Assembly (NCBI GenBank): GCA_030729695.1 | Contig: JANQWV010000070.1 | Coordinates: 9,188-73,187, forward strand | Reading direction: 5' to 3' | DNA from: Flavobacteriales bacterium | GTDB taxonomy: Bacteria; Bacteroidota; Bacteroidia; Flavobacteriales_D; Sanyastnellaceae | Length of the DNA stretch: 64,000 nt | In this document: in pieces, positions 1 to 64,000 of the stretch | Position numbering within the stretch: position 1 is the stretch's first letter | How the letters are laid out: every line of letters begins with the position of its first letter | The notes under the pieces: model-generated | Told to the model about the DNA's origin: nothing | Databases searched by the model: none | Seen by the model: only the letters and a program-made list of their open reading frames with translations | Made by a program: the position numbers and the translations under genes

Positions 1-121
1 AATTAACTGTAGAACCACAAGAAATATTAACAGTGGTATTCGACATATTATAATTTTGAGCCTTTAAGTCAAACGACAAACTCAAACACAAAACAATTAC
101 AATTGAACAGTATAACTTCAC
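1..121 (-). CDS. Partial CDS (N-terminus only, runs off the left edge): exported protein of unknown function
   Basis: Minus-strand reading from GTG (119-121) gives (M)KLYCSIVIVLCLSLSFDLKAQ-NYNMSNTTVNISCGSTVN. This is a typical signal peptide ending in KAQ. The frame stays open to the window edge and is too short for the ORF track. Confidence 0.35.
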   Translation of the reverse strand, partial: MKLYCSIVIVLCLSLSFDLKAQNYNMSNTTVNISCGSTVN

Positions 122-134
122 AATGAATCGATTT

Positions 135-154
135 AAGGTACATAAAGGTACATA
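135..154. repeat. 2 x 10-bp tandem direct repeat AAGGTACATA
   Basis: Read directly: aaggtacata aaggtacata, followed by aa. It lies between the dnaK terminator and the GTG of the partial gene at 1-121. Confidence 0.9.
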
Positions 155-167
155 AATCTATCTGAAC

Positions 168-194
168 AAAAAAAAGGCCTTGAAATTCAAGGCC
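168..194 (-). terminator. Rho-independent terminator of dnaK
   Basis: GGCCTTGA (176-183) pairs with TCAAGGCC (187-194) around a 3-nt loop. An A8 run at 168-175 gives a U-tract on the minus strand, just downstream of the dnaK stop. Confidence 0.75.
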
Positions 195-218
195 CTTTTT
201 ATTTTCTTCGATTCAGAA

Positions 219-2123
219 TTACTTCTTCTCGTCTTTTACTTCTTCAAAGTCAACATCGGTTACTTCACCGTCGTTGCCTCCTGCTTGTTGCTCTCCAGCA
301 CCTGCATCTGCAGCTCCGCCCGCGTTGTTGTACATGTCTGCACTAGCCGCTTGGAACACTGCATTCAATTTATCCATAGACGCTTTAATGGTGTCTAGGT
401 TCTTTTCTGCGTGTGCTTTCTTCAACTCTTCCAAAGACGCTTCAATTTCTGTTTTCTTATCTGCTGGAAGTTTATCTCCGAACTCTTTCAATTGCTTGTC
501 TACTTGGAAAATCAATGAATCAGCTTGGTTCACAACGTCTGCTTCTTCTTTCGCTTTGCGATCTGAGTCTGCATTCATCTCTGCTTCCTTCTTCATCTTC
601 TCGATGTCTTCTTTGCTTAATCCGCTAGAAGCTTCGATTCTGATGCTTTGCAATTTGTTGGTTGCTTTATCAAGCGCAGATACATTAATGATTCCGTTCG
701 CATCAATATCGAAGATAACTTCTACTTGTGGAACCCCTCTTGGCGCTGGTGGCAATCCGTCTAAGTGGAATCTTCCAATGGTACGGTTGTCCTTCGCCAT
801 GGCACGCTCACCTTGCAATACGTGAATCTCTACGCTTGGTTGATTATCGCTAGCCGTTGAAAACACTTCAGACTTCTTCGTTGGAATAGTCGTGTTCGCC
901 TCAATCAACTTCGTGAATACACCACCCATGGTTTCAATTCCCAATGAAAGCGGAGTAACATCTAGCAACAACACGTCCTTCACTTCTCCAGTTAATACAC
1001 CTCCTTGAATTGCAGCTCCGATAGCTACTACTTCATCAGGATTCACTCCTTTGCTTGGATCTTTTCCGAAGAAACTCTTCACTGCATCTTGAATTGCAGG
1101 GATACGTGTTGATCCTCCTACTAAGATAATTTCATTGATGTCGTTTACAGACAAACCAGCGTTCTTCAATGCACTTTCGCAAGGAGCAATGGTTCTGCGA
1201 ATCAACGAATCTGCTAACTGCTCGAACTTCGCACGAGTCAACGTCTTCACCAAGTGCTTTGGTATTCCGTCAACAGGCATGATGTATGGCAAGTTAATCT
1301 CAGTTGTTGAAGAGCTAGACAATTCAATCTTCGCTTTCTCTGCACCTTCCTTCAAACGTTGAAGAGCCATTGGATCTTTCGAAAGATCTAAATTTCCATT
1401 TTCATTCTTGAATTCTTGAACCAACCAATCGATGATTACTTGGTCGAAGTCATCTCCACCCAAGTGCGTATCTCCGTCTGTTGACAATACTTCAAATACG
1501 CCGTCACCTAACTCAAGAACAGATACGTCATGCGTTCCACCACCACAGTCGAACACCACAATCTTCATCTCTTGAGACTTCTTGTCTAATCCATATGCCA
1601 ATGCCGCTGCAGTTGGCTCGTTAATGATACGCTTCACTGTTAATCCAGCAATCTCCCCTGCTTCTTTCGTAGCCTGACGTTGCGCATCGTTGAAGTATGC
1701 AGGAACGGTAATCACCGCTTCGGTTACTTCTTGACCCAAATAATCTTCAGCTGTCTTCTTCATTTTTTGAAGAATCATGGCTGAAATTTCTTGTGGAGTA
1801 TACGTGCGGTCGTCGATTTTCACGCGAGGCGTGTTGTTGTCGCCCTTCACTACCGTGTAAGGCATGCGCGTTGCTTCTTTCTCCGTTTCTGCGAATGATG
1901 ATCCCATGAAACGTTTGATACTTGAAATGGTTTTTGTTGGATTCGTAATGGCTTGACGCTTTGCAGGATCTCCTACTTTACGCTCACCACCTTCTACGAA
2001 AGCAACAATAGAAGGCGTGGTGCGCTTTCCTTCGCTGTTCGCGATAACCACGGGCTCGTTTCCTTCCATCACAGATACACACGAATTCGTGGTACCGAGG
2101 TCAATGCCTATTATTTTACTCAT
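219..2123 (-). CDS. dnaK: Molecular chaperone DnaK (Hsp70)
   Basis: 634 aa. Motifs [27 protein letters not shown] and [13 protein letters not shown], with an acidic Gly/Ala-rich C-terminal tail. Confidence 0.98.
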
Positions 2124-2193
2124 GTTCTTAAATTTTCAATTTGTTTCACCCCGCATTTCAACCAATATGCCATTGAGAAATCAGGAGTGAAAT

Positions 2194-2209
2194 CTGACAG
2201 AACTGTCAG
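2194..2209. promoter_or_regulatory. Perfect 7-bp inverted repeat CTGACAG-AA-CTGTCAG in the dnaK leader (candidate operator or hairpin)
   Basis: Read directly, 71-86 nt upstream of the dnaK ATG. A third half-site, CTGACA, lies at 2216-2221. A related repeat lies upstream of grpE. Confidence 0.35.
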
Positions 2210-2244
2210 CATTTTCTGACACACCTCCTGAACCGCCCGACAAA

Positions 2245-3018
2245 TCAGCGCGGTAGATACAAATCGAAGTGCTCTTTGCGCATTCTTCCATTCAGGAAGA
2301 TCACACCGAACCAATAGAAATCGAGGCTCAATTCAATGCGAGAATCCGCACATATTTTTTTCCAAGCGCGCATCATTCCTTTGCTCCAATAGATGTCGTC
2401 GAAGACAATGCACGTGATATTTTTATGTTGAAGTAATACCTCGAAATAGCGAAGCGTAGCCTCTTCCGTATGGTTTCCATCTACATAAACCAATTCCATT
2501 TCAGGAAAGGTGTTTAAAGTAGTTGGAAGGGTGTCGTTGAAATTTCCTTCAACCACCTCGATATTATTTTTCTGGAAGGAATGAAAAAGAGATCGCGCTT
2601 CTGCTGCATGGGTGGGGTCCCCTTCCAGCGTTATTATTTTTTTTGTGGAATGAAGGGCCTCTGATAAATAAAGTGTACCTATTCCGAAATGCGTTCCTAT
2701 TTCCAACAGCCCGGAAGGCTTTAGGTGTTCAACCAACAAATGAAGGGCTTCACCTTTTTTCTTCGGCATGGCGCTGGAAGCCACAGAACGCGAATAGGTG
2801 CGGGTAGTCTGAAGGCCTTTGCTTCCTGCACCGAAGTCTTTCACCACATAGACAGTATCGTTCGCCAACAGTTTTCTGCGCGCTTCTTCAATTGGATTCC
2901 AAACAGCAGGACGCTGCTGCTTCAGCACATCGGTAATGAGTTTGAAAACAAACGGAGAATGAACACCGTGAGGTCCTTTCGCAAAAAGTAAATGTTTGAG
3001 ATAAGGAAGCAATAACAT
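2245..3018 (-). CDS. Class I SAM-dependent methyltransferase (O-methyltransferase family 3-like)
   Basis: 257 aa. Motif I-like LLEIGTHFGIGTLYL and VYVDGNH, resembling the caffeoyl-CoA OMT-like fold. Confidence 0.6.
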   Translation of the reverse strand: MLLLPYLKHLLFAKGPHGVHSPFVFKLITDVLKQQRPAVWNPIEEARRKLLANDTVYVVKDFGAGSKGLQTTRTYSRSVASSAMPKKKGEALHLLVEHLKPSGLLEIGTHFGIGTLYLSEALHSTKKIITLEGDPTHAAEARSLFHSFQKNNIEVVEGNFNDTLPTTLNTFPEMELVYVDGNHTEEATLRYFEVLLQHKNITCIVFDDIYWSKGMMRAWKKICADSRIELSLDFYWFGVIFLNGRMRKEHFDLYLPR

Positions 3019-4046
3019 TACTTCTGTCCTTTTTCAAGTCGCTCTATACGCTCGAGCAATTGCGGCAATCGGCGATGAATAATGTACGATTTCTTGAAGT
3101 CCATGGTATCCACAGCCGGTGTTCCTTGAAGAACCACATTCTCTTTCAATACCGAGGCACTGATTCCTGTTTGAGCAGCGATTTTCACGCCGTTCGCTAT
3201 GGTCAGATGTCCTGCAATACCAACCTGTCCGCCTATCATACAGTTCTCACCAATCTTGGTGCTTCCCGCTATTCCGGTTAAAGCAGCAATGACGGTGTTC
3301 TTTCCAATTTCAACGTTGTGCGCAACCTGAATAAGGTTGTCTAACTTCACTCCTTCACGAATAATGGTAGAGCCTAAAGTAGCGCGGTCAATGGCGGTGT
3401 TCGCGCCTATTTCAACGCGATCTTCAACAACTACATTTCCTATTTGAGGCACCTTCGCATAACGATTGTCTGCTTGAGGTGCGAAACCAAATCCGTCTGC
3501 GCCAATGATAACACCCGCGTGCAACGTGCAATTCGAACCAATCACACATTCGCTATAAACTTTCACACCTGGATGTACCATGGTGAAATCTCCAATCTTC
3601 ACATGCTCACCTAAATAAGACTGCGCCATAATCATCGCGTTGTTTCCAACGGAAGCTCCGGCTTCAATCACCACTCCTGCTCCAATGTGCACGTTTTCAC
3701 CGATGACAACTGAAGCATCAATAACAGCAGATGCATGAATACCCGGACGTGGTCTTTTAAACTGGCTGTATGCCTCTAACAACTTCGCGAAACTTCCGTA
3801 TGCATCTGCAACACGAATAAGCGTGAGTGTTTCGGGCAATGCTTGCTCGGCAACGAAATCGTTTGAAACAATAGCAATGCTCGCACCTGTTGAATAGATA
3901 TGAGAAATGTATTTCGGATTGGCCAGAAACGTTAGCGTTCCTGCTTTGCCTTCTTCAATTTTAGAAAGACCTGAAACTTCCGCTGAAGAATTTCCTTCAA
4001 CTGTTCCTTCCAACATACCGGCAATTTGCTCCGCCGTAAATTTCAT
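3018..4046 (-). CDS. lpxD: UDP-3-O-acylglucosamine N-acyltransferase
   Basis: 342 aa. LpxD-type N-terminal domain followed by a long run of hexapeptide (LbH) repeats and a C-terminal helix. Confidence 0.9.
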   Translation of the reverse strand: MKFTAEQIAGMLEGTVEGNSSAEVSGLSKIEEGKAGTLTFLANPKYISHIYSTGASIAIVSNDFVAEQALPETLTLIRVADAYGSFAKLLEAYSQFKRPRPGIHASAVIDASVVIGENVHIGAGVVIEAGASVGNNAMIMAQSYLGEHVKIGDFTMVHPGVKVYSECVIGSNCTLHAGVIIGADGFGFAPQADNRYAKVPQIGNVVVEDRVEIGANTAIDRATLGSTIIREGVKLDNLIQVAHNVEIGKNTVIAALTGIAGSTKIGENCMIGGQVGIAGHLTIANGVKIAAQTGISASVLKENVVLQGTPAVDTMDFKKSYIIHRRLPQLLERIERLEKGQK

Positions 4047-4091
4047 ACGAAATAGATTTGAATGCGAATATACTTCTCAATTGGCAAAGAC

Positions 4092-5363
4092 TTATTTCAT
4101 CTTTGCTCCAATCGATTGAATGTCTTTGAAAAAGTCGGGATACGACTTCGAAATAACCTCCGGATTTTGTAACACGGTCTTCGCCCCTGCAATTCCGAAA
4201 AGCGCACCTGCCATGACCATGCGGTGATCCTTGTGCACATTCCAAACGGCAGGACGGGCATGCCCAGGATAAATCATCATATCGTCGCCACGCACGATTA
4301 CGCGAATTCCTGATTTCGCAAATTCTTCAACGATAGCGTTCGCACGATTACTCTCCTTCACAAGCAGTCGCTTCGCGCCTTTCAACGTTGAAACGCCGTT
4401 TCCGAAGGAAGCCAACACCGCTAGGCAAGGGAATAAATCTGGACAATGTGTGGCATCGAAATCGAATGCCTGAATGGTGCTTGCAAAAACCTTCACACTG
4501 TTCTCGTTCTGCGTGTACTTCACTTTCGCTAAATCAAAGGCTTCCAAAATAGCCTGATCGGCTTGTGGCAAACGTGTGTTTAAATTCTTCACCAACAAAC
4601 CTTCGGTAGCAGTTAATGCTCCTGCGATAAGCAAAGGAACTGCACCACTCCAATCACCATCGACCGACACATCTTGTGGTTTGTATTTCTGTGAACCTTT
4701 AATGAAGTAGGTGCCTTCCTCTTCCTTCACAATTACACCAAACATTTTCATTACCGCTAGGGTTAAATCAATGTAGGGCTTGCTATTCAATTCTGTAATC
4801 ACCAACTCTGAATCGCCCGTGCAGCGTGGCAAAGCCATGAGCATTCCCGAAAGAAATTGCGATGAATTTGCAGCAGACAATTCAGCCTTTCCGGCTGTTA
4901 ACTGTCCAGAAAAAGTCAACGGCAGTTTTCCTTCGTTGGTTGAAACAGTTACACCGAACGGATTCAGATATGTATCAAATTCGAAGAAGGGTCTGTTCAA
5001 TAAAGTGCCCGTTCCATTCAATACTTTTTCGCTGTTATGCAACGCAGCAATAGGAACAAACAAGCGCGATGCAAAACCCGACTCTCCTGCAAAAAGATTT
5101 TTTTGCGGTGTGCGAATTCCGTGAATTTCATTGGCGGGAAATCCGCCTTTGATGGTCAATGTGTTTTTTGAAAGTTGAACAATGGCTCCTAAAGCCTCTG
5201 CCAACTTCCTTGCATGAAAAGGATCTTCTGAATTCGGATAATGACGAATGGTTGTTTCTCCGGCAGCGAGCAAAGCGGCGGCTACATAACGTTGCGCAAT
5301 GCTTTTCGAAGCAGGTGCCGAAACGGTTCCACTAATTTCCGAAGGAAGAATTTCTATTTTCAC
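4092..5363 (-). CDS. aroA: 3-phosphoshikimate 1-carboxyvinyltransferase (EPSP synthase)
   Basis: 423 aa. Motifs SAPASKSIAQR and LLVKESNRANAI, with the EPSPS two-domain layout. Confidence 0.9.
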   Translation of the reverse strand: MKIEILPSEISGTVSAPASKSIAQRYVAAALLAAGETTIRHYPNSEDPFHARKLAEALGAIVQLSKNTLTIKGGFPANEIHGIRTPQKNLFAGESGFASRLFVPIAALHNSEKVLNGTGTLLNRPFFEFDTYLNPFGVTVSTNEGKLPLTFSGQLTAGKAELSAANSSQFLSGMLMALPRCTGDSELVITELNSKPYIDLTLAVMKMFGVIVKEEEGTYFIKGSQKYKPQDVSVDGDWSGAVPLLIAGALTATEGLLVKNLNTRLPQADQAILEAFDLAKVKYTQNENSVKVFASTIQAFDFDATHCPDLFPCLAVLASFGNGVSTLKGAKRLLVKESNRANAIVEEFAKSGIRVIVRGDDMMIYPGHARPAVWNVHKDHRMVMAGALFGIAGAKTVLQNPEVISKSYPDFFKDIQSIGAKMK

Positions 5364-6121
5364 TTTTCACCAATGTAAATACTCGCAATACCTCCGCTTA
5401 ACGGAATGCAACGCACACGCTTGTAGCCAACCTTTTCCATAACGTCTAAGAAATCTTTTCCGGAAGGAAATTGAGCCACTGATTCTGGAAGGTACTCATA
5501 AGCGCGGCTGTCTTTCGAAACCCATTTGCCCAATGTTGGCATGATGAATTTGAAATAAAATCCGAACAATTGTTTAATGGGAAAATGTTTCGGACGAGAA
5601 AACTCTAGAACGACTCCTACTCCGTTCGGACGCAGCACACGTAACATTTCGCGCATGCCTTGTTCCAGGTTTTCGAAATTACGAACACCGAACGCAACGG
5701 TGTAGGCATCGAAGCTGTGATCTTCAAAAGGAAGATTTTCAGAATCGCCCTTTCTTAATTCAATGATTTGTTCGAAGCCTCTTTCTTTCACCTTCTTCCT
5801 TCCCACTTCCAACATTCCCTCTGAAATATCTACTCCTACAATTGACGAAGCGTTCAACTTCGACTTCACCGCCTGAAGCGCGAAATCGGCTGTTCCTGTA
5901 GCAACATCGAGTACTTTCTTTGGATGGTACTTCTTCAAAATACGAATGGCACGTTTGCGCCAGATGATATCGATTCCCAAGGAGAAGAAGTGGTTCAGAA
6001 AATCATAGCTGTGTGCAATTTGATCGAACATTTGTTCAACCTCTTCTTTCTTTCCACCTTGATTGTAGGGCTTAACTGTTTCCATACTTACATCAATTCG
6101 ATTTTCATCGATTTTGTTCAA
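5360..6121 (-). CDS. ubiE: Demethylmenaquinone/ubiquinone methyltransferase UbiE/MenG
   Basis: 253 aa. UbiE signature YDFLNHFFSLGIDIIWRK and SAM motif VLDVATGTADFA. Overlaps aroA by 4 nt. Confidence 0.9.
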   Translation of the reverse strand: MNKIDENRIDVSMETVKPYNQGGKKEEVEQMFDQIAHSYDFLNHFFSLGIDIIWRKRAIRILKKYHPKKVLDVATGTADFALQAVKSKLNASSIVGVDISEGMLEVGRKKVKERGFEQIIELRKGDSENLPFEDHSFDAYTVAFGVRNFENLEQGMREMLRVLRPNGVGVVLEFSRPKHFPIKQLFGFYFKFIMPTLGKWVSKDSRAYEYLPESVAQFPSGKDFLDVMEKVGYKRVRCIPLSGGIASIYIGEK

Positions 6122-7119
6122 ACTGAAACAGCAATTCTCTCTGCTTCCAACTTTAATAATTCTCTATCTATTGGCACCACGCCCACTTTCTCGCAAACTA
6201 AACCTCCTGCAAGATTGGCTATTTCTGCAATATCTGCTAAATTCCACCCCGATGCCAAAGCTAGAGTTGCAACAGCAATTACGGTATCTCCAGCGCCAGA
6301 AACATCGACAATCTCACGCTTGTGAGCAGAGTGTGTTGAAAAACTCGTCCCGTCGAAAGAAGTAACGCCATGTTCAGAACGCGTAACCATAACACCTTCC
6401 GCATTCAACTCATTTCGCAAATCCACCAAAGATATTTCGATAGCAGCAGTATCGTCTGAAGCGAATTCGACTTTCATTCCTTCCTTCAACTCTTTCAAAT
6501 TTGGTTTGAAGAGTGAGCAGCCTTTGTACAAATTGAAATTCTTCAACTTCGGGTCAACACTAACAGGAATGTTCAAAGACTTCGCTTTCGCAATTACGTG
6601 GGTGATTACTTTTTCAGTGAGCACACCTTTGTCGTAATCTTCGAAGACTATTGCATCCACTTTTTGTCTACTTAAAATTTGATCAATGCAATCAAGTAAA
6701 TTTCTTTCATCGGTTGCTGAAAGCGGCCAAGTGATTTCATCGTCGATCCGAACAATGTGATGTCCGCCTGAAATAACCCGCGTTTTCACGGTAGTCATTC
6801 GCTCGGTTGAATCTATAATTCCTTCCGTGCTAAACCCTAAATCTTTCGCAGTCTTGCGGAAAATATCTCCCTTCGATCCGTCACCAACTACAGAACACAT
6901 GATGGCTTTCGCGCCCAAGGTGTTTACGTTTAACGCCACATTCGCAGCACCGCCTAAACGATTTTCTTTTTTCTGAATGTGAACAATAGGAACAGGCGCC
7001 TCCGGAGAGATACGCTCTACCTTTCCCCACAAATAGGCATCGATCATAACGTCTCCAACAACCAAGATGGTCTTGTCTGACAATGAACTGAAGAACGACT
7101 GTACAGAATCTTTATTCAA
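6118..7119 (-). CDS. PfkB/ribokinase-family sugar kinase (RfaE/HldE domain I-like heptose-7-phosphate kinase)
   Basis: 333 aa. N-terminal ILVVGDVMIDAY and C-terminal VDVSGAGDTVIAV anion-hole motif. Confidence 0.75.
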   Translation of the reverse strand: MNKDSVQSFFSSLSDKTILVVGDVMIDAYLWGKVERISPEAPVPIVHIQKKENRLGGAANVALNVNTLGAKAIMCSVVGDGSKGDIFRKTAKDLGFSTEGIIDSTERMTTVKTRVISGGHHIVRIDDEITWPLSATDERNLLDCIDQILSRQKVDAIVFEDYDKGVLTEKVITHVIAKAKSLNIPVSVDPKLKNFNLYKGCSLFKPNLKELKEGMKVEFASDDTAAIEISLVDLRNELNAEGVMVTRSEHGVTSFDGTSFSTHSAHKREIVDVSGAGDTVIAVATLALASGWNLADIAEIANLAGGLVCEKVGVVPIDRELLKLEAERIAVSV

Positions 7120-7120
7120 T

Positions 7121-8338
7121 TTACAACGGTTTTAATTCGGATAAGGCTTGTGTTATGCGCGAAACGGCTTGATCGAGATTCTCTTCAGACGTTGCATAAG
7201 AAATGCGAATGCAATTTGAATCTCCGAAAGCATCTCCAGCTACCGTTGCAACATAAACTTTACGCAACAAGTACATGGCTATATCTTCAGAGCTTTTTAC
7301 AACGGTTTCACCGTCTGTTGTGTTGAAGAAAGCGGTCACGTCTATGTAAAAATAAAACGCTGCTTCAGGTAAATTAATTTTCAATCCAGGGATTTTAGAA
7401 AGCCCTTCATAAACACGATCTCTGCGCGATTTAAATACGGCAATCATTTCACTAACAACCGATGGATCTGCTTCCAAAGCTGCTTTCGCGGCCATTTGTG
7501 CTATGGTGTTTGCACCACTTGTGATTTGTCCTTGCATCTTGTTGCAAGCTTGCGCCACCCAAAGCGGCGCTCCAATATATCCCAATCTCCATCCCGTCAT
7601 TGCGAATGCTTTCGATACACCGTTTACGGTAATGGTGCGGTCTAACATGCCTTCGCAAGCACCAATGGAGTATGTCTTTCCAACAAAATTGATTAACTCA
7701 TAAATCTCATCGCTAATCACATAGACACCTTCGTGCTGTAGGATTACTTTGCTCAACGCTTCAAGCTCTTCTTTGCTGTAAACCGAACCTGTTGGATTGC
7801 AAGGCGAACTGTAAATAATCAACTTCGTTTTATCGTTAATGGCGTTGCTTAATCCTTCTGGCGTAATCTTGAAATTGCTTTCAATACCAGCGTGCAACTC
7901 AACCACCGTTCCTCCTGCCATCTTCACCAATTCAGCGTAGCTAACCCAATAAGGACTTGGCATAATTACCTCGTCGCCAGGATTCACCAATGCTAAAATC
8001 ACATTAGCTAAACTTTGCTTCGCTCCGGTGCTCACGACAACTTGTTCAGGTGAATAAGAAAGTCCGTTATCGCGTTTGAATTTGTTTGAAATCGCTTGAC
8101 GCAACTCCGGAAATCCGTTTACTGGCGGGTAATGCGTAACATTTGCATGAATAGCTGCAATAGCAGCATCTTTGATGAAATCAGGTGTGTTGAAATCGGG
8201 TTCACCAATAGAAAGGTTCACCACAGGCTTACCTTCTGCAGCCAATTCACGACCCATGCGAGCCATTGCTAAGGTTGCAGATTCAGATAACTTTTCCAAC
8301 AAGTGGGAAACCTTGCCCACGCGCGTATTTTCTTGCAT
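7121..8338 (-). CDS. Pyridoxal-phosphate-dependent aminotransferase, class I (aspartate aminotransferase-like)
   Basis: 405 aa. SPCNPTG and the PLP-lysine motif SKAFAMTGWRLGY. Confidence 0.9.
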   Translation of the reverse strand: MQENTRVGKVSHLLEKLSESATLAMARMGRELAAEGKPVVNLSIGEPDFNTPDFIKDAAIAAIHANVTHYPPVNGFPELRQAISNKFKRDNGLSYSPEQVVVSTGAKQSLANVILALVNPGDEVIMPSPYWVSYAELVKMAGGTVVELHAGIESNFKITPEGLSNAINDKTKLIIYSSPCNPTGSVYSKEELEALSKVILQHEGVYVISDEIYELINFVGKTYSIGACEGMLDRTITVNGVSKAFAMTGWRLGYIGAPLWVAQACNKMQGQITSGANTIAQMAAKAALEADPSVVSEMIAVFKSRRDRVYEGLSKIPGLKINLPEAAFYFYIDVTAFFNTTDGETVVKSSEDIAMYLLRKVYVATVAGDAFGDSNCIRISYATSEENLDQAVSRITQALSELKPL

Positions 8339-8377
8339 GGTGCAAATTTACGATTTAAGAAAGAAAGTCCTTGAAAA

Positions 8378-8794
8378 TTATGCGATTTCCCATGATTTTT
8401 CAGACCGATGAACAGTCCCCTTGAAAAACGCTACGGCCTCGTTGTTCTGATTGAAAACAGTGATGTGATAAACACCGATGCGCTTCGATAAGCTTTTCTC
8501 GTCCACCAACGTAGAAAGAACATCTCCTTCCACCACCGGTTTCACATGCGAAATAGATGTCTCAACCGAATAACACTTCAATCCGTGTGCATTGCTAGCA
8601 AAGGCAAGCGCTGTGTCTGCAAGAGAATAAGTTATTCCTCCGTGGGCAATAGAAAATCCGTTTAGCATTTCGCCGCGAACCGTCATGCGCAAATCGCAAA
8701 TCCCAGGCCCAATTCGCAAACGTTCAATGCCCAACCATTGGCTGAACGCATCGTTCACAAACATAGATTCTACAATCTTTTCGGCGTGTGTCAT
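8378..8794 (-). CDS. PaaI-family hotdog-fold thioesterase
   Basis: 138 aa. HGGITYSLADTA motif. Overlaps the upstream ABC transporter gene by 1 nt. Confidence 0.8.
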   Translation of the reverse strand: MTHAEKIVESMFVNDAFSQWLGIERLRIGPGICDLRMTVRGEMLNGFSIAHGGITYSLADTALAFASNAHGLKCYSVETSISHVKPVVEGDVLSTLVDEKSLSKRIGVYHITVFNQNNEAVAFFKGTVHRSEKSWEIA

Positions 8795-10536
8795 TATTTC
8801 TTGTATTGCAGTTCCACTAAGTTACGATAATGACCGCTCATATTCATGAGCTCTTGGTGGTTTCCTTGCTCAATGATCTCTCCTTCTTCCAACACAAAAA
8901 TCACATCGGCTTGCTGTATGGTTGAAAGCCTGTGCGCGATAACAATTGAAGTTCTGTCTTTCGTAAGGAGCTCTGTCGCACGCTGAATCAATAACTCTGA
9001 CTCGGTGTCAATGCTCGAGGTAGCTTCATCAAGAATAACAATTTTAGGATCTTGAAGAAACACTCTTACAAATGCCAACAATTGTCTTTGACCTGTGCTC
9101 AACAGCGTTCCTCTCTCCTTCACATCGAAATCATATCCTCCTGGAAGTGCCATAATAAAGTCATGCGCACCCACCATTTTCGCAGCAGCGATCATGCGCT
9201 CGTCTGAAATTTCGGTGTTGTACAAGGTTAAATTATTTCGAATGGAATCGCTGAAAAGAAATACATCTTGAAGAACAACGCCTATTGTCTTCCGAAGGGA
9301 AATCAGAGGCAATCTCGAAAGTGCGACATCATCTATTAGAATCTCGCCTTCATTTATTTCATAGAAACGATTCAACAAAGAAATCAACGTCGACTTCCCA
9401 GAACCTGTAGAACCGACAATAGCCGCGTTCTTCCCTGCCTCAATAATCATGTTGAAGTGGGTCAACACCGGTTGATTCTCCACATATTGGAAACTCACAT
9501 TTCGGAATTCAATTCTTCCATTCACATCCTGCATTTCTTCGTGCAGCGCATCTTCTTCCGAATGATCTTCGTCCATTAATTTGAATACACGCTCTGCATT
9601 CACCACACCCATTTGAAGTACGTTGAAGTTGTCTGCCATCTGACGAATGGGTCTGTACATCATAGCAATAAAAGTGCTGAACTCAAGGATTAACCCTGGT
9701 GACATTTCCAAATTCAAACTCGATTTAACGCCCCACCAAAGCAAGAGAGAAACAGACAGTGCGGAAAGGATTTCAACTACCGGAAAGAAAACGGAATAGG
9801 CCCAGATACCGCGAATGTGTGCATCGCGCTGCTGCGCATTAATCTCTACGAACTTTTCATTTTCTATTTTTTGACGGTTGAAGAATTGAACAATGTTCAT
9901 TCCCGTAACGTGCTCTTGCACGAACACATTCATGCGCGCCACTTCATTTCGCACGTCTTGAAACGACTTCTTTACGGCTTGTTGAAACAAACGCGTGGCC
10001 CAAAGCAAAATGGGTATTGGAAGCATCACAATCAACGTCAACTTCCAATCGAGAAAAAACATAAACCCTACAATAACCAACAGTTTCAGCGTATCTCGAA
10101 TGATATCTAAAAGTCCAACGCTAAACACTTCCGCAATACCGTCGATGTCTCCAATGTGTCGCGTTACCAATTGTCCAACAGGAGTCTTATCGAAGTAATT
10201 CAACTTATATCGAATCACTTGCGCATAGACCTTTTCACGCATGTCGAGTGTAATGCTTTGCGCAACGCTATTCGCAGAAAGCGTTTGTATATACTGAAGT
10301 AAAATCTCTACTGCTAGCACTACAAAAAACCAAATGGCTACATTCAGTATTTGCATGGGATCTCCGCCGGGAACCGCCACATCTAACATATTGCGCATTT
10401 GCTCTGGACGAACCACTGTCAATCCAGAAAGCAATAAAACCAACAAAAGCGTCAAGGCGAATCCACCGCGATAAGGCTTGCTGTAGCTGTAAAGTCTTCC
10501 AAATATTTTCCAATCAAATGCCTTACCTGATGCCAT
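8794..10536 (-). CDS. ABC transporter, fused permease/ATP-binding protein (MsbA-like exporter)
   Basis: 580 aa. N-terminal six-helix TMD, Walker A GSTGSGKST, signature LSTGQRQ and Walker B IVILDEATS. Confidence 0.9.
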   Translation of the reverse strand: MASGKAFDWKIFGRLYSYSKPYRGGFALTLLLVLLLSGLTVVRPEQMRNMLDVAVPGGDPMQILNVAIWFFVVLAVEILLQYIQTLSANSVAQSITLDMREKVYAQVIRYKLNYFDKTPVGQLVTRHIGDIDGIAEVFSVGLLDIIRDTLKLLVIVGFMFFLDWKLTLIVMLPIPILLWATRLFQQAVKKSFQDVRNEVARMNVFVQEHVTGMNIVQFFNRQKIENEKFVEINAQQRDAHIRGIWAYSVFFPVVEILSALSVSLLLWWGVKSSLNLEMSPGLILEFSTFIAMMYRPIRQMADNFNVLQMGVVNAERVFKLMDEDHSEEDALHEEMQDVNGRIEFRNVSFQYVENQPVLTHFNMIIEAGKNAAIVGSTGSGKSTLISLLNRFYEINEGEILIDDVALSRLPLISLRKTIGVVLQDVFLFSDSIRNNLTLYNTEISDERMIAAAKMVGAHDFIMALPGGYDFDVKERGTLLSTGQRQLLAFVRVFLQDPKIVILDEATSSIDTESELLIQRATELLTKDRTSIVIAHRLSTIQQADVIFVLEEGEIIEQGNHQELMNMSGHYRNLVELQYKK

Positions 10537-10539
10537 CTT

Positions 10540-11325
10540 TTAGTTTGTTCGGAATGTAGATTCCGGATAAATAACTCGAGTTAAAAACAGTCCATTCGGA
10601 CGAACACTTTCTCCCGCTGCATTTCTCGATTTGCTATTCAGCACTTCTTGAAATTCTCCTAAACTCATCTCTCCTCTTCCCACTTGCAATAACGTTCCAA
10701 CCACCGCACGAACCATGTTCCGTAGGAACCGATCGGCAGTAATGTGAAAGATTAGCAAGCTATCTTTTTCTTCCCACCTTGCTTCTCGCACATCGCACAT
10801 GGTCGTCATCTGACCTCCGCCAGACTTACAGAAACAAGCAAAATCATGACTACCTAACATTAAACGTGCGGCGTTGTTCATGGCCTCAACGTTTAATTCC
10901 TTTCCATAGAAATACGTATAATTACGTTGGAAAGGGTCTTTCTTTTTCGCAATGCGATATTCGTAAGAACGTTCATTCGCATCGAATCGCGCATGTGCGC
11001 GATTGTTCACCTTGAAAAGTCTATAGGCTGCAATGTCCTTTGGCAACACTTGTTGCAATCGGAACAACGTTTCCTCTTCATTCAACTCATGAATTTCCGG
11101 AACGAAATGAAGATAAAAATCGCTCGCATGCACTCCCGTGTCTGTGCGACCGCAACCGAGTGTAACCACTTTCGGCAAACGTAAAATTTTGCAGAGGGCT
11201 TTTTCTATTTCTTCTTGAACCGAATGAGCATTCGGTTGACGTTGCCAGCCGTGATAGTTCGTTCCATCATAGGCTATCTGCAGGAAGTAGCGTGCAAATT
11301 CAGTTTTCTCTTCTTCCTGCTCCAT
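10540..11325 (-). CDS. truA: tRNA pseudouridine(38-40) synthase
   Basis: 261 aa. YDGTNYHGWQRQ and the catalytic-Asp motif GCGRTDTGVHA. Confidence 0.92.
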   Translation of the reverse strand: MEQEEEKTEFARYFLQIAYDGTNYHGWQRQPNAHSVQEEIEKALCKILRLPKVVTLGCGRTDTGVHASDFYLHFVPEIHELNEEETLFRLQQVLPKDIAAYRLFKVNNRAHARFDANERSYEYRIAKKKDPFQRNYTYFYGKELNVEAMNNAARLMLGSHDFACFCKSGGGQMTTMCDVREARWEEKDSLLIFHITADRFLRNMVRAVVGTLLQVGRGEMSLGEFQEVLNSKSRNAAGESVRPNGLFLTRVIYPESTFRTN

Positions 11326-11332
11326 TGCCTAA

Positions 11333-12990
<1,658 letters not shown>

Positions 12991-13045
12991 AACCCAAAAT
13001 TTAATGTAATTCCCATTTGACAATCGTTGAGCCAAGCCAAAAAGA

Positions 13046-13060
13046 GCGACAGGCTGTCAG
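13046..13060. promoter_or_regulatory. Inverted repeat GCGACAG-G-CTGTCAG in the grpE leader, related to the dnaK-leader repeat
   Basis: Read directly, 56-70 nt upstream of the grpE ATG at 12990. The GACAG/CTGTC core matches the site at 2194-2209. Confidence 0.3.
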
Positions 13061-13090
13061 AAAACAAAACGGGCCGAATGCATTCGGCCC
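13059..13090 (-). terminator. Rho-independent terminator of the upstream thioredoxin-like gene
   Basis: GGGCCGAATG/CATTCGGCCC hairpin at 13071-13090, followed on the minus strand by GTTTTGTTTTCT. Confidence 0.75.
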
Positions 13091-13114
13091 GCAAAGATAA
13101 CTTATATAATAAGA

Positions 13115-13687
13115 TCAATTGAACGAAGCTACATACTTGTCCAATTCCATGTCTAAAGCTGTTCCGCGAAGGTTTTTCGCGACAATGATTCCATTCTCGT
13201 CAATCAATACACTTGAAGGAATACTTGAGATACCGTACAACTGTCCGGCAGCATTGGCCCAACCTTTCATATCACAAACATGGTACTTCCACAACAATCC
13301 GTCTTTCGCAATGGCTTCTTCCCAAGCATTCTTATTTTGATCGAAGCTAACCGAAAAGATTTCGAATCCTTTAGCGGTCTTGAATTTAGCCTTCGTGTAT
13401 TTGTTGTAGGCCGCTACTACATTCGGATTTTCTCTGCGACAAGGTCCACACCATGAAGCCCAGAAATCAATCAAAACCATTTTACCTCTTAAAGAAGAAA
13501 GCTTTAAGTCTTTTCCGTCCACACCCTTCATAATAATGTTTGGTGCTTCGTCGCCAATCTCCAATCCGATTTTGGTTGGAGTTGGTGTGGTATCATTCTG
13601 CTTAACCGAAGTGAAGCTGAACATCGCGACTACTGCGAGTAGCAAAGCGAAAGGGGCAAGATTTTTTTTCATAATTATTGAATTCAT
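13115..13687 (-). CDS. TlpA/ResA-like thiol:disulfide oxidoreductase (thioredoxin fold), exported
   Basis: 190 aa. Signal peptide MKKNLAPFALLLAVVAMFSF and redox motif WASWCGPC. An alternative ATG start lies at 13672. Confidence 0.85.
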   Translation of the reverse strand: MNSIIMKKNLAPFALLLAVVAMFSFTSVKQNDTTPTPTKIGLEIGDEAPNIIMKGVDGKDLKLSSLRGKMVLIDFWASWCGPCRRENPNVVAAYNKYTKAKFKTAKGFEIFSVSFDQNKNAWEEAIAKDGLLWKYHVCDMKGWANAAGQLYGISSIPSSVLIDENGIIVAKNLRGTALDMELDKYVASFN

Positions 13688-13740
13688 TTCAAATATAGAA
13701 CGTAATAGTACTCACAAGCCAAAGTTCTTGCCAAAGAGTT

Positions 13741-15048
13741 TCAGACGCGCTTGATATCTGCTCCCAATGCTTGCAAGCGCGCTTCAATATCTTGATAACC
13801 GCGATCAATCTGCTCAATGTTCTGAATCGTTGACTTTCCTTTCGCGCTCAAAGCCGCAATTAACAAGGAAACTCCCGCACGAATATCCGGAGAAGACATG
13901 GTCACTCCTTTTAAGGTCGATTTGCGATCGAGGCCAATGACTGTTGCTCTGTGCGGATCACACAAAATTATCTGCGCACCCATATCAATCAACTTGTCTA
14001 CGAAGAACAAACGGCTCTCGAACATCTTTTGATGAATAAGCACCGATCCTCTTGCTTGTGTTGCAGTAACCAAAGCAATCGAAATTAAATCCGGAGTGAA
14101 TCCCGGCCAAGGTGAATCGCTAATGGTCATGATTGAACCATCGATGAACGTATCAATCTCGTACGAATCCTGCGCTGGAATATGAAGATCATCACCGTTC
14201 ACAAGATCCACTTGTATTCCCATGCGACGGAACATTTCAGGAATAATTCCTAAATCGTTGTAAGAAACATCTTTGATCGTAATGTCTCCCTTCGTCATGG
14301 CCGCCATTCCAATGAAAGATCCAATTTCAATCATATCTGGAAGACATCTGTGCTCGGTTCCACCTAATTTTTCAACCCCCTCAATGATGAGTAAATTCGA
14401 ACCAATGCCCGAAATTTTTCCACCCATGCGGTTGATCATTTTACACAACTGTTGAAGGTAAGGCTCACAAGCAGCGTTGTAAATAGAAGTTGTTCCCTCA
14501 GCTAAAGCCGCAGCCATAACAATGTTCGCAGTTCCTGTTACAGAAGCTTCATCGAGCAGCATGTATGCACCCTTCAATCGGTTTGAAGTCACACTATAAA
14601 AGTGATTCACCGAATCATAATTGAATGTTGCACCTAAATTTTGAAATCCCGTAAAGTGGGTATCTAAACGGCGACGACCAATCTTATCTCCACCTGGCTT
14701 GGGAATGTATCCTTGTCCAAATCTTCCAAGCATGGGTCCTACTAACATGATAGATCCGCGCAATGCAGCAGCCTTCTTCTTGTAATCTTCTGTCTTTAAA
14801 TATTCAAGATTAACATCGTCAGCAATGAATTTGAATTCGCCCTTAGCCAACTTTTCCACCTTCACTCCAATGTCTTGTAGCAAGTCTATCAACTTCAACA
14901 CATCAATAATCTCCGGGATATTGCGAATAATTACAGGCTCTGCAGTAAGCAATACAGCAGATATAATTTGTAACGCCTCATTCTTCGCTCCTTGCGGAAT
15001 AACAGTTCCCTTCAAAGCATTGCCACCAACAATTTCAAAAGCCGACAT
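13741..15048 (-). CDS. murA: UDP-N-acetylglucosamine 1-carboxyvinyltransferase
   Basis: 435 aa from the ATG at 15048 (MSAFEIVGGNALKGTV..PQGAKNEALQI). The 23-aa extension in the ORF track is not MurA-like. The active-site loop reads KPGGDKIGRRRLD. Confidence 0.93.
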   Translation of the reverse strand: MSAFEIVGGNALKGTVIPQGAKNEALQIISAVLLTAEPVIIRNIPEIIDVLKLIDLLQDIGVKVEKLAKGEFKFIADDVNLEYLKTEDYKKKAAALRGSIMLVGPMLGRFGQGYIPKPGGDKIGRRRLDTHFTGFQNLGATFNYDSVNHFYSVTSNRLKGAYMLLDEASVTGTANIVMAAALAEGTTSIYNAACEPYLQQLCKMINRMGGKISGIGSNLLIIEGVEKLGGTEHRCLPDMIEIGSFIGMAAMTKGDITIKDVSYNDLGIIPEMFRRMGIQVDLVNGDDLHIPAQDSYEIDTFIDGSIMTISDSPWPGFTPDLISIALVTATQARGSVLIHQKMFESRLFFVDKLIDMGAQIILCDPHRATVIGLDRKSTLKGVTMSSPDIRAGVSLLIAALSAKGKSTIQNIEQIDRGYQDIEARLQALGADIKRV

Positions 15049-15166
15049 ATCTCTTAATTTTCTTCGAAGAAAATGCGAAACTTCCTTGCCTCGAACCCTG
15101 AAAAGTAAAATTATCAACGTTGGACAATGAATTACGCAAGGGCTGGGCTAACTTTGAAATGAACTT

Positions 15167-15859
15167 ATGACAAGAAGACTACTTTCACTTTGCTTGATCA
15201 TGGCACTGTACAATACCGTTAACGCCCAAGACTGGGCAAATCTGAATTACTACAGAAAAGCAAATACCTTGCTTGAAAATCCTGCAAACAATGAAGACCG
15301 CGTTGTCTTCATGGGAAATTCAATCACTGAATTCTGGAAAAACATTCATCCCGATTTTTTTGTTGGAAAAACCTATATCAACAGAGGGATTGGTGGACAA
15401 ACCACTTCACAAATGTTACTCCGTTTTCGTGCAGATGTCATAAATCTTCATCCAAAAGTTGTCGTGTTTCTAGGAGGTACAAACGACATTGCGGGGAATA
15501 CCGGCGATGTAACACTCGACGTGATTGAAGACAATATTTTCTCCATGATTGAATTAGCGCGGGCTAACGATATCTCGGTTGTCTTGTGTTCTGTTCTTCC
15601 TGTATTCGAATACTCATGGAGCCCAGGAAAAGAGCCCGCGGAAAAAATTATTGAATTGAATAAAGCCTTGCGTTTCTATGCTGAAACACATGATATCACT
15701 TTCGTTGACTTCCATACACCAATGAAGGACGAGCGCAACGGACTTCGCATTGAATTGGGTGAAGACGGCGTGCATCCCAACGTGGCTGGATATCTAATCA
15801 TGGAGCCTCTTGTCGAAGAGGCCATCAGCAAGGAAATTCAAAAAATCAAAGCCAAATAG
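15167..15859 (+). CDS. SGNH/GDSL-family hydrolase, exported
   Basis: 230 aa. Signal peptide ending VNAQ, block I VVFMGNSITEFW, block III GGTND, and a C-terminal DGVHPN (DxxH). Confidence 0.85.
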   Translation: MTRRLLSLCLIMALYNTVNAQDWANLNYYRKANTLLENPANNEDRVVFMGNSITEFWKNIHPDFFVGKTYINRGIGGQTTSQMLLRFRADVINLHPKVVVFLGGTNDIAGNTGDVTLDVIEDNIFSMIELARANDISVVLCSVLPVFEYSWSPGKEPAEKIIELNKALRFYAETHDITFVDFHTPMKDERNGLRIELGEDGVHPNVAGYLIMEPLVEEAISKEIQKIKAK

Positions 15860-15877
15860 AATTAGTATCTTTATAAA

Positions 15878-18868
15878 ATGAATAAATTAATTGTTCTTTT
15901 CATCGCAATGTTTATTTCAAATTTCACTTGGTCACAGATTGTCATAAATGAAGGAAGCAATAAGAACTACAGTCTCATTGCCGATGAAGATGGCGAATAC
16001 GAAGATTGGGTTGAACTTTATAACGCAGGAACTTCAGCAGTCGATCTCTTCGGTTATTCTTTAACCGACAATTCTAGTACTCCAACAGAATGGACATTTC
16101 CTCATTACACGCTTAATCCTGGGGAATTCCTTGTTGTTTTCTGCAGCGAAAAAAACAGATTCGCAACTTCGCCTTTCACCACCACGGTCAATACAGGAAT
16201 TTACACTCCATTTGTTGGATGGAACACCCACAACTTCACAACACCTTTTCAATGGGACGGTGTTTCGAGCATCGCAGTAAACGTATGCTCATACAGCAAC
16301 ACTGGCTATATTACTAACTCTGTTTTTAGGCAGTCTGCTACATCATACGGATCGACAACATACGCATACAATGATGGCAACGAAGCGTCGTGTTCAGCTG
16401 TTTTAGGCAGCGTTGCTAATCAACGTCCGAATATGAAATTAAACGGCTTTACCATCGGAACGGGTAACATTCAAAACGGAAATACCGATTATCCCGCACC
16501 TTATGGAAATTGGTATTGGAGCGCGCGAAATCAAATGCTCATTCCAGCTGCAGAACTTACAGCAGCTGGACTCACTCCGGGACCTATCAATTCGCTTGGA
16601 TTTAATGTCGCGGCCACAGACCCTGTGGAATATACCTACATTGAAATTGCCATGAAAAACACTCCCGATGTTGCCATGACAAATGCATTCCTTCCTAATT
16701 CAGGAACACAATTTCATACCAATTTCAAACTTTCAGGAAGTGGAGACACGCTGTTTTTATTCAACCCTTCGCAGGTTCTTGAAAATAGTTTATTCATTAA
16801 TTGTCAGGCCATCGACATGAGTATTGGAAGATATCCGAATGGTTCCAACTCAAATTCGCTTTTCGCTAATCCAACACCTGAATCAAGCAACAACCAGGCA
16901 CCTGCGTTGGGCTATGCCATTGCACCGCTTTTCGACCAAAACCCTGGTGTTTACACAACGCCTTTCGATGTTTCTATTCTCGATTTGAATACGGCCCCCT
17001 CAACAATTCGGTACACAACAGATGGAAGTGAACCAAATTTCAATTCACCCGTTTACACTGGAACACCTATCCCATTCTTCCAGTCACGAATTCTTCGCGC
17101 AAGAGCGTTCAAACCGAACTACATTCCGAGTAATGTAACTTCCGCTTCTTTCCTTTTCAACATCACTCACACCACTCCTATTCTTTCAATCACCACAGAC
17201 AATTCGAATCTTTATGGAAGCGAGGGAATCTTCGACAATTGGGACCAAGACTGGTTGCGCAGCGCGCACATAGACTATTTCGATTCTATTCCTGGACATC
17301 CGCTTATGTTTTCGCAAAACACCGGAATGCAAATCGATGGCGGCGCTGGCGGAAGCCGCTCACATCCGCAACACTCTTTCAGATTGGAATTAGCACACAG
17401 CGTTCTTGGTGAAAATCCTGTCAACCAAGTCATCATTCCTGGAAGACCCAACAGAAACAAATACTCAGAATTCTATTTGCGAAATGGAAGTAATCAATAT
17501 TTAGTTCTACCATACAAAGAAGCTTGTCAGGCAGAACTCATGTGTCGTGGAGCAAATGCCAACTACAGCGCATACAGACCTGCTACTGTTTACATAAACG
17601 GACAGTACTTCGGGCTTTACGAGCTTCGTGAAAAGTACAATGCTGAAATGTTCAAAGAGAACGAAGGAGCGAATAAAGACTCTGTTGAGTTAATGTCACT
17701 CAGCTATTGGTATGGAGGAATCTTGCGTGCTGTAGAAGGTTCAACAGAAAATTTCTGGAATTCATATAACGCATTCAATAATTTGAACGCAGGTAGTCCG
17801 AGCTATTGGAATGATGCCGATCAGCATTTCGACATGACTTACTATACCGATTACATTATTTCAGAATCGTGGATGGGCAATGTCGATTGGCCTCAGAACA
17901 ACATAAAAATTCACCGCTCTAATGTGACCAGCAACAAATGGCGTTTCGCAACCATTGATTTGGAATTAGCGCTTAACCCGAATGCTTGGACAGATTGTTT
18001 CTTCAATCACATCGATTACATTTCAGGACAGAGTACCGACAATCCGTACATCAACATTTGGCTGCAAAGCATTCAAAATACACAATACAAAAACTACTTC
18101 ATCAACCGCTTCGCTGATTTGATGAACACAAACTATCGTCCTGAAAGGCTTATTGCTGTAGAGAATCGTTATTTCAATTTAACTGCACCTGAAATGGCGA
18201 ATGAATACCAGCGTTGGGGAGATGCGAATAACGTCCCAGGGCAGATGGATAATTTCTACAACAATCACTTGACATTCCAATCAGAATTGCTTTGCAGAAC
18301 AGAGCAAGTTCGCAATCACATTCAAGGTCGTTTCAACTTACCGAATCAAGTTGATGTTACATTGGATGTTTTACCAATAGGTTCAGGACAAATTCACATC
18401 AGCACCATTCAACCTACTGAATATCCTTGGACAGGGGTTTACTTCGACGGCGTGCCCGTGAAAATTGAAGCCATTGCTAATCCGGGTTATGAATTCGCTT
18501 ATTGGGACAACAGCAGTTTGATCAACGATATTCTTGATTCCGTTTGGCTTGGAAACATTTCCTTGAACACAGCAGAATTCACAGCACATTTCCAATCGAA
18601 CGTGAATGTGAATGAGGAAGAAGAATCTGTCTTCAGAATTTACCCTTCACCTGCTCAAGACTACATTCAAGTAGTTGCTGAAGCGCAATTCAGAGGATTG
18701 ACTTATTCTATTTTCGACATTCAAGGAAAATTGATCCATACTGGAAACATGCAGAATCAAGGTTCAACACGAATAGACGTTTCTGCATTCAGCGCTGGCA
18801 TGTATGCCATTCAAATTTCAGATAGCGCAAAAGGAATTGTTGCTAAAAAAATATTTGTAAAAGAATAA
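15878..18868 (+). CDS. CotH-family (atypical kinase-like) protein with a lamin-tail domain, an Fn3-associated/chitobiase C-terminal-like domain and a T9SS C-terminal sorting domain
   Basis: 996 aa. LTD motifs [20 protein letters not shown] and [24 protein letters not shown]. The Fn3_assoc-like stretch is [10 protein letters not shown]. CotH-like motifs are [31 protein letters not shown] and [10 protein letters not shown]. The C-terminus ([22 protein letters not shown]) is a type A T9SS CTD. Confidence 0.8.
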
Positions 18869-18902
18869 TCCTCACTTTTGCCCCTCAAAAAAAACTATAC
18901 GC

Positions 18903-19718
18903 ATGTCAGTAAACAAAGAAGTTCGCAGAGTCACCACCCGCACCCTTCAGGAAATGAAGAACAAAGGCGAAAAAATTGCTATGCTCACTGCATACGATTA
19001 TTCGATGGCTCTGATTGTAGATCAGTCTGGAATTGATGTCATTCTTGTGGGTGATTCCGCTTCCAATGTCATGGCCGGTCACGAGACCACACTTCCAATT
19101 ACATTAGACCAAATGATCTATCACGCAGCAAGCGTGGTTCGTGCTTGTCAGCGATCACTCGTTGTCGTAGACATGCCTTTCGGATCATACCAAGGAAATT
19201 CGAAAGAAGCCTTGAACTCTGCCATTCGTATCATGAAGGAAACGGGCGGACACGCCATTAAAATGGAGGGTGGTGAAGAGATTGTTGAAAGTATAAAACG
19301 AATTTTAACTGCGGGAATTCCAGTTATGGGACACCTTGGACTTACACCTCAAAGCATCTACAAATTCGGAACCTATCAAGTTCGCGCGAAAGAAGAAGCT
19401 GAAGCTGAAAGACTCATACACGACGCTAAGCTTCTAGCAGAAAGCGGATGTTTCGCTATTGTCTTGGAAAAAATTCCGGCAGCTCTTGCTAAACGCGTTG
19501 CGCAAGAAGTGCAGGTTCCAATCATTGGAATTGGTGCGGGAAGTGACGTTGACGGGCAAGTATTGGTATTACACGATATGCTGGGAATTACCGAAGGTTT
19601 CACACCGAGATTTTTGCGTAAATACTTAAACATGGGCGAACAAATGCGCGGTGCCTTAGAGCAATACGTGAACGATGTACGAAGCGTTGATTTCCCGAAC
19701 GACAAAGAGCAGTATTGA
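18903..19718 (+). CDS. panB: 3-methyl-2-oxobutanoate hydroxymethyltransferase
   Basis: 271 aa. Motifs [21 protein letters not shown] and IKMEGG. Confidence 0.93.
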
Positions 19719-20470
19719 TGAAACAAAACGCGCCCAAAGTTTGGGACCGAGCACCAAAAAAACCGCTTGAAGTAACAACTGTAGAGAATCTTCGTGTCTT
19801 ATACGAAGACAATCACATCATTGCCGTAAACAAGCGTAATTCAGATATTGTCCAGGGTGACAAAACAGGTGATGCTGTGCTGAGCGACATTATTAAGCAA
19901 TACATCAAGAACAAATACAACAAACCCGGCGAAGTCTTTTGTGGAACAGTGCATCGTATTGACAGACCCGTTAGCGGAGTTGTGGTGTATGCAAAAACAA
20001 GCAAAGCACTTTCACGATTAACAGTAGATTTCAAAACACGCGAAGTATCTAAAACATACTGGGCTGTTGTGCAAGATACGCCGCCGAAGATGGAAGGCCA
20101 TGTGTTAAATTATTTGTGGAAAGATGAAAAACAAAACAAGTCTTTCTTCTTCAACGAACCGGGCAAAGACCGAAAGGAATCTGAATTGAATTACAAAGTG
20201 GTTGGAAAAGGCGAGCATTACACGTTTGTTGAAGTCTATCCGAAAACAGGAAGACATCATCAAATTCGAGCAACACTTTCCCAACTGGGCTGCCCAATCA
20301 AAGGAGATATTAAATACGGAAGCAAGCGTACCAACGACAATGCGAGTATTCACCTTCATGCAAGAAAAATAGAATTTACTCATCCGGTGAAAAAGACTCC
20401 TGTAGTCATTTCCGCACCACCACCAGAAGATCCACTGTGGGACGCCTTCCTTATTCAAGCTTTTGAATAA
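19715..20470 (+). CDS. RluA-family pseudouridine synthase
   Basis: 251 aa. Catalytic motif [16 protein letters not shown] and HQIRATL. Overlaps panB by 4 nt. Confidence 0.85.
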
Positions 20471-20542
20471 CCTGTGCGTAAAATCACACATTGTCAAACT
20501 TCAGTCACACTATATTTGTCCTCTCAAAAAAATTAGAATATT

Positions 20543-21493
20543 ATGGAAGCGAACGAACACATCAAATGCCTTATCATCGGAAGCGGTCCTGCTGGCTATA
20601 CAGCTGCTATTTATGCTGCCCGTGCTGATATGAAACCGGTTATTTACCAAGGTCAACAGCCTGGCGGACAATTAATGGACACGACTGAAGTGGACAATTT
20701 CCCTGGATATCCTTCTGGAATCAAAGGTCCTGAAATGATGGCCGATCTTGAAAATCAAGCGAAACGCTTCGGAACAGATATCCGCAACGGATGGGTGACG
20801 AAAGTAGATTTTTCGGGAAGTAAGCATTTCGTCGAAATTGACAATGGAAAACACGTAATTTCTGCTGACGCTGTGATTATTGCAACCGGTGCTTCTGCGA
20901 AATGGTTGGGACTTGAAAACGAAATTCGCCTTCGTAATTTAGGCGGCGGTGTAAGTGCTTGCGCAGTTTGCGACGGATTCTTCTACCGCAATCAAGATGT
21001 GGCTATCGTTGGTGCTGGAGATACAGCAGCTGAGGAAGCGACGTACTTGGCAAAACTTTGTAAAAAGGTTTACATGATTGTTCGTAGCGATAAAATGCGT
21101 GCTTCAAGAGCCATGCAGAATCGTGTACTCGCGACCCCAAATATTGAAATTCTTTGGAATTCTACAACGGTCGACATTCTTGGTAAAGACGCCGTAGAAG
21201 GCGCAATATTCAAGAACAGTGAGACCGGAGAAAATCGTACGGTAGATATAACCGGTTTTTTTGTTGCCATCGGGCACAATCCAAACACGGGTGTATTCAA
21301 AGAATTCATCAACACCGATGAAACAGGCTACATCATAAACACACCTGGATCCTCGAAAACCAATATTGAAGGTGTATTTGTTTCCGGAGATGCCGCAGAT
21401 AAAACATACCGTCAGGCGGTTACTGCAGCAGGAACGGGATGTATGGCAGCCTTAGACGCTGAACGTTATTTAGCATCGAAAGGAATTCACTAA
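20543..21493 (+). CDS. trxB: Thioredoxin-disulfide reductase
   Basis: 316 aa. FAD motif IIGSGPAGYTAA, redox-active CAVCDG and NADPH motif VGAGDTAAEEA. Confidence 0.95.
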   Translation: MEANEHIKCLIIGSGPAGYTAAIYAARADMKPVIYQGQQPGGQLMDTTEVDNFPGYPSGIKGPEMMADLENQAKRFGTDIRNGWVTKVDFSGSKHFVEIDNGKHVISADAVIIATGASAKWLGLENEIRLRNLGGGVSACAVCDGFFYRNQDVAIVGAGDTAAEEATYLAKLCKKVYMIVRSDKMRASRAMQNRVLATPNIEILWNSTTVDILGKDAVEGAIFKNSETGENRTVDITGFFVAIGHNPNTGVFKEFINTDETGYIINTPGSSKTNIEGVFVSGDAADKTYRQAVTAAGTGCMAALDAERYLASKGIH

Positions 21494-21508
21494 GAAATTT
21501 CAAACCAA

Positions 21509-21542
21509 CAAAAAAGGTCGACAAATGTCGACCTTTTTTTTT
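21509..21542. terminator. Bidirectional rho-independent terminator (trxB on the plus strand, tRNA-His on the minus strand)
   Basis: GGTCGAC (21516-21522) pairs with GTCGACC (21527-21533) around a 4-nt loop. It is flanked by an A-run upstream and a T9 run downstream. Confidence 0.8.
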
Positions 21543-21546
21543 CTAG

Positions 21547-21624
21547 TGGGGTGGCTTATGGGATTCGAACCCACGACCCTCAGAACCACAAACTGATGCT
21601 CTAACCAACTGAGCTAAAACCACC
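21547..21624 (-). tRNA. tRNA-His (anticodon GTG)
   Basis: The reverse complement folds as a cloverleaf. The acceptor stem is GTGGTTT/AAGCCAC, the D arm is AGCTCAGTTGGTTAGAGC, and the anticodon loop TTGTGGT carries GTG. The T arm is GTGGGTTCGAATCCCAT. An extra G-1 sits opposite discriminator C73, which is the tRNA-His hallmark. The 3' CCA is encoded. Confidence 0.9.
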
Positions 21625-21708
21625 GTCTAAGAGGGCGCAAAGATAAACACATTCATTCTATTTGAACAAATAGACCCGAGTATTTTTTTGAATTTGTATC
21701 TTGCAACA

Positions 21709-22845
21709 GTGAAAAGTAAATTTCATGTCCTCTTTCTTAGCAGTTGGTTTCCGAGCAAAACCCACCCTACTCTTGGCAATTTCGTTCAACGTCATGCTGA
21801 GGCTGTAGCGCTGTTCGCAAAGGTGACCGTCCTATATCTATCAAAGAATAATACAATTGAAAATTTTACGATTGAAGATTCCGAAGAAAGCAATGTCCGC
21901 ATTGTTCGCGTGTACTATTCAGCCAATGGATTTCTCTTCCTCAATCGAATTCGAGCATTGAAGAAAGGAATTGAACACATCAATTTCAACACAAATAAGC
22001 CTAACATCGTTCAACTCAACATGGTTTGGCCAGAAGGATGGCAAGCACTTTTCATTAAACGGAAATGGAAAATTCCATTCGTAATTTCAGACAACTGGAC
22101 AGGCTATCATGCGAATGAAAGAGGTCCTTTACCAGCGCACATTAGAAGCTACATGCGCCATGTGGCAAACCAATCGAATCTGCTTCTTCCTGTTACCAAG
22201 CAACTCGAGCAAGCCATGCGCAAAATAGGATTCAGCAGGCCTTCGGTCATTGTTCCGAATGTTGTGAATACTGATTACTTCAAGACTGAAAATAAAAATT
22301 CAACGCATACTTTTCTTCACATTTCACACCTCGACAACAACCACAAAAACATTGAAGGTATTCTTCAGGTTTGGAAAAAATTCTCTGATCAAGTGGAAGA
22401 GGTTATTCTTGAACTAGGGGGCGATGGTGATATTCAACATTGGAAAAAAAGAAGTGAAGAGTTAAAGATTCGTGAAAGCAGCATCTCGTTTTTCGGGACG
22501 TTGAACCAACAAGAAGTTGCAGCAAAAATGAACGCTTCTCATACGTTCGTACTTTTCAGCAACTACGAAAATTTACCACTCGTAATGATAGAAGCCATGG
22601 CCAGTGGAATGAATGTCATTGCTACGCGTGTAGGCGGAATCGCAGAGCATATGGGCTTTTGCAGATGGAACAAACTCATTGACGCGAAGAATGAAGTTCT
22701 ATTATTGAATGCATTCTCTGAGTCACACAATGAATTGCATGAAGTGAATCGTGAAGAAATTTCTACGTATGCCGAAAATAATTTCTCATTCAATTCAGTT
22801 GGAAAAAAATTCATAGATGCCTACGAACAAGCAATAGCCAAATGA
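21709..22845 (+). CDS. Glycosyltransferase family 4 (GT-B fold)
   Basis: N-terminus (V)KSKFHVLFLSSWFP and an EX7E-type motif (LPLVMIEAMASGMNVIATRVGGIAEH). The ORF-track start at 21688 is a TTG. The GTG at 21709 gives a typical GT4 N-terminus, but the start remains uncertain. Confidence 0.75.
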   Translation: MKSKFHVLFLSSWFPSKTHPTLGNFVQRHAEAVALFAKVTVLYLSKNNTIENFTIEDSEESNVRIVRVYYSANGFLFLNRIRALKKGIEHINFNTNKPNIVQLNMVWPEGWQALFIKRKWKIPFVISDNWTGYHANERGPLPAHIRSYMRHVANQSNLLLPVTKQLEQAMRKIGFSRPSVIVPNVVNTDYFKTENKNSTHTFLHISHLDNNHKNIEGILQVWKKFSDQVEEVILELGGDGDIQHWKKRSEELKIRESSISFFGTLNQQEVAAKMNASHTFVLFSNYENLPLVMIEAMASGMNVIATRVGGIAEHMGFCRWNKLIDAKNEVLLLNAFSESHNELHEVNREEISTYAENNFSFNSVGKKFIDAYEQAIAK

Positions 22846-24038
22846 AACGAGTAGAATTACTTTCCATATTGAATCGCGCATTCGGACTGGTTTCAGCATT
22901 GCTTCTTGTACTTATGAATTTGCATTTTGTTCATGTGGAAGGACAAGGAACCATTGCTCTCATCAATTTCGGAATTCTCATACTCGCAACGTTAAGTCAG
23001 TTCATTGGCGGCGGCGCGCTCATCTATTTAATTCCTCGCATGGGTGAACATAAAATTGCGCTTCCTTCTCTTCTGTGGATTGCAATTAGTGCCGTTTTAA
23101 CTTCCGTCTTGCTCTTGGTGCTGAAGGCACCATTTATTGGGCTCACAATTCTTTTAGGGACACTTCAGGCCGTTTTCGTTTTGCAACAAATGATTCTATT
23201 GGGAAAAGAAAAAATTGAATCTTATCAGGTTTTACTTTTCACACAATCAATCTCTTCCTTGGCCTTCGTAGCGTGTTTTTATTTAGCAACGGATTGGGGA
23301 ATTCTCGCTTTCGTTTCAGGACAGTTATTGTCATTCGTACTTACCGCCTCGGTTGGGTTTTATCTTACTCCGAATGTTTGGAAAAACATGCGCTTCGACT
23401 TATCGAAAAACGATTTGAAACAAACGGCAAAACTTGGTGGGTATGCACAATTAGGAAATATTTTCCATTTAGGAAATCAGCGTTCTTACTTGTATTTCCT
23501 TGAAAATTTAGGTGCTGAAGGAAAAGTTTTTGCTGGTGTATTTTCCATACTCATGTATGTGGCTGAAGCGCTCTGGTCTGTGGTAAAAAGCCTGTCATCT
23601 ATACTCGCCTCGCGCGTTGCGCAAACGTCAAATTTCACGGAACATTTAGCTCTTACTAAACGCTATTTAATTATTGGAATATCCACCACGACATTCGGAA
23701 CGCTGTGTTTCATGCTCGTGCCGAATTCTTGGCTAGCCGTATTTGTAGATTATGACATTGCATTTTTAAAAGAAGGATTCTTTTTTCTTGTTCCTGGTAT
23801 AATTGCAAATGCAGCAACGGTCTCATTTGCTCATTTATTTTCAGGAAAAGGATTACACCAGTACAACTTCTATTCAGCTGTCTCTGGATTCTCCGTTGCG
23901 ATTTGTTGCTCTACCATTCTAATTCCAAGCGACAACATCAATGGCGCTTGCATGGCGGCTTCCGCGGCATTTATAACACAATGCCTCGTGCAAATTTTCT
24001 TTTATTTCAAGTTGAAGAAAAAAGAGAACTTAGTCTAA
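22842..24038 (+). CDS. Polytopic membrane protein, Wzx-like oligosaccharide flippase (tentative)
   Basis: 398 aa with about 10-12 hydrophobic helices. It overlaps the glycosyltransferase gene by 4 nt. The call rests on context and topology only. Confidence 0.45.
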   Translation: MKRVELLSILNRAFGLVSALLLVLMNLHFVHVEGQGTIALINFGILILATLSQFIGGGALIYLIPRMGEHKIALPSLLWIAISAVLTSVLLLVLKAPFIGLTILLGTLQAVFVLQQMILLGKEKIESYQVLLFTQSISSLAFVACFYLATDWGILAFVSGQLLSFVLTASVGFYLTPNVWKNMRFDLSKNDLKQTAKLGGYAQLGNIFHLGNQRSYLYFLENLGAEGKVFAGVFSILMYVAEALWSVVKSLSSILASRVAQTSNFTEHLALTKRYLIIGISTTTFGTLCFMLVPNSWLAVFVDYDIAFLKEGFFFLVPGIIANAATVSFAHLFSGKGLHQYNFYSAVSGFSVAICCSTILIPSDNINGACMAASAAFITQCLVQIFFYFKLKKKENLV

Positions 24039-24734
24039 ATTGAAAACATCGCGCATTCCAATTGGGCGTGATGCTACGAATCCTTCTGCGTACTGATATC
24101 CTGCATAGCGACCGAAATCCATAGCCCTGCCCTTAATGAAATCAAAAAACTCTTCTCCGGAAATAGGTGTCTTTGGCTCTTGCGAATTCGGATCGAAAAA
24201 TTGACTTGAAAATGATTTCAACGTATCAATTTTTTGTTCCATTTGCTGGGTAATATCAATTACGAAATCTGGACGGTTATAAAAATCTTGATTGAAGTGA
24301 TAAACCGCGCGAGGTCTCCATGCCTCATGGGAAGTCTCTATTTTCGGGAGTCCCGCATAGAAGCAACACTCGGCTACTAATTTTGCTGCACGCGCATGAT
24401 CAGGATGCCTATCGCGAAGTGAGTTCGTAAAAACTATTTCAGGTTTGTACTTCCGAATAGCATCAATTATTAGCATTTTATTCTCAGGAGTATCCGTAAA
24501 AAAGCAATCGGGCAACTCCAAGTTTTCTCGGTAATGAATGCCCATAACCTCTGAAGCATTTTTCGCTTCAATCATGCGTAATTCCGCACTTCCACGCGTT
24601 CCTCGTTCGCCTTGTGTGAGATCAACTAAAGCGACCTTCTTTCCTTCTTTAACTGATTTTATTATGGTACCAGCCGCACTAATTTCAGCATCATCAGGAT
24701 GGGCAGAGATAACGAGTAGATCTACTTTGTTCAT
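24030..24734 (-). CDS. bshB1: PIG-L/LmbE-family N-acetylglucosaminide deacetylase (bacillithiol biosynthesis BshB1-like)
   Basis: 234 aa. VISAHPDDAEI zinc motif, GERGTRG and RDRHPDH. Confidence 0.8.
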   Translation of the reverse strand: MNKVDLLVISAHPDDAEISAAGTIIKSVKEGKKVALVDLTQGERGTRGSAELRMIEAKNASEVMGIHYRENLELPDCFFTDTPENKMLIIDAIRKYKPEIVFTNSLRDRHPDHARAAKLVAECCFYAGLPKIETSHEAWRPRAVYHFNQDFYNRPDFVIDITQQMEQKIDTLKSFSSQFFDPNSQEPKTPISGEEFFDFIKGRAMDFGRYAGYQYAEGFVASRPIGMRDVFNLD

Positions 24735-24798
24735 TTTGCAAATCTCCGAAAAATAGAATGAAAATGTATTAAGAAATTAATCCCTATTTTTGCTAGAT

Positions 24799-25764
24799 AT
24801 GTTTAGGAGATTATTGTTCATACTAACGGCAATGCTATTCAGCGTATTCTCCTATGCCCAACCGTCGGGTGCCCTCGAATCGGCCCTCGAATTAATGGCA
24901 GACACTGCATCTTGGGTAAACGCTACAGAATATATTAAAGTTAAAAAGTCGCCGATTTACGTTACTCCAAACATTCCTGCAATTAATCTCAACTTGAAAG
25001 GACTTGCTGACTCATTAACCAATATTCCGAGTTACGCCAATTACCAGAGCTGGGATACGCAGAACATCTGGCACAAAAAGAGAAATGTCGTTTTTCCGAA
25101 TGATTCAGCCCTATTCTTTCAATTAATTATAGACTCTTGCGACTTCGCATTCCCGACGGATATTGGCAGACAGACCTCCCCCTTCGGTCCTCGTTGGGGT
25201 CGCCTTCATGCTGGCCTTGATTTAGATTTGGATACCGGAGACCCGGTTTACAGTATGTTTGAAGGGCTCGTTCGAATTTCTCAATACAGCGACACTTATG
25301 GAAACGTTGTGGTTGTAAGGCATCCGAATGGACTGGAAACTTTGTACGCGCACATGTCTGCTAGAATGGTAGTTCCAGGTCAATATGTCCAAGCCGGCAA
25401 TATGCTTGGTCTTGGCGGAAATACCGGCCGCTCATACGGTGCCCATCTTCATTTCGAAACAAGATATTTGGGAAATCCTTTCGATCCAGCCTACCTGATT
25501 ACGCCGAATCAAAAGGCATTGAAATCTCCTGTTTTCCAACTGACAAAAAAGAAGTTAAACGCACCCACAACAACCCCTGCCGCTCCGAATGCAAACAACA
25601 ATTCCAAAGGAGGATCTGGCAGCAAATATCACACGGTAAAGCGCGGAGACACACTTTCTTCGATTGCATCCAAGAACAAAACCACCGTATCTAAATTGTG
25701 TAAACTCAATAAAATTAAACCCTCAACCATTTTAAAAATCGGGCAAAAAATTAGGGTGCGATAG
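24799..25764 (+). CDS. M23-family metallopeptidase with a C-terminal LysM domain
   Basis: Signal peptide MFRRLLFILTAMLFSVFSYAQ from the ATG at 24799. M23 motifs HAGLDLD and GNTGRSYGAHLHFE. LysM stretch YHTVKRGDTLSSIASKNKTTVSKLCKLN. Confidence 0.88.
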   Translation: MFRRLLFILTAMLFSVFSYAQPSGALESALELMADTASWVNATEYIKVKKSPIYVTPNIPAINLNLKGLADSLTNIPSYANYQSWDTQNIWHKKRNVVFPNDSALFFQLIIDSCDFAFPTDIGRQTSPFGPRWGRLHAGLDLDLDTGDPVYSMFEGLVRISQYSDTYGNVVVVRHPNGLETLYAHMSARMVVPGQYVQAGNMLGLGGNTGRSYGAHLHFETRYLGNPFDPAYLITPNQKALKSPVFQLTKKKLNAPTTTPAAPNANNNSKGGSGSKYHTVKRGDTLSSIASKNKTTVSKLCKLNKIKPSTILKIGQKIRVR

Positions 25765-25844
25765 AATTTCAAACTATCTTCCCTCACGACTATCAAATTT
25801 CCTTTTAGTCAAGAACAAAAAGCACATAATGGTGTTTTATCTTT

Positions 25845-27320
25845 ATGAGAAAACGTATTGCCGTTATAGGAGCTGGATTCGCGGGATTGTCTGCTGCATG
25901 CCGATTGGCGCAGCTGGGCTTTGAAACGCATGTGTTTGAAAAGCAATCCACACCTGGCGGGCGTTGTAGAGTTTTTGAAGCTGAAGGATTTGTTTTCGAT
26001 ATGGGGCCAAGTTGGTATTGGATGCCCGAGGTTTTTGACCAATTCTTTGAACAATACGGCGAGAAAAGAAGCGACTATTACACGCTTGAAAGACTAGACC
26101 CCTCATACCGCGTTTACTTTTCAAATAAGACACTTGACGTTCCTGCTTCTACCGATGCTTTAGGAGATCAACTTGAGTTAATAGAACCTGGCAGCAAGGA
26201 GAATCTGAAAAAATTCCTTTCGGAAGCTAAGTACAAATACGAAACGGGTATGGGTGAATTCGTTTGGAAGCCATCGCTTTCAGCGACCGAATTTCTTGAT
26301 CTCAAACTTTTGAAGGCCGCTGTTCGCATTCATCTTTTCAATTCCATTTCATCACATATTCGCAAGTATTTCAAACATCCTGAAATTATTCAATTGTTAG
26401 AATTTCCGGTTCTTTTCTTAGGTGCCAAACCCGAGAAAACTCCTGCATTGTACAGCTTAATGAATTACGCAGACCTTGAACTTGGGACGTGGTACCCAAA
26501 AAATGGAATGGGCGAAATTCCTAAGGCCATGGAAAAGGTAGCGAAAAAACTTGGAGTAACTTTTCATTACAACAACTCGGTCTCTCAGATTGAATCGTTG
26601 AATGGTCAAGCGAAACGCCTAATCACTTCTTCTGGAAACTTTGAAATAGACGCCGTAATTGCGGGAGCCGATTACCATCATGTGGAAACGAAAATGCTCT
26701 CTCCGAAAGACAGAACCTATTCCGATGATTATTGGAATTCTAGAACAATGTCACCATCATCACTCCTCTATTATTTGGGAGTGAACAAACGAGTGAGTAA
26801 TCTACTGCATCACAACTTGTTCTTCGACGAACCTTTTGATCTTCACGCAAAAGAAATTTACGACAACCCTCAATGGCCTACTCAGCCCTTGTTCTATGCC
26901 TGTGCCCCCTCAAAAACAGACAATTCCGTAGCTCCTGAAAATTGTGAAAACATTTTCTTACTCGTTCCAGTGGCTCCCGATTTAACAAGCGATGAAAGTT
27001 TACGAGATAAATATCTTCAAAACATGCTTGACCGTTTAGAGAAACGCACGGGTGAATCTATTCGTGAGCACATCGTTTACAAACGAAGCTTTGCGCACGA
27101 AGAGTTTATTTCAGAGTACAACAGTTTCAAAGGCAATGCATACGGATTAGCCAATACATTGAAACAAACAGCAATTTTAAAGCCTGCTATGCGAAGCAAA
27201 AAACTGAACAACTTGTTTTACGCAGGGCAACTTACCGTTCCAGGACCTGGAATGCCGCCGAGCATAATAAGCGGACAACTAGCCGCCGAGACTATGAACA
27301 AACTTCTTTTTCAATCATAA
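25845..27320 (+). CDS. crtI: Phytoene desaturase
   Basis: 491 aa. FAD motif VIGAGFAGLSAA and the CrtI C-terminal motif FYAGQLTVPGPGMPPSIISG. Confidence 0.92.
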   Translation: MRKRIAVIGAGFAGLSAACRLAQLGFETHVFEKQSTPGGRCRVFEAEGFVFDMGPSWYWMPEVFDQFFEQYGEKRSDYYTLERLDPSYRVYFSNKTLDVPASTDALGDQLELIEPGSKENLKKFLSEAKYKYETGMGEFVWKPSLSATEFLDLKLLKAAVRIHLFNSISSHIRKYFKHPEIIQLLEFPVLFLGAKPEKTPALYSLMNYADLELGTWYPKNGMGEIPKAMEKVAKKLGVTFHYNNSVSQIESLNGQAKRLITSSGNFEIDAVIAGADYHHVETKMLSPKDRTYSDDYWNSRTMSPSSLLYYLGVNKRVSNLLHHNLFFDEPFDLHAKEIYDNPQWPTQPLFYACAPSKTDNSVAPENCENIFLLVPVAPDLTSDESLRDKYLQNMLDRLEKRTGESIREHIVYKRSFAHEEFISEYNSFKGNAYGLANTLKQTAILKPAMRSKKLNNLFYAGQLTVPGPGMPPSIISGQLAAETMNKLLFQS

Positions 27321-27324
27321 TATC

Positions 27325-28167
27325 ATGACAGGTAAACCACTCTTCGACAACGTTTCCTTCGATTGTAGTAAGCTTACAACACACGCCTACAGCACAAGCT
27401 TCAGTTTGGGCATACGAACACTCGGTAAAGAAATTAGAAATCCGATTTACGCCATCTATGGTTTCGTTCGTTTTGCCGATGAAATCGTTGATACTTTTCA
27501 TGATTATGAAAAGCATGAACTTATGGCTCGCTTTCGCAGAGACACGGTCTTGGCCATTGAGGAGCGTATTTCACTGAATCCAATCTTAAATGCCTTTCAG
27601 CACACCTACCACAAGTACAACATTGAGTGGGATTTAGTTGATACTTTTTTGAAAAGTATGGAGATGGACCTGCATCAAATGGAGCATGATAGGGCTTCTT
27701 ACGAAACCTACATTCTAGGTTCTGCAGAGGTAGTCGGATTGATGTGTTTGCATGTATTTGTAAATGGCAATCAAGCAGAATACGAAAAATTAAAACCTTC
27801 TGCAATGAAGCTTGGCGCCGCTTTTCAGAAGATTAATTTCCTGCGCGATTTACACGCAGACTACAATGCACTGGGTAGAGTTTATTTTCCAAATGTAGAT
27901 ATGACTCAATTCGATGAGCCTACCAAAAAGACCATAGAAAAAGAAATCAATGAAGATTTTAGACATGCATATGTAGGCATACTTCAACTTCCAAAAGAAG
28001 CGAGATTCGGTGTTCTTATTGCTTTCAAATACTACTACAAACTGTTTCTTAAAATACAAGCGCTCCCATGCGATCGTATTTTGAAAGAACGCGTGAGAGT
28101 TGCTAACCCAAAGAAAATTGCATTACTGGCTAAAAGTTATTTGCAACACAATTTAAATTTGTTGTGA
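27325..28167 (+). CDS. crtB: Phytoene synthase
   Basis: 280 aa. Asp-rich motifs FVRFADEIVD and NFLRDLHADY. Confidence 0.92.
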   Translation: MTGKPLFDNVSFDCSKLTTHAYSTSFSLGIRTLGKEIRNPIYAIYGFVRFADEIVDTFHDYEKHELMARFRRDTVLAIEERISLNPILNAFQHTYHKYNIEWDLVDTFLKSMEMDLHQMEHDRASYETYILGSAEVVGLMCLHVFVNGNQAEYEKLKPSAMKLGAAFQKINFLRDLHADYNALGRVYFPNVDMTQFDEPTKKTIEKEINEDFRHAYVGILQLPKEARFGVLIAFKYYYKLFLKIQALPCDRILKERVRVANPKKIALLAKSYLQHNLNLL

Positions 28168-28682
28168 TGAAATTAGTGGTCTTAAAATCATTCATTCTAA
28201 TCTGCATTCTTTCAGCAGTAGTCCCGTCCTCTGCTCAAGAAATTCAATGTCAAAAACTCTTTATCTCCGCTCAGAACGAGCCGGCAAAACAAGAGTTCTA
28301 CAACTATTGCGCGAATCTCTCGAACCGTAACAATACACAGCAAGCCTACTTCGGAGTAGCCACTGCCATGTATGCTGAACTGGTTTCAAATCCAGCTGAT
28401 AAACTTGGATATTTCAGTCGAGGAAAGGACATGCTTGAAAAAGCTATTGCAAACGATTATTGGAATGAAGAACTTCGTTTCTTGCGTTACTCAGTTCAAG
28501 ACAAAGCGCCTTGGATGTTGCAGTATCACGACAAACTCGATGAAGATGCATACTACATTTATCAATCGCTTTCAACCGGAAAACTAAATAAGACCAAAGC
28601 CTTTTGGAAAATCGTTATTCAGTTTATGATTCAAAGTAAAAACATAAGCGACGACCTAAAATCGAAATACAGTCAACTGTAA
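28167..28682 (+). CDS. Hypothetical exported, probably all-helical protein embedded in the crt operon
   Basis: Signal peptide MKLVVLKSFILICILSAVVPSSAQ. Its ATG overlaps the crtB TGA (TGATG) and its TAA overlaps the idi ATG (TAATG). I recognise no motif. Confidence 0.6.
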   Translation: MKLVVLKSFILICILSAVVPSSAQEIQCQKLFISAQNEPAKQEFYNYCANLSNRNNTQQAYFGVATAMYAELVSNPADKLGYFSRGKDMLEKAIANDYWNEELRFLRYSVQDKAPWMLQYHDKLDEDAYYIYQSLSTGKLNKTKAFWKIVIQFMIQSKNISDDLKSKYSQL

Positions 28683-29200
28683 TGGAATACGTGGTGCTCG
28701 TAGACGAACAAGACAATGCCATTGGAACAATGGAAAAACAACAAGCCCATGTTGAAGGAGTTCTACATCGCGCGTTTTCGATTTTCATTTTCAATTCAGA
28801 TAAAAAATTACTCCTTCAGAAAAGAGCTTCTACAAAATACCACTGCGGAGGTTTGTGGACGAACACCTGTTGCTCTCATCCGAGAGAAACGGAAAACATT
28901 ACAGATGCGGCTAACAGAAGGCTTCTCGAAGAAATGGGAATGCAATGCGAATTAAAACCCATCTTCTCCTTTCTCTACAAAGCAGAATTTGACAATGGTT
29001 TAACCGAACATGAATTTGACCACGTTTTTTTCGGACAGTCAAATCAAGTACCCGAATTAAACCTAGAAGAAGTCGAAGACTTCAGATACATTGGTCTTGA
29101 CGATTTGCAATTAGAAATAAAAGAAGCCCCTCAGAATTTCACTCCTTGGTTCCTTATTGCACTTGATAGGGTAACTGAGTATAACTCTAAGCAATCATGA
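28682..29200 (+). CDS. idi: Isopentenyl-diphosphate delta-isomerase, type 1 (Nudix fold)
   Basis: 172 aa. HRAFSIFIFN, WTNTCCSHP and the glutamate-containing motif TEHEFDHVF. Confidence 0.88.
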   Translation: MEYVVLVDEQDNAIGTMEKQQAHVEGVLHRAFSIFIFNSDKKLLLQKRASTKYHCGGLWTNTCCSHPRETENITDAANRRLLEEMGMQCELKPIFSFLYKAEFDNGLTEHEFDHVFFGQSNQVPELNLEEVEDFRYIGLDDLQLEIKEAPQNFTPWFLIALDRVTEYNSKQS

Positions 29201-29670
29201 CACTCAATATAGCAATCATCGTAATTACATTCCTTGTAATGGAAGGAATGGCTTGGCTCACTCACAAATTTGTGATGCACGGATTCATGTGGTATTTCCA
29301 CGAAGATCATCACCAACCTACACCAGGATTTTTCGAAAAGAACGATATTTTCTTTCTTATTTATGCCGTTCCGAGTTGGTTGTTAATCATGTTCGGAATG
29401 ATGAACGGAAATGATTTTCGCACCTTCATCGGATTTGGAATTCTAGCATACGGAATCGGATATTTCTTGGTACATGAAGTACTCATCCACCGCAGATTTC
29501 GTTGGTTCGACAAAACAGACAACCTCTACTTCCGCGCCATTCGTAAGGCACACAAAGTTCATCACAAGAATCAATTCAAAGAAGAAGGAGAATGTTTCGG
29601 AATGCTTATCGTTCCGATGAAATATTTCAAGTCTGAACTCAAATTCAAACAAGCAAAAGCAGCGAAATGA
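29197..29670 (+). CDS. crtZ: Beta-carotene 3-hydroxylase
   Basis: 157 aa. Membrane di-iron His boxes HKFVMH, HEDHH, HEVLIH and HKVHH. Confidence 0.88.
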   Translation: MTLNIAIIVITFLVMEGMAWLTHKFVMHGFMWYFHEDHHQPTPGFFEKNDIFFLIYAVPSWLLIMFGMMNGNDFRTFIGFGILAYGIGYFLVHEVLIHRRFRWFDKTDNLYFRAIRKAHKVHHKNQFKEEGECFGMLIVPMKYFKSELKFKQAKAAK

Positions 29671-30416
29671 ACTCGAGCTACGCCTACATACTCGTAGATC
29701 TCTTCTGCTTGGCAGGACCTTTCATTTTAAGCTTTCACAAGAGCGTTGCTTTTTACAAAAAATTTAAAGCACTCATCGTTGGGCTGCTGTTCATGTGTGC
29801 CGTTTATATTCCTTGGGACATTCTCTTTACACATTGGGGAATTTGGAATTTCAATCCAACCTATACACTAACTCAAAGATGGTTCCTATTGCCCATTGAA
29901 GAGTGGTTATTCTTCATTGCCGTTCCCTTCGCCTGTGTGTTTACTTTCGAATGCGTTCGCTACTTTAAGAAAACAGCTCCCTCAAAAAGTTTCGCAAGAA
30001 TCTCCGGCACAACCATAGCAATTATAGCAGCAGTGCTTTGTGTTTACGCTGGAGTTGAAAAGCTTTGGTACACATTCAGCGCCACGCTCTTCTGCGGAGC
30101 TTTATTGCTTTTCCACTTGCAACGAAAGTCAGAATTTCTTGGGTATTTTCTATACGCTTGGTTCATTCTACTCATTCCGTTTTTCATTTCGAATGGAATT
30201 CTCACTGGACTGCATTTCTACGAATATGATTTAATAAATACATCCAAAGTAGACATCACGGAAGCCATTGTTCGATACAACAATCAATACAATTTAGGCG
30301 TACGAATTTGGAGTGTCCCAATGGAAGATTTCTTTTACGGATTAGCAATGGTTCTGCTAACCTTAACCCCGTATGAATATTTCCGTTTGAAGTGGGAATC
30401 TAAAACTTCACAATAA
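29667..30416 (+). CDS. Lycopene cyclase, fused CrtYc/CrtYd-type (lycopene cyclase domain protein)
   Basis: 249 aa polytopic protein with two copies of the PxE(E/D) motif (LLPIEEWLFF and VPMEDFFY). It is the last gene of the crt operon. Confidence 0.75.
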   Translation: MNSSYAYILVDLFCLAGPFILSFHKSVAFYKKFKALIVGLLFMCAVYIPWDILFTHWGIWNFNPTYTLTQRWFLLPIEEWLFFIAVPFACVFTFECVRYFKKTAPSKSFARISGTTIAIIAAVLCVYAGVEKLWYTFSATLFCGALLLFHLQRKSEFLGYFLYAWFILLIPFFISNGILTGLHFYEYDLINTSKVDITEAIVRYNNQYNLGVRIWSVPMEDFFYGLAMVLLTLTPYEYFRLKWESKTSQ

Positions 30417-31524
30417 CCGGTCTGTGATCTGAAGCGCCCGCGTCACTTGTTGAATAAGAATTCGCTTGCAACTCTTTGCTATGCAAGACATAATCAATTC
30501 GCAAGCCTAGAAGCGGTCCCCTATAGGTACTTCCAATTCCTTTTCCAGCATCTTGAAAGCTGTCCTCCAAACTTTTCGCTAGACGATTGTATGTATACGA
30601 GATTGGCGTGTCATTAAAATCACCTGCAACGATTACTTTGTGCTTGCACGATTCAATATGTGCCGAGAGCACGTTAACCTGTTGCGAACGCTTGAGTGAT
30701 GAACGATACAATTGAACGAACAACGGTTTGCTCTCATTCTGAATTTCATTCATATCAATATTTTCATCGAAAAGTTGAAGCGATTTCTTCTTCAAGCGAA
30801 AGCTTTGCAAATGCGCATTGTATACACGCACCGTATCACTTCCAACTAAAACATCCATGTAAATACAAAAGTTATTTACCTCATTCTCGAAAGGCACTTG
30901 ACCTTGACTAACAACTGGATAATTCGAAAAAATAACCAATCCAAATCTTCCTCCATCAGAAAGCACATGAGTGGTTCGCTCATGCACCGCATATCCCGAA
31001 AGGATCTCATTTCTCGATTGTTCAGATAAAAAATCTCCACCATTCGTATTCCAATAGCACTCTTGCAGGCAAAGAATATCCGGTTTTACCTTTTGAATTT
31101 CATTCAATATCGCATCCCTATTCTTCTTCGCGTTTTCCCCATCGTAGTAACCCATTAGATGAGTATTGTGGGTCATGACAGTCATTCCAATTCCACCTGA
31201 AGTTTGTTGATTACGAGAATTAAAATTGAAAAACGAGAACAAATCGGGCAATGAAAATGCGAAACAAATACCGAAAGCAATAAGCCATTTCCACTCCTTT
31301 CGGAAAATCATAAATATTGCGGCAATTAAAAACATGAGCAACAGCGGCCAAAAGAAAAGGCCTAAAACACTAAAGAACATGAAAACACTTGGCGTAAAAT
31401 GCGAAGACAAATAAGAAAGCAAGTAAAAGGAAATAACTACCAAACTAAAAAAACGAAAGACAAATCGGACAAACTTATTCCAATGGCTCAACTTCTTTAT
31501 TTCTTTCGCAGGGGATTCCATCAC
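30400..31524 (-). CDS. Endonuclease/exonuclease/phosphatase (EEP) family protein with an N-terminal membrane anchor
   Basis: 374 aa. About four N-terminal TM helices, then the EEP motifs ILCLQE and GASDHRPV. Confidence 0.8.
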   Translation of the reverse strand: MMESPAKEIKKLSHWNKFVRFVFRFFSLVVISFYLLSYLSSHFTPSVFMFFSVLGLFFWPLLLMFLIAAIFMIFRKEWKWLIAFGICFAFSLPDLFSFFNFNSRNQQTSGGIGMTVMTHNTHLMGYYDGENAKKNRDAILNEIQKVKPDILCLQECYWNTNGGDFLSEQSRNEILSGYAVHERTTHVLSDGGRFGLVIFSNYPVVSQGQVPFENEVNNFCIYMDVLVGSDTVRVYNAHLQSFRLKKKSLQLFDENIDMNEIQNESKPLFVQLYRSSLKRSQQVNVLSAHIESCKHKVIVAGDFNDTPISYTYNRLAKSLEDSFQDAGKGIGSTYRGPLLGLRIDYVLHSKELQANSYSTSDAGASDHRPVIVKF

Positions 31525-32342
31525 TTCTCTTTTTGCTGTTCTAAAAACACTTTCTCCTTTGCTGAAAGGCTTTCAAATCCTGAACGCGAGATTTTATCTA
31601 AAATTGAATTCAAGTAATCTTCTTTCAATTTTCTTTCTGCATTAAACTCATCGTCAGTTTGAAATCTAGCATTACTTCGTTTCACGGTAAGCTTTGGAGA
31701 AGGCCTAAACCAAGAGAATATTTTTTCAATCCAATTCATTTGCGCGAATTCATATTTATCCATTAGCATCCAGAACAAACCTCCAATCGCACCACCTAAA
31801 TGCGCGAAAAGTGATAAGTTCTGAGCTTCATAATTCAAGACATCAATTACTTCCAAAAGTAAAAACACTGTCAGGCCTAACCAAAAAGATACTCCTCTTT
31901 TTTCGCTGTTTCCAACATCGAAAAACAGCCAACCTACCCATAGCGATGTTATTCCAGCTGAAGCGCCAATCAAAGAAACTTGGTCTTCAATACATAAAAG
32001 AAAAATCAATCCACCAATTACTCCTGCAATCCAATACTTCAAAGCCTTCAATCCGAAATAGCGATCCTTCGACCAATAAATTAAAAGCATTAATAAAGCG
32101 TAATTCCAAACGAAATGACTGACCTCTGCATGAAAGAAACTATAGGTTAACCAAGTCCAAATCCAAGTGTAAGATTCACCTTTTGTAGAAAAACCTACAA
32201 ACGAATCAAAAGTCGCGATATACGCTGAACCCGAATAATTAACAGAAAGCAACACGACTATTAATCGAATAACAAATCCAAATGCCATTAAGGCACTTAT
32301 GAATTTCAATCCTATTGGTGCGTTGCGAAAACGATTTACCAT
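31521..32342 (-). CDS. Rhomboid-family intramembrane serine protease with a C-terminal helical tail
   Basis: Motifs GASAGITS (Ser) and HLGGAIGG (His). The ATG at 32342 is preferred because the ORF-track start at 32363 is a TTG. The C-terminal tail reads LNSILDKISRSGFESLSAKEKVFLE. Confidence 0.85.
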   Translation of the reverse strand: MVNRFRNAPIGLKFISALMAFGFVIRLIVVLLSVNYSGSAYIATFDSFVGFSTKGESYTWIWTWLTYSFFHAEVSHFVWNYALLMLLIYWSKDRYFGLKALKYWIAGVIGGLIFLLCIEDQVSLIGASAGITSLWVGWLFFDVGNSEKRGVSFWLGLTVFLLLEVIDVLNYEAQNLSLFAHLGGAIGGLFWMLMDKYEFAQMNWIEKIFSWFRPSPKLTVKRSNARFQTDDEFNAERKLKEDYLNSILDKISRSGFESLSAKEKVFLEQQKEK

Positions 32343-33040
32343 GCATTCCCCTTTTTCTGCCAATACTTAAGCAGAAGGTATCCGAAAAGCATTCCACCTA
32401 AATGCGCATAATGGGCTACGTTGTCTCCTGTCGTTTGACGCATGGCCAAAAAGAATTCGATCGCTCCGTATATCATTACGAAATACTTCGCTTTAAGCGG
32501 AATAGGCGGAAACAACAGCATCAATTCTGTGTTCGGGAACAACATTCCAAATCCCAACAACACACCGAATACTGCGCCTGATGCTCCAACTACACCCGTA
32601 TTAATCGCAGAGTACAAATCAACCATTTGGACTTTATACGATTTCCCTTCTTCCAATCCGGTGATCATGACTTGATAAATCTCTCGATCACTCAACACTG
32701 CCATCATCTTCTGTATCTCTAAATAACTAACTCCCATGTGCAAGAAGAAAGCACCAATTCCGCAGGTCATGTAATAAATCACAAAACGCTTTGTGCCCCA
32801 ATAATTTTCCAATGCCGTTCCAAACAAATACAAGGCATACATATTGAAAAATATATGTGTGAAGTCATACTGCGAGTGCATAAACATGTGCGTCACAATT
32901 TGCCAAGGTCTGAAATTCGGGCTGGCAAAATAATATCCTGTTAAGGCGTCGTTCAATCCGGGAACAACAAAACAAGCCAAGTAAATAAGAACATTAATAA
33001 TTATGATGTTCTTTACCGCCGGTGTAAGATTCATTCTCAT
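32336..33040 (-). CDS. Rhomboid-family intramembrane serine protease
   Basis: 234 aa. Motifs HMFMHS, GASGAVFG and HLGGMLFG. Confidence 0.88.
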   Translation of the reverse strand: MRMNLTPAVKNIIIINVLIYLACFVVPGLNDALTGYYFASPNFRPWQIVTHMFMHSQYDFTHIFFNMYALYLFGTALENYWGTKRFVIYYMTCGIGAFFLHMGVSYLEIQKMMAVLSDREIYQVMITGLEEGKSYKVQMVDLYSAINTGVVGASGAVFGVLLGFGMLFPNTELMLLFPPIPLKAKYFVMIYGAIEFFLAMRQTTGDNVAHYAHLGGMLFGYLLLKYWQKKGNAW

Positions 33041-33046
33041 AGCACT

Positions 33047-34828
33047 TTATTTTCCTAATTGATCTTCTAAATGATCGATTCCAAAGGTCAAGGCAATGGC
33101 CTTTCCATCTGGAGCGAAATTTTTATTTTCACATGTGTTCCATCGAATAAGTAAATCCAACATCTCAGGAACCGTTAACATTTGCCCTTTTTTCACAGAC
33201 AGTCTGCGCGTATAATCCTTCAACAAATTCATTCGCAAATCTGGACCTTCAACACCCAACCGTAAACTTTCCAACACCAATTCAACAAAGTTCAAAGCAC
33301 CTTGCTCATCTAAGTTAGACGGAGCCGCAATAATCTCTGGATCTTCTTCCAAATTCAATTCAAACCCGAACGAGGCCAATAAAACATCGTGCAGTTGCAG
33401 TAGCGAAATATCCTTTGGTTGGACATGCAATGGAATGGGGAATAACAACTGCTGCGCAACAAATGAATGACTGTTCTGATTGGAATGCTCTTCGAACAAA
33501 ACCTGCCAATGCAATCGCGTTTGATGAAACATCTTCAACTCTGAATTTATCTCACATCCAATAATAACTCGTCCAATCTGAAAAGGTGTTCCACCTTCCC
33601 ACTCTTCCGAATCGAATTCTATTTGCTCTTGTTCTGGCGCGCTTTCCTTTTCGAATCCAAATCCCGCTTGTGCAAATTGTTCCATCCAATTACGTGACTT
33701 CTGTTGCCAAGAATCCGCCTTTTGAAAGGGGTTAAAATCATGATTCACGTCTACTTGCGGAACTCGCACAGAACCCGAACTCACTTGCGTCAAAGGAATA
33801 TTTTCTTGCTCGAAATCTAACGAAGGTGCAACCTGATTCTTACCCAGGCCTCTTCTCACAGCCGCATGAAGCAAAGCGTGAATGCTTCTTTCATCTTGAA
33901 ACTTTATCTCCGTTTTTGTTGGATGGATATTAATATCTATGGTTGAAGGGGGAACGTCGAGGGAAATTAAATAAAAAGGAAAACTTCCTGAAGGAAGAAT
34001 TTGCTCGTAGGCCTGCTGAACCGCATGGTTCAGGAAAGGGCTTTTAATGAATCGTTGATTCACAAAAAAGTATTGATCTCCGCGCGTGCGCTTTGCTATT
34101 TCCGGTCTTCCAACAAATCCTGAAATTCTTACAATCTCTGTATCTTCATCTAAGTGAATCAACTGGTCGTTGTATTTGTTTCCAAACACATGAACCAATC
34201 GCTGTTTCAAATTCGACTTTGGCAAATCGAAAACTACATTCCCATTGTGCGTGAGCACGAAGTGCACATCGGGGTGCGTCAACGCCACGCGCTCGAACTC
34301 ATCAATGATGTGACGAAACTCAATTGCGTCGGTCTTCAAAAAATATCTACGCGCTGGTATATTGAAAAATAAATTTCGAACGGTAAAAACAGATCCCTTC
34401 GTTGCTTCAAGAGGCTCGTTTGAAATAAGCTTTCCGCCATCTATTTCAATTCGAACACCCAACTCATCTTCTTCACGCTTGGTAATCAATTCAACCTGCG
34501 CAACAGAAGCAATACTCGCCAACGCCTCTCCGCGAAATCCTTTTGTTGTAATGTTGAATAAATCCTCTGCCTTGCGAATTTTAGAAGTAGCATGACGCTC
34601 AAAGCAAAGCTGTGCATCCACTTCATTCATTCCCCTTCCGTCATCTATAACCTGAATAAGTGTCTTCCCAGAATCTTTAATTACTACACGAATTTGCGTG
34701 GCCTCTGCGTCGACTGCATTTTCTACCAATTCCTTCACAACGGAAGATGGTCGTTGAACAACTTCGCCCGCAGCAATTTGATTGGAAACTTGATCAGACA
34801 ATAATTGAATGACACCTGAACTCTTCAT
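33047..34828 (-). CDS. mutL: DNA mismatch repair protein MutL
   Basis: 593 aa. GHKL ATPase motifs IAAGEVVQRPSSVVKELVENAVDA and DDGRGM, followed by a C-terminal dimerisation domain. Confidence 0.95.
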   Translation of the reverse strand: MKSSGVIQLLSDQVSNQIAAGEVVQRPSSVVKELVENAVDAEATQIRVVIKDSGKTLIQVIDDGRGMNEVDAQLCFERHATSKIRKAEDLFNITTKGFRGEALASIASVAQVELITKREEDELGVRIEIDGGKLISNEPLEATKGSVFTVRNLFFNIPARRYFLKTDAIEFRHIIDEFERVALTHPDVHFVLTHNGNVVFDLPKSNLKQRLVHVFGNKYNDQLIHLDEDTEIVRISGFVGRPEIAKRTRGDQYFFVNQRFIKSPFLNHAVQQAYEQILPSGSFPFYLISLDVPPSTIDINIHPTKTEIKFQDERSIHALLHAAVRRGLGKNQVAPSLDFEQENIPLTQVSSGSVRVPQVDVNHDFNPFQKADSWQQKSRNWMEQFAQAGFGFEKESAPEQEQIEFDSEEWEGGTPFQIGRVIIGCEINSELKMFHQTRLHWQVLFEEHSNQNSHSFVAQQLLFPIPLHVQPKDISLLQLHDVLLASFGFELNLEEDPEIIAAPSNLDEQGALNFVELVLESLRLGVEGPDLRMNLLKDYTRRLSVKKGQMLTVPEMLDLLIRWNTCENKNFAPDGKAIALTFGIDHLEDQLGK

Positions 34829-34879
34829 CTTCCAAATTTACAACAGAACATCGCGAATGCGATTGCACATTTATTCACT

Positions 34880-36088
34880 TTATATGCGCCCTTCTAAAGC
34901 AGATTCAACCGATTCTGTTTCTCCGCGCAGTTCAAGGATTCGCTGAATTACGTGGTCAACGATTTTATCTGGACATGAAGCACCGCTGGTAACAACGATT
35001 TTCAAATTTTCTTGTTGAAGAAGTGACGGTGCAATTTCCTCCTCCTTCAATGTTTTACTATTGAAGACAATTGCTTTTTCCAGGGATATGAAATCACTTG
35101 CATTTCGAACAAAATACACAGGCATTTTTTCACCCAAAATCGTAGCAATCTGAATGGTATTCGAAGAATTGAATCCACCCACCACAACTGCTAATTGGGC
35201 ACCACTTTCCAGCACCCCAATTGTCGCGTTTTGATTGTCGTTCGTAGCGTAGCACAACGTATCGCGCGTGTCTGTCGTTGCTTCTTCACCATACATTTCC
35301 ACTACAATATCTCTCAGATACGCGGCAATTTCTTGTGTTTCGCTGGCCAACATGGTCGTCTGATTCACCACGCCAATTTTTTGCAAATCTCTCGAGGCAA
35401 CAAAGCCAGAAGAGCATTTATTTGCGAAATCGATTTCAAATTGCTCGTCGCTCATTTCTTTCCGAATATATCTAGCAAGCAACTCTGCTTCCTTCCTGTT
35501 TCGAACAACCACTACGGGTCCTGTTTCCGCAGCATGTGAAAACGTAGCGCGTGTCTCTTCATGCAAATATTTCCCATGAACGACCAAGGTGTATCCACGG
35601 TTTCCTAGTTCTGCCGAGCGTTTCCAAACCTTCTCCACGAATGGACAAGTGGTATTGTAACGCTCAAGATGAACCCCCAATTCAGCCAATTCAGCCGCTA
35701 TTTCAACTGTAGTTCCAAAGGCTGGCGTGATAACAATATCTTCCGAACTCAGAGTTGAAAAATCAACCAAACGATTTCCGTGGTTATCAACCAAAAACTG
35801 AATTCCTTCCGCAATTAAATCTTCATTGACTTGCGGATTGTGTATCATTTCACCCAAAAGAAAAATTCGCTTCCCCGGATTTTCAGCAACAGTTCGAAAG
35901 GCAATTTCAATGGCATTCTCTACACCATAACAAAAACCGAAATGTCTGGGTATCACAAACTCTGTTTTTCCAACATGAAAAACATAAGGTGAATGGTCCT
36001 TCTTTCTTGGATCATTGACCTTACGAATTTCTTTTATTCTTCCAAGAATATTAGATCTGTAATGCTCTGGCACTTCGAACTTCTTCAT
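34880..36088 (-). CDS. ispH: 4-hydroxy-3-methylbut-2-enyl diphosphate reductase, long form
   Basis: 402 aa. The three cluster cysteines sit in FGFCYGV, NTTCPFV and SGASCP. An N-terminal extension of roughly 45 aa precedes the first Cys motif. Confidence 0.88.
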   Translation of the reverse strand: MKKFEVPEHYRSNILGRIKEIRKVNDPRKKDHSPYVFHVGKTEFVIPRHFGFCYGVENAIEIAFRTVAENPGKRIFLLGEMIHNPQVNEDLIAEGIQFLVDNHGNRLVDFSTLSSEDIVITPAFGTTVEIAAELAELGVHLERYNTTCPFVEKVWKRSAELGNRGYTLVVHGKYLHEETRATFSHAAETGPVVVVRNRKEAELLARYIRKEMSDEQFEIDFANKCSSGFVASRDLQKIGVVNQTTMLASETQEIAAYLRDIVVEMYGEEATTDTRDTLCYATNDNQNATIGVLESGAQLAVVVGGFNSSNTIQIATILGEKMPVYFVRNASDFISLEKAIVFNSKTLKEEEIAPSLLQQENLKIVVTSGASCPDKIVDHVIQRILELRGETESVESALEGRI

Positions 36089-36089
36089 T

Positions 36090-36638
36090 CTAATTCAATT
36101 TCTCCAAGTACAACAACGCTTGGGATTTATAGTTCATCCACATCTCTTTATCAAACTCATTTAACTCACCTTTTCTACTTGCGCGTAAAAGAGATTTAAA
36201 AGCTTTATTTTTCGAGTAAGACTCCGAGTGCTCTATCAAGAATAGCAACGCCTTCAATCCAGCAATTCGTTGTGCTTCCTGTTTTACTTTTCCTTCATGT
36301 TTCAGCGCATAATTGATATTCCCGAATAAATAAGCCAACATTAAATCTTCAGTTATGAGGTAATCGTTGTAAGGGCCAACTTCAATATTCACGAGCAGAT
36401 TAGGGTTTTTCGTCACCCATTCCATAACGAAAATACTCGCGGAACTTCGCTCTATCAATTGCTCTGTCGGGGGAGTTGAAATAAGCCATTCAATTAAGTC
36501 TTCAATATTCTTTCTATTCTCTGCAAAAGACTCAGCCCGCTCCCAATGCTCGTCAGCATTAAATGAAGGGCACTTCCGATACTCTTGAGCCATTAAAGAA
36601 AATGGCAATATGAACAGTATCAGAATTATTCTTTTCAT
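36090..36638 (-). CDS. Hypothetical exported protein
   Basis: 182 aa with signal peptide MKRIILILFILPFSLMAQ. No motif recognised. It sits between the saccharopine-dehydrogenase-like gene and ispH with no intergenic space. Confidence 0.55.
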   Translation of the reverse strand: MKRIILILFILPFSLMAQEYRKCPSFNADEHWERAESFAENRKNIEDLIEWLISTPPTEQLIERSSASIFVMEWVTKNPNLLVNIEVGPYNDYLITEDLMLAYLFGNINYALKHEGKVKQEAQRIAGLKALLFLIEHSESYSKNKAFKSLLRASRKGELNEFDKEMWMNYKSQALLYLEKLN

Positions 36639-37945
36639 AATTCTTCTATCGTTTCTACGAATGAAATACCGTAGTTGTGAAGGTCTTGCAACAGAGGTAC
36701 GTAAAACTCTGCGGTCACAGGTATTTGAACCCCGCGTGAAGAAAAATCGCCGTTGAATAAACGATTAACTGCAAAGGCAATAGGCATACCCACTGTCTTG
36801 GACATTGCTGTTTTGAACTCATCATCTCCCTCTAAAACCATAGACGAGGTTAACACATGATTCTTTCCTTGAAACGTGTATCCGAATTTATGCACCATAA
36901 CAATCATATCGCGATCACCTTCTTTCAACACCCATTTTCTCTCGAGTAATTGTTGAAGATGTTGCGCACAAGTAAGCTCTTCATTTTTCAGAGGCTCATT
37001 GCTAAAAATCCCAATCTCATTCAACATATCCGACACCTCTTTGTCCTCATTGTTTATGCTGAAATTCAGACCGAGCAACGATTCAGATAGCTCTGCCCAT
37101 GTTGAAAATTCACCAGCTGGGATTTTGGTATCATCGTTTACAAAACCGTTCTTCACCAAGAAAGACCACCCTTTACAATACCCTTGCTTTCGCAATGTTC
37201 CGCGAACAAGCTTGTTCACTTTTTCAAGTCCATACAACTCGAGGTAATGCACCGAATTTCTGTTTGGGTAAGCGTCATAACGCACCCCATCGCTTGCAAC
37301 AACCGTCTCTACTTCGTCAAACAATTTATAATAAGGAACCATTCTAAGCTTGTTGTTCTCGCGATACATAGCATGTCCGGAACTTCCGGCAAGTATTATA
37401 TTTCTTGGATTCCATGAAATTTTATACCCCCATAAATTGTCATCACTTGCAGGAGCAACAAGCCCTCCTGTATAAGATTCAAAAGATGTAATTTCCGCAC
37501 CTTGACTTTTTAACCTATGAATGATCTCCATAGCCGAGATGTGATCTATTCCCGGATCTACACCCATTTCATTTAAAACTAAAATCCCCTCTTGCAAGGC
37601 AAGTTCGTGCATTGCATTAACCTCGGCACTAACATAACTCGGCGTAAATACATGAACATGAAAATTAATGCAATCTTTTACAACTTCCGCATGCATGAAT
37701 GCTGGAAGCATTGAAATAACCAAACTTGAATGAGCAATCAATTCATGTCGAAACTCTGCGTTTGTCGCATCCCCAGAAATAAAATGAACTTGATTAAGAC
37801 CCCCATATTCCTCTATCCAATGAGATACATTCGTATCGGCAACCACCACACTCCACTTACCTTCCAGAGCTCCTTCCACTAAAAAAGAAACCAAATGGCG
37901 TGCGCTTCTACCTGCGCCGAACAGTATAATTTTCTTCGTTTCCAT
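36635..37945 (-). CDS. Saccharopine dehydrogenase-family NAD(P)-binding protein
   Basis: Start at the ATG at 37945 (METKKIILFGAGRSARHL, Rossmann motif). The C-terminal region is saccharopine dehydrogenase-like. Confidence 0.7.
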   Translation of the reverse strand: METKKIILFGAGRSARHLVSFLVEGALEGKWSVVVADTNVSHWIEEYGGLNQVHFISGDATNAEFRHELIAHSSLVISMLPAFMHAEVVKDCINFHVHVFTPSYVSAEVNAMHELALQEGILVLNEMGVDPGIDHISAMEIIHRLKSQGAEITSFESYTGGLVAPASDDNLWGYKISWNPRNIILAGSSGHAMYRENNKLRMVPYYKLFDEVETVVASDGVRYDAYPNRNSVHYLELYGLEKVNKLVRGTLRKQGYCKGWSFLVKNGFVNDDTKIPAGEFSTWAELSESLLGLNFSINNEDKEVSDMLNEIGIFSNEPLKNEELTCAQHLQQLLERKWVLKEGDRDMIVMVHKFGYTFQGKNHVLTSSMVLEGDDEFKTAMSKTVGMPIAFAVNRLFNGDFSSRGVQIPVTAEFYVPLLQDLHNYGISFVETIEEL

Positions 37946-38061
37946 CGCAAACAAAGTTAACCAAACCAATTAGCTTCCCTTTCTTAAGTTTTTATTTTTT
38001 GGCATAAACTTTTATACAGGTTGAATCATAACTAAATTTACACTCTCAACAGACAAAAGAT

Positions 38062-39261
38062 ATGATTAAAAAAATTACCCTAGTCGCAGTAGCATCGTTC
38101 GCTCTTTCGAATGTTTTCGCTCAAATGAATGCTGTTATTTATTCTGAAGCAGGCGAAAAATTTACGCTCTATCTAAACGGCGAGCCCATGAATAGCACGC
38201 CTCAAGCAAATGTCAAACTTCAAGGTCTAACATCTGAATTCTACCAAGCACGAGTAGATTTTCAAGACGCTGCATTGGCCGATTTCTCAAACAACTACTT
38301 TGCACTTCATCCGGGAATGGAGGTGACTTACCAAGTAAAGAAAAACAAAAAAGGGGAATATGTTCTTCGTTATTACACGGAAAACCCAATTTCTTCGGGT
38401 GCCACAACGAATAACCCTTCCAACGATAACGCGAAAGATTTCGCTGTTGCAGACGATGCTCCCGCTAACACAACTCAAACTCAGAATAACACTGGGACTG
38501 TGAATAGCGGAAATACCAATACCAATACCACAACTACAACAACCGTAACAGGAACGAACACCAAACCTACTACAGGAGGAAACGTTGGTCTGAACATCAA
38601 TGTTGACGGCGTAAACATGGGAATGAACGTCAATGTCAACGAAACCCCCAATGCCACGGGCGGAAGTGTTGGTATGAATGTAAATGCAGATGGGGTTAAT
38701 TTCGGGATGAATGTCAATGTCAACGAAACCAACTCTACAACTACAGGTGGAAATGTTGGGATGAATATCAACGTAGACGGAATGAACATGGGAATTAACA
38801 TGAATGTTCCGAATATGGATGTTCAGACAACCGGAACGACTACAACAACAACGAGAACTACAACTTCTACCTCCTCAAGTAATTCAACGGTTCCTGCTCA
38901 CACAACGCGTCCAAGCGAACCATCGCCAACCCAACCTTCGAACACAACCATTTCCGGAAATGGAAATTGTACTCGATCTATGGACGACGCTAGTTTCGGA
39001 AAAGCAAAACAAACTATCGCAAGTAAAGGATTCGACGAAACGAGGTTGTCAACTGCTAAGCAAGTAGCTAAAGCAAACTGCCTTACAACTGAGCAAATTG
39101 TCGCGATTATGAAAATTTTTGGCTTTGATGAAACGCGACTTGAGTTTGCGAAATATGCTTATGACTATTGCTTTGATAAGAATAACTATTACACCGTAAG
39201 TGAAGGCTTTAGCTTCTACTCTAGTACCGAAGAGTTGATTCAATACATTGAAACGAAATAA
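38062..39261 (+). CDS. Exported DUF4476-domain protein with an Asn/Thr-rich linker and three 29-aa repeats
   Basis: 399 aa with signal peptide ending VFAQ. The C-terminal tandem pattern (FGKAKQTIASKGFDETRLSTAKQVA and IMKIFGFDETRLEFAKYAYDYC) matches what I remember of DUF4476. Confidence 0.7.
   Translation: MIKKITLVAVASFALSNVFAQMNAVIYSEAGEKFTLYLNGEPMNSTPQANVKLQGLTSEFYQARVDFQDAALADFSNNYFALHPGMEVTYQVKKNKKGEYVLRYYTENPISSGATTNNPSNDNAKDFAVADDAPANTTQTQNNTGTVNSGNTNTNTTTTTTVTGTNTKPTTGGNVGLNINVDGVNMGMNVNVNETPNATGGSVGMNVNADGVNFGMNVNVNETNSTTTGGNVGMNINVDGMNMGINMNVPNMDVQTTGTTTTTTRTTTSTSSSNSTVPAHTTRPSEPSPTQPSNTTISGNGNCTRSMDDASFGKAKQTIASKGFDETRLSTAKQVAKANCLTTEQIVAIMKIFGFDETRLEFAKYAYDYCFDKNNYYTVSEGFSFYSSTEELIQYIETK
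38572..38832 (+). repeat. Three imperfect tandem repeats of 87 bp (29 aa) inside the DUF4476 gene
   Basis: The three copies read TGGNVGLNINVDGVNMGMNVNVNETPNA, TGGSVGMNVNADGVNFGMNVNVNETNSTT and TGGNVGMNINVDGMNMGINMNVPNMDVQT. Confidence 0.9.
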
Positions 39262-39263
39262 TT

Positions 39264-40634
39264 ATGAAAAATTGGCTCTACATCTTTACTGCTCTGATTT
39301 TGCTTGGAACGCAGGCATGTCACAACAGTAAACACTACACCAAGCTCGGTCAAAAGCAAGAGGCAGCCGGACTGAATAAAGAAGCTTCTGAAAGTTATTA
39401 TACCGCTTTGTGGAAGAAGCGCGCGAATATTGACGCTCAAATTGGAATGAAGAAAACCGGACAAACGGTTTTAAGCGCCATGCTAAGTGAGTTCAGCCAG
39501 AAAAGCAGTTTTGGAAATAAAAAAGATGCGGTTTATGCATTCATTTCAGCCCGTGACTATCAGGCAAAAATCAAAGGTGTTGGTGTAGAACTTCAAATAC
39601 CCGATTTCTATTTAGGCGATTTTGAGAAAGTAAAAAAGTCATACCTGACTGATCTTTACGAACAAGGAACAAAACTTTTAGAGGACAACAAATTTGCAGA
39701 CGCTGAAGCTAATTTCCATGAAATTGGGATTTTAGATCCAAACTTTAAAGATGCCGGTGAATTAAAAGATATAGCGTACCTCGAACCTATCTATCAAAAA
39801 GGCCTAACTGAATTCGAAGCGAAGCACTACCGCGCTGCGTATAACAACTTTATTAAGGTTGAGGAACGTAAATTAGGATACAAGGAATCGGCAGATCTGA
39901 AGAAGAGATGTCTTGATAAAGGAAAGTATACCATAGCGCTCCTTCCGTTCACCAACGGGACGAATATGCAGGGTAGCGACACCAAAGCAACTGCCTATAT
40001 CCTCAACGCGTTGACTCAGATTAACGACCCATTCCTACAGGTAATAGACAGAGAAAACCTCAACAACATCCTTGCTGAGCAACGCATTCAAATGAGTGGA
40101 ATCTTTTCTGAATCCAATGCAGTTGAAATTGGAAAAATTTCAGGAGCGAAGGCACTTATTACGGGAACTGTTCTTAACCACACGATTCAAAACGGACAAA
40201 TAAGAAAGGTGACTCGCAATGGGTTTGAATCGTATTCTGTCAAAAAAGTCAACGCTGAAGGCAAAACATTTTATGACACTGAATACAAAGCTGTTCAGTT
40301 CGATGAATATTACAACTATGCTGAATCCAACGTTTCGATACAGTACAAAATGACATCCATAGAAACAGCTTCATTGATTAAAAATGATATCTTCACCGAG
40401 AAGAAAAAAGATGAAGTAATCTATGCTATTTATGGCGGGAACACCAACAAACTATTCCCTGCCAATGGCAATGTCGTAAATACGAACATGCGAGATAGAA
40501 ATACGCTTAAGGAAATGCTGAGCGCGCGCAGAAACCTTCGCGATGGCAATGATTTAGCAAATGACTTGTACATTGAGATTGCCAAGAAAATAGCAGATAA
40601 CGTCAAAAATCAAATGCAAACGCTTGTTCCCTGA
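39264..40634 (+). CDS. Lipoprotein with an N-terminal TPR-like helical region and a CsgG/FlgO/LpoB-like alpha/beta domain
   Basis: 456 aa with lipobox-like LILLGTQAC. The segment IALLPFTNGTNMQGSD..LNALTQ..FLQVIDRENLNNILAEQRIQMSG..AVEIGKISGAKALITGTV follows the CsgG-family pattern. Confidence 0.6.
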   Translation: MKNWLYIFTALILLGTQACHNSKHYTKLGQKQEAAGLNKEASESYYTALWKKRANIDAQIGMKKTGQTVLSAMLSEFSQKSSFGNKKDAVYAFISARDYQAKIKGVGVELQIPDFYLGDFEKVKKSYLTDLYEQGTKLLEDNKFADAEANFHEIGILDPNFKDAGELKDIAYLEPIYQKGLTEFEAKHYRAAYNNFIKVEERKLGYKESADLKKRCLDKGKYTIALLPFTNGTNMQGSDTKATAYILNALTQINDPFLQVIDRENLNNILAEQRIQMSGIFSESNAVEIGKISGAKALITGTVLNHTIQNGQIRKVTRNGFESYSVKKVNAEGKTFYDTEYKAVQFDEYYNYAESNVSIQYKMTSIETASLIKNDIFTEKKKDEVIYAIYGGNTNKLFPANGNVVNTNMRDRNTLKEMLSARRNLRDGNDLANDLYIEIAKKIADNVKNQMQTLVP

Positions 40635-42016
40635 TGAAATTATTTTACAAATATTTACTCTTTTTGGGAATCATTCTTTTGAATGCTTGTGGTGGAAAAG
40701 ACTCCGTGAAAACCGTTGTTCCTCCTCCACAACCTAAACCAGAATGGGTATCTACCCGACCCGTAAATTCTTCTTACTACATTGGAATTGCGACATGCTC
40801 TAAAACAACTCAGCCTGCAGATTACCAAGCCATCGCAAAAAAATTGGCCTTGAACGATTTGGCCACTGAAATATCGGTGAAGGTGGAAGGACAAACGTTC
40901 TTCAACACCATGGAGGTGAACAAAGCATTCAGTGAAAGCTTCAGTTCGAATGTCTCAACATCTTCGTCTGAATTATTGGAAGACTACGAAGTTGCTGGAA
41001 TTTGGGAAGACAACGAATTATATGCCATTTATTACAAACTGAACAAATTCGACTATCAATCGAAGAAGGCATTAAAAAAAGAAAACACATTAAGATCCGC
41101 CCTTGACTTTTTGAAGAAAGGAAGAGAAGCTAAAAAATTAGGAAATATTCCTTCCGCTATAGACCTATTCTACCACGGGCTATTTGCTTTAAAGCCCTAT
41201 TGGACAGAGGTGAATCAGATGAAAGACGACAATGGAAATGATATTTTCATTGACAACGAACTGTTCTCTGAAATTCGAGCTGTTTTAGCTGATCTTCGAT
41301 TTGAGACTCCTTTAAAAAATATTGTGCTTTCTTCTTCCAACACCTTTAAAGCCCAAGTTCCTGTTATGATAACCTATAAGGGCGAAGGCGTAAGAGGAAT
41401 TAACGTGAGGTATTCTTATCAGCGCGATAATTATATGAAGCCCAAAACAGTGATGTCTGACAACGATGGGATTATTCTCGCAGATATTGACAACGTTAGC
41501 CTGAAAGCTAAAAACAATTCACTGGAATTAAGTATCGTTATTGATGCCCTTGTGCCGCAAGATTTAGACTCGGATTTGGCTGCCGCAATAATCACCGGCA
41601 TAAACACAGACCAACGTAAAATCCCGATTGAAATTCTTGCTCCAAGTTTTTTTGTGAGTTCAAATGAATTTAAACTTGACGGCACTAAAACTACTACCCT
41701 GGCAGAGATCACAAGAAACACGCTCATCAGCAAAGGAATGAGAATCGCAACCAGCGAAAACTCTGCTGACTACGTTGTATACATCAACACGAACCCTCGT
41801 GCAGGTGAAGACATTCAAGGATTTAAAGTGGGGTATCTCGACGGAAAAATTACCGTAACCGACACCAAAACGACTTCAGCAATTTTCGAATACAGTATTT
41901 CCGGTGTGAAGGGTGTGCAACTTTCGCACGAAAATGCAGTATTAGAAGCATACAAAAAAGTGAGGGAAAGTATAGAGACAGCCCAAGTCAGCGAAATAAT
42001 TAAAATTATTTTGTAA
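40634..42016 (+). CDS. LPP20/FlgP-like lipoprotein with a long C-terminal extension
   Basis: 460 aa with lipobox LLNACGG. The N-terminal domain (PEWVSTRP..YYIGIA..AIAKKLALNDLATEISVKVEG..YEVAGIWED..YAIYYKL) is LPP20-like. Its start overlaps the upstream stop (TGATG). Confidence 0.55.
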   Translation: MKLFYKYLLFLGIILLNACGGKDSVKTVVPPPQPKPEWVSTRPVNSSYYIGIATCSKTTQPADYQAIAKKLALNDLATEISVKVEGQTFFNTMEVNKAFSESFSSNVSTSSSELLEDYEVAGIWEDNELYAIYYKLNKFDYQSKKALKKENTLRSALDFLKKGREAKKLGNIPSAIDLFYHGLFALKPYWTEVNQMKDDNGNDIFIDNELFSEIRAVLADLRFETPLKNIVLSSSNTFKAQVPVMITYKGEGVRGINVRYSYQRDNYMKPKTVMSDNDGIILADIDNVSLKAKNNSLELSIVIDALVPQDLDSDLAAAIITGINTDQRKIPIEILAPSFFVSSNEFKLDGTKTTTLAEITRNTLISKGMRIATSENSADYVVYINTNPRAGEDIQGFKVGYLDGKITVTDTKTTSAIFEYSISGVKGVQLSHENAVLEAYKKVRESIETAQVSEIIKIIL

Positions 42017-42064
42017 GTTTGGCACAATAACTGAAAACAACAATTCAACTAATATCTTGACAAA

Positions 42065-42646
42065 ATGAAAACACGCATTACCCTTTTAGCAATTGCTGCA
42101 ATGACAATGGTTGCTATACCTTCTTGTAAGAAGAACAAAGACGAAGTAAAAACTCCGGACCCAAAAGGAGAAGTTGTAATCAACGAATATTGCTCAGGCA
42201 CTGAATACAAAAGCACTAAAGATGCTTTCCGCTCAACTGCAACTGGTGAGAGCATGGATCGTGAAACGGCTAAGAAAAAAGCTCGTTCAAACGCAATGTC
42301 TGAAATGGGAAAAACAATCAGCGCTACAATGAAAATTGTTGGTGATAACTACGTTAACTCTACTGAAGTAAATAACAAAGAGGAAGTAACTGAGTCTTTT
42401 AACGAGATGGCTCGCACAGTTGTAGATCAAGAACTTCGTGGGTGCATCGAAATCTGTGAGAAATTAACTCAACGCCCTGATGGAACTTATGTAAGTTATG
42501 TTGCTCTTGAGTTAAGCGGGAATACAATTGCAGATGCTTACCAAAACGGTTTGTCTAAAAACGAAAAGTTAAAAGCTGACTACAACTACGAGAAATTCAA
42601 AGAGACTTTCGACAAAGAAATGGAGAAACTTTCTCAAGGTAAATAA
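42065..42646 (+). CDS. Small LPP20-like lipoprotein
   Basis: 193 aa with lipobox AIPSCKK. The stretches RETAKKKARSNAMSEMGKTISATMK, VVDQELRG and YVSYVALEL resemble Helicobacter Lpp20. Confidence 0.5.
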   Translation: MKTRITLLAIAAMTMVAIPSCKKNKDEVKTPDPKGEVVINEYCSGTEYKSTKDAFRSTATGESMDRETAKKKARSNAMSEMGKTISATMKIVGDNYVNSTEVNNKEEVTESFNEMARTVVDQELRGCIEICEKLTQRPDGTYVSYVALELSGNTIADAYQNGLSKNEKLKADYNYEKFKETFDKEMEKLSQGK

Positions 42647-42661
42647 TCTTAAATCCCTTCT

Positions 42662-42689
42662 AAAAGGTCACTTAGGTGACCTTTTTTTT
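42662..42689 (+). terminator. Rho-independent terminator closing the four-gene lipoprotein operon
   Basis: AAAAGGTCAC-TTAG-GTGACCTTTT hairpin followed by a T8 run. Confidence 0.85.
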
Positions 42690-42693
42690 CACC

Positions 42694-44040
42694 ATGAAAT
42701 CAATCCTCACCCTCATATTGGCCCTAGGCTTTTCGGTTGGATTCGGACAATCGAGTCTGAAACTTCATGTTGAAAATATTCCAACACAGAACTCAAAAAA
42801 AGTCTTCCTGGAAGCCTTCGAAAAAGATCGGTGGCATATTCTATCTACTTCCGATTTAGATGCAGCAGGGACAGTTTCAATAAGCTTAATACCTGCACAC
42901 ATTGGCCAATACCGCCTTCGTTTTTCAGGAACAGGCAAGCTCTGGACCGACTTTTACATCAACCCGAAAACACTTCCCAAATCCATTGACCTCACATTGG
43001 ATTTCTCGAAACTAAACGGAGTACCTTCTTCACTTTTCACTTCAACAGAACAATTTGAATATGTTGAACTAACAACACTGTATTCCAATCTTCAAATGGA
43101 ATATGACACTTACAAATCAATCACCCATCCTGCTTTCCTGAACAAGCAAAAAATCATCAATAACAAGACTTTAGAAAAGTCTAAAGAAGGAAAAAAATCA
43201 GAGGTCTATTCCAACTTTGCTCCTCTCTTTTGTCGAAGACTTCCACATGACTTCATGCAATTTGACAGCACAATCTATTTCAAACATTTTCTCGGAAATG
43301 TTGACTACGATGACGATGCAATACTATTTCACTACGCCTTCGTGCGAGGTCTCAACCAATACTTCAATCAACTTTACAAGTCCTATCCAAAAGAATATGC
43401 TCAGAAATTTACAGATGAATTGTTGGGTAGAATGGGGGAAAACGAAGCCGTGAACCAATACCTGCATTCTTTCATTCTGAATAAAATGTTAGACTACAAA
43501 AATGAAGAGGGCCTTTCCTATTACTTGAACAATTACGCCGACGGATGTTCTGATAATACTTCATTCAGTGTAAATACTAAAAATCTCCTTGAATCTCTGA
43601 AGAACTGTGCGCCCGGAAAAAAGGCCGAAGAACTAAAATACCCCAATGCAGAAGGTAAATTAGTTTCATTGGAGGATATTTGTAAGAAAAACAAAATCAC
43701 GCTAGTCATGTTTTGGAGAAGTAATTGTTCGCATTGCGAAAAGTTCCACCCTCAACTTCAAGAGATCTATAAAAAATACCACGAAAAAGGCCTTGAGGTA
43801 TACGCAATCTCCATTGACAAAGAAGAGGCGCCATGGAAAAATCATTTGTCAACACACCAACAACCGTGGATCAATGTTCTTCCCCCCATGGACAAGCGTC
43901 CATATTTAGCGAAACACTATCCTTCGCCCTCCACACCAACGCTTATAGCCCTTGACTCGAATATGAAAGTCATTAGCCGACTCATCATGAGAAGTAAGTT
44001 GGAAAATTTCCTTGAAGAAAATAAGGCTTATTTTGAATAA
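42694..44040 (+). CDS. Exported TlpA-like thioredoxin-fold protein with a large N-terminal domain
   Basis: Start at the ATG at 42694 (MKSILTLILALGFSVGFGQ), because the ORF-track GTG at 42676 lies inside the terminator hairpin. The C-terminal thioredoxin fold carries WRSNCSHCEKF. Confidence 0.8.
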   Translation: MKSILTLILALGFSVGFGQSSLKLHVENIPTQNSKKVFLEAFEKDRWHILSTSDLDAAGTVSISLIPAHIGQYRLRFSGTGKLWTDFYINPKTLPKSIDLTLDFSKLNGVPSSLFTSTEQFEYVELTTLYSNLQMEYDTYKSITHPAFLNKQKIINNKTLEKSKEGKKSEVYSNFAPLFCRRLPHDFMQFDSTIYFKHFLGNVDYDDDAILFHYAFVRGLNQYFNQLYKSYPKEYAQKFTDELLGRMGENEAVNQYLHSFILNKMLDYKNEEGLSYYLNNYADGCSDNTSFSVNTKNLLESLKNCAPGKKAEELKYPNAEGKLVSLEDICKKNKITLVMFWRSNCSHCEKFHPQLQEIYKKYHEKGLEVYAISIDKEEAPWKNHLSTHQQPWINVLPPMDKRPYLAKHYPSPSTPTLIALDSNMKVISRLIMRSKLENFLEENKAYFE

Positions 44041-44069
44041 CCCACTACTTTTGTGCTTTACAAATCAGA

Positions 44070-45338
44070 ATGAGCAAAGTAGACGTATTGTTAGGCCTTC
44101 AATGGGGCGATGAAGGAAAAGGAAAAATTGTAGACGTATTAACTCCAAAATACGACATCGTAGCCAGATTTCAAGGCGGACCCAATGCGGGCCATACCCT
44201 CGAGTTTAACGGAACAAAGCATGTTCTTCACACTATACCAAGCGGTATATTCCACAACCACGTAACCAACGTAGTTGGAAATGGTGTTGTAATTGACCCA
44301 ATCGTTTTCGCTACCGAAATAGAAAAGCTCAATGCAAAAAATGTAGATGTCGCTTCACGACTACTTATTTCAAAAAAAGCACACCTCATTCTTCCAACGC
44401 ACAAACTTCTAGACGCCGCGTCTGAAGCCGAAAAGGGCAAGTCTAAAATTGGATCTACCCTTAAGGGAATTGGACCAACTTACATGGACAAAACAGGTCG
44501 TAATGGACTTCGTATCGGAGATATTCTTTCAGAAAATTTCATTGAGAAATACAACACACTTGCAGAAAAGCACAAGAAAATGCTTTCGCATTTTCAATTC
44601 GAATATTCACTCGACGAGATGGAAGCCGCATGGTTCCAGGGAATTGAAGTGCTAAAGACTTTAACCTTCATAGACAGCGAAAATTACTTGCACAAAGCCA
44701 TTCGCGAAGACAAAAAGATTTTAGCGGAAGGTGCCCAAGGTTCACTTCTCGATATTGACTTCGGATCTTATCCGTTTGTTACTTCAAGCAATACGGTTGC
44801 CGCCGGGGCTTGCACAGGATTGGGTGTTGCGCCTAATTCAATTGGCTCAGCTTTCGGTATCTTCAAAGCCTATTGCACGCGTGTTGGTAGCGGACCTTTT
44901 CCAACCGAATTAGAAAATGAAGTTGGGGAGAGAATGCGAAAGGAAGGAAACGAATTCGGTTCCACGACAGGTCGCGCGCGTCGCTGCGGATGGCTAGACA
45001 TTCCTGCTCTTCGCTATGCATGTCGCTTAAACGGAATTACCGAATTGTATATGATGAAAGCAGACGTACTTAGCATCTTTGATGAAATTCATGTTTGCAC
45101 GCACTACGCAATAAACGGCGTTCAAACAGATGAGATGCCTTACGATTTGTTAGATGGAAAAGTAGAGCCTATTTACACCACATTAAAAGGATGGAATACT
45201 GATTTGACTAAAATTAGAACCATTGAAGAATTCCCGCAAGAACTATCAGATTACATCGCATTCATTGAAAAGGAAATGGAAATTCCGATCACCTATGTTT
45301 CCGTTGGTCCAGACCGTGAGCAAACCATTGTTAGATAA
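44070..45338 (+). CDS. purA: Adenylosuccinate synthase
   Basis: 422 aa. Motifs GLQWGDEGKGKIVD, GPNAGHT and GTTGRARRCGWLD. Confidence 0.96.
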   Translation: MSKVDVLLGLQWGDEGKGKIVDVLTPKYDIVARFQGGPNAGHTLEFNGTKHVLHTIPSGIFHNHVTNVVGNGVVIDPIVFATEIEKLNAKNVDVASRLLISKKAHLILPTHKLLDAASEAEKGKSKIGSTLKGIGPTYMDKTGRNGLRIGDILSENFIEKYNTLAEKHKKMLSHFQFEYSLDEMEAAWFQGIEVLKTLTFIDSENYLHKAIREDKKILAEGAQGSLLDIDFGSYPFVTSSNTVAAGACTGLGVAPNSIGSAFGIFKAYCTRVGSGPFPTELENEVGERMRKEGNEFGSTTGRARRCGWLDIPALRYACRLNGITELYMMKADVLSIFDEIHVCTHYAINGVQTDEMPYDLLDGKVEPIYTTLKGWNTDLTKIRTIEEFPQELSDYIAFIEKEMEIPITYVSVGPDREQTIVR

Positions 45339-46872
45339 ATCTCGAACAATACACAACGTCGTTAAAATACTTCTTGTTGCGCTTTCCGTAATTCTGATTT
45401 CGCAGAACGCAGAAGGACAAGGCAAACACGTGCAATTGGTGCATGCCGATAAAATTGCATTCAACAAAAACCTAGTCAATGGACAACGCTTAATTGGTCA
45501 CGTTCATTTGAATTTCGACGGAACCGATTTCTATTGCGACTCGGCATATAAGTTTAGTAATGGAAACTTTCAAGCCTTCGGAAACATTCGCGTGAATAAG
45601 CCAGGAGAATATGCAATTTCCGGAAAAAAACTTTTTTTCACCGAAGCAACTCAGTCCGCTACGCTGAATGAAAATTGTATTTTCTCAGATGGGGCAATGA
45701 CGCTCACTTCACCCAACATGTCCTACAACATGAAGTCAGAGGTTGCCACCTATTCTGGCGGAGGAAAAGTTGTTTCTAGTAAAAACAACAACGAATTAGT
45801 TTCTCAAACGGGGCGATACCACAGCCCTTCCAACAACTTCACTTTCCGTCGGAAAGTAACCGTGAAAAACAAAGACTATACTGTTGTTTCAGACACCATG
45901 TTGTACAACACCGTCACAGAAATTTCTTACTTCTACGGCCCTACAACAATTACAGGAAAAGACCTTGAAATAAAATGTGAAAACGGTTTCTTCAATTCGA
46001 AAACAGAGACTTGCAGTTTCAAGAAAAATGCACGTGTAAAATCGAAGGAACAAACGTTGTTCGGAGACAGTATTTTCTACAATGGAAAAGAGAAATGGGG
46101 CGAAGCTTTTCAGAATGTCATTATCGTTGACAACAATTCCGATTTAACCATTCGAGGTAACTACGGAAGACATGAGGAAACGAATGAAATTTCTTGGGTA
46201 ACTGGAAAAAGTATTCTCGAAAAAACACTCGAAAATAAAGACACGCTTTTCATTGTTGCTGACACTCTGTTTGCCAAGAAAACAAGTGATAAAAACCGCG
46301 ACATTAAAGCCTATCATAATGTGATTCTATTTAGCAAAGACCTACAAGGTAAATGTGATTCTCTTTCACTGTCTGAAGCAGATTCAGTCATGCGAATGTT
46401 CTACGCACCTGTGTTGTGGAATGATGCAAATCAACTTACTGGAACAGAGATAAACCTGCACTTCAAAAATGACAGTTTAGATTTTCTTTTTGTACCAGAG
46501 AAGAGTTTCTTAGCATCTGAAGTTGTACCCGGCTATTTCAATCAGATTAAAGGAAAATCACTACACGGTCAATTCATTAAAAACGATCTTCACGAAGTTC
46601 AAATTATGGGTAATGGGCAACTCGCTTATTTCTCCACTGAAGAAAAAAACAAACGCACTAAACTAACGGGGCTGAACAGATCTGATTGTTCAAATATTCG
46701 AATTGAATTAAAAGAAAAGGCAATTCAAAAAGTAACACTCGAAAACGAACCAAACAGTTTGTACAACAGCATTAAAAAAACAAAATCCTCGCAATTCAAA
46801 TTGGAGGATTTTATCTGGCGTGGAAATGAACGCCCAACTTCAAAAGACGACCTTTTGAAGTTACACAAATAG
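45295..46872 (+). CDS. OstA/LptA-like (OstA_N repeat) exported protein
   Basis: Signal-anchor-like [20 protein letters not shown], then repeated OstA-type beta-jellyroll segments ([27 protein letters not shown]). The start is uncertain: ATG 45295, GTG 45316 and TTG 45328 all overlap the purA 3' end. Confidence 0.55.
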
Positions 46873-48129
46873 GGGTCTTGAAGACATCTGTTCGTGAACT
46901 TCCATTTTAACAGCACGAATCACGTCTTCATTTGAAGCATTTGAAATGACTTTGTCAATGGCATTTGCTACAAAGACCATATCGCTTACATTCAAACCAC
47001 GTGTGGTAATCGCTGGGGTGCCAATTCGTATACCACTGGTTACGAAAGGTGATTTATCGTCGAAAGGAACCATGTTCTTATTCACTGTAATTTCAGCACT
47101 TACTAAAGCATGCTCTGCATCCTTTCCGGATATATTTTTATTTCGAAGATCAATGAGGAAACAGTGGTTGTCTGTACCTCCTGAAACAATCTCATAACCC
47201 TTTGCTGTTAAATGATCCGCGAGTGCACCTGCATTCGCTATGACTTGCTTTCCGTAAGTTTTAAAATTTCCTGTAAGCGCTTCGTTGAAAGCTACCGCTT
47301 TCGCTGCAATAACATGCTCCAACGGACCACCTTGCATTCCTGGAAAGACACCACTATCTAATACCGATGAAAGCGAACGAACTTCTCCTTTCATTGTTTT
47401 CAATCCAAGCGGATTAGCAATTTCATTTCCAACCATAATCACACCGCCTCTCGGGCCACGCAATGTTTTATGTGTTGTAGAAGTTACGATGTGACAATGC
47501 GGAAACGGGTGGTTTAATAGTCCAGCGGCTATTAATCCTGCAGGGTGAGAGATATCTGCCATTAAAACAGCCCCAACCTCATCGGCAATAGCGCGAAACG
47601 CAGCATAATCCCAATCGCGACTGTATGCACTAGCGCCACAAATTAAAAGTTTCGGCTTGCATTCAAGCGCTTTCTCACGAACCTTATTCATGTCTACACG
47701 ACCGGTTTCTTTTTCAACTCCGTAGAAAAAGGGACGATACAATTTTCCCGAATAGTTAACTGGAGAGCCGTGCGTGAGGTGTCCGCCTTGAGAAAGATCC
47801 AAACCCAAAATAGCATCGCCGGGATTCAATATGGCCAACATCACGGCACTGTTCGCATTCGCGCCACTATGCGGTTGAACATTCGCCCACGAAGCACCAA
47901 ACAATTGCTTCAAACGATCAATTGCAATTTGTTCGACTTCATCTACTACTTCACAACCCCCATAATACCTTTTCTTTGGAAGTCCTTCTGCATACTTATT
48001 GGTTAACACGGAGCCCATTGCTTGCATCACTTCATCACTTACGTAATTTTCAGAAGCAATAAGTTCAACTCCATTGGTTTGACGCACTCTTTCGCGTTCA
48101 ATTAAATCGAAAATAATTTGATCTTTCAT
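46861..48129 (-). CDS. glyA: Serine hydroxymethyltransferase
   Basis: 422 aa. LIASENYVS and the PLP-lysine motif [14 protein letters not shown]. Confidence 0.96.
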
Positions 48130-48243
48130 TTTGAAATAGTATGGTTCAAAAGTACGTTCGTTCTTTATTAAACTAACTCATTCAAAACGCAAAGCTTTTC
48201 CACGAATGCACGAACTTATTCACTTCGGTTTTATGTTTGCAAC

Positions 48244-49143
48244 ATGATCAGAAATTTCTTTATTCTTCTTTCAGTTTTATTCATCCAATTTGGAAATGCT
48301 CAAATCATTGACAATCGCGAGGGAAAGGCTTTTCAGCAGGAAATGTTTTTCAGTCAAGAATTTCTTTGGCAGAACAAAATTTCAACCATAACAGGTGTCT
48401 GTCAAATGAAACGCACCGGAAAAGCAATCGAAAACCGTCCGGACATCACTGTATTTCATTTCAATGAAACCGGTCAGCTCGCCAAGATTGATGCAGTTAC
48501 AAGTGTTTTAAGTATCGTTGATAGCACTCAGATAGTTTTCGACCGAAATGAATTAGGATTGATTCAAAATAGAAATGAGTTGGGGCGCAACGGATATAAC
48601 ACCACCTCATTTTTCTACGATCAGAAAGGAAGAGTTGAGCGAATTGACAATTCTGTGTCTGAAAACAAAAGCATTGAAAAACTGAAACTCGTTCCAGGAT
48701 TAACTGTTACTGTCAATTCAGAATCTTTCAAGTATAGTGAGCCCTCAAAACTTATTTTAAGAAAAGAAAGTTTCAACAACTACGGTCTACCTTATTCCAT
48801 TGATCTCGTCTACCGCGATTCATCGGGGTTTGTAACTCGAGAAGAAAAAGAGTTAACCCTAAGCAGCAAGAGTTTCAGCAAACACTACACCTACAACGAT
48901 AAGGGTTGGATTGCACAAATTACGACAATAGAAAGCTCCTCAAACAAAGAAACCAAACGCGAGACGTTTCAATACGATAGAATCGGAAACTTGACAAAAG
49001 TATCTTATTACTCGAACGGAATTCTTCAGCGTGAAATCGAAATAATATACTCTCCCACTTCTTTCATTGAAGCAACATTGGATCAAGATATGGGGTCGAA
49101 AGATATTCTCATCACGAAATACACCTACGAGTTTAGAAAATGA
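48244..49143 (+). CDS. Hypothetical exported protein with divergent YD/RHS-like repeats (tentative)
   Basis: 299 aa with signal peptide ending GNAQ. Recurrent segments FFYDQKGRVERID, YTYNDKGWIAQIT and FQYDRIGNLTKVSYY. Confidence 0.4.
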   Translation: MIRNFFILLSVLFIQFGNAQIIDNREGKAFQQEMFFSQEFLWQNKISTITGVCQMKRTGKAIENRPDITVFHFNETGQLAKIDAVTSVLSIVDSTQIVFDRNELGLIQNRNELGRNGYNTTSFFYDQKGRVERIDNSVSENKSIEKLKLVPGLTVTVNSESFKYSEPSKLILRKESFNNYGLPYSIDLVYRDSSGFVTREEKELTLSSKSFSKHYTYNDKGWIAQITTIESSSNKETKRETFQYDRIGNLTKVSYYSNGILQREIEIIYSPTSFIEATLDQDMGSKDILITKYTYEFRK

Positions 49144-49415
49144 AGCATCTCATATCCCTTGTCTTTTTCTTCATGAGTTTCGTTGCATTTGGTCAACCCG
49201 GAAACGATGTAATAACTCCTGAAAACGCGCGTGCCAAACAAAAGGAACAACACGATAAAATTGAGCGCGACTATTTAGAAAACGTTGAAAAACATCAAAA
49301 TGCTCAGGGCAAAAAAGGCAAAAGACAGATGAAGCGTCATATGAAGAAGTCTATGCGAATGAGAAGACTTGGAAACAAGCCTTGGTACAAGCGAATGTGG
49401 ATCAGAAGACAATAA
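49140..49415 (+). CDS. Small exported protein with an extremely basic C-terminus
   Basis: 91 aa with signal peptide MKHLISLVFFFMSFVAFGQ. The C-terminal third reads GKKGKRQMKRHMKKSMRMRRLGNKPWYKRMWIRRQ. Overlaps the upstream gene by 4 nt. Confidence 0.5.
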   Translation: MKHLISLVFFFMSFVAFGQPGNDVITPENARAKQKEQHDKIERDYLENVEKHQNAQGKKGKRQMKRHMKKSMRMRRLGNKPWYKRMWIRRQ

Positions 49416-49582
49416 AGACCTTAGAAACGAAAAAAAACTTTTCATTTCGTGTTGGAAAAAACGAAAAAAAAGATGGATTTCAGATGTGTTGATTTAGTTT
49501 TACCAAAGAGTTAGGTCTAAACCACCTATCACACTGATAATCAAAACTAAAAATAAAAAATACAAAGATTGATTTAACGAAC

Positions 49583-49615
49583 TTTGGGAATTAAGGTAAG
49601 CTTGCCTTATTTTAG
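49583..49615 (+). promoter_or_regulatory. Candidate Bacteroidota-type promoter (-33 TTTG, -7 TATTTTAG) overlapped by an 18-bp near-palindrome
   Basis: TTTG at 49583-49586 is separated by 21 nt from TATTTTAG at 49608-49615 (consensus TAnnTTTG, one mismatch). The palindrome TAAGGTAAGCTTGCCTTA lies at 49592-49609. The downstream ATG is at 49656. Confidence 0.25.
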
Positions 49616-49655
49616 CGCCCGTTGTATACTTTAATAATTCCTTAACCCGGTTTTT

Positions 49656-52600
49656 ATGCAGAGAAAATTTTACCTGCTTTTGAGTTTAATTGCCCTTTCA
49701 GTGTCAAGTGTACTTGCACAAGGAAACGGTGGAACTTTGAAAGGAAAAGTCATTGACAAAGAGACGAAGAAGCCTCTTCCTTTCGTGAATGTCGTTCTGT
49801 TTTTGAATGGAAATCTGATTACAGGTGGACAAACAGATCCAGATGGACAATACACCATTAAACCTATTGATCCCGGAACCTACGAGGTTCAGTTCAACTT
49901 TGTAGGTTACCAAACCCAAAGTCAAACTGGAATTCCAATTTCAGCTGGAAAAATTCAATTCGCAAATGCTGAATTAAGTCCAGGTGTTGAAATGAACACC
50001 GTGGAAATCAAGGAATACCGTGTTCCTCTTATCGATAAAGATGGAGGTGCTTCCGGTGGAACCGTTACTCGCGAAGAGTTAGAAAAAATGCCTAGTCGTG
50101 ATGCACTTGGTCTTGCACAAACCGTTGCAGGGGTAAGCTCAGCTGGAACTGGCGGTGGAATTTCTATTCGTGGAGCGCGTACGGGATCTACTTGGGTATA
50201 CATCGACGGAATTAAAGTTCGTGGATCAACATCATTACCAAAATCAGCAATTGAAGAGGTATCTGTAATAACCGGAGGTATTCCTGCAAACATTGGAGAT
50301 GCTACGGGGGGTGTAATTAACATCTCGCTTCGTTCCGCTTCTTCTGAGTATACGGGAGGTCTTGAAGCAATTACCTCAGGTTTCAAAGTTGGAGACAAGG
50401 CAGTTGGTCTTGACACCTATGGATATAATCTATTGGAAGGTTCATTGTCTGGACCTATCCTATTTAGAAAGAAAGCAGATGGATCGAAAGGCAGACCAAT
50501 CCTTGGTTTCTTCCTTTCAGGAAACTATACTGACATTGTCGACGGTGGTCCAACATTCGGTGGTGTTTACCGCATGAAAGAAGATGCTCGTCAAGCCATC
50601 CTGGCTAACCCTTTACGTCAGAATATTCAAGCCGATGGAACTGTAAACGGAGCTTTGTACAATGCTGATTTCCTTACTGCTGACGATTTTGAAAAAATCA
50701 ATACACGCATGAACGTGCGTTCAAGACAAGCAAACGTTGTAGCTAAAATTGACTTGAATGCTTCTGAAGGCGTGACGTTAACATTTGGTGGAACCGCTGC
50801 AATTAGCCGTGGAAATGGTTTCGATTATGGTAACATGCTATCGAACTGGCAGAACAATCAACAAAACACCGGTTTAGACTGGAGAGCATACGCGAAGTTC
50901 GCTCAACGCTTTAAGAACGCAGACGAAGAGTCTGGAAGTTCTAACTTGAAAAATGTGTTTTACCGTATTCAAGCCGATTACTCTAGTTCTTACAACCGTT
51001 CTGAGGATGCGCAACACGGCAATAACCTATTCAGATATGGACACGTTGGAACATTTGATATCTTCCGCCGACCTTCTTACACACTGAACAGCTCGGGCAA
51101 TTACTTCGAGCAAAACGGTTGGCAAGATGTAAATGTGAACTTCACACCGTCTGAATACAATCCTGACTTAGCATCTATTACCAGTCAATTCTTCAACCTC
51201 TTCAACACTAACCCTTATGTTACTGAAGTGTTGAACGGAACTGACGGAATCATCACAGACAGTCAATTCTTCGACCCTACTATAAACGACTTTACTTCTG
51301 AAACTGAACAAATCGGAGATTCTCCTTATTCTTCAATCACCAATATTCAAGGTGGAAACGGTTTAGTAAACGGCCAACAGCCTGCGGGAACTTACGGTTT
51401 GTGGTCTCATATTGGTGCTAAATCAAACAATTACAGTGTATTCCGCAACAATCAATTCCGTATTTCTGGGTCGGGATCTGCCGATATCGGAGACCACGCC
51501 ATTGAAGTTGGATTCGAATTCGAACAACGCAAAGACGCAGGATACTCAATTGCGCCTATTGGATTGTGGCAATTGGCACGTCAGTACGCTAACTACCATA
51601 ACCAAGAATTGAATACAGATGCACCTCAGTACTTCAATAACGGAACATATACTTACATCGATTACAGCAATCTCGTTGGTACAGGTCAATTCGAATTCGA
51701 TTACAACCTTAGAACAGCTTTAGGTTTGGATCCTAACGGAACAGATTTCATCAACACTGATGGTCTAAGTCCTGATTTCTTGACTGTCGACATGTTCGGA
51801 GCAAACGATTTATTAAATCAAGGTAATGCCGTTGTGACTTATTATGGTTACGACCACAGAGGAAATTTATTAGGCCGCAAGCCATCACTTGACGATTTCT
51901 TCTCTGAGCGTTACACCTTAGGTAACGAGTCTTATTATACACGTGCAGTAGGAGCTTTCGAACCAGTATATATCTCAGGATATATCATGGATAAATTCGC
52001 GTTTGACGATTTGATTTTCAACGTGGGTCTTCGTATTGACCGCTACGATGCGAACCAATACGTTCCTAAAGACCCTTATGTAATCAGTGAGGCATTTACA
52101 GTGGGTGAGGTTGACTTCGACAGCTTTGGAACTTCACGCCCTTCTAACATCGGCGACGACTTCGTAGTATACGTTGACGATATTCGCAACCCAACGGCTA
52201 TTCAAGGTTACCGAGATGGCGACAACTGGTACAACGCACAAGGTACTTTGGTTACCGATCCATTCACAAGCGTTGCTGCTGGAGGAAAAATAAATCCATA
52301 CTTAAGTGTTGATCCAGATGCTGCTCTTACAAGCAAAGCATTTAAGGAATATACTCCAGCTGTGAATTTCATGCCTCGTGTAGCTTTCTCTTTCCCTATC
52401 TCGGAAGAAGCTTTGTTCTTTGCACATTATGATATCTTAACTCAACGTCCAACTTCAAGTAACCGTTTCAATCCGGTTGATTACTTGTTCATGGAAAACA
52501 GAAACGTATTGATAAGCAATCCGAACCTTCGTCCTGAGAAAACAGTTGACTATGCACTCGGATTCCAACAAGTACTTTCAAAAACATCTTCTATTAAAGT

Positions 52601-53417
52601 TGAAGCATTTTATCGCGAGTTACGCGACATGATTCAAGTTCGTCGATTCAATGGAGCTTATCCTAGTACTTATAGCGCCTTCGGTAACTTAGACTTCGGT
52701 ACAGTTAAAGGTTTGACATTAACCTATGATTTAAGAAGAACTGGAAATCTATGGATGAAGACCTCTTATACCCTTCAGTTTGCTGATGGCACAGGTTCTA
52801 CAACTCAAACACAATTAGCTTTAATTAACGCAGGTCTTCCTAACTTACGTACAGTATCACCTTTCAATTACGATCAACGTCACCGTATCGTGACAACTGT
52901 TGACTACCGTTACGGAGAAGGAAAAGAGTACAACGGTCCAGTATGGTTCGGCAAACAAATCTTCGCGAACACAGGGGCTAACCTTATCGCAAACCTTGGT
53001 TCTGGAACTCCATATACTGCTCAAGTATTCCCTACTCCAATTACTGGTGAGTTGAGTCCTACTACAGCAGGTGGTATCAACAGTGCTCGCCTTCCATGGC
53101 AGTTCACAGTTGATATGAACTTCGATAAAAACTTCAGTCTTGCCTTCGGTGGTGAAGGTGATAAGAAAAAAGCGGCTAACTTAAATGTATATCTATGGGT
53201 GACTAACCTATTGAATACACAAAACATTTCAAGTGTTTACCGCTTTACTGGAACACCTGATGACGACGGATATTTAGCTGCTGCTCAATACCAAAACGTA
53301 ATCAACACACAAAACTCACCATCTTCATTCAGAAACTACTACAGTATGTACGTAAACAACCCTTACAACTTGGGTTCACCACGTCAGATTCGTTTAGGGG
53401 TAAGATTTGATTTTTAA
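49656..53417 (+). CDS. Oversized TonB-dependent-receptor-like outer-membrane protein (CarboxypepD_reg + plug + barrel)
   Basis: 1253 aa with a signal peptide. CarboxypepD_reg-like stretch GKVIDKETKKPLPFVNVVL..TDPDGQYTIKPIDPGTYEVQFNFVGY. Plug-like stretch ISIRGAR..YIDGIKV..IEEVSVITGGIPANIGDATGGVINI. The C-terminus (RQIRLGVRFDF) ends with an aromatic residue. Confidence 0.85.
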   Translation: MQRKFYLLLSLIALSVSSVLAQGNGGTLKGKVIDKETKKPLPFVNVVLFLNGNLITGGQTDPDGQYTIKPIDPGTYEVQFNFVGYQTQSQTGIPISAGKIQFANAELSPGVEMNTVEIKEYRVPLIDKDGGASGGTVTREELEKMPSRDALGLAQTVAGVSSAGTGGGISIRGARTGSTWVYIDGIKVRGSTSLPKSAIEEVSVITGGIPANIGDATGGVINISLRSASSEYTGGLEAITSGFKVGDKAVGLDTYGYNLLEGSLSGPILFRKKADGSKGRPILGFFLSGNYTDIVDGGPTFGGVYRMKEDARQAILANPLRQNIQADGTVNGALYNADFLTADDFEKINTRMNVRSRQANVVAKIDLNASEGVTLTFGGTAAISRGNGFDYGNMLSNWQNNQQNTGLDWRAYAKFAQRFKNADEESGSSNLKNVFYRIQADYSSSYNRSEDAQHGNNLFRYGHVGTFDIFRRPSYTLNSSGNYFEQNGWQDVNVNFTPSEYNPDLASITSQFFNLFNTNPYVTEVLNGTDGIITDSQFFDPTINDFTSETEQIGDSPYSSITNIQGGNGLVNGQQPAGTYGLWSHIGAKSNNYSVFRNNQFRISGSGSADIGDHAIEVGFEFEQRKDAGYSIAPIGLWQLARQYANYHNQELNTDAPQYFNNGTYTYIDYSNLVGTGQFEFDYNLRTALGLDPNGTDFINTDGLSPDFLTVDMFGANDLLNQGNAVVTYYGYDHRGNLLGRKPSLDDFFSERYTLGNESYYTRAVGAFEPVYISGYIMDKFAFDDLIFNVGLRIDRYDANQYVPKDPYVISEAFTVGEVDFDSFGTSRPSNIGDDFVVYVDDIRNPTAIQGYRDGDNWYNAQGTLVTDPFTSVAAGGKINPYLSVDPDAALTSKAFKEYTPAVNFMPRVAFSFPISEEALFFAHYDILTQRPTSSNRFNPVDYLFMENRNVLISNPNLRPEKTVDYALGFQQVLSKTSSIKVEAFYRELRDMIQVRRFNGAYPSTYSAFGNLDFGTVKGLTLTYDLRRTGNLWMKTSYTLQFADGTGSTTQTQLALINAGLPNLRTVSPFNYDQRHRIVTTVDYRYGEGKEYNGPVWFGKQIFANTGANLIANLGSGTPYTAQVFPTPITGELSPTTAGGINSARLPWQFTVDMNFDKNFSLAFGGEGDKKKAANLNVYLWVTNLLNTQNISSVYRFTGTPDDDGYLAAAQYQNVINTQNSPSSFRNYYSMYVNNPYNLGSPRQIRLGVRFDF

Positions 53418-53429
53418 TTTTTTGAGAAA

Positions 53430-56400
53430 ATGAATTATTCAAAAAGCATGAGAAAGAAAATATACATAAGTCTAGTTGCTCTTGCACTTGGATTTGCGAA
53501 CCAAACTTTCGCTTACAAGTCTGTTCTAGAAAATTCTGGAATGGTTCAGAACAACGAAATCGTTACTGATTCTCGCGCTGCACTTTGCGCGCCTGCAACA
53601 GGATTAAGAGACTTAGCTTGGAATAACGTGAAGGCGTTAATTGAAACGGGTGGATCAATGTGGCAAAACCGCTCGTTGAGTCGCGCTGCTTACGAAGTTC
53701 CAAAGGGAGGAGGTGTTTCCTCTATCTACGCCGGAGCACTATGGATGGGCGGTATTTCTCCTGACCAACAATTGAAGTTAGCCGCTGTTACCTTCCGTGG
53801 TGACGGTAATGACTATTGGCCTGGACCCTTGACAAACGATGGTACAGCTTCTGTAACTGAATCGACTTGCGAACAGTACGACAGATTCTTCGTTTCATTG
53901 CGTCAAGATGCACAAAGACATCGCGCATACTACGATTGTATCGCTGCAGGTGGAACAGATTGTGCTACTGATTACGCTATCCCAGGGTATTTCTACGAGT
54001 ATCCTGCAATTGGAAATACAGCAGCTGGACAAGATTTATACCTTGCTCCTTTCTATGATTATGACCAAGATGGATTCTACAATCCACAAAACGGTGACTA
54101 CCCATGGTATGACTTCTTGAGAGAAATCAATTGTGCTGAACGTCGCAGAGAGGATATTGTACCTCTATTTGGTGACCAAACTTACTATTGGATTTTTAAC
54201 GATAAAGGAAATGCACACACAGAATCACAAGGACAGCCAATTGGTATGGAGATTCGTGCACAAGCCTTCGCATTTACTTCGAATGACGAGGTAAACAACA
54301 TGACTTTTTATAACTACGTTTTGATTAACCAAGGATCACAAACTTTGACCGAAACATATTTCGGATCATGGGTTGACCCGGATCTAGGTACATCTACAGA
54401 TGACTATGTGGGTTGTGATGTTCAACGTGGATTGGGCTATTGTTACAATGGAGATGCGTTCGATGAGCCAACATCTTCTTCTTTAGGTTATGGTTCTAAC
54501 CCTCCTGCAGTAGGTGTTGACTTCTTCGAAGGTCCATACCAAGACACTGATAACAAGGATAACCCTTTAACAACTGATATCATTGATGCAATTGATCAAG
54601 ACGGTATTCCTTACAAAGGATTAGGTATTGGATACGGCGATGGTGTAATCGATAACGAACGTTTCGGTATGCGCAAGTTTGTTTATTACAACAACAGCCA
54701 AAACCCAGTAAACGGAGAGCCTGCATTACCAAGTCACTTCTACAACTACATGCGCGGTTTCTGGAAGAACGGGCAGCGTATGGCTTATGGCGGAAATGGC
54801 GCTTCAGGTCCTAACGTTACTAATATTCCTGCAGATTACATGTTCCCAGATGATACCGACCCATTGCATTGGGGTACAGGCGGTGTTATTACTGATGATT
54901 GGTCTGAAGAGTCAGAAGGTAATCCACCAAATGACCGTCGTTTCATTCAAGCAGCAGGTCCTTTCACTTTGAAGCCAGGTGACTACAACAACATTACTTT
55001 AGGTGTTGTTTGGGCAAAGGCTAACAGTGGTGATCCATTCGAATCTGTTCGTTTACTTCGTGAATACGATGATAAGGCGCAAGCTTTATTCGACAACTGT
55101 TTCGAATTGGTATCAGGTCCAGATGCACCAGATGTTACCATTCAAGAATTGGATAAAGAAATCATTTTAATGCTTTCTAACGACAATGCTATCTCTACAA
55201 ACTTTCAAGAAAACTACGGTCCTGAACAAGGAGGTTTCGACCCAAGTATTCCTGAAGAACTAGCAGACGGAACTCAATTAACATTAGAAGATCGCTCATA
55301 CAAATTCGAAGGATATTTGGTTTACCAAAGAGCGAACGACGATGTTAGCGCGAACGACTTAGGTGATATTGAAAAAGCACGCTTAATCGCACAGTGCGAT
55401 GTTGAAAACGGAATCGGACGAATCATTAACTTCTCTCGTGACCCAATTACTGGTTACATCATTCCTGAATTGAAGGTTGATGGTGCTGATCAAGGAATTC
55501 AACGTTCTTTCCGTGTAACTACCGATGCATTTGCTACAGGAAATAATGCGCTTGTAAACCACAAGACATATTACTTCATGGTTATCGCATACGGCTACAA
55601 CAACTACTCACAATACGACATCGCTTTAGAAAAAGGTCAAGACGAAGCATTCCTATCTTCTAGAAAAAGTGCAATTGGTGAGATTCAAAAAATTGCTGCT
55701 ATTCCTCACATCCCTTCTCCTGAATTAGGTGGAACTATCCAAAATTCAAACTACGGTGATGGAGTTCCATTGACTCGTATTGAAGGAAAAGGAAACGGAA
55801 ACAACCACTTACTTCTTAGTTCTGAAACAGAAGCAATCATTTTGGCTAACAACAACATTAGCGAATTGACATACGCTCCTGGAAAAGGTCCTGTTCAAGT
55901 TAAAGTTGTTGATCCATTAAGAGTACCTTCAGCTGACTTTGAATTAAGACTTAAAACAACCGAATTCGGCGAGGATACTCCAGATAGCATGTATTGGGAG
56001 TTGGAAAACCTTGATAACGGAACAATCTATGGAACTTACAAAAAGTTCAATTCTTCAAGTGAAGATGTAATCTTAGATTGGGGACTTTCTGTTACATGGG
56101 GACAATACGATTACCAGGTCGATGGTGCTCAAGTTAAGCATTACACTGAACTTCTTTCTTCATCTGTATCTTACAGCGACCCATCTAAACCATGGTTGCT
56201 CGGAATTGAAGATGCTGAAGGATTTACTGAACAAAACTGGATTCGTGCAGGAAGTGTAAAAACTGAAGGGACAGATCCTCAAGCGCTTTCAGAAGCGTTG
56301 TATGACGACTATGAGCAAGGAAGTTCTGGTTTCCCTTTCACAGATGAATCTGAGAAATACGAAGCTGTAGCTGGTGGAACATGGTCTCCATATTGCCTAG

Positions 56401-57641
56401 TATCAGGAACAGTTTTGGATCCTAATGATGCAACTATCGTTGTAAACAACGTTGCTCCTACCACTGATGCATTAAAAGGAGATTTAGATCAATTAGATCA
56501 ACAACGCAAATCCAACATCAAAGGATTAAACAACATTGATGTTGTGTTTACAAAAGACAAATCTAAATGGACCCGCTGTCCTGTTCTAGAAATGCAATTC
56601 ACACCAGAATTGGCTGAGGATAACGACGGTGACAACACTGTTGATCCTGAAAAAATGAAAGTTCGTCGTGCACCTTCTGTAGATAAAAACGGAAGAAAGG
56701 CAGGTCAAGCTGGATATAACGCGTCCGAGGGTGAACTTGTTTCTCCAATTGGAATGGGCTGGTTCCCTGGTTATGCTATCGATCTAAGCACAGGTGAAAG
56801 ACTAAACATGGCGTTTGGTGAAGACAGCTGGCTCGTTGGTGAAAACGGTCGTGACATGATTTGGAATCCTTCATCACGTTTGTACAACAACAACGGTCAA
56901 CCATTATTCGGTGGACAACACTGGATCTACGTTTTCAAGAACCTGCAGTGGGAAGACTACTCTCCTAGCAGCCCTGCTTCGAGCCTAGCTCTGAGCCCAA
57001 ATTATGATAACGGTCAGTTCTTATATTCTAAACTCTCAGATCCATCTATCAGTACATCTAACTGGAAGAAGGTTTTCCGCGGATGTACTTGGGTTGGAAG
57101 TGGTTTGGTAAATCCTGAGCACCCACTGCTATCAGTTGAAGAAGGAATTATTCCAAATGATGTTAGAATCAGCGTTCGCGTTGCGAAGCCATATAGCAGT
57201 TATGCTTACAGCACTGCAGACATCTCTACTACCACTAATTCGGTAAACGAATGGAGAAACATATACAGCTTCTCTACCAAGAACATTGCTACTACCTTGA
57301 ATGAAGCGAACACACTTACATCAGTTCTCGATATCATTAACATTGTTCCTAATCCATACTACGCGTTCAGTTCATATGAAACGAATCAGCTAGATAACAG
57401 AGTTAAGGTTACTAACCTACCTGATATCTGTACGGTGACAATCTATGACTTGAACGGAAATAGAATCAGACAGTTTAAGAAAGCTGATAAAATTACAAGT
57501 ATCGATTGGGATTTGAAAAATGAAAGAAACATTCCTATCGCTTCAGGAACTTACATCATACATGTTGATGTACCAGGTATTGGAGAGAAAATATTGAAAT
57601 GGTTCGGCGTTATGCGTCCAGTTGACTTGAATAACTTCTAA
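53430..57641 (+). CDS. Very large exported protein of unknown function with a T9SS C-terminal sorting domain
   Basis: 1403 aa with signal peptide MRKKIYISLVALALGFANQTFA. The C-terminus (IINIVPNPYYAFS..VTIYDLNGNRIRQF..ASGTYIIHVDV..) is CTD-like. I recognise no catalytic motif. Several DxDxDG-like acidic loops are present. Confidence 0.8.
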   Translation: MNYSKSMRKKIYISLVALALGFANQTFAYKSVLENSGMVQNNEIVTDSRAALCAPATGLRDLAWNNVKALIETGGSMWQNRSLSRAAYEVPKGGGVSSIYAGALWMGGISPDQQLKLAAVTFRGDGNDYWPGPLTNDGTASVTESTCEQYDRFFVSLRQDAQRHRAYYDCIAAGGTDCATDYAIPGYFYEYPAIGNTAAGQDLYLAPFYDYDQDGFYNPQNGDYPWYDFLREINCAERRREDIVPLFGDQTYYWIFNDKGNAHTESQGQPIGMEIRAQAFAFTSNDEVNNMTFYNYVLINQGSQTLTETYFGSWVDPDLGTSTDDYVGCDVQRGLGYCYNGDAFDEPTSSSLGYGSNPPAVGVDFFEGPYQDTDNKDNPLTTDIIDAIDQDGIPYKGLGIGYGDGVIDNERFGMRKFVYYNNSQNPVNGEPALPSHFYNYMRGFWKNGQRMAYGGNGASGPNVTNIPADYMFPDDTDPLHWGTGGVITDDWSEESEGNPPNDRRFIQAAGPFTLKPGDYNNITLGVVWAKANSGDPFESVRLLREYDDKAQALFDNCFELVSGPDAPDVTIQELDKEIILMLSNDNAISTNFQENYGPEQGGFDPSIPEELADGTQLTLEDRSYKFEGYLVYQRANDDVSANDLGDIEKARLIAQCDVENGIGRIINFSRDPITGYIIPELKVDGADQGIQRSFRVTTDAFATGNNALVNHKTYYFMVIAYGYNNYSQYDIALEKGQDEAFLSSRKSAIGEIQKIAAIPHIPSPELGGTIQNSNYGDGVPLTRIEGKGNGNNHLLLSSETEAIILANNNISELTYAPGKGPVQVKVVDPLRVPSADFELRLKTTEFGEDTPDSMYWELENLDNGTIYGTYKKFNSSSEDVILDWGLSVTWGQYDYQVDGAQVKHYTELLSSSVSYSDPSKPWLLGIEDAEGFTEQNWIRAGSVKTEGTDPQALSEALYDDYEQGSSGFPFTDESEKYEAVAGGTWSPYCLVSGTVLDPNDATIVVNNVAPTTDALKGDLDQLDQQRKSNIKGLNNIDVVFTKDKSKWTRCPVLEMQFTPELAEDNDGDNTVDPEKMKVRRAPSVDKNGRKAGQAGYNASEGELVSPIGMGWFPGYAIDLSTGERLNMAFGEDSWLVGENGRDMIWNPSSRLYNNNGQPLFGGQHWIYVFKNLQWEDYSPSSPASSLALSPNYDNGQFLYSKLSDPSISTSNWKKVFRGCTWVGSGLVNPEHPLLSVEEGIIPNDVRISVRVAKPYSSYAYSTADISTTTNSVNEWRNIYSFSTKNIATTLNEANTLTSVLDIINIVPNPYYAFSSYETNQLDNRVKVTNLPDICTVTIYDLNGNRIRQFKKADKITSIDWDLKNERNIPIASGTYIIHVDVPGIGEKILKWFGVMRPVDLNNF

Positions 57642-57662
57642 TTGAAAAACGAAATTACGATC

Positions 57663-58700
57663 ATGAAAAAATCAATCATATCACTTACCCTGATTTTAGG
57701 AATTACTTCCTCGCTTTTCGCGGGAAATCCTGATAGATCTGGATCAGCCGGTGCAAGTCACCTGCTCGTAAATCCATGGGCTCGTTCGTCTGGATTAGGA
57801 AATGCATCTCTATCTTCTGTAACAGGGGTTGAAAGTGTGTTTTTAAATGTTGCAGGATTGGCATTCACCAAGAAAACCGAATTGCTTTTCACGAACACCC
57901 AGTATTTCGTTGGAACAGGTATACAGCTTAACGCCGCTGCCTTTGGACAAAAAGTAGGGAAATCAGGAGCTTTCGGATTATCTGTTGTTAACATGAACTT
58001 CGGAGATATCGCTCGCACAACTGAAGCTCTTCCTGAAGGAGGAATTGGATCGTTCACGGTTAATTATTCTAACATTGGAATCAGTTTCGCGAAAGAATTC
58101 TCGAATAGCATCTACGGTGGTCTTACCGTGCGTCTAATCAGTGAAGCTATCTACAACGTGCGCTCACAAGGTGTGGCCTTCGATGCGGGTATTCGTTACG
58201 TAACCGGAGAAAAAGACAATGTTCGTTTCGGAATTACTTTGCGTAATGTTGGACCTCCTATGCGTTACAAAGGAGATGGTATGACTGTTTCTGCAGTTAT
58301 TCCGTCAAGTGGTAACTCACTAACTGTAGAGCAACGCTCTCAGCCTTATGAAATGCCTTCTATGGTTAACGTTGGATTTGCTTATGACTTCTTAATGAAG
58401 AATAGCATGAAATTGACTGCTAATGCGGCCTATACCTCGAATTCATTTAGCAAAGATCAAATTGCTTTAGGTTTAGAATACAACTTGCGTAATCGTCTTT
58501 TCTTAAGAGGTGGATACCAACAAGACATTGGTTCTAATACAGTTTACAACGCTAAAAGTGCACTTTCAGGACCTACTGGTGGACTTACTGTTCAATTACC
58601 AACGGGAGACAACGGAAGTGTAATTGGTTTAGATTATTCTTATCGCTTAACGAATCCGTTCAACGGTATTCACAGCATGGGAATTCACATCACGCTATAA
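57663..58700 (+). CDS. PorV/PorQ-family-like outer-membrane beta-barrel
   Basis: Start at the ATG at 57663 (MKKSIISLTLILGITSSLFAG). The N-terminal stretch GSAGASHLLVNPWARSSGLGNASLSSVTGVESVFLNVAGLA follows the PorV-family pattern. The rest alternates like beta strands and the protein ends HSMGIHITL. Confidence 0.6.
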   Translation: MKKSIISLTLILGITSSLFAGNPDRSGSAGASHLLVNPWARSSGLGNASLSSVTGVESVFLNVAGLAFTKKTELLFTNTQYFVGTGIQLNAAAFGQKVGKSGAFGLSVVNMNFGDIARTTEALPEGGIGSFTVNYSNIGISFAKEFSNSIYGGLTVRLISEAIYNVRSQGVAFDAGIRYVTGEKDNVRFGITLRNVGPPMRYKGDGMTVSAVIPSSGNSLTVEQRSQPYEMPSMVNVGFAYDFLMKNSMKLTANAAYTSNSFSKDQIALGLEYNLRNRLFLRGGYQQDIGSNTVYNAKSALSGPTGGLTVQLPTGDNGSVIGLDYSYRLTNPFNGIHSMGIHITL

Positions 58701-58721
58701 AATTCTCACTATATTTGTTTA

Positions 58722-58752
58722 GAAACCTCGTTCGCGGGGTTTCTTTATTTTT
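58722..58752 (+). terminator. Rho-independent terminator of the three-gene outer-membrane operon
   Basis: GAAACCTCG-TTCG-CGGGGTTTC (9-bp stem with one G-U pair and a UUCG tetraloop), followed by TTTATTTTT. Confidence 0.85.
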
Positions 58753-58767
58753 AAAACATACAAGACT

Positions 58768-59241
58768 ATGTCACACATTGCTTATTACACAGCGGAAGGA
58801 CTTAAAAAATTAAAGGATGATTTATACAACCTTAAGATGGTTGAACGTCCTAAAATTAGCCAGCAAATTGCTGAAGCAAGAGACAAAGGCGATCTAAGTG
58901 AAAACGCTGAATACGACGCTGCTAAAGAAGCGCAAGGTCACCTAGAGGCGAGAATTGCTAAGATGGAAGATCTAGCTGCTAACGCCCGTCTAATCGATGA
59001 TTCACACATAGACAATTCAAAGGTTTTCATTCTTTCACGAGTGAAATTAAAAAATTTGAAAACGAATACCGAAGTAGAGTACACATTAGTTGCTGAAAAC
59101 GAAGCCAACCTAGCCAATAAGAAGATCAGTATCGATTCACCAATTGGCAAAGGACTTCTTGGTAAAAAAGTGGGAGAAATCGCTGAAGTACAAGTCCCCG
59201 CAGGTACCCTCCAACTCGAAATTCTAGATATCAATAGATAA
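58768..59241 (+). CDS. greA: Transcription elongation factor GreA
   Basis: 157 aa. N-terminal coiled coil with DLSENAEYDAAKEAQ and the GreA C-terminal domain. Confidence 0.93.
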   Translation: MSHIAYYTAEGLKKLKDDLYNLKMVERPKISQQIAEARDKGDLSENAEYDAAKEAQGHLEARIAKMEDLAANARLIDDSHIDNSKVFILSRVKLKNLKTNTEVEYTLVAENEANLANKKISIDSPIGKGLLGKKVGEIAEVQVPAGTLQLEILDINR

Positions 59242-59630
59242 TGGCAACGCTCTTCACTCGAATCATTAATGGTGAAATACCCTGTTATAAAATTGCCGAA
59301 AACGACCTATTCATAGCTTTTCTAGATATTCTTCCAGTTGCAAAAGGGCACGCACTTGTCGTACCGAAAAAAGAAATAGACTACATCTTCGATTTACCCA
59401 ATGAAGAGTTACAAGCATTAAACATTTTCGCTAAAGAAGTAGCTCGCAAAATTCAATCAGTCATTCCGTGTAAAAAAATCGGCATCAGCGTAATCGGATT
59501 GGAAGTGCCGCACGCACACATGCATCTTATTCCAATCAACAACATACATGATATGAATTTCGAAAAGGAACGATTGAAATTCACTGCTGAAGAATACACC
59601 GAGCTTGCTCAAAAGATTTCTAACGCTTAA
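59241..59630 (+). CDS. HIT-family (histidine triad) nucleotide hydrolase
   Basis: 129 aa. Motifs FLDILPVAKGHALVVPK and HAHMHLIP. Confidence 0.9.
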   Translation: MATLFTRIINGEIPCYKIAENDLFIAFLDILPVAKGHALVVPKKEIDYIFDLPNEELQALNIFAKEVARKIQSVIPCKKIGISVIGLEVPHAHMHLIPINNIHDMNFEKERLKFTAEEYTELAQKISNA

Positions 59631-59654
59631 TTTAAATCTTTTTTATACTAAAAA

Positions 59655-59679
59655 AGGCCCTATTTCTAGGGCCTTTTTC
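59655..59679. terminator. Bidirectional rho-independent terminator between convergent genes
   Basis: AGGCCCTA-TTTC-TAGGGCCT hairpin (59655-59674) with an A-run upstream and a T-run downstream. Confidence 0.8.
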
Positions 59680-59697
59680 TTATAGTCAGATCTAATG

Positions 59698-61203
59698 TTA
59701 GTTCTTCAACATTTTCTTTCTAGCAATTGCATTGTTCGAAGTATGAATCTCTACGGTATACATTCCTGCAGACCAATTCGAAGAATCTACAAATACAACT
59801 TCTTGATTTGTCGTGTTTGAATTGTAAACGATTCTACCCATTGCATCGAATACACGTACTGCACTCACACGCTCTGAAGCGCGAATAGCAAATGATTCGT
59901 TCGCTGGATTTGGGAATACGTTGAAAGAAACTTCTTCAGTCTCATCAACACTAATATAACAAGGGCTCGTGTTCAAGTTCAAAGCACAAGCGATACGTGG
60001 TACTGAATAACCCATGATAGAATCACAGTAAGCCATTCCCTTTGCAGCAGACATATCTGGGTTTGTAGCCAAACCGCTTGCGCTGTTCGGGTTAGTTGCA
60101 GCATCCCACCACTCCCATGGTGCCGAGTCTACTTCCATTCCAACTGGACGCTCCAATGGGAACAAACCGTGGAAACCATTGTTCGTAGAGTTTGCAGCAT
60201 CTGTATAAACTTGACCAGGCTCATAACCTTCAGCCAATTCAAATATTCCGTTGTTACCATAAGCGCTCAATGCCAATTGAACATCGTAGCTACCTTGAAC
60301 CTCAACAACTGGTAAATTCAAACCAGGTACAATTACAGTTCCTGTGTAATATGGAGCGAATGGATCTGAAGGAACTTGGAAAGAAATCATTGGATTATCT
60401 TCTGCATCAATCCAAGAAATATCTCCACAAGCACCACCCATGTTAAGCGCAACATTGATATCTGAGCTATATCCAACGTGATTCGCGTAACACAATGTGT
60501 CTCCGTTTAAAGGATTAACACCAACTGATGTTCCGTTGATGTCTCCGTTTACGAAATCCAATACCATTGGAATACCTTCGCTGGTTGTAAACTTAGGAAG
60601 AAGCAAATCTGTGTATGCATCGATACCTGTAACAGCGAAAGAGATATATCCACCTGTTCCTTGTCCCCATACCGCAACGCGGGTAGGATCAATACCGAAT
60701 GGGTTACCATCTTCTGCAGCAGTCTTACGGAAAAAACGAACAGCAGTGCGACAGTCTTGAACACCACGGTAAGCCGCGTTGATCAATGTGTTTACACGCT
60801 CTTCTTGTGTTGCAGCAATTGGATTCCATCCTAGACGGTAATCGCAAGAAGCAACAACATATCCCAATTTAGCCAAACGAGTACACAACTCAACAATTGT
60901 TGAATCTGTGCGTGTTCCGCCAGCACCTTGGTTTTGTGGGAAAGGAAGGAAGTTTCCAGTGTGGAAATAAAGAATTACCGGACGGTCTGTTTCGGTATCA
61001 CCAGCAGGCGAATAAACATCCATTTTCAAAGCTTCAGGAATCGCTTCTCCGAGCTGAGCATAATACAATACCGTAGCGTTCACGCCATAGGTAACGTCCG
61101 TTTGAACGTTAACCGAAGTAAATTGCTCCGTCATGTAACGCTGTGCAGAAGCACCAGTTACACTCAACAAAGCAATCGCAATCAATGAGTAGATTTTTTT
61201 CAT
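59698..61203 (-). CDS. Alpha/beta-hydrolase-fold (Abhydrolase_3/esterase-like) protein with a T9SS C-terminal sorting domain
   Basis: 501 aa with signal peptide ending ASAQ. Esterase-like blocks VILYFHTGNF, DYRLG and IDPTRVAVWGQGTGGY. The C-terminus (FNVFPNPANESFAI..SAGMYTVEIH) is a type A CTD. Confidence 0.75.
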   Translation of the reverse strand: MKKIYSLIAIALLSVTGASAQRYMTEQFTSVNVQTDVTYGVNATVLYYAQLGEAIPEALKMDVYSPAGDTETDRPVILYFHTGNFLPFPQNQGAGGTRTDSTIVELCTRLAKLGYVVASCDYRLGWNPIAATQEERVNTLINAAYRGVQDCRTAVRFFRKTAAEDGNPFGIDPTRVAVWGQGTGGYISFAVTGIDAYTDLLLPKFTTSEGIPMVLDFVNGDINGTSVGVNPLNGDTLCYANHVGYSSDINVALNMGGACGDISWIDAEDNPMISFQVPSDPFAPYYTGTVIVPGLNLPVVEVQGSYDVQLALSAYGNNGIFELAEGYEPGQVYTDAANSTNNGFHGLFPLERPVGMEVDSAPWEWWDAATNPNSASGLATNPDMSAAKGMAYCDSIMGYSVPRIACALNLNTSPCYISVDETEEVSFNVFPNPANESFAIRASERVSAVRVFDAMGRIVYNSNTTNQEVVFVDSSNWSAGMYTVEIHTSNNAIARKKMLKN

Positions 61204-61206
61204 GTT

Positions 61207-64000
61207 TTATTTATTTTGTTTTTGATGATTGAACGAATATAGTACGCTAAGATAAGCCATTCTGCCAATTGCAGGTCCACCATAAACTTGAACCTGTTTG
61301 TTATTTAAGACATTAGATGCACCAAGCTTCACAAAAATGTTCGATTTAATATGGTTGTAATTCACCTGAACATCTACCATGTCGTATGTATTAATAAATC
61401 CTGTGAACTGCGGCGAGCCTTCGAATAAATACCCTTGAATCCATTTATAGTTAACACCATAACCCCAACAATTTCCATCCTTCGACTCAAACAACTTATT
61501 ACCTGTAACACTTAAATTGTACTTGTGCTTTGGAGTGTTGAAAGCTGGAATAATCGGATCGTTCTCATCGCTTCTAGCGATGGCATTATAAGAATAATTA
61601 GCCGCAAAGCTATGCTTCTCGTGGAAATAATAATTCACTCCTAAATTCAGACCTTGCGTAATAACCGTATTCTTCGAATTTGCTGAATAACGATAAACCT
61701 GCAATTCATCAGGGAGATTTGTCGTGGGGTCGAAAGTTGCCTCTAATCCTATGTTATAACCTATGAAATGCTTATAAACACTATAATACCCACCTAAGTC
61801 TAAATAAACTTTGTTATCGAAGAAAGACGCACGATAACCCAATTCCATAGTTTTTACTTGCTCAGGACGAATGGGATCTATATTGAAATATCTCAGACTG
61901 TCTGTTTCCAATGTATTTCTATAGGCATTGAAACTCGCCAACGTAATTAACGAATCCACACCACTCAGATTTCCACTCAAAATAGCTGGACCAACATTCA
62001 GGCTTAAATACTGATCGGTAAGCGTTGGATTTCTCAAAGCCGAAGAGAACGATGCTCGCAAGTAATGATTCTTCTTAGGTTGAAAAACAACCGATGCAGC
62101 AGGACTCACCAACGCGTCGAAGTTTACATTCTTATCTAGTCGCAGGGTTCCACTAACAATAAGTCTGTTCTCTAAGAATTTTCTTGTCGCTCCGAAATAC
62201 AATCCTCCCTCGTAATTGTATATTTTCTCGACGTCGTCTGTAAAAATTGTCCCAGCAGAATTTGGACGATACAGGCGAGCGTTTCCACCTATTCGATAAT
62301 CGATATACCCCGCTCCTTCCCATTGGTATTCACCATGAGTATGAAACAAGGATGAGCGGTCGTAGAAACGTGTTCCCCCATCAGCATCATTGTTATTGGC
62401 AGAAATTATTTGATTGAAATTCGAGTTGAAAAGTGCTGATCCCGGTTGAAAAAAACCGAACTGTCCAGCCATCGGTATGCCCGCAGTACCGTTGTTCGTC
62501 CAATTCTCTACCAATTGATGATAGAATGCTAAACTATCTGCATTCTGTGCCGACCACGAAGCATACTGAGCGTCGGTTGGAACAATGAAAAAATTGGGTT
62601 CTGCTGGATAATTCGGATTGATAACATATTGAGGATAGTTCATATCCAATACCCTGTTTCGAATTGAATCTTGCCAATACTTCACATAAGCATTCGCCCA
62701 ATTTTCATCTGACCGCGCAGCGTCCTGTAATTTCAATGCTGTGAAATAAGGGTCGAAACTATTTCCAGCATTTTCTCCAGTTCCATAAAAACGAATGAAA
62801 TACTTGTCCTTTTTCTTCAATTCAACTCGCCCTTGGAAAAATAAGATGTCTCGCAGACTGAATCGGTTGTCTCCTTGATAAACTGTTGTTCCTTGTCCAA
62901 CATTTCCTGCCAAAATCAATTCCGGAGAATTCTCTTCAAGCTCTGGTTTCAAGCGCAAATGAACAGAGGCATTCGCCTTTACGTTCTTTGTGTTGTAATC
63001 TACCAAATCAGACTCCCGGTAACCTGTTCTGAAAAATGTTCCTAACCCTGGTTTACCATTTGGATCTTCTGAATAGTTGTTCGCCGGAAAATATTCGTCG
63101 CCGTAGGTATTTACCGCATCGAATCTTCCTGGATTGCTCGCTGAGAAACCACCACCGTAGATAGGAGATTGATTATCGGCTGCCCAATCCAAGGCTTTAA
63201 ACGCAAAGACGTTGAACTTATATGCCAAGAATTTATAGCCATCCTTGTTGGAAAACGCGTGAGCAAATCGAACCGACGGTTCTACCAATTGTCTTTCTCC
63301 AACACGAAGCTGCGCAGTAAGACCTGTATGAATAAACGGATCCTTTGTCTCCATTTTGATAACACCGTTGAATGCTCCAGGCCCATAAAATGCACTACTC
63401 GCACCTTGAACAATTTCTACTGCGAACACATCCAAATCAGGTGCTCCAAGAAAATTACCTAAAGAGAAATTCAAACCTGGAGATTGGTTATCCACCCCAT
63501 CAATGAGCTGTAAACTTCTTACGGGTGAGGTCGAGTTAAATCCTCTTGTATTGATAACTCGAAATCCTAAACTTGCCGTGGTTAGATCAACTCCCTTCAA
63601 CGCCCCCAAACCTTCGTAAAAATTTCCAGAAGCTGAATTTTTAATAGCAGTCAAATCCATTCGTTCAACGGTTAATGGATTCTGTTTTTGCTTTTCTGTG
63701 ATTCGAGTGTCCTTAATAATTACTGTTGGCCCAAAATCTCCCGGACTCATTTCAACCAAAATAAAATCTGCATTTCTCACCAAGATCTCTTGGTCGGCAA
63801 ACCCAACATACTTCACGACCAATGTCGCAGGCAGTTCTGAAACTTTAATGGAAAACTCACCGTCGTAATCTGTTGTTACACCATTCGAGGTACCCTTCTG
63901 AAAGACCACCGCACCGGTTAGCGTAGCTTGGTTCTGCTGCTCCACCACTTTTCCGCGAAGGGTTTGCGAATACATGGTTGTAGTCGTCAAAAATGCCATA
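61207..64000 (-). CDS. TonB-dependent receptor (CarboxypepD_reg + plug + barrel), probably truncated at its 5' end by the window edge
   Basis: At least 930 aa. CarboxypepD_reg-like stretch LRGKVVEQQNQATLTGAVV..TDYDGEFSIKV. Plug-like stretch VINTRGFNSTSPVRSLQLIDGVDNQ..VEIVQGASSAFYGPGAFNGVI. The visible N-terminus lacks a full signal peptide. Confidence 0.85.
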   Translation of the reverse strand, partial: MAFLTTTTMYSQTLRGKVVEQQNQATLTGAVVFQKGTSNGVTTDYDGEFSIKVSELPATLVVKYVGFADQEILVRNADFILVEMSPGDFGPTVIIKDTRITEKQKQNPLTVERMDLTAIKNSASGNFYEGLGALKGVDLTTASLGFRVINTRGFNSTSPVRSLQLIDGVDNQSPGLNFSLGNFLGAPDLDVFAVEIVQGASSAFYGPGAFNGVIKMETKDPFIHTGLTAQLRVGERQLVEPSVRFAHAFSNKDGYKFLAYKFNVFAFKALDWAADNQSPIYGGGFSASNPGRFDAVNTYGDEYFPANNYSEDPNGKPGLGTFFRTGYRESDLVDYNTKNVKANASVHLRLKPELEENSPELILAGNVGQGTTVYQGDNRFSLRDILFFQGRVELKKKDKYFIRFYGTGENAGNSFDPYFTALKLQDAARSDENWANAYVKYWQDSIRNRVLDMNYPQYVINPNYPAEPNFFIVPTDAQYASWSAQNADSLAFYHQLVENWTNNGTAGIPMAGQFGFFQPGSALFNSNFNQIISANNNDADGGTRFYDRSSLFHTHGEYQWEGAGYIDYRIGGNARLYRPNSAGTIFTDDVEKIYNYEGGLYFGATRKFLENRLIVSGTLRLDKNVNFDALVSPAASVVFQPKKNHYLRASFSSALRNPTLTDQYLSLNVGPAILSGNLSGVDSLITLASFNAYRNTLETDSLRYFNIDPIRPEQVKTMELGYRASFFDNKVYLDLGGYYSVYKHFIGYNIGLEATFDPTTNLPDELQVYRYSANSKNTVITQGLNLGVNYYFHEKHSFAANYSYNAIARSDENDPIIPAFNTPKHKYNLSVTGNKLFESKDGNCWGYGVNYKWIQGYLFEGSPQFTGFINTYDMVDVQVNYNHIKSNIFVKLGASNVLNNKQVQVYGGPAIGRMAYLSVLYSFNHQKQNK

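Follow-up and report, generated by a model that had tools for sequence, protein, structure and literature searches.

A conserved cluster of one secreted-protein gene and three lipoprotein genes in a Flavobacteriales bacterium: a possible envelope scaffold

Results

Organization and conservation of the g1-g4 cluster

An uncultured freshwater Flavobacteriales bacterium carries, within the 64,000-nucleotide stretch of contig JANQWV010000070.1 that was analysed (the window), four co-directional genes for exported proteins, g1-g4, at 38062-42646 on the + strand (Table 1). A 2-nt gap separates g1 from g2, g2 and g3 overlap by 1 nt (TGATG) and g3 and g4 are 48 nt apart; the ORF coordinates match the four-gene layout and the junction sizes given in a previous description of this DNA made from its letters (the sequence-only reading), and export signals are present on all four products as that description claimed. 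The genes flanking the cluster are housekeeping genes and give no hint to its function.

The terminator proposed downstream of g4 is borne out by folding: the hairpin AAAAGGUCAC-UUAG-GUGACCUUUU, followed by UUUU, folds at -14.2 kcal/mol (z = -3.4 against shuffles). It was absent from the list of a generic terminator scan. Upstream of g4, with 44 nt to its ATG, lies TAAGTTTG, which conforms to the TAnnTTTG motif, presumably the Bacteroidetes -7 element. This motif is found at or adjoining the g3 stop codon in 52 of 70 orthologous loci, as far as 43% g2 identity, and the box is probably an internal promoter for g4. Since g4 apparently has its own promoter, its product may exceed the others in amount.

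Table 1 Features of the g1-g4 cluster (positions in the window)
Feature	Position	Strand	Basis and remarks
g1	38062-39261	+	ORF, 399 aa; secreted DUF4476 protein
Asn/Val tandem units (n=3, 28-29 aa each)	38572-38817	+	Direct repeats
DUF4476 domain of g1	38980-39243	+	Pfam and orthologue alignment; three conserved Cys
g2	39264-40634	+	ORF, 456 aa; TPR-like and CsgG/LpoB/PelC-fold lipoprotein
Long beta-hairpin of g2 (aa 312-352, tip NAEGK)	40197-40319	+	AlphaFold secondary structure
g3	40634-42016	+	ORF, 460 aa; multi-domain LPP20 lipoprotein
TAAGTTTG, Bacteroidetes-type -7 promoter box (TAnnTTTG), putative	42014-42021	+	Overlaps g3 stop codon
g4	42065-42646	+	ORF, 193 aa; small LPP20-like lipoprotein
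Intrinsic terminator-like hairpin	42662-42689	+	10-bp stem, 4-nt loop, U-run

A survey of gene neighbourhoods, suggested together with the first description of the cluster, was carried out on the best 80 GTDB relatives of g2, with counts taken over the loci that have room downstream. The genes proved tightly syntenic: g2 is followed by g3 in 73 of 73 loci and by g4 in 62 of 62, a synteny far above chance. Of 72 relatives, 65 have g1 directly 5' of g2, and the other 7, which keep g2-g4, lack it; among more distant loci with g2 it is missing in 4 of 10. One relative keeps the gene set in a different genomic context. In wider relatives the genes form nested sets (g4 alone, g3-g4, g2-g3-g4 and all four), g2 being missing from 19 of 31 g3-g4 loci, and numerous other Bacteroidota-like contigs contain just the g3-g4 pair. 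g4 is the most conserved of the four (62-78% identity where g2 has ~45%) and the core of a wider family, which comprises 793 clusters (50% identity) in a library of 1.84 billion proteins.

The secreted protein g1

The g1 product starts with a type I signal peptide (aa 1-20, ending in ..SNVFA and followed by QM), which confirms the earlier assignment. The signal peptide is followed by a beta-rich N-terminal domain reaching to ~aa 110, poly-Thr linkers, amphipathic hairpin repeats and a C-terminal DUF4476 domain, an architecture kept across the orthologue alignment, in which the N-terminal domain is conserved. The DUF4476 call (PF14771, aa 307-394) of the sequence-only reading stands well above the Pfam cut-off (76.7 bits vs 22.5), and the domain is matched by 31 of 31 g1 orthologues. 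The Asn/Val repeat is real as well: three direct copies of 75 nt (38572-38646, 38656-38730 and 38743-38817), 72-76% identical, are spaced 84 and 87 nt. Their unit consensus, GGNVGxNxNVDGVNMGMNVNV, is that of an amphipathic strand-turn-strand. At least one unit with strict hydrophobic/polar alternation is present in all 31 orthologues; the copy number varies from 1 to ~7, most orthologues having a single unit.

The lipoproteins and the LPP20 domains of g3 and g4

The lipobox Cys residues recognized previously in g2 (Cys19, LGTQAC), g3 (Cys19, LLNACGG) and g4 (Cys21, AIPSCKK) show no or almost no variation among 65, 55 and 18 orthologues, respectively. In Bacteroidetes, the signal for surface export of lipoproteins is an acidic stretch behind the lipid Cys. 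Of the five residues that follow this Cys, at least two are acidic in 0 of 64 g2, 0 of 55 g3 and 2 of 60 g4 orthologues; by this rule, the near absence of the stretch argues against surface exposure of g2-g4.

g3 is a multi-domain protein in which an LPP20 domain (PF02169, aa 36-132; 30.5 bits vs a cut-off of 25.9; 55 of 55 orthologues) is followed by long helices (aa 138-185), two Ig-like beta domains (aa 195-346) and a C-terminal LptE/GNA1162/PelC-like alpha/beta domain (aa 355-459). The best PDB match of its profile is 4kzs (E 1.4e-4), deposited as "LPP20 lipofamily protein", which we take to be HP1454. Foldseek searches with the model (pLDDT 83.4) returned LptE, GNA1162, PelC and HpaA for the C-terminal domain, with FlgT among the g3 matches. 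FlgP, Lpp20 and FlgT have the SHS2 fold in common, and in the ring-forming FlgP and FlgT a beta-hairpin inserted between the SHS2 helix and the second strand gives rise to an inter-subunit sheet (PMC12222027). At the position of this insert g3 has a near-invariant stretch of ~26 residues (aa 93-118), where the model is of low confidence (pLDDT 35-43); the segment of Lpp20 that aligns there is described as helical (PMC11756786), and by this alignment the near-invariant aa 83-112 of g3, modelled with low confidence as well, may be helical too.

g4 scores below the Pfam LPP20 cut-off (17.8 bits vs 25.9). The family is nevertheless recognized in 19 of 60 members (best E 5.8e-8), hhalign pairs g4 with the N-terminal LPP20 module of g3 (probability 92.9-95.3%) and the top match of the g4 family profile among PDB sequences is H. 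pylori Lpp20 (5ok8, E 0.008); a match to FlgT_N is weak (E 0.046). Of the two LPP20 calls in the sequence-only reading, that for g3 holds by Pfam itself and that for g4 is backed by the profile-profile and family matches, judging from which g4 is probably a divergent member of the LPP20 family.

g2, a TPR-like and CsgG/LpoB/PelC-fold lipoprotein

The TPR-like and CsgG-type segments ascribed to g2 are backed by Pfam (clan CsgG/LpoB), by the AlphaFold monomer model (pLDDT 88.8) and by Foldseek: a TPR-like helical domain (aa 20-220; TPR match in ~28 of 65 orthologues) precedes an alpha/beta domain of the CsgG/LpoB/PelC fold (aa 221-456). Pfam CsgG (PF03783) matches aa 218-305 with 36.2 bits (cut-off 20.8) and is found in 65 of 65 orthologues. 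Pfam FlgO is matched by none of the 65 at E<=0.01. Foldseek matches of the model include CsgG, PelC, FlgT, HpaA and GNA1162, all with probability 1.0. The orthologues bear the NCBI name "CsgG/HfaB family protein".

The sequence-only reading had offered a curli-like route as one possibility. Spelled out, g2 would be a CsgG-type outer-membrane channel exporting g1, g1 would polymerise through its Asn/Val repeats into amyloid on the cell surface, and the accessory roles of CsgE and CsgF would fall to g3 and g4. The CsgG match in all orthologues, CsgG as the top Foldseek match by E-value, the Asn-rich strand-turn-strand repeats with their perfect alternation and the place of g1 immediately 5' of g2 speak for it. 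However, the match covers only positions 6-100 of the 210 of the CsgG profile (its N-terminal alpha/beta half), the profile of the 65 g2 orthologues finds no CsgG chain among PDB sequences, and the TM-score to CsgG is 0.35 against 0.54-0.61 (the best) to PelC, a non-pore ring protein. Where CsgG has two amphipathic membrane hairpins, the g2 monomer model shows a single long hairpin that is polar or charged on either face (28-38% charged, mean hydropathy negative), conserved over 65 orthologues together with a Tyr, and no hydrophobic membrane hairpins; the faces were compared with those of the CsgG membrane hairpins. Rather than a membrane hairpin, it is a putative arm for contacts or oligomerisation. 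Neither do the partners fit: CsgE, CsgF, CsgA and CsgB have no Pfam match in g1-g4 or in the three upstream and five downstream ORFs, the conserved partners of g2 being LPP20 proteins. g1 itself is dispensable in several lineages (see the losses above), its hairpin unit is single in most orthologues, and the folded DUF4476 makes up half of the protein. On these grounds we regard amyloid export through g2 as very improbable and part with this proposal.

The closeness of g2 to PelC, including the PelBC transporter entry 9h80 among the best-fitting structures, together with the TPR-like domain, raises the question of polysaccharide export, in which g2 would be a fused PelB-TPR and PelC-type ring funnelling exopolysaccharide to a porin of the outer membrane whose gene lies elsewhere. 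We consider this just as improbable: none of the contexts examined shows a gene for a glycosyltransferase, a porin or another polysaccharide function within the cluster or close to it, and the conserved partners are LPP20 proteins. We know of no role of LPP20 proteins in polysaccharide export.

A third alternative, unlikely as well yet clearly ahead of the former two, is that g2, the TPR and LpoB-like parts of which recall LpoA and LpoB, activates or organises a penicillin-binding protein (PBP) or hydrolase from its anchor in the outer membrane, with g3 and g4 as co-factors. Of the 65 g2 orthologues, 52 match Pfam LpoB at E<=0.01 (best E 9.8e-7). HP1457, encoded in the analogous Helicobacter operon, is described as homologous to LpoB, and links have been made between the TPR lipoprotein HP0018/Cj0089 and both HP1457 and peptidoglycan hydrolases (PMC11394524, PMC3100323). 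g2 itself, however, remains below the LpoB cut-off (19.1 bits vs 22.3; for NCBIfam TIGR02722, 11.7 vs 110), it has a folded TPR domain after the lipid anchor in place of the long disordered linker of LpoB, and the neighbourhoods examined contain no gene for a PBP or hydrolase. The narrow distribution (242 matches in 185,579 species genomes) and the status of g2 as an accessory part, missing from more than half of the g3-g4 loci, also count against this role.

Discussion

A putative scaffold tethered to the outer membrane

We propose, with a probability of about 0.5, that the products of the cluster assemble in the periplasm into a complex that is anchored to the outer membrane from the inside and is not a secretion pore. 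We infer the physical complex, its oligomeric state, its periplasmic orientation and its role as an envelope scaffold; the models are of monomers, which cannot show oligomers, and the orientation (periplasm or surface) and the membrane (outer or inner) of g2-g4 are assigned by general rules for lipoproteins. The core of the complex would consist of g4, a small LPP20/SHS2-type lipoprotein, and g3, in which a paralogous LPP20 module continues into a helical stalk, then two Ig-like domains and finally a domain resembling LptE/GNA1162. g2 would be an adaptor, a third lipoprotein added in this Flavobacteriales lineage. Its TPR-like part may serve as a platform binding partners, and its long polar beta-hairpin probably packs on the beta-sheets of the LPP20 proteins, in the manner of FlgO with FlgP in the Vibrio H-ring, or on neighbouring g2 copies. 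g1 would be a Sec-exported, soluble and optional partner or client that could dock via its conserved amphipathic hairpin(s). The likely role of such an oligomeric, possibly ring- or lattice-like scaffold is to organise or stabilise the outer membrane and the periplasm. An envelope-structure scaffold was the other possibility named by the sequence-only reading, and it appears to us the best one.

g1 might also be a membrane-spanning element, if its hairpin units formed an outer-membrane beta-barrel with rings of g2 and g3/g4 beneath. The conserved unit (V-x-M-x-M-x-V-GG-V-x-M-G-I-x-V-x-V), with poly-Thr tracts on either side, could suit such a barrel, and the units could come from several g1 copies, or three per copy in this lineage. 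We give this variant little credence; if true, it would be an undescribed outer-membrane conduit or display device of Flavobacteriales without flagella, and g1 would have a domain on either side of the membrane.

Comparison with known lipoprotein systems

At the level of the fold, g2 and g3 share with PelC, LpoB, GNA1162/DUF799, HpaA and LptE a small alpha/beta sandwich domain of outer-membrane lipoproteins, a likeness restricted to the fold (8-20% identity), and no pel, lpt or pbp genes are linked to the cluster. With CsgG (and Caulobacter HfaB), g2 has in common lipoprotein status, the Pfam CsgG match and the core alpha/beta fold; it differs by the additional N-terminal TPR domain and the one polar hairpin in place of two membrane hairpins.

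The Vibrio flagellar genes offer a closer parallel, in that a gene for a CsgG/LpoB-type lipoprotein (FlgO) adjoins that of an LPP20/SHS2-fold lipoprotein (FlgP), as in g2-g4, and FlgT is among the Foldseek matches of both g2 and g3. To our knowledge Flavobacteriales have no flagella, and flagellar genes are absent from the neighbourhoods of the g1-g4 loci examined. Different from the Vibrio H-ring and the Campylobacter FlgP basal disk is also the lack of FlgO matches in the g2 orthologues. FlgO and FlgP form concentric outer-membrane-anchored rings through beta-sheet contacts (bioRxiv 10.64898/2025.12.02.691832); they may represent a module of the scaffold kind that flagellated bacteria perhaps recruited.

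The comparison with FlgO/FlgP and the Helicobacter lpp20 operon made by the sequence-only reading was apt; no described function of such a combination was known to it. The H. pylori operon encodes the multi-domain HP1454 (the first domain of which is Lpp20-like), HP1456 (Lpp20, a small lipoprotein) and the LpoB-like HP1457 (PMC11756786, PMC11394524), a domain triad corresponding to g3, g4 and the C-terminal domain of g2, respectively, without implying orthology; the gene combination thus has a precedent. In the cj0089-cj0091 operon of Campylobacter jejuni, Cj0091, the counterpart of HP1457, is an LpoB/CsgG-clan lipoprotein comparable to the C-terminal domain of g2, and the TPR lipoprotein Cj0089/HP0018 (~450 aa), which has a link to the LpoB-like gene, is comparable to the N-terminal domain (PMC11394524, PMC3100323). 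These organisms belong to another phylum, the gene order differs and the similarity to g2-g4 is at the profile level only. Unlike their operons, the cluster fuses the TPR and the LpoB/CsgG-fold parts in g2, and compared with the Helicobacter operon it has extra Ig-like and LptE-like domains in g3 and an added DUF4476 partner. The Helicobacter proteins interact with the flagellar FlgP and FapH, whereas the host group of g1-g4 is non-flagellated. Deletion of H. pylori Lpp20 leads to neither a motor nor a barrier phenotype (PMC11756786), so that the analogue offers no clear function. The g1-g4 products, which most likely form a complex beneath the outer membrane, resemble the lipoprotein sets of Helicobacter and Vibrio and not a curli-type secretion pore, and are a variation on this poorly understood type.

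Organization, export signals and conservation of the g1-g4 genes

Four neighbouring genes encode a DUF4476 protein (g1), a lipoprotein combining a TPR-like region with a CsgG/LpoB/PelC-type fold (g2), an LPP20 lipoprotein with Ig-like domains (g3) and a small LPP20-like lipoprotein (g4). Genes g1 and g2 lie 2 nt apart, g2 and g3 overlap by 1 nt (TGATG), and 48 nt separate g3 from g4; a hairpin with a U-run, not reported by a generic terminator scan, follows g4. A type I signal peptide (ending in SNVFA, followed by QM) is present at the N-terminus of g1, while a Cys follows a hydrophobic stretch at position 19 of g2, position 19 of g3 and position 21 of g4. This lipid Cys is invariant or near-invariant in 65 g2, 55 g3 and 18 g4 orthologues, many of which have textbook lipoboxes. 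Coordinates and folding thus agree with the sequence-only reading in the co-directional order, close junctions and closing hairpin, and the sequences and their conservation agree with it in the export signals. The window itself derives from an uncultured Flavobacteriales bacterium of fresh water; a MAG contig from Lake Mendota is 99% identical across g2.

Coordinates of the four genes and of the associated putative signals in the window
Feature	Position	Strand	Description
g1	38062-39261	+	ORF, 399 aa
g2	39264-40634	+	ORF, 456 aa
g3	40634-42016	+	ORF, 460 aa
g4	42065-42646	+	ORF, 193 aa
TAnnTTTG box	42014-42021	+	overlaps the g3 stop codon, 44 nt upstream of the g4 ATG
Hairpin, then U-run	42662-42689	+	10-bp stem; -14.2 kcal/mol, z = -3.4 (sequence reading and folding)

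Synteny was counted by hmmsearch with profiles of the four proteins around the best 80 of 242 g2 relatives (GTDB contigs, one genome per species). All named organisms among the 242 are Flavobacteriales or unclassified Bacteroidota, except for a few MAG records with implausible names. Within the best 80, g3 lies directly downstream of g2 in 73/73 loci with room for it and g4 follows directly in 62/62, bearing out the predicted co-conservation of the neighbourhood; g1 is upstream of g2 in 65 of 72 loci and absent in 7. By far the most conserved protein is g4, with 62-78% identity where g2 has about 45% and g3 30-45%. A locus with a g2 of 36% identity (L081) keeps the g2-g3-g4 triad in a different genomic context and without g1; another, with a g3 of 27% identity (L082), carries the complete set in the MutL-IspH-saccharopine dehydrogenase surroundings that the window also shows.

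The g4 family extends far beyond this clade: 793 clusters (50% identity) were found at E<=1e-3 in a library of 1.84 billion proteins, nearly all of 180-200 aa. In 80 metagenome loci of more distant g4 relatives, retrieved with a three-sequence alignment query and scanned with the four profiles, g3 is immediately upstream of g4 in 36 of 49, g2 is present in just 12 of 31 g3-g4 loci, and g1 in 6 of 10 loci containing g2. This nested architecture indicates that the core is g4 or the g3-g4 pair, to which g2 and g1 are successive additions.

Other arrangements were seen around distant g4 relatives. About 2 kb from a g3-g4 pair without g2, locus L123 (8496-10479, -; also L124 and L127) has a second, very divergent pair on the opposite strand, encoding a 351-aa protein weakly similar to g3 and a 307-aa protein that matches LpoB at 23.9 bits, CsgG at 18.4 bits, and Lcl_C; the two may constitute a separate module that unites LPP20-like and LpoB/CsgG-like proteins. 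In L085-L092 (e.g. L088 6001-12404), g3 is missing, and after the g4 relative come genes for a secreted, faintly g4-like protein of ~350 aa and for 884-, 337- and 278-aa proteins without Pfam matches; here the g4 core may have another set of partners.

The flanks of the cluster were also inspected. A 182-aa small secreted protein without Pfam match (36090-36638, -) is translationally coupled to a saccharopine-dehydrogenase-like gene, and in the majority of relatives, as far out as 27% g3 identity (L082), the two adjoin the cluster divergently; this pair is probably genome backbone and not a functional link. Starting 5 nt past the terminator U-run, a gene at 42694-44040 (+) encodes a thioredoxin-like protein (AhpC/TSA, Thioredoxin_8), with no Pfam match over its first ~300 residues. 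Its identity is 81% in the 99%-identical MAG and 47-57% in most other close relatives, in which its neighbours g4 and purA are far less divergent (92-99%). Elsewhere in the window, two slightly overlapping rhomboid-family genes adjoin at 31521-33040 (-), the downstream one with a C-terminal DUF6576, and 49656-57641 (+) holds a 1253-aa TonB-dependent receptor-like ORF (CarboxypepD_reg, Plug) and, behind it, a 1403-aa ORF that has no Pfam match at E<=0.001.

A conserved promoter-like box precedes g4

The sequence TAnnTTTG, which we take to be the Bacteroidetes-type -7 promoter box, is found at the g3 stop in 52 of 70 orthologous loci among those of the 80 best g2 relatives, down to 43% g2 identity, its "TA" being part of the stop codon (TAA or TAG). 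The window contains 36 exact boxes, fewer than its shuffles (mean 60), and many stand a few to ~30 nt upstream of ORF starts (e.g. 15149, 20511, 24785, 44046 and 48232 on the + strand; 8343, 13690 and 34833 on the - strand); such scarcity and position are as expected if this is a real promoter element avoided elsewhere. The conserved box suggests a conserved internal g4 promoter, hence g4 is probably transcribed on its own as well, which would fit a role as core, perhaps most abundant, subunit. Of the four-gene operon proposed initially, the close co-directional set stands, while its transcription is better put as g1-g2-g3(-g4) plus a g4 promoter. For the saccharopine-dehydrogenase-like ORF the listed start is a TTG at 37969 (37943-37969, -), and a TAACTTTG box (37952-37959, -) falls within the first codons so defined; translation thus probably begins at the ATG of "METKK", at ~37945, which would leave almost no leader.

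g3 is an LPP20 lipoprotein and g4 a probable divergent member of the family

The LPP20 Pfam profile matches g3 with 30.5 bits (cut-off 25.9) and 55/55 of its orthologues, and the g3 profile finds PDB entry 4kzs ("LPP20 lipofamily protein", presumably HP1454) with E 1.4e-4. In the structural model of g3 (pLDDT 83.4) the LPP20 domain is followed by a long hairpin of helices, a pair of Ig-like domains and, at the C-terminus, an alpha/beta domain for which Foldseek returns LptE, GNA1162, PelC and HpaA. No homology between g2 and g3 was detectable beyond the signal peptide; the alpha/beta domains at the C-termini of the two are therefore not paralogues of recent origin. With 17.8 bits, g4 itself is under the LPP20 cut-off; the profile matches 19 of 60 diverse g4 relatives, the g4 family aligns to the N-terminal 150 residues of g3 with hhalign probabilities of 92.9-95.3%, and the best PDB match of a profile of those 60 relatives is Helicobacter pylori Lpp20 (5ok8, E 0.008). 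NCBIfam gave nothing usable for any of g1-g4. Orthologues carry the NCBI names "CsgG/HfaB family protein" and "LPP20 family lipoprotein"; the families are thus already known, and the set belongs to a known but poorly understood kind. Pfam, profile and structure matches together uphold the family assignments made from sequence for all four proteins at the superfamily level.

g2 shares a fold with CsgG and is probably not a curli-type channel

The CsgG Pfam profile matches g2 with 36.2 bits (cut-off 20.8), covering only profile positions 6-100 of 210, and LpoB falls just under its cut-off; among the 65 g2 orthologues, CsgG matches 65, LpoB 52 and TPR families ~28. In a confident AlphaFold model built from these 65 sequences (pLDDT 88.8), residues 20-220 form a TPR-like domain made up entirely of helices and residues 221-456 an alpha/beta domain. 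In a Foldseek search of the PDB with this model the lowest E-value belongs to CsgG (3e-5), yet with a target TM-score of 0.35; PelC, a non-pore ring lipoprotein of the Pel exporter, agrees better (TM 0.54-0.61), followed by FlgT, HpaA, GNA1162 and CT253. The 65-orthologue profile searched against PDB sequences retrieved TPR proteins only, CsgG, LpoB and PelC being absent.

Each CsgG subunit contributes two amphipathic hairpins, and these are what defines the channel in the membrane. In the model of g2 there is instead a single hairpin, very long (aa 312-352, tip NAEGK) and of conserved length, with conserved Tyr and both faces polar or charged (28-38% charged residues, mean hydropathy about -0.7 to -1.5 per face); the membrane hairpins of CsgG have one face near +0.9. 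A Pfam scan of g1-g4 and eight flanking ORFs (three upstream, five downstream) found no CsgE, CsgF, CsgA or CsgB encoded within or around the cluster. In view of the single polar hairpin and the missing Csg partners we do not count g2 functionally among the curli channels, the shared fold being retained, and a curli-like route exporting g1 through a CsgG-type g2 channel, one of the possibilities raised by the sequence-only reading, now appears highly improbable. "CsgG family" annotations in Bacteroidota should accordingly be read with caution as to curli or amyloid secretion.

The resemblance to PelC raises the possibility of a PelBC-like accessory of polysaccharide export; it is one of fold only, polysaccharide genes are absent nearby, and we give this explanation very little credence. 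Regulation of peptidoglycan enzymes in the manner of LpoA/LpoB deserves more weight, given the LpoB matches among g2 orthologues and the Helicobacter literature, where HP1457 is described as an LpoB homologue (PMC11394524), but the window's g2 scores below threshold and has no disordered linker, no PBP gene is linked, and g2 is an accessory part of the module; altogether such a regulator is unlikely.

g1 is a DUF4476 protein with a conserved amphipathic hairpin

Pfam DUF4476 matches g1 with 76.7 bits and 31/31 of its orthologues; the g1 profile has no match in the PDB. The Asn/Val repeat noticed at first sight is real: a direct-repeat search gives three 75-nt copies, 72-76% identical, at spacings of 84 and 87 nt, although Tandem Repeats Finder did not report this 84-87-nt repeat. 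The alignment of the 31 orthologues shows a common plan of signal peptide, N-terminal beta-rich domain of ~85 aa, poly-Thr tract, one or more strand-turn-strand units in which hydrophobic (V/M/I) and polar (N/D/K) residues alternate strictly on either side of a GG turn, acidic stretch, second poly-Thr tract, and DUF4476 with three conserved Cys. The Asn/Val unit occurs once in most lineages, 2-3 times in this clade and ~5-7 times in L022 and L023; the expansion is thus lineage-specific, and what is conserved is a single amphipathic hairpin. In the latter two loci, from a sister clade of 63% identity, g1 (L022 5818-6996, L023 4918-6129) has 5-7 copies of a different unit, GGQVGMNISAKDGQN, preceding the canonical hairpin, so that the repeat region expands independently across lineages. 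That the hairpins of g1 could build an oligomeric outer-membrane barrel, supported by lipoprotein rings, is a long shot.

A periplasmic scaffold is the preferred explanation

In Bacteroidetes, an acidic stretch past the lipid Cys marks lipoproteins for surface export. At least two acidic residues in the five positions after this Cys occur in 0/64 g2, 0/55 g3 and 2/60 g4 orthologues, which argues for retention of the three lipoproteins on the periplasmic side. The Bacteroidetes O-glycosylation motif D[ST][AILVMT] occurs once only, in g3, and lends no support on localisation.

We propose, with a probability of about one half, that the g1-g4 products form a hetero-oligomeric scaffold held at the outer membrane on its periplasmic side. 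Its core would consist of the LPP20-type lipoproteins g4 and g3; g2 would be a TPR-bearing adaptor, the long polar hairpin being a likely contact arm, and g1 an optional soluble partner. As to its job, the most parsimonious guess is that it stabilises or organises the envelope. The points against the curli-like, PelC-like and LpoB-like readings rank each of them below this scaffold.

Comparison with known lipoprotein systems

The folds of g2-g4 are those of outer-membrane-anchored periplasmic lipoproteins that bind each other and often polymerise. Lipoproteins of the LPP20 type and the CsgG/LpoB fold are best known from flagellar outer-membrane rings (FlgP, FlgO, FlgT) and from a Helicobacter antigen operon; to our knowledge, Flavobacteriales and their phylum are flagellum-less. 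Searches on LPP20 with CsgG in Bacteroidetes, and on GNA1162/DUF799/DUF4810, returned no functional study of such a module; CsgG appears only in a reference of a Flavobacterium BAM-complex paper, and the DUF4476 literature covers eukaryotic ciliary proteins only, stating no function. In the literature searched we found no description of the conserved nested four-gene arrangement, the TPR fusion of g2, a DUF4476 partner whose amphipathic hairpin is conserved, the putative promoter that serves g4 from within the set, or the match to the Helicobacter lpp20 operon and FlgO/FlgP in a flagellum-less phylum.

An SHS2-type fold is common to FlgP, Lpp20 and FlgT (PMC12222027). Vibrio FlgO and FlgP, both lipidated, touch one another by beta-sheets and build concentric 58-fold rings beneath the outer membrane (bioRxiv 10.64898/2025.12.02.691832), and PDB entry titles describe PelC as a dodecameric ring. 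The products of the H. pylori lpp20 operon are HP1454, a protein of three domains that starts with an Lpp20-like one, HP1456 (Lpp20) and HP1457 (PMC11756786, PMC11394524); Cj0091, the HP1457 orthologue of Campylobacter jejuni, is in an operon with a 453-aa TPR lipoprotein (PMC3100323). Deletion of H. pylori Lpp20 gave no motor or barrier phenotype (PMC11756786), so the Helicobacter analogue is of little help for function.

That the same domain triad occurs, tightly conserved and nested, in Flavobacteriales without flagella points to a general module of the envelope, older than flagella or independent of them; flagellar motors may have adopted this LPP20/CsgG-fold module. A cultured carrier of g1-g4 would offer a flagellum-free system for studying Lpp20-type lipoprotein complexes. 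The H. pylori and C. jejuni lipoprotein sets contain the same domains as g3, g4 and g2; in contrast to both, the TPR and LpoB/CsgG-fold parts are fused here in one protein, g2.

Follow-up and report, generated by a model that had tools for sequence, protein, structure and literature searches.

[quoted passage not shown] Our analysis of the window, by which we mean the whole 64,000-nucleotide stretch of Flavobacteriales DNA that was studied, points to a vertically inherited outer-membrane operon whose products would form a cell-surface assembly, a reading that, taken as a whole, falls just short of an even chance. The three genes (Table 1) are co-directional, and the open reading frame coordinates confirm the spacing described in the initial annotation, with gaps of 12 nt and then 21 nt, the second measured from the ATG; NCBI places the cargo start at Met7 (1397 aa), and on that call the first gap is 30 nt. 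The leader ahead of them is as AT-rich as first described. It returned zero matches in an Rfam search, which implies no known riboswitch. A putative promoter of the Bacteroidota type (TTTG at 49582, TATTTTAG at 49608) lies within it, called by similarity to the published consensus TAnnTTTG, from which it departs at one position. The terminator reported downstream of the third gene is likewise borne out: its 10-bp stem includes 5 GC pairs and carries a TTCG loop, a T-run lies on its 3' side, and it is the strongest terminator-like site within positions 48100-59700.

Table 1. Coordinates of the operon, its flanking elements and the neighbouring receptor-esterase pair in the window
Feature	Position	Strand	Description
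Small secreted very basic protein	49140-49415	+	91 aa; signal peptide, then K/R-rich tail
AT-rich leader	49416-49655	+	240 nt, 30% GC vs ~41% for the window
TonB-dependent transporter gene	49656-53417	+	1253 aa
T9SS cargo gene	53430-57641	+	1403 aa
PorV/PorQ-family barrel gene	57642/57663-58700	+	352 aa from TTG, 345 aa from ATG
Intrinsic terminator closing the operon	58721-58754	+	Stem-loop 58721-58744, then TTATTTTTAA
T9SS esterase	59698-61203	-	
Second transporter	61207-63999	-	

The trio is strongly co-conserved, which leaves the original reading of the genes as a unit standing. Of 80 related loci, 43 have a complete trio, its genes mostly less than 50 nt apart (two gaps reach 80-100 nt), and the arrangement is kept down to approximately 34% cargo identity. 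The contigs that carry it are labelled Flavobacteriales (Crocinitomicaceae, Cryomorphaceae, Fluviicola and Brumimicrobium oceani), but also Bacteroidales and Lentimicrobiaceae, plus one KSB1. Downstream there is usually greA together with a HIT gene, and this synteny spans the labelled orders. Nutrient-capture proteins are seldom so strongly conserved or syntenic with greA in the core genome, and a housekeeping envelope function would fit these features equally well. When both flanks are available, one barrel gene occurs without the other in only three loci (L011, L014 and L016), and L014 and L016 reflect an inversion in a single genome that splits the transporter-cargo pair from the cargo-barrel pair. 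The cargo gene itself has been duplicated repeatedly to sites that lack both transporter and barrel genes, and many genomes hold extra copies; together with the inversion, these duplicates indicate that strict co-transcription is not required. Pairwise identities of the three proteins covary (Pearson r 0.86-0.92), a sign of common descent and not of contact. The neighbouring greA and HIT genes also keep their synteny without an obvious functional link, and three unrelated outer-membrane genes could in principle be chance neighbours. This explanation is disfavoured to the point of being hardly credible, given the order and tight spacing kept over so wide a range of cargo identity, the single terminator placed after the third gene, and a specialised cargo tail that fits the type of barrel encoded alongside. 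The adjacency of the three genes is not chance.

The third product had been proposed as PorV/PorQ-like from its size and N-terminal pattern, and the profile search agrees over its full length: the PorV/PorQ family model NF033709 scores 144.3 bits (cut-off 90), aligning residues 30-344 with model positions 3-325 of 326, and for its orthologues the score is 165 bits in L081 and 133 bits in L085. NCBI names it a 'PorV/PorQ family protein', and a weak sequence match links it to F. johnsoniae PorV (6h3i_F, E 0.0011). Three more specific identities were rejected, namely the PorQ equivalog NF033711 (74.3 bits, cut-off 220), the PorV equivalog NF033710 (57.9 bits, cut-off 250) and PorP/SprF, TIGR03519 (16 bits, cut-off 90.55). 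Judged by these profiles, the 345-aa barrel is a separate subfamily within the PorV/PorQ family.

The partner of this barrel is suggested by the tail of the cargo, which comprises a signal peptide (residues 1-29), a body (30-1300) and a C-terminal domain (~1302-1403, nt 57333-57638). With the T9SS model TIGR04183 (cut-off 23) the whole protein reaches 22.7 bits and its C-terminal domain by itself 28.2 bits, with a range of 14.9-28.9 bits across family members. The 1397-aa cluster member that starts at Met7 is named a type A sorting domain protein by NCBI, and type B C-terminal-domain models are absent from the matches of the cargo and of its tail. The domain is the best-conserved segment of the protein (mean pairwise identity 0.64 vs 0.48 for the body), exceeding the body in 99% of 2,211 pairs. 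Positions ~661-751 of the 757 in the PorZ model are matched by 14 of 15 cargo-family tails at 17-43 bits, and positions ~987-1093 of the 1095 in the PorU model by 13 of the 15, whereas none of just three control type A tails, those of the esterase and the CotH-domain protein of the window and the swapped tail of the L087 solo copy, matches either model, and these score 38-56 bits with TIGR04183. At 12-43 bits the similarity is weak in absolute terms; in sequence, the cargo's C-terminal domain is like the tails of PorZ and PorU, which are retained, whereas ordinary type A tails are not. The PorZ tail stays on PorQ and the PorU tail on PorV, both as uncleaved C-terminal domains (PMC10202324, PMC12618676). 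We propose that holding the cargo by this domain is the dedicated role of the 345-aa barrel. In the L086 lineage a fusion joins the barrel to an OmpA peptidoglycan-binding domain, the implication being that the anchor is fixed. The idea of a private PorV-like anchor, advanced in the initial annotation, is well supported by the PorZ/PorU-like tail, by the conservation of that tail and by this fusion.

The body of the cargo is a different matter. The signal peptide was upheld, the T9SS C-terminal domain is likely though borderline by its model, and the approximately 1300 residues that could not be assigned to any family from the sequence again resisted assignment: Pfam detected no domain in the 1403-aa protein, including Peptidase_C25, and a PDB sequence search returned zero matches. 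The AlphaFold2 model is mostly beta (pLDDT 79.6, pTM 0.59), and Foldseek gave no convincing fold match to it (best TM 0.16-0.21); the weak matches include beta-sandwich domains of glycoside hydrolases and phosphorylases, and both propellers and peptidases are absent among the 50 listed. Neither a binding nor a catalytic domain could be recognised in the cargo. Since no characterised family or fold was matched, the protein does not fall to an already explained function. The family is also large, with 7,549 clusters at 50% identity, of which 2,259 are found at E up to 1e-30, and at the trio loci the mean pairwise identity is approximately 0.49 over about 1,400 residues.

These observations bear on a looser interpretation of the operon, in which the three proteins form no complex. 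The barrel would be a specialised shuttle whose sole task is to free so unusually large a protein from the translocon. The cargo would then be a released or conventionally attached extracellular enzyme, and the transporter an independent importer of its small products, much as in loci of the ordinary polysaccharide-utilisation type. The requirement of type B cargo for cognate PorP/SprF shuttles encoded directly downstream (PMC12618676) favours this interpretation, as do the weak glycoside hydrolase- and phosphorylase-like fold matches and the second receptor adjoining a T9SS-secreted enzyme at 59698-63999 of the window. The OmpA fusion, however, favours a fixed anchor over a mobile shuttle, the best-conserved segment of the cargo is a C-terminal domain that resembles the retained kind, neither Pfam nor Foldseek detected a catalytic domain in the cargo, and the locus is greA-syntenic across labelled orders, unlike patchy utilisation loci. 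We consider a loose functional operon unlikely.

The first product was recognised initially by its CarboxypepD_reg, plug and barrel hallmarks, and each has been corroborated. It comprises a signal peptide, a CarboxypepD_reg domain (27-106), a plug (~133-250) and a barrel of approximately 22 strands. In Pfam both CarboxypepD_reg and Plug PF07715 exceed their cut-offs, the latter at residues 136-220 with 38.5 bits (cut-off 23.9), and PF00593, which is present in many homologues, was not found by this search in the transporter of the window. The AlphaFold2 model (pLDDT 81, pTM 0.80) supports the barrel, with 21 strands of at least 10 residues and further shorter ones, and Foldseek aligns it with PhuR, PirA, PfeA and BtuB at E ~1e-25 and target-relative TM 0.6-0.8; the best 50 matches comprise classical transporters together with Bacteroides BtuB and XusA. 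Between the N-terminal domain and the plug lies the stretch VEIKEYRVPLIDKD (residues 116-129), in which Y121, L125, I126 and D129 are invariant in 52 sequences. The segment has low model confidence and is probably disordered; it is TonB-box-like and a candidate site of coupling to TonB. Four long loops (residues 499-592, 633-770, 799-901 and 1046-1105) have conservation values of 0.59-0.67, apart from 0.39 for 499-592, vs 0.67 for the strands; the loops are conserved to about the same degree as the barrel strands. A SusC-type identity was rejected, with TIGR04056 absent from the NCBIfam matches at E up to 0.1. As first noted, there is no SusD-like gene after the transporter: the protein encoded downstream has no SusD-family Pfam match, and its signal peptide is without a lipoprotein cysteine.

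Drawing these elements together, the assembly may form and function in four steps. In the first, for which homology is the guide, the 1403-aa cargo would be exported via Sec and then the T9SS by means of its C-terminal domain. In the second, the C-terminal domain would not be removed, as it is in ordinary type A cargo, but would remain uncleaved and dock in the barrel encoded downstream, in the manner of PorZ/PorQ and PorU/PorV; this is probable, and such docking would tether a giant beta-rich protein at the surface. Extra cargo copies encoded elsewhere in many genomes would share the same barrel. In the third, the barrel-cargo pair would sit beside the co-encoded transporter, whose long, unusually conserved loops might contact it, a proposal we regard as evenly balanced. 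In the fourth, which is plausible but somewhat less so, the cargo would capture or process a substrate that the transporter imports with TonB energy. As the transporter's surface partner, the cargo would be delivered by the T9SS, and would not be a lipoprotein like SusD, BtuG or XusB. The initial annotation had likened this arrangement to SusC/SusD with the lid replaced by a T9SS cargo. Two observations, operon conservation and the conserved loops, suggest that the transporter may work as one machine with the cargo and barrel in this way; the transporter is not of the SusC type. That the three proteins constitute one stable, undescribed outer-membrane machine, a TonB-powered transporter with a 150-kDa extracellular working subunit of new fold, is somewhat unlikely.

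A further possibility is that the trio serves the T9SS or envelope biogenesis and is not a nutrient importer, with the transporter-like barrel in a structural or export role and the cargo-barrel pair acting as a third pair of the attachment-complex type that processes or attaches surface molecules. There is a parallel in PorF (PG0534/PGN_1437), a TonB-receptor-like barrel that is needed for T9SS function in a poorly understood role (PMC5445135, PMC8754138, PMC6590471), though PorF is described at ~92 kDa vs 1253 aa here, and the PorF literature searched mentions neither a cargo nor a PorV-like gene next to it. Further precedents are BamA-BamG-BamH and SprA-PorV with its substrate, each combining a big barrel, a 14-strand barrel of the FadL/PorV fold and a large extracellular protein that is gripped by the small barrel's loops (PMC12578637, PMC10994853); the likeness is by analogy only, as the big barrel here is a transporter and not SprA or BamA. 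The resemblance of the cargo tail to PorZ and PorU, both attachment-complex subunits, the core-genome synteny and the high identity over 1,400 cargo residues also fit a role in the envelope. A PorZ or PorU identity of the cargo body was nevertheless rejected, the full-length protein matching neither model outside the C-terminal domain, and the 50 listed fold matches include neither propellers nor peptidases. Moreover, the transporter retains a TonB-box-like stretch and a plug, as an importer would, and repeated duplication of the cargo without its neighbours is unusual for a core machine subunit. An envelope module is, in our view, distinctly unlikely.

Returning to the cell-surface assembly that we prefer, its closest relatives are PorZ-PorQ and PorU-PorV of Porphyromonas gingivalis, in which a T9SS-exported surface protein is likewise paired with a PorV/PorQ-family barrel. 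They differ in that the cargo body here is unrelated, the barrel is below the PorV and PorQ equivalog cut-offs, and the pair shares one operon with a TonB-dependent transporter, with no indication of a cargo-attachment role. SprB-SprF and Fjoh_3952-Fjoh_3951 share the order of a type B cargo followed by its dedicated barrel gene, with one barrel per cargo (PMC12618676, PMC9143113), but the barrel here is not PorP/SprF and the tail is type A-like. According to the literature, the general PorV serves every type A tail (PMC12618676). Complexes of a transporter with a surface protein are common in Bacteroidota (10.1101/2025.01.31.636011), and in SusC/SusD, BtuB-BtuG and XusA-XusB a transporter with CarboxypepD_reg, plug and ~22 strands similarly adjoins the gene of a large surface-exposed partner. 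The partner here is neither a lipoprotein nor SusD-like; it bears a T9SS sorting domain and is accompanied by a barrel of its own. The transporter exceeds the solved transporters that it matches by ~150-550 residues, and its likeness to SusC/SusD-type complexes is one of gene arrangement. The claim that no system of this architecture has been described is thus partly sustained. The trio is undescribed in the literature searched, whereas the principle that an uncleaved C-terminal domain is held by its cognate PorV-like barrel is known from PorZ/PorQ, PorU/PorV and SprB/SprF (PMC10202324, PMC12618676), and with the general concept already published the architecture is not without precedent.

Our analysis highlights a very large and strongly conserved cargo family with neither a domain nor a structure assigned to it, and with no name more specific than 'T9SS sorting domain protein'. 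If the proposed docking is correct, the cognate-barrel rule known from type B cargo would also cover the PorV/PorQ clade, and a simple sequence marker would distinguish retained from cleaved tails. If the transporter belongs to the assembly, type IX secretion and TonB-dependent transport would be directly linked in Flavobacteriales that are abundant in fresh water and the sea, offering an entry point to PorF, the TonB-receptor-like T9SS component. Should the three proteins form one machine, it would represent a third way to equip a TonB-dependent transporter, besides lipoprotein lids and soluble binding proteins. It would also be the first case outside the attachment complex of a type A-like cargo with its own dedicated PorV-family holder, and the paralogous cargo copies would serve as exchangeable heads.

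Two neighbouring features deserve mention. The receptor-esterase pair had been taken as a sign that the pairing of receptor and T9SS cargo recurs; the pair exists, but it is without a PorV-like gene and lineage-specific, being conserved only in relatives that are ~90% identical, which makes for a weak theme. Upstream of the leader, the small basic protein is a possible accessory gene of the module, its membership being uncertain. Its homologues, which share the motif QDKxTRKRMK, occur upstream of the transporter in 23-24 of the 43 loci with a complete trio, at distances of 100-440 nt (651 and 937 nt in two loci).

The transporter, cargo and barrel genes form a compact operon that is conserved as a unit across related genomes. 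The initial annotation had described the reading frames, the short gaps, the AT-rich leader and the terminator, and all of these features were found at the positions it had reported. The intergenic gaps are 12 nt and 21 nt, the latter counted from the ATG that most plausibly starts the barrel gene; with the NCBI cargo start at Met7 the first gap would be 30 nt. The spacer 5' of the operon spans 240 nt at 30% GC, against ~41% for the window. It has no Rfam match, and a search of it for a riboswitch, which might have pointed to the substrate, found none. A sigma-70 promoter scan returned fewer sites than shuffled controls, and the sigma-70 pattern is uninformative for Bacteroidota. The hairpin behind the barrel gene ranks strongest among the terminator-like sites in the 11.6 kb scanned. 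The operon is flanked by housekeeping genes, with serine hydroxymethyltransferase upstream on the opposite strand and greA and a HIT-family gene downstream.

Features of the window, and related loci carrying cargo duplicates
Feature	Position or loci	Strand	Description
T9SS type A cargo	15878-18868	+	996 aa; lamin-tail, chitobiase C-terminal, Fn3-associated and CotH kinase-like domains
Three consecutive genes	38062-42016	+	DUF4476 protein, CsgG-like protein, LPP20-like lipoprotein
299-aa secreted protein gene	48244-49143	+	weak RHS-repeat match, sub-threshold DUF4595 match
Small secreted protein gene	49140-49415	+	91 aa, signal peptide, extremely basic tail
Transporter ORF (gene 1)	49656-53417	+	1253 aa
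Cargo ORF (gene 2)	53430-57641	+	1403 aa
Barrel ORF (gene 3)	57642-58700	+	345 aa from ATG 57663
Terminator-like hairpin	58721-58754	+	10-bp stem, TTCG loop, T-run
T9SS-secreted esterase	59698-61203	-	alpha/beta hydrolase and Por_Secre_tail
Second TonB-dependent transporter	61207-63999	-	probably runs past window end
Barrel-less cargo duplicates	L007, L018-L020, L026, L037, L039, L046, L050, L054		
Barrel-less cargo duplicates, further	L057, L059, L063, L069, L078, L083, L084, L087		

Co-conservation of the three genes had been set beforehand as a test of the proposal that they work together. A scan for relatives with one genome per species returned at least 591 stretches, and in the best 80 of these, examined by tblastn with the window's proteins (E up to 1e-5), most loci with sufficient flanks have the order transporter-cargo-barrel, usually followed by greA and the HIT gene. 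Complete trios occur at 43 of the 80, with intergenic gaps mostly below 50 nt, on contigs labelled Crocinitomicaceae, Cryomorphaceae, Fluviicola, Brumimicrobium oceani, Bacteroidales, Lentimicrobiaceae and, once, KSB1. Complete genomes among the carriers of the trio include those of Fluviicola taffensis and Brumimicrobium oceani and the chromosome OZ260085.1. The co-conservation holds down to ~34% cargo identity, at which the trios of the distant members L085 and L086 still lie beside greA. On the strength of this synteny across labelled lineages and at such divergence, the module is old and vertically inherited, not a mobile utilisation locus. The mirror-tree correlation of the trio proteins weighs little, since shared phylogeny alone yields such a correlation. 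Several carriers of the locus bear odd labels ('Chryseobacterium gleum' for L003, L022 and L040, 'Luminiphilus sp.' for L072, 'KSB1' for L081) that seem at odds with a locus found otherwise in Flavobacteriales and Bacteroidia; labels of metagenome-assembled genomes (MAGs) are unreliable, and mislabelling or mis-binning seems likely.

The genes immediately upstream of the operon vary among these loci. The 91-aa gene of the window shares its first 4 nt with the stop end of the 299-aa gene before it and ends 240 nt before the transporter gene; homologues of its product, with the motif QDKxTRKRMK, lie at the same position in ~24 of the 43 trio loci, and the protein may have a regulatory role or be a fourth member of the module. 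The 299-aa gene is kept in 9 related loci. Bacteroidales-type loci (L056, L058, L070, L075, L076, L080) are without the small basic protein, and directly upstream of their transporter lies a gene whose 110-165-aa product has a membrane helix at the N terminus and, at the C terminus, the conserved motif 'RKAxIYSxILxRxY'. At L081 (1-3550) and L082 (1-3799) a LytTR response regulator and a ~1,000-aa protein are encoded upstream of the operon, and a further gene, of 145 aa, intervenes at L081.

The product of the first gene carries CarboxypepD_reg and Plug domains above the Pfam cut-offs; the barrel domain PF00593 is too diverged to be detected in it and is present in many of its 1,200-1,260-aa homologues. 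A single-chain AlphaFold2 model of residues 110-1253 (pLDDT 81, pTM 0.80) matches PhuR, PirA, PfeA and BtuB with E of ~1e-25 and TM of 0.6-0.8 relative to the target, and a conserved TonB-box-like stretch, VEIKEYRVPLIDKD, stands where a candidate TonB box would be expected. We rejected assignment to the SusC-type transporters, as no SusC/RagA signature was found in the protein and its fold matches are classical TonB-dependent transporters. Its extra length resides in long inter-strand segments (499-592, 633-770, 799-901 and 1046-1105), which, with the exception of 499-592, are conserved at 0.59-0.67, compared with 0.67 for the barrel strands.

The third product had been proposed to be PorV/PorQ-like, and an end-to-end match to the PorV/PorQ family model at 144 bits (cut-off 90) bears this out. 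The same protein falls below the equivalogs for PorV (58 bits, cut-off 250) and PorQ (74 bits, cut-off 220), the putative PorV2 model (45 bits, cut-off 325) and the PorP/SprF model (16 bits, cut-off 90.55). By these profile scores it constitutes a separate PorV/PorQ subfamily, of about PorQ size. In L086 the gene in the trio position beside greA (10354-12138) encodes a PorV/PorQ-family barrel (residues 35-368) to which an OmpA-type peptidoglycan-binding domain (474-591) is fused at the C-terminal side. This fusion bears on a looser reading of the operon, in which the barrel may be a mere specialised secretion shuttle and the transporter may import the products of a released enzyme; we consider that reading serious, and the fusion fits better with a fixed anchor than with a mobile shuttle. 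The L086 transporter gene, upstream of the fused barrel, occupies two reading frames, which points to a frameshift or to misassembly.

The signal peptide of the cargo contains no lipobox cysteine, the protein lacks any Pfam domain, its body matches no Pfam or NCBIfam model, and neither the single sequence nor a 56-sequence profile found a match among PDB sequences. Its AlphaFold2 model (residues 30-1229, single chain) is mostly beta and of moderate confidence (pLDDT 79.6, pTM 0.59); Foldseek against PDB and BFVD gave a best TM of only 0.1-0.2, the weak matches being to phage FN3 proteins and to the beta-sandwich portions of glycoside hydrolases and of phosphorylases. These results led us to reject PorU, PorZ or a known enzyme as the identity of the cargo. 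The family is very large, with over 6,500 clusters scored at the 90% identity level and, at 50% identity, 7,549 representatives at an E threshold of 1e-3, of which 2,259 remain at 1e-30. Its members are almost all 1,300-1,500 aa long, and public annotation gives the trio proteins generic names only.

Conservation in the cargo is among its highest over the last 100 residues (mean column majority 0.74 vs 0.57 for the rest in 43 trios), and pairwise identity among 67 family members is 0.64 in the C-terminal domain against 0.48 in the body, being higher in 99% of pairs. When the last 115 residues alone were compared with NCBIfam models, the C-terminal part of the PorZ model was matched by 14 of 15 family tails, at 17-43 bits, weak in absolute terms, and the PorU sortase model by 13 of 15; the generic type A model gave only 15-29 bits. 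Three ordinary type A tails, a small control set from the window esterase, the window CotH-domain protein and the solo cargo copy L087, reached 38-56 bits with the generic model and had no match to PorZ or PorU. The trend was the same in every tail tested. In L087 an ordinary type A tail has evidently been swapped in for the PorZ-like one of the family. Among T9SS cargo proteins, PorZ and PorU are the two reported to keep their C-terminal domains uncleaved, bound to PorQ and PorV (PMC10202324).

In about 20 of the 80 loci a copy of the cargo gene occurs without an adjoining gene for either barrel (tblastn). The possibility that these solo copies are flanked by diverged barrels was rejected, as their neighbours (a RecB-like helicase, alanine dehydrogenase, an RND adaptor and others) are unrelated. 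In a neighbour-joining tree they take several separate positions, each beside trio copies of the same lineage, which indicates that the cargo gene alone was duplicated repeatedly and independently to sites without either barrel. L084 has two cargo copies in tandem. L014 and L016 lie in opposite orientation ~24 kb apart on one contig (PACT01000037.1) of a Crocinitomicaceae MAG and represent a split operon, one site reading transporter-cargo-RND adaptor and the other helicase-cargo-barrel-greA-HIT. Each half of the trio is joined to one flank of the solo locus, as expected if recombination between two cargo paralogues inverted the intervening DNA.

We propose that the cargo would be exported by Sec and then by T9SS, as follows from homology, and that its C-terminal domain would be retained in the dedicated barrel. 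We base retention on the C-terminal-domain evidence, the L086 fusion and the precedents of PorZ/PorQ, PorU/PorV and type B cargo, for which the cognate PorP/SprF gene lies directly 3' of its cargo gene (PMC12618676). The transporter may join the same physical assembly and import what the cargo captures. Only indirect evidence suggests this step, namely conservation of the operon and of the transporter loops, together with the general tendency of Bacteroidota to pair transporters of this kind with proteins at the surface. A second serious rival is that the trio is a T9SS or envelope module in which the transporter-like barrel may play a part like that of PorF, an unexplained T9SS component (PMC5445135, PMC8754138). 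In the literature searched (full text, covering PorV-like or PorQ with TonB-dependent, PorV paralogues, and transporter-T9SS complexes) no description of the trio was found. The TonB-dependent transporter, the T9SS cargo, the PorV-family barrel and the cognate-barrel idea are each already precedented singly. New within that literature are a conserved operon that unites a cargo-barrel pair with a transporter, the apparent dedication, outside the attachment complex, of a PorV/PorQ-clade paralogue to a type A-like cargo, and a cargo of such a trio without a recognisable fold.

The initial annotation had also pointed to a second receptor and T9SS-cargo pair as a sign of a recurring theme. The pair exists, with the esterase gene 3 nt downstream of the second transporter gene; it has no PorV-like gene between 59698 and 63999 and is kept only in ~90%-identical relatives (L001, L003, L004 and the available part of L002), and we rejected it as a conserved theme. 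Elsewhere in the window lie a further T9SS type A cargo with a CotH kinase-like domain, and a gene triplet that may represent a lipoprotein or curli-type secretion cluster (table).
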